Assembly: GCA_046292385.1 (NCBI GenBank)
Contig: JBKBRF010000060.1
Coordinates: 1-36,857, forward strand
Reading direction: 5' to 3'
From: Armatimonadota bacterium
GTDB lineage: Bacteria; Armatimonadota; SYMT01
Length of the DNA stretch: 36,857 bases
Shown: positions 1 to 36,857 of the stretch, one piece after another
How the letters are laid out: the number at the start of each line of letters is the position of its first letter
Position numbering within the stretch: position 1 is the stretch's first letter
The notes under the pieces: model-generated
Seen by the model: only the letters and a program-made list of their open reading frames with translations
Database searches by the model: none
Told to the model about the DNA's origin: nothing
Translations under genes and position numbers: made by a program

Positions 1-175
1 CCCGCCCTGCAGCCGGCAAAACATACTCTGCGCCCCGGGGCGCACCAACTTTACAGCGTGTGACACTTGCCACCGCTTCCCCGCCAGGGGAATCTCGCCG
101 GAGTGCTCGCGCGCCGGTAATCCTCCTGCCCTGTTGATTTCGCCGACAGTATCTGGCGAGGGGCCGTCGCTTGAG

Positions 176-359
176 CCGGGCGGAGCGGCCCGTGAATCGC
201 AGTGCCGAGCCAGCCGCAGCCGGCGAGCGCGGAACGTGACCTGCCGGGGAGCACGCCCGCAGCGCCCGCTAGCGGAGGCGAAGCCGGAGCGTGAGAGGCT
301 TGTCCCCCGAACGGGGGAGCCGCGGAGGGCCACCCACGCGGGAGGGCCGCTCCGCCCGG
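176..359. ncRNA. Structured non-coding element, copy A (candidate ncRNA or REP/MITE-like element)
   Basis: A perfect 16-bp closing stem (176-191 with 344-359) encloses internal hairpins (GCGG..CGTG/CACG..CCGC, GGCGAAGCC, TCCCCCG/CGGGGGA). Homologous to 11291-11434. Confidence 0.45.
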
Positions 360-456
360 TGAGGGCGCGGGGGGGAACCCCGGTGAGATGGAGCTCTCGC
401 CGAGAGCTCCCCCGCAGACCGCCTGCCGGGGCTGCGGAGGAGCAGTCCTCGTCTCG

Positions 457-1083
457 CTATCCGACGAAGCTCACCAGATCCAGCTCCGCCCGGGCGCATT
501 CCTCCGCGGCGGACTGGAGCTGCTGGAGGAACGGGTCCGGCTTGCCGCCGTCGCGGCCGGGCGGGCGCGCGCCGCCGCGGCGGGGGGCGGCGAGGCCTTT
601 CGCCAGCTCCTCCACCTCATCCCGCTTCACGTAGCCCCAGTAGGAGAGCGACTCCTCCACCGGGCCGGACTGCCAGAGCGTCGCGTCGCCGTTCAGCTCC
701 CGGCCGCGCACCAGCCACGCCGCCATCCGCCCGGCGGCGCTGTCGCGGGGCAGGCTCTCCACCGACTTCAACAGCCGGTCGAGCGGGAGGTCTTCGGTCA
801 GCGGATCGGCGTCGACCCACTCGTCGAACAGGTCGATCAGGAGCTGGGTCAGGTAGTAGCGCTCTTCCTCCTCCAGCCCTTCGTAGAGCTTGCCCTCCAT
901 CACCAGCCGGTGGGCGAGGCGGTCGAGCACCTCCAGCTCTTCCGGCTCCCAGTCCGAGTCTTCGTCCGCGCGCAGAAGCTCTCGCGCCTCGCGCAGGCGC
1001 TCCTCGTCCCCGGAGCCGACCCACTCCCGCAGCTCGTCCAGGTCGACGGCGTACAGGATCACATTCACGTCAACGTTCGGCAT
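457..1083 (-). CDS. Acidic hypothetical protein (possibly DUF7691-like)
   Basis: ATG at 1083 follows GAGGAAG and overlaps the ftcD 3' end. N-terminal YAVDLDELREWVGSGDE and C-terminal LDLVSF resemble a conserved hypothetical family; the family name is from recall only. Confidence 0.8.
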   Translation of the reverse strand: MPNVDVNVILYAVDLDELREWVGSGDEERLREARELLRADEDSDWEPEELEVLDRLAHRLVMEGKLYEGLEEEERYYLTQLLIDLFDEWVDADPLTEDLPLDRLLKSVESLPRDSAAGRMAAWLVRGRELNGDATLWQSGPVEESLSYWGYVKRDEVEELAKGLAAPRRGGARPPGRDGGKPDPFLQQLQSAAEECARAELDLVSFVG

Positions 1084-2029
1084 CACTTCCTCGCTCCGCG
1101 CTCCCAGCAGCGCCTTCGGCCGCGCCCTCCAGGCGGGCCGCCCAGAGGTCCAGCACCTGCGAGGGCTGCAGCTCGTGCAGCCCCAGGTAATAGCGTACCA
1201 CCTCCAGCACCTCTTCCAGTCGGATCGCGCCAATCAGCTCGCTGCCGGAGACGGGGACGCCGTAGCGCGCCGCCTCCAGCTTCACCAGCTCGAAGACGCG
1301 GTAGAGCGGCACGCCCGCGGGCTGGGTCACGTTGAGCGAGACCTGCGCGCAGCCGGGTGTCTCCAGGGAGAGGCCGAGCGCCTTCAGCCCCACCAGCCCG
1401 CCGTCCCGCTCCCGCACCCGCCGCGCGACGGCGCGGGCGATCTCCACGTCGGTGGTGCGCAGGTTCACGTTGTACGCCAGCAGCGGACCCCGCGCGCCGA
1501 CCGCCACCGCGCCGGCGGTGGGGTGGACCTGCTCCGGCCCGGCGTCCGGCGCGCGCTCCCCCAGCAGCGGCTCGCGGCGCAGCGAGTCGAACCCGGCGCC
1601 GCGCACCACCGCCAGGTTGCGCCGGTCCGGGTGGGTCGCCGCTTCTTCGTAAAAGTAGACCGGAAGCCCCAGCTCCGCGGCGAGCCGGGCGCCCGCGCGC
1701 CGGGCGAGCTGGACGCAGGTCTGCATGGAGGTGCCGCCGACCGGCACGAACGGCAGCACGTCGAGCGCCCCCATACGCGGGTGCACCCCCGCGTGCCGGG
1801 TCAGGTCGATCCGCTCCACCGCCACCCGCGCCGCGGCGAGCGCCGCCTCCTCCACCGCCTCCGGCTCTCCCAGGAAGGTGAGCACCATCCGGTGATGGTC
1901 CGGGTCCGCGGTGCGGTCGACCAGCGCCACGCCCGGGCTGCGCCGCACCGCATCCGCCAGGGCGTCCATCACCTCCGCGTCTTGCCCCTCTGAAAAGTTA
2001 GGGACGCACTGTACCAGCTCCAGCGCCAT
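1070..2029 (-). CDS. ftcD: Glutamate formiminotransferase (FT domain only, no cyclodeaminase)
   Basis: Motifs LVQCVPNFSEG, DPDHHR, IDLTRHAGVHPRMGALDVLPFVP, GAR..LLAYNVNL, QVSLN and SELIG; GGAGG SD. Confidence 0.95.
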   Translation of the reverse strand: MALELVQCVPNFSEGQDAEVMDALADAVRRSPGVALVDRTADPDHHRMVLTFLGEPEAVEEAALAAARVAVERIDLTRHAGVHPRMGALDVLPFVPVGGTSMQTCVQLARRAGARLAAELGLPVYFYEEAATHPDRRNLAVVRGAGFDSLRREPLLGERAPDAGPEQVHPTAGAVAVGARGPLLAYNVNLRTTDVEIARAVARRVRERDGGLVGLKALGLSLETPGCAQVSLNVTQPAGVPLYRVFELVKLEAARYGVPVSGSELIGAIRLEEVLEVVRYYLGLHELQPSQVLDLWAARLEGAAEGAAGSAERGSDAER

Positions 2030-2041
2030 ACCGCCTCCGCC

Positions 2042-2076
2042 CTCCTACTCCTACTCGTTCTCCTACTCTTACTCCA
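2042..2076. repeat. Hexamer tandem array (CTACTC/GAGTAG family)
   Basis: ctcctactcctactcgttctcctactcttactcc. The same family occurs at 5825-5859 and 34535-34569. Confidence 0.8.
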
Positions 2077-2135
2077 GGGTGCTCCGGGAATGCTACCGTA
2101 CCCGTCAAGCGAGCCCTGCTCCCGAAAGCGGCTTC

Positions 2136-2167
2136 TCCCACTCCCCCTTGCTCCCACTCTCCCACTC
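2136..2167. repeat. Octamer-phased repeat (CTCCCACT family)
   Basis: cccactcccccttgctcccactctcccactc, with a near-identical copy at about 5885-5915. Confidence 0.75.
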
Positions 2168-2268
2168 AGCCCAGCCCTCGGCGCTCTCGCGGCGTATCCC
2201 TCGGCGCATGCGTGGATACGACCGCTCCCGGGTATGTCTGGCCGTCGAAACGTCAGACGGGGGAGGCT

Positions 2269-2472
2269 ATGGCGATTACGGTGCACACGATCTGCGACCG
2301 CTGCGGTCGCGAGTACGAGTGGGAAGGCGTGACGGTGGGGCAGCACATTTACTGCTGCGCCGGGTGTGCGTCCGGCACGGTCTGCACCTGCCCGTTCCCC
2401 ACGGAGACGGTGGTCGTCTCCGGCGGAAACGTGGTGGTCGCCGGCGATGACGACGTGATCATCGTCAAGTAG
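2269..2472 (+). CDS. Small Cys-rich metallothionein-like protein (67 aa)
   Basis: GGGGAGG SD before ATG at 2269; pattern CDRC-x16-CCAGC-x5-CTC plus 2 His. Confidence 0.75.
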   Translation: MAITVHTICDRCGREYEWEGVTVGQHIYCCAGCASGTVCTCPFPTETVVVSGGNVVVAGDDDVIIVK

Positions 2473-2475
2473 CCG

Positions 2476-4254
2476 CTACTCCAGCTCCCGGGCCCGCAGG
2501 CCGTTCAGCCAGGCCAGGGCGTAGTAGTAGAGCCCGTACGCGGCCCCCACGTTCAGCACGGTAACGAGCGCGGCGTAACCGAGCAGGTATTCCGGCCCGC
2601 CGCCGGCGCTGCCGAACCACTCCGGGCGGGAGACCGCGAAGCCGGCGCCGATCCCTTCCGCAATCATCACGGCGACCGAGAGCGACATCGGGCTCCAGAG
2701 CTCGAACGCGCGCCGCGCCGACTTCTGCGGAGTCCCGGCGTAGCCGAGGCTCATCGCCAGGCCCGCCGAGCCGAAGGCGGCGCCGAGCACCAGGTACCAC
2801 TCGAAGCCGTAGCCCTCGAACAGGATGAAGATGCAGACGGCGGTGCCGGCGAGGACCGGCGTCATCTGCGCGATGCCGACCAGGCACGACGCGGCCCAGC
2901 GTCCGCGGAGGAGCGTTTCGGTGGGGAGCGGGCTGGTCAGGAGCTGGGTCAGCGTGTTGGCGCGCGCTTCCGTCTGCCAGAGCTGGAGCCCGCGCGCGCC
3001 GAAGGTGAGCAGCACCGGCACGAACGCCCAGCAGCCGATGAAGTAGAAGACTCCCGCCCAGACCCGCACGAAGTCTCGGAACGTAACGGTCCCGCCCAGG
3101 CCCAGCGGAATCGGGAAGAGCGGCGTGAGCGCGAAGCCGGAGAGCGCCAGGGAGCCGAGGAGCAGTCCCGTCACCTGCAGCAGAAGGAGCCGCCGCAAGC
3201 TGGCCCGGCGCAGCAGCACCCGCAGGTCCCGCACCAGCACCGGGTTATCAAACCGTCGCGCCAGCCAGCCGATCTCCACGGCGGAGCGGGGGTCCTCCCA
3301 CCGCCGCCGCTTCCGCCGCTGGCCGAGGAGCTGTGCCACTCCCAGCACCAGGGGCGGAGCCGCCACGGCGAGCCACCGGAAGGGAGGCCCGAGCCCCGAC
3401 CACGTGTAGCCGACGAAGAGATAGTACGCCGCGGCAAACGCGAGCGGGCGGCCGAACCGGCCCAGGAAGGCGGCCGCGGGGCTGGTCGGGTTGGCGGTGG
3501 CCGCGGCGCCCCCGAAGGCGGCGGCGGCGTAAGCCCCCATCAGCACCGCCAGGCCGTGGTCGGCCCGGAGCCGATCCCCGTAGAAGGCGAGGTCCTGAAA
3601 CGGGGCGAAGCCGGGCTGCACGATCGAGCGGATCCAGTTGAATCCGAGCATCGCCAGGATGCCGGCGATCCAGTAGGCCAGACCGAGGTGCCCGCTGCGG
3701 CGCATGCTCTCCAGCGGGGACGGCTTCTCCTCCCGCGAGGTGGCGCGGAGCCCCTCCGGCGGCGCCAGGAGCGTCACGCCAAACGTCAGCACCCCCATAC
3801 AGCCGGCGAGGAGATGGCCCGGCCAGAGCTGCGCCGGCAGCAGGTGCCCGCGGAGGGTGAGCGCCGCGTGGAACGGCAGCGCGGAGAGCCAGACCAGCAG
3901 CAGCCCGTACGCGGGGAAGAGCAGCTTCTGCGGGAGCCAGCGCCACGGCGAGCGGGAGATGAGCCGGACCGCCTCGAGCGTCCCCTGCCGGTGCTCCTCC
4001 ATGAAGACCCGCGCCCCCAGGATCCACCCGGCCAGGGCGCAGACCAGCCCCTCCGTAAGGCCGAGACCGAGCGTGGTTAGCACCAGCCGGACCCCCGGTT
4101 GCTCGTTCTCCATGACGAAGAGCCGCCGCTCCGCAATGAGAAACACCAGCGTCAGCAGGCAGCCCTGCAAGAGGAGCGGCAGGCCCACCGCCATGAAGGC
4201 GCGGCGTCCGGCGGAGCGCAGCTCCTTGAGAAAGAACGGGTTCTCGAGGGTCAT
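2476..4254 (-). CDS. ABC-2 type permease-like membrane protein with internal duplication
   Basis: Two repeats, [10 protein letters not shown]...[13 protein letters not shown] and [10 protein letters not shown]...[16 protein letters not shown], each followed by several TM segments. Confidence 0.8.
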
Positions 4255-4308
4255 CGGCGGGAGGGGAGAAAGAGAGAGCCGCCCTTACGTTCACGTAGAC
4301 TCTCCCAT

Positions 4309-4489
4309 TTAGCCTTCTGCCTTCTGCCTTCTGCCTTCTGCCTTCTGCCTTCTGCCTTCTGCCTTCTGCCTTCTGCCTTCTGCCTTCTGCCTTCTGCCTT
4401 TAGCCTTTAGCCTTTAGCCTTTAGCCTTTAGCCTTTAGCCTTTAGCCTTTAGCCTTCTGCCTTTAGCCTTTAGCCTTTAGCCTTCTGCC
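4309..4489. repeat. Heptamer tandem array of about 26 units (TTAGCCT/TCTGCCT)
   Basis: 1 TTAGCCT, 12 TCTGCCT, 8 TTAGCCT, 1 TCTGCCT, 3 TTAGCCT and a final TCTGCC, between divergent genes. Confidence 0.98.
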
Positions 4490-4554
4490 GGAACTTACCA
4501 CCGGAAGGTGCGTATCTCTGGGTGGCTGTCGAAAGGCGGGGAGGAGAGGCAGTG

Positions 4555-5208
4555 ATGCGCGGACGCGCCGTAAAGTGGATGCTCGGGCTGCTCCTGGTGG
4601 TGCTGCCGCTGGTCGCCGCCGGGTGGGTGGTCCGCGCGCGGATAGTGGAGGACGACATCCTCGCCCGTGCCCAGACCAGGCTGGAGGCGGGCCACTGGGG
4701 CGCCGCCAGCCAGGCGCTGCGGGAGCTTCCCCGCGGCTTTCTGCTCTCCGGCGACGCCCGCCGCCGCGCCGCCGCGCTCCACTTCCGGCTGGGCGAGGAC
4801 CGCCAGGGCCATCAGCTCCTGGTGGGACAGCGGTTCGACGACAAAGACCCGGCCGACCGGCGCGTCCGTGACCTGAGCGCCCGCTGCCAGCGCGTGAGCC
4901 TCCTGCTGAAGCAGGTCGAGGCATCCCGCGACCCGGAAGAGCGGGTCCGCCTGCTGCGCCAGGCGCGCGATGAGGTGCCGGAAGCGCCGCACCTGCTGCG
5001 CAGGCTCGCACAGGAGGAGCTGCTGGCGAGCGTCGCCACCGGCCGGGAGCAGTACCAGCAGGCCTTCGAGCAAGCGTACCTGGAGCTGCGCGCGCGGGCC
5101 CCGGAAGAGGCGGACGCGCTGAAGACGAGCGTAGGAAAGCTCCTCAACGGGGAGAAAGCGGGAGAGACTCCGCTCACCGGGGCGGAGAGCGCGCTGGAAG
5201 AACGGTAA
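4555..5208 (+). CDS. Membrane-anchored helical (TPR-like) hypothetical protein
   Basis: GAGGAG SD, an N-terminal hydrophobic helix and an Ala/Leu/Arg/Glu-rich helical body. Confidence 0.7.
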   Translation: MRGRAVKWMLGLLLVVLPLVAAGWVVRARIVEDDILARAQTRLEAGHWGAASQALRELPRGFLLSGDARRRAAALHFRLGEDRQGHQLLVGQRFDDKDPADRRVRDLSARCQRVSLLLKQVEASRDPEERVRLLRQARDEVPEAPHLLRRLAQEELLASVATGREQYQQAFEQAYLELRARAPEEADALKTSVGKLLNGEKAGETPLTGAESALEER

Positions 5209-5250
5209 ACAGGAACGGCTGCCGGGGCTGAAGCGAAGGGGGCGACTCGG

Positions 5251-5769
5251 ATGACCGCGATCCCGCACCTGCTGACCGGCGCGGCGCTCGGCGCCCGCAT
5301 TCGGAACCCGGTAGTGGCGCTGCCGCTGGCGGTGGCGAGTCACCTGCTCCTCGACGCCATCCCCCACGCGGATGCGGCGGTGCTGGCCGGCAGCCCCTCC
5401 CCGGGCTACAACGGAGCCGAGATCCTGATCTCCGTCGGGAGCTTCGTGGTCGGCCTGGGCCTCGTCCTCTGGTGCGCCTGGGGCGACCGCCGCTTCGGCT
5501 GGATCGTGCTCGCCGCGCTGGCCGGGATGCTCATCGACTTCGTCTTCGTGCTCCCCTGGTGGAAGCAGTTCTTCCAGAGTTGGCCGCCCACCGCCTGGCT
5601 GAGCCAGGTGCACCTGGCGGCCTCCACTCCCGCGCACCGATACCCCTTGCTGGTCGGAATCACGACGCAGCTCCTCGTCTCGCTCGCCGCCTTCTGGGTG
5701 CTGCGCCGCTCCACCCACCCCGCCCCCGCCAGGGTGCGGCGGCAGGGCTTGACGCGCGGGATAGAGTAG
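5251..5769 (+). CDS. Membrane protein, putative membrane-bound metal-dependent hydrolase
   Basis: PHLLTGAALG, SHLLLDAIPH and a later D/H set in TM helices, typical of YdjM-like membrane hydrolases. Confidence 0.75.
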   Translation: MTAIPHLLTGAALGARIRNPVVALPLAVASHLLLDAIPHADAAVLAGSPSPGYNGAEILISVGSFVVGLGLVLWCAWGDRRFGWIVLAALAGMLIDFVFVLPWWKQFFQSWPPTAWLSQVHLAASTPAHRYPLLVGITTQLLVSLAAFWVLRRSTHPAPARVRRQGLTRGIE

Positions 5770-5824
5770 TAACCCGGAGAAGCAGCGATCCGTCGTCGGA
5801 AACACCGCCGCTCCGAACCCTCTC

Positions 5825-5915
5825 GGAGAAGGAGAACGAGAAGGAGAAGGAGTAGGAGTGGCCGTGTACGGAGGGATCGGATCGCCCACTCCCCCTTGCA
5901 CCCACTCTCCCACTC
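5825..5915. repeat. Composite hexamer (GAGAAG/GAGTAG) plus octamer (CTCCCACT) intergenic repeat
   Basis: ggagaaggagaacgagaaggagaaggagtaggagt followed by cccactcccccttgcacccactctcccactc. Confidence 0.8.
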
Positions 5916-5936
5916 TGTCTGCCGCTAATCCTCATC

Positions 5937-6878
5937 ATGCGCCGCGTCGTCAGCGTCTCCCTCGGCTCCCCCTCGCGCAACTGGCGCGCCGACCTTTCCG
6001 ACCTCGGGGTGCCGCTGGTGCTGGAGCGCCGGGGCGTGGGGCTCGACTACGGCGCCTACACCGCCGCGCTGCGGGAGCTGGATGCCGACCCGGAGGTGGC
6101 GGCGATCGGCCTCGGCGGGATCAACCGGTACCTCTTCTCCGGCGAGCGGAAGTACCCCCTCCGCAAGGCGGAGGAGATGGCGTCGGTGGTCCGCTCCAAG
6201 CCGGTCTGCGACGGCGCCGGGCTGAAGCAGTACTGGGAGCCGTTCGTCGTCCGTACCGTCCACGAGACCGGGCAGGTGCCGCTCGCCGGACGGCACGCGC
6301 TGATGGTCTGCGTCGTCGACCGCTGGGGCATGGCGGAGGCGCTGCGCGATGTGGGCGCCGACCTGGTGATGGGCGACATGATGTTCGCCCTCGGCCTGCC
6401 GATCCCGCTCCGCGGCTGGGCGACCGTCCGCTCCCTCACCCGCGGCCTGCTCCCGATCCTCACTCAGCGGGTCCCGTTCGAGTGGCTCTATCCCACCGGC
6501 GAGAGCCGCGACGTGCCGAAGTACCGCCGCTGGTACGACTGGGCCGACGTCCTCGCCGGCGACTGGAAGTTCATCGCCAGGCACATGCCCGCCGAGCCCG
6601 GCTCCCTCGCCGGGAAGGCGATCCTCACGAACACCACCACTCCGAAGGACGTGGAGGCGCTGCGCCTGCGCGGCGCCGCGGTGCTCGTCACCACCACCCC
6701 CAGCCTCCACGGTCGCTCCTTCGGGACCAACGTGGTGGAGGCCGCCGCCGCGGCACTCTCCGGCAAGTCGCCGGAGGAGATGGTCTTCGCGGACTACCTC
6801 GCCGTCTTCCAGCGCCTCGGCTGGGACCGGCCCCGCGTCCAGCGCCTCCAGGAGCCAGCAACGGCAACCGTCCGCTAG
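5937..6878 (+). CDS. Conserved protein of the family often auto-annotated 'quinate 5-dehydrogenase' (function unverified)
   Basis: MRRVVSVSLGS, AIGLGG, PVCDGAGLK, VDRWGMA, GDMMFALG, WLYPTGE, GKAILTNTTT, GRSFGTNVVEA. Confidence 0.8.
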   Translation: MRRVVSVSLGSPSRNWRADLSDLGVPLVLERRGVGLDYGAYTAALRELDADPEVAAIGLGGINRYLFSGERKYPLRKAEEMASVVRSKPVCDGAGLKQYWEPFVVRTVHETGQVPLAGRHALMVCVVDRWGMAEALRDVGADLVMGDMMFALGLPIPLRGWATVRSLTRGLLPILTQRVPFEWLYPTGESRDVPKYRRWYDWADVLAGDWKFIARHMPAEPGSLAGKAILTNTTTPKDVEALRLRGAAVLVTTTPSLHGRSFGTNVVEAAAAALSGKSPEEMVFADYLAVFQRLGWDRPRVQRLQEPATATVR

Positions 6879-6940
6879 GTGCCGCATCCGCCAACTGCGG
6901 CCGCGACAGCGGCCCTCCGGGAGTGCCGGTGCCGGAGCCG

Positions 6941-7057
6941 AACGCGCTGGTGCAGGTGGTCGCCAGGGGTTGCGCCGGCGACGTGTTGGCGCCGGAGCTG
7001 ATCCGAGACGGCAAGAAGATGACCATAAAGGCAACCCCGGTGCCGAAACCGAACTGA
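6941..7057 (+). pseudogene. Probable remnant of a C-terminal PDZ domain
   Basis: NALVQVVARGCAGDVLAPELIRDGKKMTIKATPVPKPN* matches the GD-x-L-x-L-x-RDGK end of PDZ domains; there is no usable start or N-terminal part. Confidence 0.45.
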
Positions 7058-7138
7058 TCCAGGCGATCGCTCGTCTGAGCGCCCCGGGGCGGCCTCCCCC
7101 GGGGGCCGCTGCCGTGGGTACGGGGTGAGGAGGATTGA

Positions 7139-7852
7139 ATGCGAAGTCGACGAACGTGGTGCGCCGGTCTGCTGGCCGCGGGCGCGCTGGCCGGCGTGGC
7201 CGCGGGAGCGGTGCGGGCCCAGGAGCCGGAGGTGCGGCGGGAAGTGCGGACGGTGACGATCCGGGTCCCGAATTTCGAAGCGGATACCTCCCAGGTGCCG
7301 GAGCTGCAGCCCTGGGGCCGCGCCGCCGAAGCGCTCTGCCAGGCGTGGTACGGCCGCATCGTGGCGGCTCTCGACAGCGACGAGACGAAGCGCCCGGCGC
7401 CGGAGACGGTCAAGATCGTCTTCGAGAAAGAGATGGACGGAGTCGCCTACGCCAACCGCAACGAGATCCACATCGCGGCGCACTGGGTCCGGCGGAACCC
7501 GAACGACTTCGGCATGGTCGCGCACGAGCTGACCCACATCGTGCAGCGCTATCCGCGGAACCGCAACGCCGGCTGGCTGGTGGAAGGCGTGGCGGACTAC
7601 GTGCGGCTGCAGCACTTCGAGCCGGCGCTCGCGCGGCCGAAGATCGATTTCACCAGGGCGAAGCACACCGACGCCTACAAGACGACCGCCCAGTTCCTGA
7701 TCTACCTGGAAGAGAAGTACGGAAGCAAGGTGGTGCCGAGCCTGCACGCCGCGCTCCAGGAAGGCCGCTACTCGGACCAGCTGTTCCAGGAGCTGACCGG
7801 CAAAGAGGTCGGCACGCTCTGGCAGGAGTTCGCGGAAGCGTCCGCCGCCTGA
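7139..7852 (+). CDS. Secreted BSP (basic secretory protein) family zinc peptidase-like protein
   Basis: GAGGAGG SD, signal peptide, GVAY, HELTHIVQ (HExxH) and WLVEGVADYVR. Confidence 0.9.
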   Translation: MRSRRTWCAGLLAAGALAGVAAGAVRAQEPEVRREVRTVTIRVPNFEADTSQVPELQPWGRAAEALCQAWYGRIVAALDSDETKRPAPETVKIVFEKEMDGVAYANRNEIHIAAHWVRRNPNDFGMVAHELTHIVQRYPRNRNAGWLVEGVADYVRLQHFEPALARPKIDFTRAKHTDAYKTTAQFLIYLEEKYGSKVVPSLHAALQEGRYSDQLFQELTGKEVGTLWQEFAEASAA

Positions 7853-7864
7853 CGCGCCACCTCG

Positions 7865-7924
7865 GGTAGGCAGGTTACAGGCCGCGGAGAGCTCAACCTG
7901 CAACCTGCCTACCTGGAACCTGAA
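7865..7924. repeat. Inverted heptamer arms (AACCTGC family) between convergent genes
   Basis: ggtaggcaggtt pairs with aacctgcctacc; tandem aacctgc aacctgc ctacctgg aacctga. Confidence 0.7.
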
Positions 7925-7929
7925 ACAGA

Positions 7930-8589
7930 CTAAGGAACGACCGCCAGCTCTTCCCGCGCGGAGTGGACGCCGGCCACGGTGGTCGTCACCTGCAGCGCGA
8001 GCAGCCGCTCCTCCTCGGAGTGCACCTGCCCCACCAGCACCACGTGCCCCGTCTCTTCGACCAGCGGTCGAATCTGACGGTGCTTGAGGTCCGGATGCCG
8101 CCGCAGCGCGTCCGCGACCGCATTCGCCAGGTCTGCCTGGTCCGGTCCGTACGGGTTCTCGATCCGGGTGGTGTCGTAGCTGTTGGAGATGCCGGTCACT
8201 CCCTCCGCCGCCACTTCGGCGCGGCTTAGCTCACCCAGGCTCCGCGCGGAGCCGGTGAGCACCGCCTGCCCCCGGATCGCGTCCGCTCCCAGGCGGCGCG
8301 GATCGATCTCCGCCTCGGCGATCTCCTCGTCCAGGTCCTGGGAAAGCTGCTGGTCCGGCACCTGGTGCGGGATCTCCACCGCCACCGCCTCGATGACGCT
8401 GCGCACGCCCGGTATCTGCGACGCCGCCTCCAGCGCCGCCATCTTGTCCGCCAGCGTCCGCACAGCGCCGCGGATGGTAACGACCCCCTTATCCGCCGTC
8501 ACCCGCAGGTCGTTCAGGTTCACGCCGGGCAGCTGGCCGATTGCCCGCTCCACCTGAAAGACCAGGTGGCCATCCGTGATCTCCATCAT
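7930..8589 (-). CDS. BON domain protein (three BON repeats, no signal peptide)
   Basis: GVVTIRG..A..IPGVRSV, GQAVLTG..EGVTGI and GHVVLVG..VAGVHS; GAGGAGG SD. Confidence 0.88.
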   Translation of the reverse strand: MMEITDGHLVFQVERAIGQLPGVNLNDLRVTADKGVVTIRGAVRTLADKMAALEAASQIPGVRSVIEAVAVEIPHQVPDQQLSQDLDEEIAEAEIDPRRLGADAIRGQAVLTGSARSLGELSRAEVAAEGVTGISNSYDTTRIENPYGPDQADLANAVADALRRHPDLKHRQIRPLVEETGHVVLVGQVHSEEERLLALQVTTTVAGVHSAREELAVVP

Positions 8590-8737
8590 CACCCCTCCTC
8601 GGCCCACCTTCCACGGCGGGTCTGAGAGGCGAATACCCGTCCCGAGAGCGGAGCGAAACGGATCGCTTTGCGAGGGTCTAGGGTCCAGGAGATAGGGTTT
8701 AGGACTGGCGAGAGGCCGGTGCCCCTGCCACTACAGG

Positions 8738-8852
8738 GGCGGAGTGCGGAGGAACGGATCCACCGTCCAAGAAGGCTCGGAATTCCGCACTCCGTCCTCA
8801 TCCCTTTGCCCTTAAAACATCCCCCTGATCTCCAATTCATCCCCCTATCCCC
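8738..8852. repeat. Dispersed composite element, copy 1 (GGAGTGCG..CGCACTCC hairpin plus CATCCC heptamers)
   Basis: Homologous to 18536-18650 and directly downstream of the histidine kinase stop. Confidence 0.8.
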
Positions 8853-8856
8853 TTTC

Positions 8857-11037
8857 TTACACCTGCTCCGGTTCGGACCGGCTTTGCATCAGGACCGTCA
8901 CCTCCACGCGGGTGCCGCCTTCTTCGCGGGGGGACCAGGTAACGCGGGCGTCGATCAGGTCGGCGCGGTAGCGCATGTTCTCCAGGCCGCGGCCGGCGCC
9001 GCGGGCGGTCTCGGGATCGAAGCCGCGGCCGTCGTCCCAGAGGCAGAGGGTGAGGCGGCCGGGCTCGCTGCGGACCTCCAGCCCGGCCTTGCGGGCGCCG
9101 GAGTGCTTGAGCACGTTGTTGATCGCTTCCTGGCAGATCCGGAAGAGGCCGAGACTCTGCTCCGGCGAAAGCTCCGGCTCCTCGCCGGTGCGGCGGACCG
9201 ACACGGTGAGCGGCGGCTCCTGGCGGGCGGCGCCGCGGCGGAGGTAACTCTCCAGGGCGGCGGAGAGGCCGAGCATGTCGAGCGCGGAGGGACGGAGCGC
9301 CTCCATCACCTCGCGGACGCTGTCCATCGACTCCCGGATCTCCCCCTCCAGCCGCGCCAGGTCGGGCGCCTGTCCGTTCGACCGCTCCCGGAGCCGCTCC
9401 ACGTCGGCCGCCATCTGGCGGAGACCGGGCAGGACCTGGTCGTGCAGGTCCGCCGCCAGCCGCCGCCGCTCTTCCTCCGCGCCGGAGAGGACGCCGGAGG
9501 TCCGCGCCGCCAGCTCCACCCGCTGCCGTGCCAGCAGCTCCCCGTTCAGCCGCGCGTTTTCCAACGCGACCGCCGCCTGCACCGCCGCCGCTTCCAGCAG
9601 CTCCCGCTCCTCCGGGCTGTACGCTTCGCCGCTCTCCTTCGGCCCGAGGCGCAGGTAACCGAGCACCGCCTCCCCCCGCCGCACCGGAATGGGGAGCGCC
9701 CCGTCCGCGGCGGGTAGGTCCGGCAGCGCGAACGTCAGCCACTCCGGTCGCAGCGCCTGCCGTACGCCCGCTTCCAGCCGCTGCATCACCCCCGCCGCCT
9801 CGCGCTCGCCGCCCAGGTCCTGCGCCAGCCGGATCAGCGCCTGGCGCCGCGCCTCCACGTCGCGGAAGAAGCGGCGGTCGACGTTCCGCAGCACCTCCAT
9901 CCGCTTCGCGAGCAGCAGCGCCACCAGGAACATCCAGAACAGGTAGAACACCACTTCGCCGGGACGCACCGGCTGGTGCGTCACCGAAAGCTGACCCATC
10001 CGCCACACCAGCACGAAGCCGGGAATCAGGAACAGCGTGCCGAGCGTCCACCGGGCCAGCAGGTAGCGCAGCGTGTGCCGCGCCACCAGCCGCACCTCCA
10101 GCGCCCGCAGCCGGAAGACCAGGTGCGCCATCGCTCCGCTGAAGAGCAGCGCCGGCAGCAGGTTCACTGGGACGAACTGGTCCGAGATCACCCAGAGACG
10201 CTGGAAGATCCCGGCGATCACCGCCGCCACGGTCGCCCCGGCCGCCACCGTGAGCGTGCGGATCACCGGCCGCGCCTCCGGGGCGGCGCGCCGCCACCGG
10301 AGCAGCACCTGCCCCAGGCCGTAGAGCGCGTAGCCGAGCGCCATCGTGTCGAAGAGGGCCGCCGCGGCGTCGATCCGCCCCTCGTCCCACATCCCGGAGC
10401 CGATCAGGCCGAAGAAGCCGAACGGGAGGTAGAGCCGGAAGAAGATCCGCCACCGGCCCGGCGCGCGGCGGCCTTCCGCCTCCGGATCGGGGAAGATGGT
10501 GAAGAAGTGCGCGAGCAGCACCAGCGCGAAGAGCCGTGGCTCCCGCGGGAAGCCGAAGACCGGCGCCACCATCAGGACCAGCCCCAGCAGCAGCGCGCGG
10601 CCGTCGCCCGGGCGCTGCCAGATCAGCGCCAGCCCCAGCGCGATCAGCGCCACGTTTAGCAGCCCCGCCGCTCCCCACGCCAGCCGCACCGGCCAGGCCG
10701 GGGGCACCGGCTGCACCTGGAGCCAGACCCCCGCGCCGTTCCGGCGCAGCTCCACCTCTCCGCTGCGGGGGATGCCGTTCTTCCACCCCAGCGGCGACCG
10801 CTCCCCCGCGGGCGCCGCCGCCGGGGCGATCACCTCGCTCTTGACCCACCGGTCACCGGTCCGCGCTCCCGCCCGCGCCAGCGGCGAGCCGTCCGCCACC
10901 TGCAGCACCCGCTCCTCCCCGGAGACCACGCCGCCCGGCGGGACCGACGTCACGCCGATGGTCGGCCCGAAGAGGGCTCCCAGCAGGAGCAGGATGCCCA
11001 CGAAGAGCAGCGGATACTGGTACCAGGGGCGGCGCAT
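8857..11037 (-). CDS. Membrane sensor histidine kinase (PDZ-like loop, multiple TM, GAF-like, HisKA_3, HATPase)
   Basis: EEERRRLAADLHD H-box, QEAINNVLKH N-box, DDGRGF and GRGLENM G-boxes; GSPLARAGARTGD PDZ-like motif. Confidence 0.93.
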   Translation of the reverse strand: MRRPWYQYPLLFVGILLLLGALFGPTIGVTSVPPGGVVSGEERVLQVADGSPLARAGARTGDRWVKSEVIAPAAAPAGERSPLGWKNGIPRSGEVELRRNGAGVWLQVQPVPPAWPVRLAWGAAGLLNVALIALGLALIWQRPGDGRALLLGLVLMVAPVFGFPREPRLFALVLLAHFFTIFPDPEAEGRRAPGRWRIFFRLYLPFGFFGLIGSGMWDEGRIDAAAALFDTMALGYALYGLGQVLLRWRRAAPEARPVIRTLTVAAGATVAAVIAGIFQRLWVISDQFVPVNLLPALLFSGAMAHLVFRLRALEVRLVARHTLRYLLARWTLGTLFLIPGFVLVWRMGQLSVTHQPVRPGEVVFYLFWMFLVALLLAKRMEVLRNVDRRFFRDVEARRQALIRLAQDLGGEREAAGVMQRLEAGVRQALRPEWLTFALPDLPAADGALPIPVRRGEAVLGYLRLGPKESGEAYSPEERELLEAAAVQAAVALENARLNGELLARQRVELAARTSGVLSGAEEERRRLAADLHDQVLPGLRQMAADVERLRERSNGQAPDLARLEGEIRESMDSVREVMEALRPSALDMLGLSAALESYLRRGAARQEPPLTVSVRRTGEEPELSPEQSLGLFRICQEAINNVLKHSGARKAGLEVRSEPGRLTLCLWDDGRGFDPETARGAGRGLENMRYRADLIDARVTWSPREEGGTRVEVTVLMQSRSEPEQV

Positions 11038-11111
11038 GCATCCCTTCTAGCCGGAATCTCACTCCCGCGCCCGGGGCGATGGCACCATTTTCCACGGCGG
11101 GAGTGCGAGGT

Positions 11112-11275
11112 CTCACCGCAGAAAGCGCCGAGAACGCGGAGAGGACCACCCGTTGAGGGGGCTCGGCTTGAGCGCTGCCGCTCGCCACAAGTAGCGGGCC
11201 TTGGCGCTGCAGCAACCAGTCCGAGGCGCCCGAAGGGTGCCACTTGTGACCGCCCCTGGGCGTCAGGGGCGGTCG
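11112..11275. repeat. Nonamer-phased arm plus REP-like hairpin
   Basis: ctcaccgcagaaagcgccgagaacgcggagag is the same family as 30910-31222; gaccgcccctg/caggggcggtc forms an 11-bp stem. Confidence 0.65.
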
Positions 11276-11290
11276 CTCGACGGCGACCGA

Positions 11291-11434
11291 TTCAGCCCGT
11301 GAACACAGCCGGGGTGGAGATCACGGCGGTGGCGCGGGAAGAGCATTTCGGAGTGCACTTCCGCAGCGGCCTGCTAACGGAGCGCAGCGGAGTGTGAAAA
11401 GGCCGCGGAGGGCCACCGACGCGGGAGGGCTGAA
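11291..11434. ncRNA. Structured non-coding element, copy B
   Basis: 8-bp closing stem TTCAGCCC/GGGCTGAA, with internal stems CGGTGGC/GCCACCG, GCGG.AAG/CTTCCGC and GCGGCCT/AGGCCGC. Homologous to 176-359. Confidence 0.45.
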
Positions 11435-11495
11435 GCGGGCGACTAGAGCGCGGGGTCGGGCCCGCGGTGCCAAGGCTGCTCACTGAAAGAAAAGA

Positions 11496-12326
11496 TCAGC
11501 CCTCAAAGAACCGCACCGCCGACCCCTCCGGCAGCACCCCGTTCCGCACGGCGAGCTCGCAGAACCGCTCTATCCCGGCGCGCTCGGCCTCGCCGAGGTC
11601 GTACTGGATCGATTCGTAGAGATACTGCCGGGCCACCGAGAGGGGCAGGCCCAGATCCTCGGCGCCGCGGGCGGCAAGCTGGTCGCGGCGCCGGAGGCCC
11701 CACTGCTTCGCGCGGGTGAGCGCCGCGGTGAGCCGGGCGAGATCCCGGTCGGCCGGGGCGGCCCAGATGGCGTAGGTAAACGGGAGCCCGGTCAGCTCCT
11801 GCCACTCCCGGCCGAGATCGAGACTCTCCCGGACCAGCCCCGGCCAGCGGCCGGACGCCAGCGCCTGGTTCGCCGCGAGCGCCGGGTTGCCGATGAGGAG
11901 CGCCGCGTCCGCCTGCTCCAGCATCGCCGGAAGGTCGGGCGGCAGCGTCCGGAACTCGGGCGTCATCCGCCACCGCTCCGCAAAGAGCACTCGCGTCAGC
12001 GCCACCGCGCTGCGGCTGCTGGCGTCGAGCGCCACCGTCTTCACCTGGGAAAGCGGGCGGCGCAGGTAGAGCTGGATGCTCTGGACCTCTCCCCGGGAGA
12101 TCACGCCCATCCCGGGCAGGATGCGCAGCTCCGGGTGCGGCAGCACCGCGCCGGTGGAGACGAGGGCGGCATCGAGCCCACCCTGGAGCAGCGCGCCGAT
12201 CAGCCGGGAAGGAATCAGCGCGGAGAGCTCCACGGCGTCTCCCACCAGCAGCGCGGCTTCTCGCTCGCGCAGGGCCGCCGCCAGCGGGTCGGCATTCAGA
12301 TACGGCACGGTGCCCAACCGCCACAT
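11496..12326 (-). CDS. mqnA: Chorismate dehydratase (futalosine menaquinone pathway)
   Basis: RLGTVPYLNADPL, GEVQSI, VALDASSRSAVAL, DAALLIGNPAL, DLGREWQELTGLPFTYAIW. Confidence 0.92.
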   Translation of the reverse strand: MWRLGTVPYLNADPLAAALREREAALLVGDAVELSALIPSRLIGALLQGGLDAALVSTGAVLPHPELRILPGMGVISRGEVQSIQLYLRRPLSQVKTVALDASSRSAVALTRVLFAERWRMTPEFRTLPPDLPAMLEQADAALLIGNPALAANQALASGRWPGLVRESLDLGREWQELTGLPFTYAIWAAPADRDLARLTAALTRAKQWGLRRRDQLAARGAEDLGLPLSVARQYLYESIQYDLGEAERAGIERFCELAVRNGVLPEGSAVRFFEG

Positions 12327-12455
12327 AGCGCTAGATGGAAGAAGAGAGAAGAAAGAAAAGAGAAGAAAGAACTGAGGGCGAGGGGGCTCGCCGCTGAGTA
12401 GTTCTATCCCCGAAGCCTCTGTTTCGCGGCGCGGGGGCCGGGGGTGGGGCGGTAC

Positions 12456-12499
12456 AAAGGAAAACCCCTGCCGGGCATCTTCCCCATACCGGCAGGGGT
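12456..12499 (-). terminator. Probable intrinsic terminator of the DUF1549-DUF1501-PPC operon
   Basis: 11-bp stem ACCCCTGCCGG/CCGGCAGGGGT followed by TTTCCTTT on the minus strand. Confidence 0.65.
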
Positions 12500-12579
12500 C
12501 CGTCTGTCCCTCATGCGCGGCGTCCGCTCGCCGCACTCGTATCATCCCCGGGCGGGCCGGAGGCTAAACACGCGCCTAA

Positions 12580-14253
12580 TCATTTTTTCTCCGCGGGCGG
12601 CTCCGGCGCCGGAACCAGCGCCACCAGCGCCGCAGTCGGTCCTGGGCCCAGGGGGTTGCCGCCGTCTCCGGTGATCAGCCAGACGACCGGCACCGTCCGC
12701 GGCGATTCCCCGGCGGTGACCGCCACGAGCCGCACGACCGCGAAGCCGGGCTGCGCGTCGGCCGCGGCCTGCAGCACCAGCTTCGCGGAGCTCTGTCCGG
12801 TGCGGTCCTTCAGAGCCGCCACCTTCACCGGCTCCGCGGTGACGCCGGCCGGCAGCCCCTCCAGCCGCAGCTCGATCTCGTCCGGCTGGAACGACTGGTA
12901 CAGGGTGACGTTCCACTCGAGCTTCTCGCCCGGCTTGACCACCGCGGTCGGGGTCGCGGCGACGGCGCTCAGCTCCGGAGTCATCGGGGTGATGAGGAGC
13001 CGGTAGTAGGAGCTGGGGCCGCTGCGGGAGCTGCCGGCGAGGTCCTCCACCTGGAGCACGTACTCGCCGTCGGCGGGGACGGTCCACTCCGCCCGCGGGT
13101 CGCGGCTGCGCGGCGCGTCGTCCTCCTGCAGCACCACCCTGCCCTCTGCATTCCGCAAGATGAAGCGCGGATCGGCGAGGGAATCGACTTCCCGCCCGAC
13201 CACCTGGATCCGCAGCCGGTCCTTCGCTTTCACCGTGAAGCGGAAGAAGTCGGCGTCGCCCCGCCGGCCGAAGGTGCCGTGTGCGGCGCCCGGCACGGAG
13301 ATCGGCTGGGCCTGCTCGGCGCGGTCGTTCGGCTCCGCCTCCGGCAGCTCCGGACCCTCGGTCATCGCCAGCGGCAGCCGGTTCGGCGCGTCGAAGGCGG
13401 TGAGGTGGAACGTCTCTCCCTCGGAGGGCACCGGGGCCTCGAGCTCGGCGGTGCCGGGGCCCGGCTTCCCCAGGTTCCAGCCGTGGACCGTCAGCCGGGC
13501 GGAGCTGCCCCGCGCCACGCTCGGCGGCAGCGCGAAGTCGAGCCAGGGACCGGTAGTAAGATGGAGCCGGTAGTGGCAGTGGGCATCTACGTTGCCCATG
13601 TTGCTCGTCACGTCGGTGAGCTGCAGGGTGTATTCGCCGTCCGCCGGAGCGGTGCAGGTAAAGACGGGATCCAGGCGGCGGTTGTCGACGTCGACGCCGA
13701 CCGTCCGCCCCTGGGCGTCCCGCACCGTGAGCGCCAGGTAGATCGGACCGGCGAGCAGCCGCGACTCGCTGGCGACCACCAGGCAGTCGCCCTTCTTCAG
13801 GGCGACGCGGTAGTTGTCGGTATCGCCCGGCTTCGGGATCGCGCCGTTCAGCGTGAGCGGAAGCTGCTCCAGCCGCTGCGCCTTGTCGAGCGAGTCGTTC
13901 GGCTCCGCTTCCAGCACCTCCGGCAGCACGCCGACCATAAACGGCCGCGGCTCCGTGGCGGCCGCCGGCCCGACCAGCCGAAGCTGCCGCACACCCGGCT
14001 CCGCTTCGGGGGCGATCTCCACCTTACCCACGCCCTTGACGAACGGCCCGAGCGGCTTCAGGCCCTCGCCGTCGACCACCAGCGTCGCCGACTCCACCTT
14101 CTCCATCGCGGGAAAGGTAAGCGTCACCGTGGCGCCGCGCTGGCCGCCCGGCGGAAAGAGCCGGTCCGCCGCGCTCTGCGCGCCCGCCGGCGCCGCCAGG
14201 AGCAGCGGCAGGATGACGGCGGCGCGAAGGGCCAGAGACTTCAGCATCGACAT
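12580..14253 (-). CDS. Secreted PPC (pre-peptidase C-terminal) domain protein, Planctomycete-type
   Basis: Signal peptide, LFPPGGQRG, two EAEPND motifs, two PADGEY-L-[LV]-x-D segments and YRL ends. Exact start uncertain (14247-14265). Confidence 0.88.
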   Translation of the reverse strand: MSMLKSLALRAAVILPLLLAAPAGAQSAADRLFPPGGQRGATVTLTFPAMEKVESATLVVDGEGLKPLGPFVKGVGKVEIAPEAEPGVRQLRLVGPAAATEPRPFMVGVLPEVLEAEPNDSLDKAQRLEQLPLTLNGAIPKPGDTDNYRVALKKGDCLVVASESRLLAGPIYLALTVRDAQGRTVGVDVDNRRLDPVFTCTAPADGEYTLQLTDVTSNMGNVDAHCHYRLHLTTGPWLDFALPPSVARGSSARLTVHGWNLGKPGPGTAELEAPVPSEGETFHLTAFDAPNRLPLAMTEGPELPEAEPNDRAEQAQPISVPGAAHGTFGRRGDADFFRFTVKAKDRLRIQVVGREVDSLADPRFILRNAEGRVVLQEDDAPRSRDPRAEWTVPADGEYVLQVEDLAGSSRSGPSSYYRLLITPMTPELSAVAATPTAVVKPGEKLEWNVTLYQSFQPDEIELRLEGLPAGVTAEPVKVAALKDRTGQSSAKLVLQAAADAQPGFAVVRLVAVTAGESPRTVPVVWLITGDGGNPLGPGPTAALVALVPAPEPPAEKK

Positions 14254-14373
14254 GGGTGGATACAACCAGAACCGATCTACCGGCCGCCGCTCGAGTCACG
14301 GCGAGGCATTGAAATACCTCGCTGGCCGGCCTGCGGCCAAGCGTCCTCCGGACGCCGGAACCAGGCCCTGCTG

Positions 14374-14428
14374 AGTCCCCGGAGGGGGACTTCGTGCTGT
14401 GGTTGCCGCGGTTTCAACCGCCCGGGGG
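14374..14428. repeat. REP-like double hairpin
   Basis: AGTCCCC-GGAG-GGGGACT and GCGGTT-TC-AACCGC. Confidence 0.6.
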
Positions 14429-14453
14429 CTTTGACTTTACTCGTCAGGAAACC

Positions 14454-15785
14454 TCAGCAGATCTCCCGGATCAGCTCTCCGCCGTTGATCATCTGCGTGG
14501 GGCGGCCCAGCTCGTTCCGGAACTCCTTGCGGTAGTCGATCCCCATCTTGTGGAAGATCGTGCACGCCAGGTCCTGCGGGCTCAGCGGGCGCTCGGACGG
14601 ATAGCTGCCGTCCTTCTCCGTGGCGCCGACCACGGTGCCGCCCGGAACCCCGGCGCCCGCGATGGCCACCGACATCGCCGGGCCCCAGTGGTCGCGGCCC
14701 GGGCCGGCGTTGATCTTGGGGGTGCGGCCCATCTCGCCGAGGAGCACCACCAGCGTGCTGTCGAGCAGGCCCCGCTGCTTGAGGTCGATCATCAGCGCGG
14801 CGAACGCCTCGTCGAGCGTGGGCGCCATCCGCTTCATGTCGTTGAAGAGGTTGAAGTGGTGGTCCCAGCCGCCCCAGTTGATGCTCACCCACGGCACGCC
14901 CGCCTCCACCAGCCGCCGCGCCAGCAGGCACTGCTGGCCGAAGTGGCTGCGCCGGCCGTACAGCTCGCGGGTCTTGGCGTCTTCCTTGCCGATGTCGAAC
15001 GCCGCCTTCGCCGCGGGGGAGGTGATCAGGTCGTACGCCTTCTCGCTGAAGCTGTCGATCGCCTTGGCCGGGTCGGAGGTGCCCTCCGCGTCCCGCTGCA
15101 GCTTGTCGATCTGCCCCAGTAGGCTCCGCCGGGCGTCGAGCCGGGCCTGGTCCACGCCGCCGGGCAGGCTGATGTCCTGCACGCGGAAGTTGTCGCTCTC
15201 CGGATAGCCGCCAACCACCAGCGGGCCGTAGGCGGGGCCGAGGAAGTTGGGGCCGCCGGAGCGCATGCCGCCGCCCATGATCACGTACGGGGGCAGGCCG
15301 CGCGGCACCTCGCGCTCGTGCGCGGCGAAGGCGCCCATCGCCGGGTGGTAGCTCACGGAGGCGCCGCAGCCGACCGGAATCGGGGTGCGCTGGCCCGTCG
15401 TCATGAAGTGGTTGCCGGCGCCGTGGTTCGAATCGGGGTGGCCCATCGACCGCAGGATGCTGAAGTGGTCCATCACCTTGGCGGTCTTCGGGAGCAGCTC
15501 GCAGATCTGGATGCCGGCGACGTTCGTCTCGATCGGCTTGAGCTCGCCGCGGATCTCGGACGGCGCCTCCGGCTTCATGTCGAACGTCTCCAGGTGAGAC
15601 GGTCCCCCGTCCAGGAAGAGGAAGATCACGTTCGCCGGCTTCTTCCCCGCGGCCGCCGCGGCCTCCCGGTGCGCCACCAGCTCCGGCAGGGTCAGCCCCA
15701 GCCCCGCCAGGGTGCCGATCTTCAGGAAGTCCCGCCGGGACATTCCCGCGCAGTTCCGCCGCACCGGTCCCCATTCGATCTGCAT
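14454..15785 (-). CDS. DUF1501 domain protein with twin-arginine leader
   Basis: SRRDFLK, FLDGGPSHLETFDMKP, LLARRLVEAGV, WDHH, GEMGRTPKIN, GRDHW; GGGAGG SD. Confidence 0.95.
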   Translation of the reverse strand: MQIEWGPVRRNCAGMSRRDFLKIGTLAGLGLTLPELVAHREAAAAAGKKPANVIFLFLDGGPSHLETFDMKPEAPSEIRGELKPIETNVAGIQICELLPKTAKVMDHFSILRSMGHPDSNHGAGNHFMTTGQRTPIPVGCGASVSYHPAMGAFAAHEREVPRGLPPYVIMGGGMRSGGPNFLGPAYGPLVVGGYPESDNFRVQDISLPGGVDQARLDARRSLLGQIDKLQRDAEGTSDPAKAIDSFSEKAYDLITSPAAKAAFDIGKEDAKTRELYGRRSHFGQQCLLARRLVEAGVPWVSINWGGWDHHFNLFNDMKRMAPTLDEAFAALMIDLKQRGLLDSTLVVLLGEMGRTPKINAGPGRDHWGPAMSVAIAGAGVPGGTVVGATEKDGSYPSERPLSPQDLACTIFHKMGIDYRKEFRNELGRPTQMINGGELIREIC

Positions 15786-15799
15786 CGCCGTCCTCCCGA

Positions 15800-18376
15800 T
15801 CAGTGATTCAGAATGAACTCCGCGGAGTTCATCAGGGCCCACAGAATATCTTCGATCGCCTGCCGCCGGGTTGCCTTCTCTCGCGTAAAGGCGGTGCGCG
15901 CCGCCGCGATCTCCTCCGCGGTCGGATACCGGCTCAATACCCGCAGGTAGAGCTCCCGCACGACTTCCTCTTCCGGCTTGCCGGACTTGTCCAATTCCGC
16001 CGCCGCGCCGGTGTCGTGGGTGAGTCGCCGGTGCATCTGCTCGGAGTTCATCATGTGCAGCATCTGCGTCACGCTGCCGTCGGTCGGCCGCTCGCACTCG
16101 CAGACGCTCTGCCGCACCGGCCGGCCGAAGATCTCCAGGAATTCCACCTGCAGCCGGCTGTCCCACATCTGGATCGCCCGCGTTCCTTCCGGGTAGGCGC
16201 GGAACGTCTGCGGCACGCCGGTCACCTGGGAGACCGCGTCGAGCAGCACTTCCCCGGGGGGACGCTTTTTGTAGTAGCGAGAGTAGCTCCGGGTCTCCTT
16301 CACGTTCTCCGGCGTCGACTCGCTGCTCCGCTGATACGCGGCGGAGGCGGTGATGGTGCGCAGCAGGTGCTTCAGGTCGTAGCCGTGGGAGACGAAGTCC
16401 TTCGCCAGCGCGTCGAGCAGCGCCTCATTCGTCGCCGGGTTCGTCATGCGGAAGTCGTCCACCGGCTCTACCAGCCCGCGCCCCATCAAGAGGCCCCACA
16501 TCCGGTTCACGATGGCGCGGGCGAAGAACGGGTTCTCCGGCGACGTCATCCAGTCGGCCAGCGCCTGCCGGCGGTCGGCCTCCTCCGGGATCTCCAGCGG
16601 CTCCCCGCCCAGCGGCCGAGGCGGCATTACTTGGCCAGTCCGCGGGTGCTTCACCTCGCCGGAGCTGCCGGCGTAGACGATGCTGTGGTAGCCCTCCGGG
16701 TACGACGACTTCGACTTCACCCGCGCGAAGAACGCCGCCAGGGAGTAGTAGTCGTCCTGGCCCCACCGCTCGAACGGGTGGTGGTGGCACTCCGCGCAGT
16801 CGAGCCGCACCCCCAGGAAGAGCTGGGAGATCGACTTCCCCGCCGCGCCCGGCTCGGAGAGCGCGCGGAAGAAGTTGGGCGGCCCCTCGCGGTAGGTCTC
16901 GCCAGACGCGGTCACGATCTCCCGCGCGAACTGGTCGAACGGCATGTTCCGCCGGAACGAGTCGCGCAGCCAGCGGTCGAAGGCGTAGGCGCCGCGCGGC
17001 AGCAGCAGGTCCGGGTTCACCAGGAGCAGGTTGGACCACCGCATGCCCCAGTAGTCCGCGTATTCCGGCCGCTCCAGCAGCGAGTCGACCAGCGCCTTCC
17101 GCGCCCGGGGAGCGACGGTGCCGGACGGTCCCCGCTCCTTTTCACACGCCGCCAGGAACTCCCGTGCCTCGTCTGCCATCGGCAGCGTGCCGATCAGGTC
17201 GAGGGAGGCGCGCCGCAGGAAGGTGGCGTCGTCGCACGGGCCGGAGGGGAGCACGTTGAGCTGCGCGAGCTTGCGGTAGACTAGGTCGTCGATAAAGTTG
17301 TTCCGCGGCAGCTTTCCGTAGGCGGAGGCCGGGACGGAGTGGTGGAGCGACACTGTAACGCCCCCCCCCGCCACCTGCCCCATGAAGCGGGCCATCACCG
17401 CCGCCTCGCCCGGGAGGGGGGTCGTCTTCAGCCGGCCGGCATCCGTGACTTCGGCTACGGCGGTCTCGTCGGACTGGTACTGCGCCAGCGGGGTCACGTC
17501 GCGCCGGGAGCCGTCGGAGTAGACCGCCGTCACCAGCAGCTGCTGCTGCTTCTCCGGCAGCATCACCCGCTCGCGCGGCTCCACCTCCACCCGGACCAGC
17601 GTCCGCTCCGCCTCGCCGTCATACCGGGCGCCCTCCGCGATCCAGCGGGCCACCAGCCGCGCCTCCGCGGAGTCGGGCCGGAACCGCTGGCCGCCCGCGT
17701 GGGGCAGCGCCGCCGTCGCCTTCTTCAGGAGCAGACTGTTCCCCGGGTCGGCAACGTTCACCCGCCGCCCATCCGCCACGCGGGCGATGGCGGCGTGGTC
17801 CGTCTCGAGGTCGAACGCCAGCACGGAGAGCTGGAAGCCGCTCTTGTTCCCCTGCTTGGCGTGGCAGGTGGAGCTGTTGCAGCCCGCCTGGCTCAGCACC
17901 GGCATCACCTCGTGGACGAAGCTGACCGGCCGCAGGGCGCGGCTGTTCCGCACCCGCACCGGCACCCGGACGCCGCGTCCGCCGGCCCGCGCCTCGATCC
18001 AGCCGTCGCCGTCCGCCACCGCGCGCACCAGGCCGTCGCGGGTGACCTGCGCCACCTTCGGATTGCCGGACTTGTAGACCGCGGCGCGGGAGAGATCCGC
18101 GGGCGGGCCGGAAACCGGCTGGCCGGTCAGGAGCAGTCGCTGCTCCGCCCCGGGGCCGTCGAGCGCCACCGACTGCGGAAACGCCGCCAGGCTGCGGAAA
18201 GCGGGCGCCGCGGGCTTCTTTACGGGAGGGGTCTTCTTCGCCGGAGCCGCCGGACGCGGCTTCCGGGCCGGGGCAGACGCGCGCCGGGGCGCCGCCCCCA
18301 CCGGAGCGGCGGCAATCAGCGACAGCACGAACAGCACGAGCGAGCGACGCACGGTTACCTTCCGGCCAAGAACCAC
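15800..18376 (-). CDS. DUF1549/DUF1553 domain protein with Ig-like (Big_2) repeats
   Basis: SFVHEVMPVL..GCNSSTCH, NNFIDDLV, FLRRASLDLIG, CAECHHHPFERW, NRMWG.LMGRGLVEPVDD, CECER, WALMNSAEF. Confidence 0.95.
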   Translation of the reverse strand: MVLGRKVTVRRSLVLFVLSLIAAAPVGAAPRRASAPARKPRPAAPAKKTPPVKKPAAPAFRSLAAFPQSVALDGPGAEQRLLLTGQPVSGPPADLSRAAVYKSGNPKVAQVTRDGLVRAVADGDGWIEARAGGRGVRVPVRVRNSRALRPVSFVHEVMPVLSQAGCNSSTCHAKQGNKSGFQLSVLAFDLETDHAAIARVADGRRVNVADPGNSLLLKKATAALPHAGGQRFRPDSAEARLVARWIAEGARYDGEAERTLVRVEVEPRERVMLPEKQQQLLVTAVYSDGSRRDVTPLAQYQSDETAVAEVTDAGRLKTTPLPGEAAVMARFMGQVAGGGVTVSLHHSVPASAYGKLPRNNFIDDLVYRKLAQLNVLPSGPCDDATFLRRASLDLIGTLPMADEAREFLAACEKERGPSGTVAPRARKALVDSLLERPEYADYWGMRWSNLLLVNPDLLLPRGAYAFDRWLRDSFRRNMPFDQFAREIVTASGETYREGPPNFFRALSEPGAAGKSISQLFLGVRLDCAECHHHPFERWGQDDYYSLAAFFARVKSKSSYPEGYHSIVYAGSSGEVKHPRTGQVMPPRPLGGEPLEIPEEADRRQALADWMTSPENPFFARAIVNRMWGLLMGRGLVEPVDDFRMTNPATNEALLDALAKDFVSHGYDLKHLLRTITASAAYQRSSESTPENVKETRSYSRYYKKRPPGEVLLDAVSQVTGVPQTFRAYPEGTRAIQMWDSRLQVEFLEIFGRPVRQSVCECERPTDGSVTQMLHMMNSEQMHRRLTHDTGAAAELDKSGKPEEEVVRELYLRVLSRYPTAEEIAAARTAFTREKATRRQAIEDILWALMNSAEFILNH

Positions 18377-18535
18377 CTCTTAGCTGCCTCTTAAGAGCGG
18401 CGAACAGTCGCGATAGTTGCGACTATCCTCACCGACCGGCCGACCCCAACGGAAGGCCAGTACACGGGAGTGATTGACCTCCCAGCACGGGAGCGGCAGT
18501 TCTAACCCGTCGCGCTCGACACCCGTCTCGAGAAA

Positions 18536-18650
18536 GGCGGAGTGCAGAGGACCGAACCCCTCGGACGCAGGGTTTGAATTACGCACTCCGTCCTCATCCC
18601 TCTGCCCTTCTGACATCCCCCACATCCCCGTTCCCACATCCCCCTATCTC
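18536..18650. repeat. Dispersed composite element, copy 2
   Basis: Homologous to 8738-8852 and overlaps the SMP-30 stop codon. Confidence 0.8.
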
Positions 18651-19540
18651 CTGAACCTCGCCACGTACTCCGGGCGACCGGCCACGCCGGGGCGCAGGCG
18701 GTAAAGCGCGCCGCCCTGCTCGGCCGTGGGATCGTAGCCGCGCGGCGCAAGGCGGCTGGGCCACGGCTCGGCAGCGGTGGTGACGTAGAGGTCGGTGTAG
18801 TCCGGCCCCCCGAACGCGAGGCTGGAGACCTGCGGGACCGGCAGCGGAATCCGGCGCTCCAGTCTCCCGTCCGGATCGAAGCGGAGCACCTGGCCGCCGT
18901 ACCAGCAGGCACACCAAAGAAAGCCTTCCGCGTCGGTGGTGATCCCGTCCGGAATGCCGTCGTCCACCGGGAGCAGCACGTGCCGCCGCTTGCCGGAGAG
19001 GCGGCCGGTGCCGGGATCGACGTCGTAGGCATAGATCGTGCGCGCCGCCGAATCGGCGAAGTAGAGCGTGCGGTCGTCCGGGCTCAGCGCCAGTCCGTTC
19101 GCCAGCTCGACGCCGTCGTCGACCGCCTCTACCCTTCCGTCCGGGTGGAGCAGGTAAAGGCTGCCGGGGCGCTCCATCTCGTCGCCCCAGTAGATCGTCC
19201 CCGCGTAGATCCGCCCGTCGGGAGCGGCGAGGAGGTCGTTGAACGGAAGCGGCGTTCCGTCGTGCTCGCTGAGGACGGTGCGGAGCTCGCCCCCGGCCGA
19301 GAGGAGATGCAGCCCGCTCGCGCCGCCGAGCACCAGCCCGCCCCCCGCGTGCAGCGCCAGCCCGAAGACGCTGACGCCGCGGCTCACGACGCTCCGCTCG
19401 CCGGAGGCGGGGTCGAGGGCATAAACCCGGTCGGCCGGGATGTCGGTCCAGAGCAAGCGCCCGGCGCGGGAATCCCAGAGCGGCGCCTCACCGCAGCGGT
19501 CCGGGCCTGCCGAAACGACCTCCCAGGGAGCGGCGCTCAT
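18644..19540 (-). CDS. SMP-30/gluconolactonase/LRE family protein
   Basis: GEAPLWD, WTDI, FND, NGLALSPD..LYFADS, PDGITTDAEG, FGGPDYTDLYVTTA; ATGA overlap with the upstream gene. Confidence 0.95.
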   Translation of the reverse strand: MSAAPWEVVSAGPDRCGEAPLWDSRAGRLLWTDIPADRVYALDPASGERSVVSRGVSVFGLALHAGGGLVLGGASGLHLLSAGGELRTVLSEHDGTPLPFNDLLAAPDGRIYAGTIYWGDEMERPGSLYLLHPDGRVEAVDDGVELANGLALSPDDRTLYFADSAARTIYAYDVDPGTGRLSGKRRHVLLPVDDGIPDGITTDAEGFLWCACWYGGQVLRFDPDGRLERRIPLPVPQVSSLAFGGPDYTDLYVTTAAEPWPSRLAPRGYDPTAEQGGALYRLRPGVAGRPEYVARFRR

Positions 19541-20469
19541 CCGGCGGTATCTCCGGAGACTGGCAGCGGCTTCGGCGGCCTCTCGTAGGAAAGCGCAACG
19601 GCCGCCGCGAGCGCAAGGACGATCCCGGCGGCCCGCCAGACGTCGATCCGCTCCCGGAAGATCGGCACGGCCAGCACGACCGTGACCGCCGGGTAGAGGG
19701 CGTAGACCGGGGTGACGATGGAGGCTTTCCCGTCCCGGTAGGCAGCGAAGAGGACCAGCGAGCCGAAGCCGATCAGCGCCCCGAAGAGCAGCACGAGCAC
19801 CCACGCCTGGGTGGACGGAAGCGGCCACTGGACGGGGAAGAGCAGGGCGACCACCGCCGCCACCGGAATGAAGGCGAGCGTGAAACAGACGGTGGAGAGC
19901 TCCGCGGAGACCCGGTCGACGGCAAGCTTCTGCAGCACGCCGGCCAGGCCCCAGAGGACCAGCGCGGCGAGAGCGGAGCGCATCCAGCCGGAAGAGAGCT
20001 TCGAGAGGAAGTCGGCTCCGGCGCCGGAGGCCGGGTCGGCGGCGTTGAAGAGGTAGAGCGCCCCGAGTGCCAGGGCGATCCCGCCCGCCTGGACGGCGTT
20101 CAGCCGCTCCTTGAGCAGCACAACCGAGAGCAGCACCGTGACGAGCGGGAACATGCCGGTCACCGGCAGCACCACCGAGGTATCTCCCCCGCTGGCGAGC
20201 GCCTGCAGCATCAGCAGGTTGCCGGTGTTGCCGCAGATACCGGTCGCGAACGCGAACGCGCAGCCGAGCGGCACGTTAGCGCCCTCCCACAGGTTCTTGC
20301 GGAGCAGCAGCAGCAGCCCGGCCGGCACCACGCCCAGCGTGGAGAAGACGAGGATCGTCGTGTCCGACACGTGGGCGGTGGCGGCCTTGCTCACGATGCC
20401 CCAGACCCCCCACATCAGGATCGCCACGAGGCAGTAGAGGAGCCAGCGTCGGTTCGGCGGTGCGGTTAT
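19537..20469 (-). CDS. EamA/DMT family transporter (two EamA repeats); apparent ATA start
   Basis: About 10 TM helices with WG..K, G..S.V.P and KERL/RERI repeats. GGAGG lies 6 nt before an ATA that overlaps the upstream TAA. Confidence 0.88.
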   Translation of the reverse strand: MTAPPNRRWLLYCLVAILMWGVWGIVSKAATAHVSDTTILVFSTLGVVPAGLLLLLRKNLWEGANVPLGCAFAFATGICGNTGNLLMLQALASGGDTSVVLPVTGMFPLVTVLLSVVLLKERLNAVQAGGIALALGALYLFNAADPASGAGADFLSKLSSGWMRSALAALVLWGLAGVLQKLAVDRVSAELSTVCFTLAFIPVAAVVALLFPVQWPLPSTQAWVLVLLFGALIGFGSLVLFAAYRDGKASIVTPVYALYPAVTVVLAVPIFRERIDVWRAAGIVLALAAAVALSYERPPKPLPVSGDTAG

Positions 20470-21641
20470 GGGGCGCCTCCCTCGAAGACCGTCACCCCCG
20501 CCAGCTCGATGCGGGTGGGGACCGCGTACTGCCGGACGATCGCCTCGTCGATCTCCACCCCCAGGCCGGGCTTCTCCGGGGCGCGCACCAGGCCGTCCGC
20601 GTCCCGGTCGAGGCCGCGCGCCAGGTTCTCGGAGAGGTGGGAGCCGGAGGCGGGATACTCCAGGTAGCGCGACGCCTCCACGTCGGCAAAGACGTGGATC
20701 GAGGCGGCGACGCTGAGGCGCGACTTGAAGGTGTGGTTCACGTAGGTAACGCCACGGCGGGTCGCCTGCTCGCAGACGGTGCGGGACGGCGTGATGCCGC
20801 CGATGCGGCCGACGTCGATCTGGATGAACGAGAGACCGGCGCTCTCCAGGAAGTCCTCCGCCGCCCGCACGTTGCCGGCGCTCTCTCCCGCGGCGATCGG
20901 CACCGCCGGCTCTCGCGCGGCGAGGCGCCCGTAGGCGCCGATCGCCTCGCCGTTCAGCGGCTCCTCCAGCCAGGTGATCCGGTACCGGGCGAAGACCCGC
21001 GCCCGCGCGGCGGCGGTCTCGTCGTCGTGACCCCACGCCCAGCCGGCGTCGACCATCACCTCCGCCTCCTCGCCCAGGCCTTCGCGGGCGGCGCGGACGA
21101 GCTGCTCGTCGTACTCCGCGCCGTGCTTGCCCAGCGGGCCCCAGCCGAACTTCGCGGCGCGGAAGCCCTGCGCCCGCAGCCGGCTCGCCAGCTCCCGGGT
21201 CTCCTCCGGCGTGTCCCCGAACAGCACGGAGGCGTAGGGGAGCTTCGGGTGCGCGGTCTCCCCGCCGAGCAGCCGGTAGACCGGCACCCCGCGCTTCTTG
21301 CCCAGCAGGTCCCAGAGCGCGATGTCGGTCCCGCTGTAGGCATGGTGGATCTGCTGGATGTCCATTCCTTGCAGCGTCGCCTTCGCGTGGAGGCGGCGGA
21401 CGTCGTCCGGGCTCTCCACCGTCTCCCCGAGCAGGCTCTCGCGGATGTTGATGATGTTGCCGTGCGACATCGGGCAGCAGTAGGCCGCCAGGGAGACGAG
21501 CGGGGACGCGTCGCACTCGCCCCAGCCTTCCAGGCCGTCGTCGGTGCGCACCCGCACCAGCAGCGTGTCCTGCGTGCCGTCGGCCGCGCGGGTGATCTGC
21601 GGCATGCGGAGATAGAACGGGTCGATGGCGGTGATCTTCAT
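20466..21641 (-). CDS. Mandelate racemase/muconate lactonizing enzyme family (probable acid-sugar dehydratase or racemase)
   Basis: TDDGLEGWGE, DIALWDLLGK, PVYRLLGG, KFGWG, MVDAG, WLEEP, AAGE, IGGIT, NH. Confidence 0.95.
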   Translation of the reverse strand: MKITAIDPFYLRMPQITRAADGTQDTLLVRVRTDDGLEGWGECDASPLVSLAAYCCPMSHGNIINIRESLLGETVESPDDVRRLHAKATLQGMDIQQIHHAYSGTDIALWDLLGKKRGVPVYRLLGGETAHPKLPYASVLFGDTPEETRELASRLRAQGFRAAKFGWGPLGKHGAEYDEQLVRAAREGLGEEAEVMVDAGWAWGHDDETAAARARVFARYRITWLEEPLNGEAIGAYGRLAAREPAVPIAAGESAGNVRAAEDFLESAGLSFIQIDVGRIGGITPSRTVCEQATRRGVTYVNHTFKSRLSVAASIHVFADVEASRYLEYPASGSHLSENLARGLDRDADGLVRAPEKPGLGVEIDEAIVRQYAVPTRIELAGVTVFEGGAP

Positions 21642-21798
21642 CGGTGTGAGAGGTTTGAGCCTGACCGAGCTGGCCTGCAGTCGCGGTGAGGCGGGCAATC
21701 GTCGGAAGCAGCGAGCCGGCCCGGCGGCGACTCCGGCGGTCTTTCTCACCCGTTCGGCGCCTGGTTACCGGTTCGCCTGCCTTCAGTGAGGCGGGACG

Positions 21799-21830
21799 AA
21801 AAAAGACCGGATTCCGCGGGGAATCCGGCC
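21799..21830 (-). terminator. Intrinsic terminator
   Basis: GGCCGGATTCC-CCGC-GGAATCCGGTC followed by TTTTTT on the minus strand. Confidence 0.85.
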
Positions 21831-21895
21831 CAAGGGAAAGGACGATTGGTATCAGAAGATGACCACCAATAGGCTGCCCACCAGGGCGGCAGCTT
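21799..21895 (-). ncRNA. Candidate sRNA or attenuator leader
   Basis: Two hairpins, a CU-rich linker and a terminator in a lower-GC intergenic stretch. Confidence 0.4.
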
Positions 21896-22005
21896 GAAAC
21901 CTGTTTTCCGGACAGCCAATCAGGCCCCTGCTCCCCCGGACGCAGCCGAAGTGGGATCTCCTGCTTAGAAGGGACGGACCGGCGGACCCGAGATGTCTCG
22001 CGGCG

Positions 22006-22335
22006 TTAACGTCCGCCCTTCACGCGGACCGCACCGGCCGCGTCCGGGTGGACGTCCTCCGGCCAGCGGGTCTGGTCATCGTAGCGGGCGAGGAGCAGCC
22101 GGGTGCCCTCGAGACAGGCGCCGCGGAGATCCGCCCCTTCCAGGCGCGCCTCGCGCAGGTCTGCGTCGCGCAGGTCTGCCCCGGTCAGGTCTGCCCCGCG
22201 CAGGTCCGCGCGGATCAGCCGGCGGCGCCGCAGGTCGGCCCCGCGCAGGGTCGCCGGCTCCCCGGCCGTTTCCGGCGGCACCGGGGGTGCGGGAGGCGCG
22301 GCTCTCTGGTGGTGAGGTGGGAGCGGTCCGAGCAT
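22006..22335 (-). CDS. Short pentapeptide repeat protein
   Basis: ADLRG ADLTG ADLRD ADLRE ARLEG ADLRG ACLEG, then ARYDDQTRWP. Start uncertain. Confidence 0.75.
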   Translation of the reverse strand: MLGPLPPHHQRAAPPAPPVPPETAGEPATLRGADLRRRRLIRADLRGADLTGADLRDADLREARLEGADLRGACLEGTRLLLARYDDQTRWPEDVHPDAAGAVRVKGGR

Positions 22336-22486
22336 TCGTTTCCAGGGCGAGGGGCCGGTAGAGTTTCCCCGGAGCGCTCGGCCGGCAAACTCCCCCAATC
22401 GGTGCAGCAGACCGGAGGATCCAAACCGGCACCGCGGACGGATATGCTTGTAGATGATTGGTAGGAGCGGCGGTAGGAGGTAAGGG

Positions 22487-23644
22487 ATGGAAGAGCCGGG
22501 CTTCGAGACGTTGTGCGCGCACGCGGGGGACGATCCCACGCGGTTCTTCGGGGCGCCGGTGCCGCCGATCTACCAGAACTCCCTCTTCACCCTGCCGGAC
22601 TCCGCCGCGTTCCTGGCGCGGATGGAGCGGCACCCGGAGGTCTACGACTACACCCGGGTAGCGAACCCCACCACCGACGTGCTGGAGGCGAAGCTCGCCG
22701 CGCTGGAGCGGACGGAGGCGGCGCGCTGCTTCGGCTCCGGGATGGCGGCGGTCACCGCCGCGATCTTCCACGCGGTGCGGTCGGGCGACCACATCGTCGC
22801 GGTGGAGACCGCCTACGGGCCGACGCGCCTCTTCCTGACCGACTACCTCCCGCGCTTCAACATCCGGACTACCTTCATCCGCGGCACCGACCCGGAAGAG
22901 TTCGTCCGCGCCGCCCGGCCGGAGACGCGCCTCTTCTACCTGGAGAGCCCCTCCAGCCTGGTCTTCCACCTGCAGGACCTCCCCGCGGTCACGGCGCTGG
23001 CCCGGGAGCGAGAGATCGTGACGGTGATCGACAACTCCTGGGCTTCCCCCTACTTCCAGAACCCGCACGAGCTGGGGGTCGACCTGGTGCTTCACTCCGC
23101 CACCAAGTACCTGGGGGGCCACAGTGACCTGGTGGCCGGGGTGGTGATGGGCTCGCGAGAGCGGATGCGAGAACTCTCCCGCTGGGAGGGCACGCTGCTG
23201 GGCGGAATCCTAGATCCGTTCGCCGCCTGGCTGATGCTCCGGGGAGTCCGCACGCTGCCGGTCCGCATGGAGCGGCACCAGCAGAGCGCGCTGGCGGTCG
23301 CCCGGTTCCTGCAAGAGCATCCGAAGGTCGGCCGCGTCTACTGCCCCGGGCTCCCCTCGCACCCGCAGTACGAGCTGGCCCGGCGGCAGCTGCGCGGCAC
23401 CAGCGGACTCCTGAGCTTCGAGCTGAAGCAGCCGACGAAGGCAGCGACCTGCGCGGTCGTCGACCGCCTCCGCTACTTCGGCATCGCCGTAAGCTGGGGC
23501 GGCTTCGAGAGCCTGGCGATCCCGATCACCCTGCCCGGCCCCGCCCAGCCGGAGCGCTGGGGCATCCGTCTCCACGTCGGCCTGGAGACGGCGGAGGACC
23601 TGCTGAAAGACCTTGACCAGGCGCTGGCGGCGGTGGAGGGGTAA
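22487..23644 (+). CDS. Cys/Met metabolism PLP-dependent enzyme (cystathionine gamma-synthase/beta-lyase/methionine gamma-lyase family)
   Basis: PPIYQNS, YTRVANPT, SGMAAV, LESPSS, DNSWA, HSATKYLGGHSD, SWGGFESL, RLHVGLE; AGGAGGT SD. Confidence 0.96.
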   Translation: MEEPGFETLCAHAGDDPTRFFGAPVPPIYQNSLFTLPDSAAFLARMERHPEVYDYTRVANPTTDVLEAKLAALERTEAARCFGSGMAAVTAAIFHAVRSGDHIVAVETAYGPTRLFLTDYLPRFNIRTTFIRGTDPEEFVRAARPETRLFYLESPSSLVFHLQDLPAVTALAREREIVTVIDNSWASPYFQNPHELGVDLVLHSATKYLGGHSDLVAGVVMGSRERMRELSRWEGTLLGGILDPFAAWLMLRGVRTLPVRMERHQQSALAVARFLQEHPKVGRVYCPGLPSHPQYELARRQLRGTSGLLSFELKQPTKAATCAVVDRLRYFGIAVSWGGFESLAIPITLPGPAQPERWGIRLHVGLETAEDLLKDLDQALAAVEG

Positions 23645-23700
23645 GAGCCTATCCGGACAGTCTCTAAAAACGCGAGCAGGCTAGCTCCACACCGATAGCT

Positions 23701-23800
23701 CCCTCTCCCCGCGGGAGAGGGGCCGGGGGTGAGGCCGCGTGAGAGGCAGCCGGTGTCGAGGGGGCTCTCTCTCCTCTTCCCTCTCTCATCTCTCTTCTTG
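23701..23800. repeat. CCCTCTCCC/GGGAGAGGG palindromic element plus CT-rich heptamer run at the Fur-family gene stop
   Basis: ccctctccccgcgggagaggggccgggggtgagg; related copies at 34384-34482. Confidence 0.7.
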
Positions 23801-24241
23801 ACACCCGGGGCAGAGCCCGACGAACTCCACCAGGTGGCGCTCGATGCGGAAGCGGGAGCCGGCGGCAGCGTCGCGCTCCACGCCGGCCATGCCGGGGCAG
23901 TCGACTTCTTCCACCGCGCCGCACCCGCGGCAGATCAGGTGATGGTGGCAGCCGGGGTGGTCTTCCAGCCGGCATGGCAGGTAGCCGCCCGCGGAGGCGA
24001 TGCGGTGCGCCAGGCCGTTCTGCTCCAGCGTCTCCAGAATGCGATAGATGGTGACGGTATCGACCGACTCCCCGCGCTCCTTCAGGGCGTCGTGCAGTCC
24101 GTAAGGCGACAGGGGGCGCTCCGCCCGCGCCAGGGCGTCGAGCACCAGCCGCCGCCCGCGGGTGATGCGGAAGCCTCGCTCCCGCAGGCGCTCCAGGGCG
24201 ACCTCCACGTACGTGGCGCCGCCGTGTCTGCACTCGCTCAT
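23786..24241 (-). CDS. Fur family transcriptional regulator (Zur-like)
   Basis: RITRGRRLVL, TIYRIL, HPGCHHHLICRGCG, HLVEFVGLCPGC. Confidence 0.93.
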   Translation of the reverse strand: MSECRHGGATYVEVALERLRERGFRITRGRRLVLDALARAERPLSPYGLHDALKERGESVDTVTIYRILETLEQNGLAHRIASAGGYLPCRLEDHPGCHHHLICRGCGAVEEVDCPGMAGVERDAAAGSRFRIERHLVEFVGLCPGCQEER

Positions 24242-24373
24242 GCCGTCCGTCTTCCTGACCCGGTCACTCGGTCCTCCTCCGCCGGGGCGCGCTCTGCCGG
24301 CTCGTCGCTTTGACGCCTGAATTGGCCTTCTGCTACCATGGAGCGCTGCCGCGCCCCACGGCTCTCCTATCCT

Positions 24374-25036
24374 ATGCAACACGGCCAGACTTATACCATC
24401 AGCGAAGCCGCGGCGCTCTCCGGCCGGCACCCGAACACGATCCGCCAGAAGATCAAGAGCGGACAGCTCGAGGCGTCGGTCTCCCAGGGAAAGTACGGCG
24501 AGGAATACCGGATCACCTTCGCGGCGATGGTGGAGGCCGGCCTGCTGCCGGAGCCGGAGCCGCAGGAGCCGGTGCTCGACGCGGAGATCACCCCGGAAGC
24601 GGCGGCCGAGCCGGCCGCGGAGTCCGCCGCGGCGGGCACCACCGCCATCAGCGCCGACGCCGCCGCCGCCCTCACCAGCCTGCGGGACCTCTACCAGCGC
24701 CACGAGCAGGCGATGTACCGCCTCGGCTATCTCCAGGGCGAGATGGAGCGGCTGAAGGCGCTGGAGGAGACCGCCGAGTCTCTCCGCGAGACGAACACCG
24801 AGCGGGAGCGCGAGCTGACCGACCTCCGCCGGGAGCTGGAGGACAAGGAGCGGGCGGTCCGCGAGGCGGAGAGCCTCCGCGCGGAGCTGGAGCGCACCCG
24901 CGGTCGCCTGCGAGAGATGGAGACGCTCCGCCAGGACATCGACCAGCTCAAAGAGCTCGCCAGCCAGCAGGAGCGGGTGATCAAAGACCTCGAGACCACC
25001 ACCCGTAAGCGCTCCTGGTGGCAGATCTGGAAGTGA
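24374..25036 (+). CDS. MerR/excisionase-like HTH plus coiled-coil protein with a basic-aromatic C-terminal tail
   Basis: YTISEAAALSGRHPNTIRQKIKSGQL HTH, acidic linker, long heptad coiled coil and terminal RKRSWWQIWK. Confidence 0.88.
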   Translation: MQHGQTYTISEAAALSGRHPNTIRQKIKSGQLEASVSQGKYGEEYRITFAAMVEAGLLPEPEPQEPVLDAEITPEAAAEPAAESAAAGTTAISADAAAALTSLRDLYQRHEQAMYRLGYLQGEMERLKALEETAESLRETNTERERELTDLRRELEDKERAVREAESLRAELERTRGRLREMETLRQDIDQLKELASQQERVIKDLETTTRKRSWWQIWK

Positions 25037-25221
25037 TTCGTATTCCGTATCTCGTATCGCGTAGCCTGCTATTGCGTATTCCGTATTGCGTAGCGATCGG
25101 CAGCTACGGTGTCACAATACGTCGTGCCGAGCGGAATGCCTTTTGCAGCGCCTCGCCCGGCACGATCTTTGGGCTGAGGTAGCTGCGCTCCGCTACGGAA
25201 TACGCGATACGCAATACGCAG
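25037..25221. repeat. Inverted heptamer arms (GTATTGC family) enclosing a long imperfect hairpin
   Basis: gcgtattccgtattgcgtagc ... gctacggaatacgcgatacgcaatacgc, with inner pairs gcagctac/gtagctgc and tcgtgccg/cggcacga. Confidence 0.8.
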
Positions 25222-26758
25222 CCCCCTGCTCCACCGCCTGATCGGTGCGGACGGTGACCACCTTTGCCCCCGGCAGCTCCAACGCGCCCGTTCCCGCGCG
25301 AAGCTGCTCTTCGTAGACCGCGAGACCGGCGTCGGAGGCGTCTCCGGCACGCGCGGCGAGGCGGGCTCGGATCACCGGGTCGGGGCAGTCGCAGTGGAGG
25401 AAGACCGGCTCCGCGCCGGTGTCCGCCGCCAGCTCGGCCGCCCGTCTCCGCTCCTCCGGTGAGAGGAAGGTGGCATCCAGGATGACGTTCACTCCGCGCT
25501 GCAGCAGCGGGCGGGCGCGGCGGCGCAGCTCTGCGTAGACCGCCTGCCGTCGCGCCTCCGTATAGGCCGCGGCGGCGAGCGCCGTGTCGGCCGGAACGCC
25601 GGACAGCTCCTTCCGGACCTCATCGCTGGCGAGGCGCACCGCCGGGAGCCGGCGCGCCAGCGCCCGGGCGAGGACCGACTTCCCCGCGCCGGAAAAGGCG
25701 ACCGTGCAGAGCAGCAGCGGCCGCTCGCGGGGTCGGGTGTAAGAGAGCGCCAGGTCGAGCGCGGCGGCGGCGGTGGCGCGGTGCTCCTCGCGGTCGGCGG
25801 CGGGAATCTCCGGCTCCTGCAGCGCCAGCAGCGCGATCTTGCCGCGAACGACGGCACGGTAGTACTGGTAGAACCGCAGCACCTCGCCGAGGCCGGTGTC
25901 GCCCGATTCCCGTACGTAGGCTTCCACCAGCGCCAGCCGGAGGTCGGGCCGGCCGGCCAGGTCGAGGTCCATCGCCAGGTAGGCCAGGTCGGCGGCAGCG
26001 TCGCCGCAGCGGAACCGCTCGTTGAACTCGATGCAGTCGAGGACGTGCACGTCCGCCTCGGTACCGGGGGCGACGTAGAGGTTCTGCGCCCGCAGGTCGC
26101 CGTGCCCGTCCCGGATCCGCCCCTGCCGCAGGCGCTCCAGAAAGAGGGCCTCCCGGTCCCGCAGGAAGCCGCGGGCGTACTCCCGTACCGCCTCCAGGTG
26201 CTCCCGCGGGAGCGCTTCTCCCAGGAGCGTCGCCGTCTGGGTGAAGTTCTCCTCCACGTTGCGCGCGATCGCCTCCGGCAGGCCGAAGCGGCGGACCTCC
26301 GGCCCGGCATCCGCCCCCGCGTGAAAGCGGGCCAGCACGCGCGCCACCCGCTGCAGGTCCGCCGCCTCCACCTCCCCGCGGGCCAGGCGGCGGGAGAGGA
26401 GATCGGTCTCCGGGAGCTGGCGCATCCGCACCGCCCACTCCACCGGCTCCCCCTCCGCGGCGACGCGCAGCCGGCCCTCCCGCTCCACGATCGGCGCGAG
26501 GTCGAGGTAGACCTCCGGGCTCAGGCGCCAGTTGAGCCGCAGCTCCCGCTCGCAGCAGTCGCGGCGCGCCGCCGGGGTGGAGTAGTCGAGAAAGCCGAAG
26601 TCGACCGGCTTCTTGACCTTGTAGACGAACTCGCCGGTAAGAAAGACGCAGGAGGCGTGGGTCTGCGCCACCCGCACCGCCTCCACCCGGTGCGGGTAGG
26701 CGTCCGGGCGGGAGAGCTCCCGCAGCAGCCGCTCGACCGGGATGTTCGCGCCCGCCAT
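25193..26758 (-). CDS. Aminoglycoside-phosphotransferase-like / AAA (gluconate-kinase-like) fusion protein
   Basis: QTHAS, YKVKKPVDFGFLDYST, RDGHGDLR, DCIEFNERFR, FSGAGKS P-loop, SDEVRK, ILDATF, SDA. Confidence 0.93.
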   Translation of the reverse strand: MAGANIPVERLLRELSRPDAYPHRVEAVRVAQTHASCVFLTGEFVYKVKKPVDFGFLDYSTPAARRDCCERELRLNWRLSPEVYLDLAPIVEREGRLRVAAEGEPVEWAVRMRQLPETDLLSRRLARGEVEAADLQRVARVLARFHAGADAGPEVRRFGLPEAIARNVEENFTQTATLLGEALPREHLEAVREYARGFLRDREALFLERLRQGRIRDGHGDLRAQNLYVAPGTEADVHVLDCIEFNERFRCGDAAADLAYLAMDLDLAGRPDLRLALVEAYVRESGDTGLGEVLRFYQYYRAVVRGKIALLALQEPEIPAADREEHRATAAAALDLALSYTRPRERPLLLCTVAFSGAGKSVLARALARRLPAVRLASDEVRKELSGVPADTALAAAAYTEARRQAVYAELRRRARPLLQRGVNVILDATFLSPEERRRAAELAADTGAEPVFLHCDCPDPVIRARLAARAGDASDAGLAVYEEQLRAGTGALELPGAKVVTVRTDQAVEQGAAYCVSRIP

Positions 26759-26984
26759 GGATCCTGCTCCTCCTCATCAGCTATCCGGCTCAGTGTTCCC
26801 GCGTTCCACGTCCGCGGCCGCATTCCCCCGAGAGCTCGCGCCCATGAAAGGAAAACCACGCCGCGCGCCGAACCGTTAAGAGAATCGTAAGCCCGGTCGG
26901 AGTGATGGGGAGCGCGGAGCCGCGCCCGGCGCGCGAACGGGCGCGGGGGCGGCCCGAACACCCCGGGGTAGCGGGAGATCCGTT

Positions 26985-27827
26985 TTGAGTCAAGACAGCT
27001 TCTGGAACAAGTGGGGAGGCGAGCCCGAGGCGGAGGAGAAGAAGCCCGAAGGCGCGGCCCCGGCCCAGGCCGCCGCGGAATCCTCCGGCATCGACTCGGA
27101 CGTGCTGGCGCAGTGGCTGCAGGACCTCCCGGCCGACGACCCCCTCGTCTCGCCGCCCGCGCCCGGCGCTCCGGCGAAGAGCCCGTCCGAGCCGGCGCAG
27201 TGGCCGCCCGCGGAGCCGGTCGATCCGTTCCAGGGCCTGCAGTCCGGCTCGCCCGCCAGCAGCAGCGAGCTCGACTGGGACCTCTCCCTCGATGCCGAGC
27301 CGGTCCCCGCCGCCGCGCCGTCCTCCTCCCTCGCCCCGCCCCCGCCGGGACCGCCCGCTGGTGCCGGCGACTTCGACTTCGGCGACATGGCACCCGCCCC
27401 GGCCGCCGCCGCTCCCGCGCCCCCCGCACCGCCTGTGCAGTCGCCCTTCGGCCCGCCCCCGCCCCCGCCGGCGCCGCCCGCGGAAGCGCTGCAGGCGCCG
27501 CCCCTGCGGGTGGAGGTGCGGACCGGCCGGCGCACCTTCGAGCTGTCGATCCACGGTGAGGCGCTGATCGGACGCCCGGATGCCCGGCGCGGGCTGAACC
27601 CGGAGATCGACCTGCGGACCGACGACGCCGTCTCCCGGCGGCACGCGAAGATCTTCGTCCGGGACGGGAAGTACGTGCTGACCGACCTGAACAGCACCAA
27701 CGGCACCCGCCTGAACCGGGAGTGGCTCCCGCCGGAAGCGGAAGCGCAGCTCAAAGCGGGCGACGAGATCGAAGTGGGAGAGCTCACCCTGATCCGCGTC
27801 CTGGAGGCGCCGGAAGTCCATGCCTAA
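26985..27827 (+). CDS. FHA domain protein with Pro/acidic disordered N-terminus
   Basis: IGR, VSRRHA, DLNSTNGT and LKAGDEIEVG; TTG start after GGGAG. Confidence 0.9.
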   Translation: MSQDSFWNKWGGEPEAEEKKPEGAAPAQAAAESSGIDSDVLAQWLQDLPADDPLVSPPAPGAPAKSPSEPAQWPPAEPVDPFQGLQSGSPASSSELDWDLSLDAEPVPAAAPSSSLAPPPPGPPAGAGDFDFGDMAPAPAAAAPAPPAPPVQSPFGPPPPPPAPPAEALQAPPLRVEVRTGRRTFELSIHGEALIGRPDARRGLNPEIDLRTDDAVSRRHAKIFVRDGKYVLTDLNSTNGTRLNREWLPPEAEAQLKAGDEIEVGELTLIRVLEAPEVHA

Positions 27828-29349
27828 GCGGGTCCGGACCGGGGAGCACTACCTGCTGGCGCCCGGGGAGAGCCTGCCGGGTAAGGAGCAGTACCGGATC
27901 GAGGCCTACCTGGGGCAGGGCGCCTTCGCGGCGGCGTATCGGGCGGTGAACGAGGCGGGCGACACCTGCTTCATCAAGGAGTACTTCCCCGCCGGCCGCC
28001 CGAGCGAGGCCCCGGAGCTGGCGCGCGTCTACGCCACCGAGCGCGACGTGGTGCGCCGCCTCGGAAACTACGAGCTGATCCCCCGGTTCCGGGACGCGTT
28101 CCAGTACGAGGGCTTCTCCTACCTGGTGACCGACTTCATCCCCGGACCGGACCTGGAGAGCGTGCTCCGCTCCGGCCAGAAGCCGGACATGGAGGTACTG
28201 GTCCGCTGGGCGGTCTGCCTCTGCCACGAGCTCGCGTTCATCCACAAGCTCAACGTGGTGCACCACGACCTCAAGCCGGCGAACATCCGGCTCAACCAGG
28301 ACGGAGACCCGGTGCTGGTCGACTTCAGCGCCGCCCACTGGTACCGCCGCCCGGGGGAAACCACCGACCAGCTCTACGGCTCCGACAGCTACCTGGCGCC
28401 GGAGTTCGCGGACCGGTCCGTGGAAGACGCCGAAGCGGGCAAGAAGATGGACGTCTTCGCCATGGGACGGATCCTGGTGGAGCTGATGGTCGGCGAGCGC
28501 CTCTCCCAGGACGAGATCAACCGCCGCCACGACCAGCTCTACGGGCAGATCCTCCACAGCGGCAAGCTCGACATCTCCTTCGTGCGCAGCGTCTTCCGCT
28601 CCGTGGCTTACGATCCGGAGCGCCGCTACAGCAGTGGGGTGGAGCTGGCGGAAGACATCCTGCCGGCCGCGCCGCCCGTCGGACGCGTGCGTCCCACCTC
28701 TCTCGACTTCGGGGTGGTCACCGACACCACCCCACGCGAGATGGTGATCCAGTGCTACAACGTCGGCGGCGGCACCCTGCGGGGCGAGGTCGCGGCCGAT
28801 GCCCCCTGGATCGAGATCGGCGCCTCCGGGGCGGTGCTCGGCGCCCACGCCATGTTCGAGCGCAACCGGCAGGCGGTGCGGGTGGTCGTTTACCCCGAGC
28901 GAATGCCGGCCGGCTCCAGCGGCTCCGGCCGCGTGGTGATCACCTTTCCCAGCGGCGCCGTGGAGGTGCCGGTCTTGCTGCAGCGCACCGCGGACGTGTC
29001 GCAAGTCTCGGTGCAGCCGGAGAGCCTCCGCGTCAATGTGCAGGCGGGAGGAGAAGGGGTCGGCCGGCTCGTGTTCGCCAACGACGGCAACGCGCCGGCT
29101 GCGGTGCGGGTGGAGCGCCCCCCCGATTTCCGGCTGGCGGTGGAGCCGGCGGAGTTCGTGCTGCCGCCGCGGGGCCGCCAGGAAGTGGCGGTGACGATCG
29201 ACAGCCAAGTGCTCGGCGACGCCGCCGCGGAGACTCAGCTCCGCTGGAGCGTAGACGGAAACCCCCGTCCGGGCATCCCGCTCAACGCCGGCGTCCGTCG
29301 CGGCGGCCTAGTGGCCTCCCTCACGGACCGCTTCCGGAAAAAGGGGTAG
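27820..29349 (+). CDS. Hanks-type Ser/Thr kinase with two C-terminal Ig-like (BACON/ASPM-like) domains
   Basis: LGQGAFA, FIKE, HHDLKPANI, VDFS, YLAPE, DVFAMG; PTSLDFG..NVGGGTL..PWI and QPESL..NDGNAP. Confidence 0.93.
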   Translation: MPKRVRTGEHYLLAPGESLPGKEQYRIEAYLGQGAFAAAYRAVNEAGDTCFIKEYFPAGRPSEAPELARVYATERDVVRRLGNYELIPRFRDAFQYEGFSYLVTDFIPGPDLESVLRSGQKPDMEVLVRWAVCLCHELAFIHKLNVVHHDLKPANIRLNQDGDPVLVDFSAAHWYRRPGETTDQLYGSDSYLAPEFADRSVEDAEAGKKMDVFAMGRILVELMVGERLSQDEINRRHDQLYGQILHSGKLDISFVRSVFRSVAYDPERRYSSGVELAEDILPAAPPVGRVRPTSLDFGVVTDTTPREMVIQCYNVGGGTLRGEVAADAPWIEIGASGAVLGAHAMFERNRQAVRVVVYPERMPAGSSGSGRVVITFPSGAVEVPVLLQRTADVSQVSVQPESLRVNVQAGGEGVGRLVFANDGNAPAAVRVERPPDFRLAVEPAEFVLPPRGRQEVAVTIDSQVLGDAAAETQLRWSVDGNPRPGIPLNAGVRRGGLVASLTDRFRKKG

Positions 29350-29360
29350 GGCTTCGCCCA

Positions 29361-29389
29361 GGGTCTAGGGTCTAGGGTCTAGGGTGTAG
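29361..29389. repeat. Heptamer array (TCTAGGG)
   Basis: gggtctagggtctagggtctagggtgtag; same family at about 8674-8702 and 34320-34350. Confidence 0.85.
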
Positions 29390-29430
29390 CTCTGTCTGTG
29401 AGCCGCTGCGGCATTCGAGTATCACTACCT

Positions 29431-29486
29431 TTAGCCTTTAGCCTTTAGCCTTTAGCCTTTAGCCTTCTGCCTTTAGCCTTATGCCT
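29431..29486. repeat. Heptamer array (TTAGCCT/TCTGCCT) whose last unit TATGCCT contains the vWA start codon
   Basis: 5 TTAGCCT, then TCTGCCT, TTAGCCT and TATGCCT. Confidence 0.93.
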
Positions 29487-30899
29487 GCAGCTTTTGACGT
29501 GGAAGTGACCCTGGCGCGGCCCGCGGCCGCGGCCGGGGCGGAGCCGGAGGAGCCGGTGCGCGCCTGTATTCGGGTGAAGCCGCAGAACGGCGGCCCGGCG
29601 CGTCCGCGGCTCGATCTCTCGTTCGTGCTCGACGCGAGCGCCAGCATGCACCGCTTCGTGCTCGATCCGCAGCAGCGGGAGCAGTGGCGGCAGCGCGCGG
29701 AGCAGCGGGGGGAGATCTCCCGGCAGAGCACCGACGGCCGCACCGGCATGGTCTGGACCGGCCAGACGCTGCGGGAGCTGCAGCAGGTGGTGAGCACCCC
29801 GATGCTCAGCTCCCTGCGCGGCGTCTGGCGGACGCTGGAGTCGCTGGAGCTGAGCGATCAGATCAGCGTCACCGCCTTTGCGGACCAGGCGGCCCCGATC
29901 TACCAGGACACCGGCGCGGGGAGCCGGGACGAGCGGCTGGCGACCGCCAAGGTGGCGCTCGGCCGGCTGGGGAGTGGGGTCGACGAGAGCGGCCTCGGCC
30001 GGGGCACCCGGCTGGCGGCGGCGCTGCACGGCGCCCTCTCCCGCTCCGCCCAGGTGCCGGGCCAGGACGCGGCGGAAGTGGTGCGGCGGATCATCCTCGT
30101 GAGCGACGGCATCATCGAAGACGCCGAGGCGTGCCGGCCGCTCCTCGATAGGGCGGTCGACCACGGCGTGGTGATCAGCGTCATCGGCGTAGGTGACGAG
30201 TTCGACGAAGAGTTCCTGATGGGGATTGCGGACCTGACCCGCGGCAACTACTACTACGCCCCCACGGCGCCGGAAGTGGAGCAGGCGATGGCCGCGGAGC
30301 GGGAGGTGGTGGCCGGGACCGTCGCCCGCAAGGCGCGGCTCTCCATCGTCCCGGAGGCCGGCTCGATCTTCCACGACGTCTACCCCGTGGCGCCCACCTT
30401 CTCGGAGTTCCGCGCCACCTGGGTGGAAGACGGCGCCTGGAGCTTCCACCTGGGCGACCTCTCCACCAACCAGAAGACGGAGCTGCTGCTGGAGCTGGCG
30501 CCCGCCGCTCACGGCGAGGGGCAGGTGCGGATCGGCTCCGTGCGCGTGGAAGGCCACACGCCGGAGAGCGGCGAGAGCTTCACCGCGGAGGCGCCCGTCC
30601 AGCTCTACTACACCAGCGACCCGATGCTGCTCCAGGCCCGGGATGAAGAGGTGCTGGAGACGGCGCAGCGGCTGGAGATCTACCGCGAGGAGCGCCGCGC
30701 CGCCGAGGCGCTGAGCCGCGGCGACCGCGACAGCGCCACCCGCCACCTGCAGTCCGCCACCCGCATGCTCCGGCAAGTCGGCGCCGCCGAACTGGCCGAC
30801 GAAATGGACGCCGCCGCAGACGACGCCGCCGCCGGCACCCGCGACCTGAGCCGCACCAAGCGCGTCAAAGCCGGCACCCGCCGCCTGAACCGGGGCTAA
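29481..30899 (+). CDS. vWA domain protein (cytoplasmic, with C-terminal Ig-like and helical extension)
   Basis: VLDASASM MIDAS, GTRL, IILVSDG, IGVGDEFDEEFLMGIAD..GNYYY and terminal TKRVKAGTRRL. Confidence 0.93.
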   Translation: MPAAFDVEVTLARPAAAAGAEPEEPVRACIRVKPQNGGPARPRLDLSFVLDASASMHRFVLDPQQREQWRQRAEQRGEISRQSTDGRTGMVWTGQTLRELQQVVSTPMLSSLRGVWRTLESLELSDQISVTAFADQAAPIYQDTGAGSRDERLATAKVALGRLGSGVDESGLGRGTRLAAALHGALSRSAQVPGQDAAEVVRRIILVSDGIIEDAEACRPLLDRAVDHGVVISVIGVGDEFDEEFLMGIADLTRGNYYYAPTAPEVEQAMAAEREVVAGTVARKARLSIVPEAGSIFHDVYPVAPTFSEFRATWVEDGAWSFHLGDLSTNQKTELLLELAPAAHGEGQVRIGSVRVEGHTPESGESFTAEAPVQLYYTSDPMLLQARDEEVLETAQRLEIYREERRAAEALSRGDRDSATRHLQSATRMLRQVGAAELADEMDAAADDAAAGTRDLSRTKRVKAGTRRLNRG

Positions 30900-30908
30900 A
30901 CGGGGTCT

Positions 30909-31222
30909 CGAACCGGATTTCACCGCAGAGACGCAGAGAGCGCGGAGAGAGCCCGAACGAGGATTCGAACCGGGTTTACCGCCAAGAGCGCGAAGGACGC
31001 AAAGCGGGACCGGAAGTGACACACCACGGGGTCGCAATACGGTATTCGACAGGCGAACCAGGCCCCTCCCGTGCATCCTCTGGTTCCCCTCTGCGCTCTC
31101 CGCGTCCTCTGCGGTGAATCAGGTTCGGACCGGGGCCGCAGCAGGAGCTCGGAAAGCAGACCAGGCCCAGAACTCTGTCCCCCTCTCTGTGCCCTCTGTG
31201 CGCTCTGTGGTGAAATAAGGTC
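30909..31222. repeat. Four nonamer-phased arms in inverted arrangement (TTCACCGCAGAG.. family)
   Basis: Two forward arms (30909-30950, 30966-31004) and two reverse arms (31088-31128, 31182-31215) between convergent genes. Confidence 0.85.
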
Positions 31223-31228
31223 CGGAAT

Positions 31229-32269
31229 TCACCCCAGCCGCAGCCTGCGGCCGGTGATGGCGGGGCGGATCGTGTCGCCGTCCCACTCCTCGTAGGTGCG
31301 GCCGAGCTCCCAGGGGGCGGGGCCGACGAACTCGGTGCGGGCGCCTTCGATCCGGATCTCCTGCTTCCCGGGGTCGAGCGTTACCACCGCCCAGAGCGGC
31401 TCCCGGTACGGCACGGTGTACTTGATGGAGGGGTGGGCGCGGTCGACCTCGTCGCCGTAGCGGACCCGAGCGAACTGCGGGCCGACCCAGAAGTACGACG
31501 CGCTGTTCACCTGCGCGTAGTGGATCCCGTTGATCTCCACGGCGTAGTCGCGGTGGTAGTGCCCGGCGAAGCAGGCGACCACCTTCCTTCGCCCCGCCTC
31601 CCGGTTCGCCGCCTCCAGGACGGCGCGCACCTCTTCCTGGTTCTGCACGCCGCCGGGCCGCTCCAGCGGCTGGTGGATGAAGAGCACGGTGGGCCGGTGC
31701 GAGGCGGCGAGGTCTTTCCGCAGCCACTCGAGCTGCTCCGGGCCGAGGTAGCGCCGGTAGCCCGGGACCGGGTTCTCCGCACGGTCGTTTCCGTCGAGCA
31801 CCACGAAGTGGAAGCCGCCGCGGTCGAACGAGTAGTAGGGCCGCTCCATGCCCCAGAAGGCGACCGTCTCCGCTCGGCGATAGCCGTAGGCTCCCGTCCG
31901 GTCTTCGCCATCGCCGTCCATGTCGTGGTTGCCCAGCACGTGGTACCGCGGGCCGGGGAAGCGCTTCCAGATTGCGAGGAACTCCCGGTTCTTCGGATGG
32001 GGAACGCAGAAGTCGCCGAGCTGGATCACGAAGTCGACCCGCTCCCGCTGCATCCGGTCGACGAACGCCCGCAGCCGCGCGCCGGCGTCATGCATGATGT
32101 CCTGGTGGACGTCGGTGATCACTCCGAACCGGAGCGGCGCCTCCTCCGCCCCGGCGCCCTCCGCCAGCAGCCACGAGAGCGCGCCGGCCCCCAGCGCCTG
32201 GAGCACCCGCCTCCGCCCCGGCGGCTGCGGACAGGAAGCCTCGGAGATCAGTCCCGGAAACGACTGCAT
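31229..32269 (-). CDS. Tat-exported calcineurin-like metallophosphoesterase
   Basis: RRRVL leader, DVH, GDF, GNHD, FIHQ, GHYH. Confidence 0.93.
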   Translation of the reverse strand: MQSFPGLISEASCPQPPGRRRVLQALGAGALSWLLAEGAGAEEAPLRFGVITDVHQDIMHDAGARLRAFVDRMQRERVDFVIQLGDFCVPHPKNREFLAIWKRFPGPRYHVLGNHDMDGDGEDRTGAYGYRRAETVAFWGMERPYYSFDRGGFHFVVLDGNDRAENPVPGYRRYLGPEQLEWLRKDLAASHRPTVLFIHQPLERPGGVQNQEEVRAVLEAANREAGRRKVVACFAGHYHRDYAVEINGIHYAQVNSASYFWVGPQFARVRYGDEVDRAHPSIKYTVPYREPLWAVVTLDPGKQEIRIEGARTEFVGPAPWELGRTYEEWDGDTIRPAITGRRLRLG

Positions 32270-32287
32270 GGCGCGGATCCTCCGGTG

Positions 32288-34318
32288 TCAGTCGCAGGTC
32301 GCGTCGCCGAAGAGGGCGGCGACCTCGTCCTCTTCCCAGGTGAGAAAGACGGGGCGGCCGTGCGGGCAGGTGTAGGGGTTGCGCGCGCGGCGCAGCTCTT
32401 CCAGCAGCCGCTCCATCTCCGCCGTGCTGAGTCGCTGGCCCGCCTTGATCGCCCGCTTGCAGGAGCGCCCCGCAGCCGCCGCGGCGACCTGCTCCTTCTG
32501 CAGCCGCACCTGGCCGCCGTGCGACTGCTCCGCCAGCTCGTCCACCAGGTCGCGGAAGGCGGCGGCGTAGTCCCGCCCCAGCAGGCTCCGCGGGACGGCG
32601 CGCAGGCGGAAGCGGGCGGCGCCGAAAGGCTCCACCACGAAGCCGAGCTCCGCCAGCAGCTCCGCGTGCTCCTCCAGTGCCAGGGCGCGGGTGCGGTCTA
32701 GGTCGAGGGTCGCCGGCAGCAGCAGCGGCTCGGCCGGCTCGGCGGCGGCGCCGGGCGCGGTCAGGCGGTCGAAGAGCACCCGCTCGTGGGCGACGTGCTG
32801 GTCGATCACCCAGAGCTTGCCGCCGCCCTCCGCCAGGATGAACAGCTCCTGCGCCTGTCCCAGCAGCGTCAGCGCCTCCAGCGAGGGTGCCTCTTCCACT
32901 TCCGGTCGGGGCGCCGCGGCCGCAGGAGCAGAAGGGGGCTCCGCCGCGGCGGGCCGCCACGCCTCCGCGGGCTCGCGCGCCGGCACCGGGGGCCGGGAGG
33001 GCCAGGAGATGCGCGGCGCCGCGTCTTCGGCGTCGCCGGCGAACGGGTCGAAGTCGCCCGCGCTGGCGGAGCGGGAGGAGGTCTGGCCGCTCTCTTCGGT
33101 TTCCCGGCGCGACGGACCGGGCGCGCTGTACCGCCGCTCCCACGGCGGGGGCGGACCGCCAATGGCGCGCTCCGCGAACGGCAGCTCTCCAGGCGCCGCG
33201 GGCTCCGCCGGGGGCGCGGCCGGCTCGGCGACGCGGAGGCTCGGCGGCGGCATCGGGGCTTCGTAGGCGCTCGCTTCCAGCAGGGTGCCGGTCTCCGCCG
33301 GAGCCCCCGCGGAGCGCAGCGCGCCGAGCACCGCCTGCGTGATCGCCCGCTGCACTGCCTTCTCGTCCTGGAACCGGACCTCCGTCTTGGCGGGGTGGAC
33401 GTTCACGTCGACCTCCCCCGGCGGCACCTGGATGAAGAGGACGGCGGCGGGGTGGCGGCCGGACGGCATGGAGGCGCGGAAGGCGTCGTCGAGCGCGCGG
33501 AAGAAGAGGGGCGAGCGGACCGCCCGGCCGTTGACGTAGAAGTGCTGCAGGCCCCGGTTGGCGCGCGTCAGGGTGGGCCGTCCCACGAAGCCGGAGACCC
33601 GGACCTCGCCCTCGGCGGGCGCCACTTCGGGCGAAGGCCCGACTCGGAGGAGGTCACGCGCGACCGGCCGGCCCAGCACGGCGACCACCGCGTTGAGCGG
33701 GTCCTGCGAGCCGGGGGAGAGGAGGGCTTCGCGGCGGTCGTGCGTCAGGCGGAAGCTGACGTCGGGGCGCGAGAGCGCGAGCCGCTGCAGCCACTCGGTG
33801 ATCTGCGTCGCCTCCGTGCTCTCCGCGCGCAGGAACTTCTCCCGGACGGGCACGTTGTAGAAGAGCCGCTCCACGCTGATGGTGGTGCCGACCGCCGCCG
33901 CGGCCGGCTCCTCCGCCGTCACCACCCCGCCCTCTACCCGGATGCGGGTTCCCCCCGGCTCGTCCGGCGTGCGGGTCAGGATCTCCAGGTGGCTCACCGC
34001 CGCGATGCTCGGCAGCGCCTCTCCGCGGAAGCCGAGCGTGTGGATGTTGAAGAGGTCATCGGCCCCGCGGAGCTTGCTGGTGGCGTGCCGGTGCAGCGCC
34101 AGCCGCGCCTCCGCCGGGGTCATGCCACAGCCGTCGTCGGTCACCCGGATCAGCGCCTTCCCCCCGGCCTGTGTCTCCACGCTCACCCGCTTCGCCCCGG
34201 CGTCCAGCGCGTTCTCCACCAGCTCCTTCACCACGGAAGCCGGCCGCTCCACCACCTCGCCCGCGGCGATGCGCTCCGCGACTTCGGTCGGCAGAATCCA
34301 GATGCGAGGTTCAGGCAT
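32288..34318 (-). CDS. mutL: DNA mismatch repair endonuclease MutL
   Basis: IAAGEVVERPASVVKELVEN, HATSK, GFRGEAL, VDVNVHPAK, DQHVAHER, SCK, CPHGRP. Confidence 0.98.
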   Translation of the reverse strand: MPEPRIWILPTEVAERIAAGEVVERPASVVKELVENALDAGAKRVSVETQAGGKALIRVTDDGCGMTPAEARLALHRHATSKLRGADDLFNIHTLGFRGEALPSIAAVSHLEILTRTPDEPGGTRIRVEGGVVTAEEPAAAAVGTTISVERLFYNVPVREKFLRAESTEATQITEWLQRLALSRPDVSFRLTHDRREALLSPGSQDPLNAVVAVLGRPVARDLLRVGPSPEVAPAEGEVRVSGFVGRPTLTRANRGLQHFYVNGRAVRSPLFFRALDDAFRASMPSGRHPAAVLFIQVPPGEVDVNVHPAKTEVRFQDEKAVQRAITQAVLGALRSAGAPAETGTLLEASAYEAPMPPPSLRVAEPAAPPAEPAAPGELPFAERAIGGPPPPWERRYSAPGPSRRETEESGQTSSRSASAGDFDPFAGDAEDAAPRISWPSRPPVPAREPAEAWRPAAAEPPSAPAAAAPRPEVEEAPSLEALTLLGQAQELFILAEGGGKLWVIDQHVAHERVLFDRLTAPGAAAEPAEPLLLPATLDLDRTRALALEEHAELLAELGFVVEPFGAARFRLRAVPRSLLGRDYAAAFRDLVDELAEQSHGGQVRLQKEQVAAAAAGRSCKRAIKAGQRLSTAEMERLLEELRRARNPYTCPHGRPVFLTWEEDEVAALFGDATCD

Positions 34319-34319
34319 T

Positions 34320-34622
34320 GGGTTAGGGTCTAGGGGATAGGGTCTAGGGTGGTAGTAGCGGAAGCGAGGGATCTCTCCCGCGGCCTCACCCCCGGCCCCT
34401 CTCCTGAGAGGAGAGGGGAGCTATCGGTGTTAGGCAGGCTGACTCCCCCTTGCCTTCGAGGGAAGGGGGCCGGGGGGTTAGGCCACGCCAGGTGGCAGCC
34501 GCTTCCAATCGCGAGTTCGTCCGAGCGCCACCGTCGAGTAAGAGTAGGATTACGAGTAGGAGTAGGAGCTCCTGGACGCGGAGGGTTCGGAATTCATCCC
34601 TCATCCTTCCGCCCTCATCCCT
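34320..34622. repeat. Mosaic intergenic repeat region
   Basis: TCTAGGG heptamers (34320-34350), paired CCCCTCTCC palindromes (34384-34482), GAGTAG hexamers (34535-34569) and CATCCCT heptamers (34595-34622). Confidence 0.8.
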
Positions 34623-36277
34623 CAGAGTGCATCCAGACTCCGTCCCATCGCCTCCTGCACGCTCACCTGCATCTGCTTGCGCTGGACTTCGGCGGGCTTG
34701 TTGCCGAGGAAGCGGGTCACCACCATCTCCGCGGTGATCAGCTCGTGCTCGTCTACGTTGAAGTGTACCTCAACTTCGAAGCGGTCGCGCTTGGCGCCGC
34801 CCGCGCGGAGCAGCTTTCCGGCGAGCGAGTTGGCCACCTGCTCCCAGAAGCCGCGCTGGAACGTGGCGATCCGGTCGGCGAGCGGCACCTTTTGGTGACC
34901 CGTCAGGAACTGGATCTTCACGCGGGTCTCGTGCGGGTCGGCGGCCACCTGGTCGACCTGGATCTTCACCGGCGGCTGCGTGTTGAACGGGAGGAGCTGG
35001 CCGCGGGGGAGCAGCAGCATCGGCTCCTCGACCGGCGTGGAGGTGCCGTTCCTGGCGGCGTGGCTCCCGGGGATGTGGAGCCAGACCGGGTGCGCGGCGC
35101 GGCGGAGCGGGGCGACGAAGCCGCCGCGGCTGGTGCGCACCAGCGGATCGTAGGCGAGACCGCGCGCCACGCTCTGCTCCGGGTGGCTGTGCCGGAAGAT
35201 GGTGTGGGTGCCGACGAAGAGGTGCGGAAAGATCTTTCCGAGCGCCCGCTCCACGAAGTACCAGCGGGAGTGGCCTCCGGTCAGGATCAGCTGCGCCACC
35301 TGGTCCGGCCGCAGCCCCGCTTCCTGCAGCGCCGCCGTCACCAGCTTCTCGAAGTAGCCGATATACTCCGCCGCCACCCGCTCGAACTCGTCCCGGCTCA
35401 GGCGGACGTGGTAGTTCTTCTCGCCCGCCAGGATCATCGTCTCGTAGTGCATGGCGCCGTCGGAGAGGTTGTTGGAGAACGCCTCCTTGAAGCGGCGGAC
35501 CTCGCGCAGCAGGAGCCGCTGGTGCGTCTTCACGACCTCCGGATCCCAGTTCCGGGAGAGGTACTGGAAGAGGATGAAGTCGAGATGGCGGCCGCCGTAG
35601 GAGCGGGCCATCTCCGTCTCCGGGTGGACCGGGATCGAGACCGGCCGCTCCTCCGGCGTCTCCGGAATCTGCAGGAAGGCGAAGTCGGTGGTTCCCCCAC
35701 CCATGTCGACCGTCAGCACGTGACTGCCCGGCTTCGGCTGGAAGCCGGTCCGCTCGTCGAAGACGTGGCAGTAGAGCGCGGCAAGCGATTCCTCTTCCAG
35801 CCGCACGTTCGGAAAACCGGCTTCCTGGGCGGCGCGAAGGGTCGCCTCGCGCTGGTCCGCGTTCCACTGCACCGGGTGGCCGACGATCGTCTCGACGCGG
35901 ATGTTCGGGTCCTTGCTGTCGATCGGCACGAACTGGCCGATGCGGCGGCGCAGGTAGCCCATGAAGTACTTCGCCATCAGGAAGGCGTCCCGGCCGCGCT
36001 CCGTGTCGCCGAGCTGCAGCTTGAAGCCGGTAAAGAAGCGGGCGGGATCGAAGGTGGCGCGCTCCTCCGCCGGCAGGCCGAACGTCGGCGGCTGCGTCTT
36101 ACCGTCGCCCAGGTGAAGGCAGGTCGGCACGGTGTCGCGGTTGTGGAACGGAACGACCTCCGGCCGGTGCAGCGGGTCCGGGTCGACCTCTCCGTTGCCC
36201 CGGTCGAAGTAACTGGCAAAGGCGACGCAGCTATTGGCGGTTCCGAAGTCGATCCCGATCGCGTAGACCGTGGCCAT
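34622..36277 (-). CDS. Atypical Hsp70-family ATPase (not canonical DnaK)
   Basis: IGIDFGTANS, FKLQLG, AAQEAGF, EEESLAA, DMGGGTTD, GGRHLD, LTGGHSR, SVARGLA. Divergent C-terminus with no helical lid. Confidence 0.92.
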   Translation of the reverse strand: MATVYAIGIDFGTANSCVAFASYFDRGNGEVDPDPLHRPEVVPFHNRDTVPTCLHLGDGKTQPPTFGLPAEERATFDPARFFTGFKLQLGDTERGRDAFLMAKYFMGYLRRRIGQFVPIDSKDPNIRVETIVGHPVQWNADQREATLRAAQEAGFPNVRLEEESLAALYCHVFDERTGFQPKPGSHVLTVDMGGGTTDFAFLQIPETPEERPVSIPVHPETEMARSYGGRHLDFILFQYLSRNWDPEVVKTHQRLLLREVRRFKEAFSNNLSDGAMHYETMILAGEKNYHVRLSRDEFERVAAEYIGYFEKLVTAALQEAGLRPDQVAQLILTGGHSRWYFVERALGKIFPHLFVGTHTIFRHSHPEQSVARGLAYDPLVRTSRGGFVAPLRRAAHPVWLHIPGSHAARNGTSTPVEEPMLLLPRGQLLPFNTQPPVKIQVDQVAADPHETRVKIQFLTGHQKVPLADRIATFQRGFWEQVANSLAGKLLRAGGAKRDRFEVEVHFNVDEHELITAEMVVTRFLGNKPAEVQRKQMQVSVQEAMGRSLDAL

Positions 36278-36606
36278 CTCCGCTCCTCTGAGGCTTCCGG
36301 CCCGGGCAAGCTTCCAGGCCCACCGGCACTCTTGCTTGGTTACCAATCCGAAGTATGGCGGCTATCGGCCAAAGGTTTACCCCTCGCCCACTGCGGATGG
36401 GATGCAGTTCCGTGCCGCGGACGGGAGTCCCTTGTTGGCACTGCTACGAGCCGCTCGACGGGCGGTCTGTTGATGCACGGCAGGCCGGGGAGGAGCATTG
36501 TGAGTGGGTGGGAGAGGCGGCAACCACCTGCGCTGCAGAGGCTTGCCAGGCCGCGGAAGGGCCGTGCCACCTACGGACGGCCGGGATAACCGCTGCGGGA
36601 CAGAAT

Positions 36607-36744
36607 TTGGAGTGCGGAAGCTTGCTTCCGCTTTGAGGGGCCTTCCGTACGCGGTAGCTTCTCCCGAGCGAGAGCAAGCTCTCACAAGCAGCGGCGGTCT
36701 GGTGGCGGGGTCGGCGGCGAAAGCGGCAGCAAGCTACCGCACTT
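36607..36744. repeat. REP-like inverted pair
   Basis: ttggagtgcggaagcttgcttccgcttt ... aaagcggcagcaagctaccgcact; each arm is itself a hairpin. Confidence 0.75.
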
Positions 36745-36857
36745 GTATGTTAGCTCCAGGTGGGAAGGAAGAAGAAGGTCACCCGCACTTGCCGCCCTTC
36801 GGGGACGGACGTTTGGAGAAGACCTCTTCTTCCCTCTCACCGCCGATGAGGAATCCC

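Follow-up and report, generated by a model that had tools for sequence, protein, structure and literature searches.

Results

Two copies of a folded repeat lie in the window

The window, that is, the whole 36,857-nucleotide stretch of DNA analysed here (contig JBKBRF010000060.1 of an uncultured Armatimonadota bacterium), carries two forward-strand copies of a gene-less folded repeat, each lying about 100 nucleotides or less from the stop codon of a minus-strand gene, together with part of another small mobile repeat, T, and one end of an IS110-family insertion sequence (Table 1). The genome is 7.0 Mb in size and 98.45% complete by markers, in a draft of 91 contigs, many of which end in repeats. 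This contig stops at the window end because the IS110-family end lies there; the matching sequence is the region upstream of an IS110-family transposase gene on contig C6. The folded repeat, the nested T and the IS110 element account for breakpoints of the draft assembly.

Table 1. Features of the folded repeat and its neighbours, in window positions
Feature	Position	Strand	Basis
Fragment of repeat T	66..153	-	blastn, 85% identity to T positions 2-89
Copy A, A-clade module, 5'-truncated	157..386	+	nhmmer profile positions 82-292, 84.3 bits
Copy A, extra hairpin TCCCCCG-AA-CGGGGGA	303..318	+	insertion in 1 of 86 aligned copies
Copy B, intact solo module, B clade	11216..11501	+	nhmmer profile positions 35-323, 243.8 bits
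Copy B, first hairpin GGCGCCC-GAA-GGGTGCC	11225..11241	+	read from sequence; G-N-A three-base loop, one G-T pair
Copy B, second hairpin CCGCCCCTGG-GCGT-CAGGGGCGG	11250..11272	+	consensus helices 1-2
Copy B, long-range closing helix, 5' strand	11283..11298	+	helix 5
Most conserved block of the family, GCCGCGGAGGGCC-N6-GCGGGAGGGC, in copy B	11402..11430	+	28 of 29 positions match 319-347 of copy A
Copy B, long-range closing helix, 3' strand	11427..11441	+	helix 5
IS110-family insertion sequence end	36728..36857	-	blastn, 94.6% over 130 nt

A sequence-only reading had described two look-alike stretches at 176-385 and 11291-11470. Both are present on re-reading of the sequence, with a mean column identity of 75% in their pairwise alignment and with the nearly identical block described for them, but the copies are longer than described (about 290 nucleotides) and belong to a set of 138-158 in the genome. 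Copy B, the first row of alignment A2, has its covariance-model core at 11274-11455 (159.2 bits, E 1.2e-26). A hairpin homologous to its first one is found in every A2 row, in a short or a long form; it lies outside the RNAalifold consensus and was excluded from the pair counts.

Copy A, with a covariance-model core at 168-372 (97.9 bits) and a tail that probably extends to about 445 when read against other A-type tails, lacks its 5' third because T has inserted into the second hairpin, as reading of the junction showed. T is 238 nucleotides long with 19-nucleotide inverted termini, and it also occurs at the equivalent relative site in the folded-repeat copy at contig C1:333131. In window copy A, a later insertion has thus disrupted an A-type module, which, given the 5' truncation, is probably damaged. 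The extra hairpin that had been noticed in it is real and unique to this copy.

A fold kept by compensating changes on one strand

The fold comprises two 5' hairpins, a domain of about 190 nucleotides closed by a 15-bp long-range helix, and a 3' hairpin. Helices 1-2 of the second hairpin (columns 94-99/121-126) are 98.7% paired with double changes in three of the six pairs, and helix 5, the closing helix (columns 145-159 with 297-312), is 97.0% paired with nine of its 15 pairs changed on both sides. In the A2 alignment the closing helix is exchanged wholesale among copies, GGCCGATTCAG/CTGAATCGGCC versions standing against CCGGGAGGCAG/CTGCCTCCCGG versions. The columns of the most conserved block are near-invariant in the alignments of 62 and 86 copies; the unpaired blocks are highly conserved, and many hairpin loops are three-base C-GNA-G loops.

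Over the whole fold, 97.6% of cells are paired, compared with 35-47% in slid controls, and 22 of the 48 pairs show double changes (298 double-change cells versus 91.9 +/- 6.2 in shuffles); none of 500 shuffles reached the observed values on any measure. The fold is therefore strongly indicated to be under selection, as the sequence-only reading had proposed from two copies. That reading had also stated that the closing stems of A and B pair perfectly despite their different sequences. The long closing helix of copy A is indeed included in its minimum-energy fold (-132.9 kcal/mol, z -3.8, a value matched by none of 200 shuffles), but copy B folded alone is unexceptional (z -1.05, with 32 of 200 shuffles equally good). 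Accordingly, the case for structure lies in the covariation across copies and not in the energy of single sequences.

The fold is specific to one strand. G-U (in DNA, G-T) pairs outnumber A-C combinations by 229 to 8 and make up 7.7% of the paired cells, some of them conserved at fixed positions (for example in 60 of 62 copies at columns 138/318), and the consensus energy is -79.0 for the sense strand versus -53.0 for the antisense strand. The asymmetry holds within each of the two clades on its own strand (179 versus 15 in A, 145 versus 3 in B), so that the two arms of a paired element, described below, fold on opposite strands. Between nearest-neighbour copies, 7.6% of the paired and 17.4% of the unpaired columns differ, and 281 of the 373 paired-column differences retain the pair in both copies. 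Among private single changes, 20 break pairs and 24 keep them. Together, the private-change and nearest-neighbour patterns are those expected of a propagating element.

Copy number and head-to-head pairing

Across the genome, nhmmer gave 158 hits (134 with a length of 200 nucleotides or more) and the covariance model gave 138, confirming the multi-copy character that had been proposed. The copies, about 140 at 70-88% identity with a full module of about 270-300 nucleotides, fall into two clades, A and B. Of 31 close pairs, 27 combine an A with a B module and four include a truncated arm, with no A+A and no B+B pair. All 27 cases of full-length neighbours within 300 nucleotides are divergent (head-to-head) and none has any other layout; the 3' end of each module is thus directed outward, with spacers down to 3-13 nucleotides by nhmmer coordinates. 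Many modules also stand alone.

The position of both window copies near a gene stop and in the same orientation, which the sequence-only reading had noted, is a coincidence: with neighbouring genes taken from our own crude gene caller, the four possible layouts are evenly represented over 137 copies (36/34/31/29). The neighbouring genes are unrelated to one another, and reading of the sequence found no T-run after the 3' hairpin. Orientation relative to replication direction, as judged by GC skew, shows a weak and window-dependent trend (50 of 80 solo modules at 10 kb, 46 of 80 at 50 kb). No copy in this genome was seen to hold a gene between its two arms, and a search for an autonomous copy, in the form of left and right termini separated by over 1.5 kb within a single contig, gave none. 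Such a copy could be missing from the draft, since many of its 91 contigs break off in repeats.

Sharp ends and deletion derivatives

Twenty-one copies with unrelated flanks form a well-defined subfamily of the two-armed form and have both sharp termini, 5'-CACAG...(T)ACAG-3', in size classes of about 401 (five copies), 417, 549, 613, 642, about 790-804 (ten copies), 822 and 889 nucleotides. The 401-nucleotide form has kept both termini and lost the B module, and since it is found at five separate loci it must have multiplied after the deletion. Terminal inverted repeats and target-site duplications are absent from all 21 copies. The tips are direct (CACAG...ACAG), and no variable flank repeat of 2-9 nucleotides was found at any offset; the best 'repeat' at the ends is the element's own ACAG on both sides (10 of 21), and the right flank begins with A in 15 of 21. 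A classical MITE of the DDE type, tried as a candidate, was rejected on the absence of both inverted termini and target duplication; T, by contrast, has inverted termini.

Several copies sit within tracts of CACAGAGGGA-like decamers, immediately after a CACAG. Insertion after CACAG in these tracts fits a TAM/TEM rule, by which an element inserts 3' of a fixed short motif similar to the one that closes its right end; the CACAG at the left junction can be attributed to element or target alike. Guide-like pairing of the hairpin feet with CACAG/ACAG, judged by eye, was unconvincing. The ends of solo modules are fuzzy, with a CAGAAAC-like motif near both B ends (19 of 67 copies have it upstream, where the background is 7.5%).

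A prophage in this genome carries eight copies of mixed clades between its genes, all eight in the same orientation, and none of eight related phage loci has a module at E <= 0.01; the gap after the terminase gene is 355 nucleotides here versus 72 in one relative. At least one copy besides window copy A is interrupted by another repeat. The sharp ends, the multiplied deletion derivatives and the prophage insertions absent from related phages agree with the non-autonomous, mobile-like element that the sequence-only reading had offered as one of its options. Movement is read here from anatomy.

Distribution in relatives

The covariance model found the module in three of 151 genomes of the phylum, all of one family and belonging to three genera, and the fold is kept across these genera. 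The other genera were reached with the covariance model alone; a blastn search of 40 relatives with copy B gave nothing convincing. One carrier genome (G005), 97% complete, has 13-15 modules. Each of the two type I-E CRISPR arrays of G005 is followed by two tandem modules; a general link to CRISPR was rejected, the two arrays of the present genome having no module within 3 kb.

Outside the genome, the exact pattern of the most conserved block matched one stretch in genome contigs and six in metagenome contigs, none of which is the element: they gave no nhmmer hit at E <= 10, and the stretch in a genome contig reads as coding DNA. Two exact-pattern probes of viral contigs returned 0 and 3 stretches, none of them real. 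All of these contig probes used exact patterns, which diverged copies escape. Of the words that make up the window stretch, 20-46% occur in soil and root metagenome runs.

Known enzymes and RNA families

Rfam 15 gave no match at gathering thresholds over the whole window, and permissive scans of both repeat regions reached at best E 0.24-0.76, far under the gathering scores and off the core; the sequence-only reading had likewise not recognised the repeat as RNase P, tmRNA, SRP, a riboswitch or a known ribozyme. No promoter or terminator of the module was identified. An association with HUH/RAYT, IS200/IS605 or reverse transcriptase genes had been suggested, and no such gene adjoins the element. 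The genome has five Y1 (HUH) transposase genes, and the three carrier genomes give 5, 9 and 6 Y1 matches. All five Y1 genes here are flanked by other repeat families, none matching the element, and short-word blastn of their flanks against a 797-nucleotide element gave chance matches of 10-16 nucleotides; no transposase gene of this genome, RAYT and Y1 included, has the element as its flank.

For TnpB, PF07282 and PF01385 had no matches in this genome and PF07282 none in all seven family genomes; IscB was covered through the Rfam HEARO model. The reverse transcriptase domain PF00078, which a retroelement or SINE-like repeat would call for, had no match in this genome, where the draft state leaves a small doubt. 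The genome does have IS110-family elements, and these look active. No IS110 recombinase adjoins a module, G005 has no PF01548 match, and the ends of IS110 elements do not match the module (best E 0.13). Searches of the literature on REPIN/RAYT, PATE/TnpB and IS110 bridge RNA turned up no account of the element.

Discussion

As a rule, conservation in gene-less mobile repeats is confined to the tips. The repeat described here conserves about 270 nucleotides of strand-specific structure by compensating changes, in about 140 copies and across three genera. On balance we favour, with slightly better than even confidence, a gene-less, non-autonomous mobile repeat of one lineage whose propagation needs the fold. 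Its fuller form would be an A and a B arm joined head-to-head, with single modules existing as well. The element would travel as DNA with the help of an enzyme whose gene lies elsewhere, landing beside a short CACAG-like motif without target duplication in the manner of IS200/IS605-type elements, and the fold would be recognised by the mobilising or retention machinery. Because the fold would be so recognised, lineages that propagate must keep it while single insertions slowly decay. A counterpoint to this mobile reading is that the fold may have a job of its own, since we know of no ordinary miniature element that conserves 270 nucleotides of internal structure.

The folded molecule is somewhat more likely to be RNA than single-stranded DNA. 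Each arm has its fold on the strand opposite to that of the other, and conserved G-U positions as well as a multi-helix junction are features typical of RNA. In the classic IS200/IS605 intermediate, one strand bears both folded ends, an arrangement that the two arms of the element do not fit. Opposite-strand folds, 3' ends at exact boundaries, a fold shared by three genera and the lack of a known RNA-guided partner also led us to consider that the modules might be outward-facing scaffold RNAs, one per end, each reading from the fixed fold into the flank and serving an undescribed protein other than TnpB, IscB, IS110 recombinase or reverse transcriptase. We regard this as a long shot; if true, gene-less elements would have a new, RNA-dependent means of moving or of defending their position in the genome.

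The strongest competitor, which we judge unlikely but worth keeping in view, is that the modules are structured non-coding RNA genes that stand on their own, with transcription starting at the 5' end of each and, in pairs, running outward from the centre. The RNA would then be functional, for instance as scaffold or guide for an unknown protein, and the spread secondary. Strong covariation on one strand, a fold on each arm's own outward strand, fixed G-U pairs beside conserved unpaired blocks, persistence in three genera and an orientation independent of neighbours, as with an own promoter, are all what such genes would show. Against them, neither a promoter nor a terminator was identified, spacers can be as short as 3-13 nucleotides, the number and the divergence of the copies are unlike those of known RNA genes, broken copies are tolerated, and a private change is nearly as likely to break a pair as to keep it. 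The sharp DNA-level termini and the multiplied deletion derivatives point instead to DNA mobility.

We place lower the possibility that the element is REPIN/PATE-like and acts purely as single-stranded DNA, folding where replication forks or rolling-circle replication expose it and being cut and rejoined by one of the Y1 (HUH) enzymes of the genome. C-GNA-G three-base loops are very stable in DNA, and they recur here; the absence of inverted tips and target duplication, the likeness of left-flank and right-end motifs, the uniform orientation in the prophage with the weak GC-skew trend, and the Y1 genes in three of three carrier genomes all suit such a mechanism. However, the element flanks none of the Y1 genes, short hairpins suffice for known REP and IS200/IS605 ends, which have no need of a 190-nucleotide domain closed by a long-range helix, the arms fold on opposite strands, and 7.7% of the paired cells are G-T, a pair that weakens DNA helices.

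A gene-less IS200/IS605 derivative with an omega-RNA, or an IS110 element reduced to its bridge RNA, served in trans by TnpB/IscB or an IS110 recombinase respectively, is very improbable. A structured scaffold of about 200-300 nucleotides with its 3' end at the boundary would suit it, as would the active-looking IS110-family elements, and PATEs with omega-RNAs are described (PMC10055086). The absence of TnpB domains here and in all seven family genomes, of hits to HEARO/IscB RNA and other Rfam families, of the IS110 recombinase from G005 and of any likeness between IS110 ends and module leaves this reading largely refuted for the known protein families. That the module acts in cis on the genes beside it, as a 3'-UTR stabiliser, terminator or leader, which the gene stops close to both window copies might suggest, is barely credible: the even layouts refute it, and the unrelated neighbours and the missing T-run speak against it as well.

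Either outcome would be informative: a new recognition module for a known transposase type, or the RNA half of a mobility or retention system with an unknown protein half, in bacteria without TnpB, IscB and reverse transcriptases. Built from two different homologous modules back to back, the repeat also offers a deeply sampled alignment for structure work.

Comparison with known systems

HEARO and raiA, which came from comparative genomics, are large orphan structured RNAs of 200-300 nucleotides with no known function, multi-helix and strongly covarying, that occur in single or few copies. The element, compared with them through Rfam only, is alike in length, multi-helix junctions and covariation and unlike in its copy number of about 140 with DNA-level termini. 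attC sites are recombination sites set by a strand-specific single-strand fold and not by sequence, in the form of simple hairpins of 57-141 nucleotides that follow cassettes in one array of uniform orientation beside an integrase. Such a fold is common to both, as is uniform orientation, here in the prophage; the copies of the element are dispersed, three times longer and often head-to-head.

The bridge RNAs of IS110-family elements (Durrant et al. 2024, PMC11208160) are structured RNAs of about 180 nucleotides in a transposon end. They share with the element a structured RNA, putative in the element, that is encoded at an end, the absence of inverted termini and a short shared core at the junctions, and they differ in that the element has no adjoining recombinase, that G005 lacks the recombinase altogether and that the module is unlike the genome's own IS110 ends. 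PATEs are gene-less IS200/IS605 derivatives, some with omega-RNAs (Meers et al. 2023 preprint, PMC10055086). They too are gene-less, multi-copy, mobilised in trans (as proposed for the element) and without inverted termini or target duplication, with a short motif next to the left end that resembles the right-end motif (in the element, perhaps CACAG and ACAG) and a module whose 3' end lies at the boundary. Unlike the case of PATEs, seven related genomes yielded neither a TnpA whose ends match those of the element nor a TnpB/IscB, its fold is in no Rfam family, and it bears two homologous modules on opposite strands. REPINs with their RAYT transposases (Bertels and Rainey 2011, PMC3116915, PMC3337134) likewise consist of two inverted units and are non-autonomous, with many singlets, an intergenic location and persistence in one lineage in a genome with Y1 genes. 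No RAYT is flanked by the element, and the five Y1 genes here each have their own different repeats; the unit of the element is a multi-helix structure of about 300 nucleotides and not a palindrome of 20-40 nucleotides, and its two arms are always of different types.

Results

The two structured stretches described in the sequence-only reading are present in the window where it placed them, and the block that it found to be nearly invariant agrees at 28 of 29 positions (319-347 against 11402-11430). Its limits for them were right as to location and wrong as to extent: conservation continues well outside, and the module, a folded repeat, is ~290 nt in length. The two copies, A and B, share 75% mean column identity in alignment. 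The whole window contained no Rfam 15 match at gathering thresholds, and permissive Rfam scans of both copy regions returned weak, off-target noise only. The minimum-energy fold of copy A, with a long closing helix, was better than 200 of 200 shuffles; copy B folded singly was unremarkable (z -1.05), so the structural claim must rest on comparing copies. The DUF7691 and MqnA-like genes beside the copies are related neither to each other nor to the repeat.

Features of the window and of the genomes G000 (the draft genome it belongs to) and G005 (a relative from another genus)
Feature	Location	Strand	Note
Copy A	window 157-386 plus probable tail		nhmmer profile
Copy B	window 11216-11501		nhmmer profile
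Gene beside one copy	window 457-1233	-	DUF7691 protein
Gene beside other copy	window 11496-12545	-	MqnA-like menaquinone (futalosine pathway) enzyme
T fragment	window 66-153	-	inserted in second hairpin of copy A
IS110-family element end	window 36728-36857
Y1 gene (IS200-like / RAYT-like)	G000:C51:25920-26261
Y1 gene (IS200-like / RAYT-like)	G000:C22:55627-55965
Y1 gene (IS200-like / RAYT-like)	G000:C40:62344-62622
Y1 gene (IS200-like / RAYT-like)	G000:C83:9901-10122
Y1 gene (IS200-like / RAYT-like)	G000:C5:163128-163307
T, example of full copy	G000:C35:70148-70385		238 nt
IS110-family element	G000:C6:73995-75293; also contig C91		1299 bp
Prophage	G000:C40:17000-40000
Type I-E CRISPR-Cas locus	G005:C3:822000-841999		8654-16847 within it
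Two-armed copies flanked by decamer-type tandem units, examples	G000:C8:56465, C10:72538, C30:17486

The module is a discrete, abundant and lineage-restricted repeat. Searches of G000 (7.04 Mb, 91 contigs, 68.9% G+C) yielded at least 40 scored DNA matches from 351 first-look candidates, 141 places by blastn, 158 matches (134 of at least 200 nt) with an nhmmer profile that took in the conserved flanks, and 138 matches with a covariance model built on the 184-nt core. Blastn in 40 relatives gave no convincing match, and exact-pattern probes of public collections gave no genuine module. The covariance model detected the module in two further genera of the same family, represented by G005 (13-15 matches, best E 1e-16) and G006 (8 matches, best E 2.4e-11), with no match in four other family members; across the phylum, 3 of 151 sampled genomes matched. 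One 159-kb contig of G000 (C8) holds 22 matches, or one per 7 kb, as compared with one per ~45 kb genome-wide.

In a phylogenetic tree, the 134 long copies fell into two clades, with window copy A in clade A and window copy B in clade B. All 31 close pairs were divergent (-,+), with 3-85 nt between matches except for one overlap and one 202-nt gap. The pair comprised one A and one B module in 27 cases and included a truncated, untypable arm in the other 4, with no A+A or B+B pair being found; full-length neighbours at most 300 nt apart were likewise divergent in 27 cases and otherwise arranged in none. Among the solo modules, 40 belonged to B, 32 to A and 4 were left untyped. The two module types, when paired, are thus in an obligatory A+B head-to-head layout. 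The modules of G005 lie beside unrelated genes and are again mostly head-to-head pairs, indicating that the paired architecture is old. Each of two arrays in the CRISPR-Cas locus of G005 carries two tandem modules at its distal end, oriented like the cas genes; modules were not seen beside the two CRISPR arrays of G000.

The fold is strongly covarying and strand-specific. For 62 B-clade copies (alignment A2), RNAalifold predicted 48 pairs on the sense strand, 22 of which had changed on both sides, and none of 500 shuffles reached any of five measures; the covarying stems reported from two copies are borne out on this larger set. Pairing was retained in 97.6% of 2975 cells, versus 86.4% in shuffles and 35-47% with slid partners, and double-change cells numbered 298 versus 91.9 +/- 6.2 in shuffles. 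Kinship among sequences can beat shuffles without structure. However, relatedness does not account for the slid controls, nor for a long-range helix in which an 11-bp stretch is swapped wholesale between two unrelated sequences. On the predicted structure, G-T cells outnumbered A-C cells by 229 to 8, and the consensus energy was -79.0 for the sense and -53.0 for the antisense strand. Prediction from the sense strand itself produces some of this asymmetry; conserved wobble pairs nevertheless exist, for example at columns 138/318 (U-G in 60 of 62 copies). Each clade was asymmetric on its own sense strand (G-T versus A-C: 179 versus 15 in A; 145 versus 3 in B), indicating that paired arms fold on opposite strands, with 3' ends outwards.

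Among 51 nearest-neighbour copy pairs (mean distance 12.5%), 7.6% of paired and 17.4% of unpaired columns differed, and of the 373 differences that fell within helices, 281 keep pairing in both copies. Single changes private to one copy, at conserved paired columns, kept the pair in 24 cases and broke it in 20. These patterns are consistent with selection acting on still-multiplying lineages, individual insertions probably decaying slowly.

When 17 A+B' composites were aligned with 900-1500 nt of flank, conservation began and ended abruptly over a span of ~800 nt. A genome-wide search with both termini recovered 21 copies having both ends and unrelated flanks, with sizes of ~401 (5 copies), 417, 549, 613, 642, 790-804 (10 copies), 822 and 889 nt. 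The 401-nt form keeps both termini and the A module and has lost the B module; its presence at five different loci indicates that spread came after the deletion. One subfamily therefore has exact termini and multiplied deletion derivatives. Its tips are direct rather than inverted (CACAG...ACAG), the flanks of the 21 copies show no 2-9-nt duplication at any offset, and the right flank begins with A in 15 of them. Several two-armed copies lie inside CACAGAGGGA-like decamer tracts, exactly 3' of a tract CACAG; tandem units of this type (~10 nt) adjoin many insertion sites. Solo module ends are less sharp than two-armed ends. For B copies, a CAGAAAC-like motif lies at fixed distances upstream in 19 cases out of 67, against a background of 7.5%, and it recurs in their 3' tail.

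Module insertions were also present in a prophage on contig C40, recognized by Pfam terminase, portal, capsid, tail completion protein and Rad52. Its intergenic gaps contain eight modules of mixed clades, all on the opposite strand to the late genes, at ~14 times the average genome density. None of 8 loci tested, out of 80 related viral loci (terminase identity ~44% to 60%), had a module at E <= 0.01, and the gap 3' of the terminase gene is 72 nt in one phage relative versus 355 nt in the C40 prophage. Orientation toward neighbouring genes was even across the four layouts (36/34/31/29, from a crude gene caller), which eliminates both a cis-regulatory reading and the gene-stop remark of the sequence-only reading. 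A bias to the C-rich strand was weak (50 of 80 solos in 10-kb windows, 46 of 80 in 50-kb windows), the eight prophage copies being non-independent.

T is a separate repeat with perfect 19-nt inverted termini and ~148 blast pieces in G000, and copy A is truncated because T inserted in its second hairpin. T occupies the same relative place in another module copy (C1:333131) and adjoins module fragments at ~17 loci; with at least two module copies hit in the second hairpin, it appears as if targeting that hairpin. The IS110-family element sits at one fixed site inside T. Many contig ends coincide with an end of this element, among them those on both sides of the window's contig; the element is therefore probably multi-copy and breaks the assembly.

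Discussion

Known RNA-guided partner proteins are absent. TnpB domains were found neither in G000 nor in the family's genomes, no gene lies between the arms of any copy in G000, and the IS110 recombinase of G000 is missing from the carrier G005 and unrelated to the module. The sequence-only reading had pointed to HUH/RAYT or reverse transcriptase genes as possible associates. No reverse transcriptase was found in G000, and each of its five Y1 (HUH) genes has a different family of short dispersed repeats on its flanks, indicating that the genome hosts several independent REP-like systems. Of the 7 family genomes, 6 have Y1 genes, and the three module carriers are all among these. We propose that the element would move as DNA via an enzyme acting in trans, that the fold may be what the mobilising machinery recognises, and that the molecule which folds is more likely to be RNA.

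The folding of the two arms on opposite strands is the main observation for which no classical model accounts. IS200/IS605 elements use a left-flank/right-end motif logic, termed TAM and TEM (PMC10055086); the CACAG/ACAG arrangement would fit this logic, with CACAG as either target or element.
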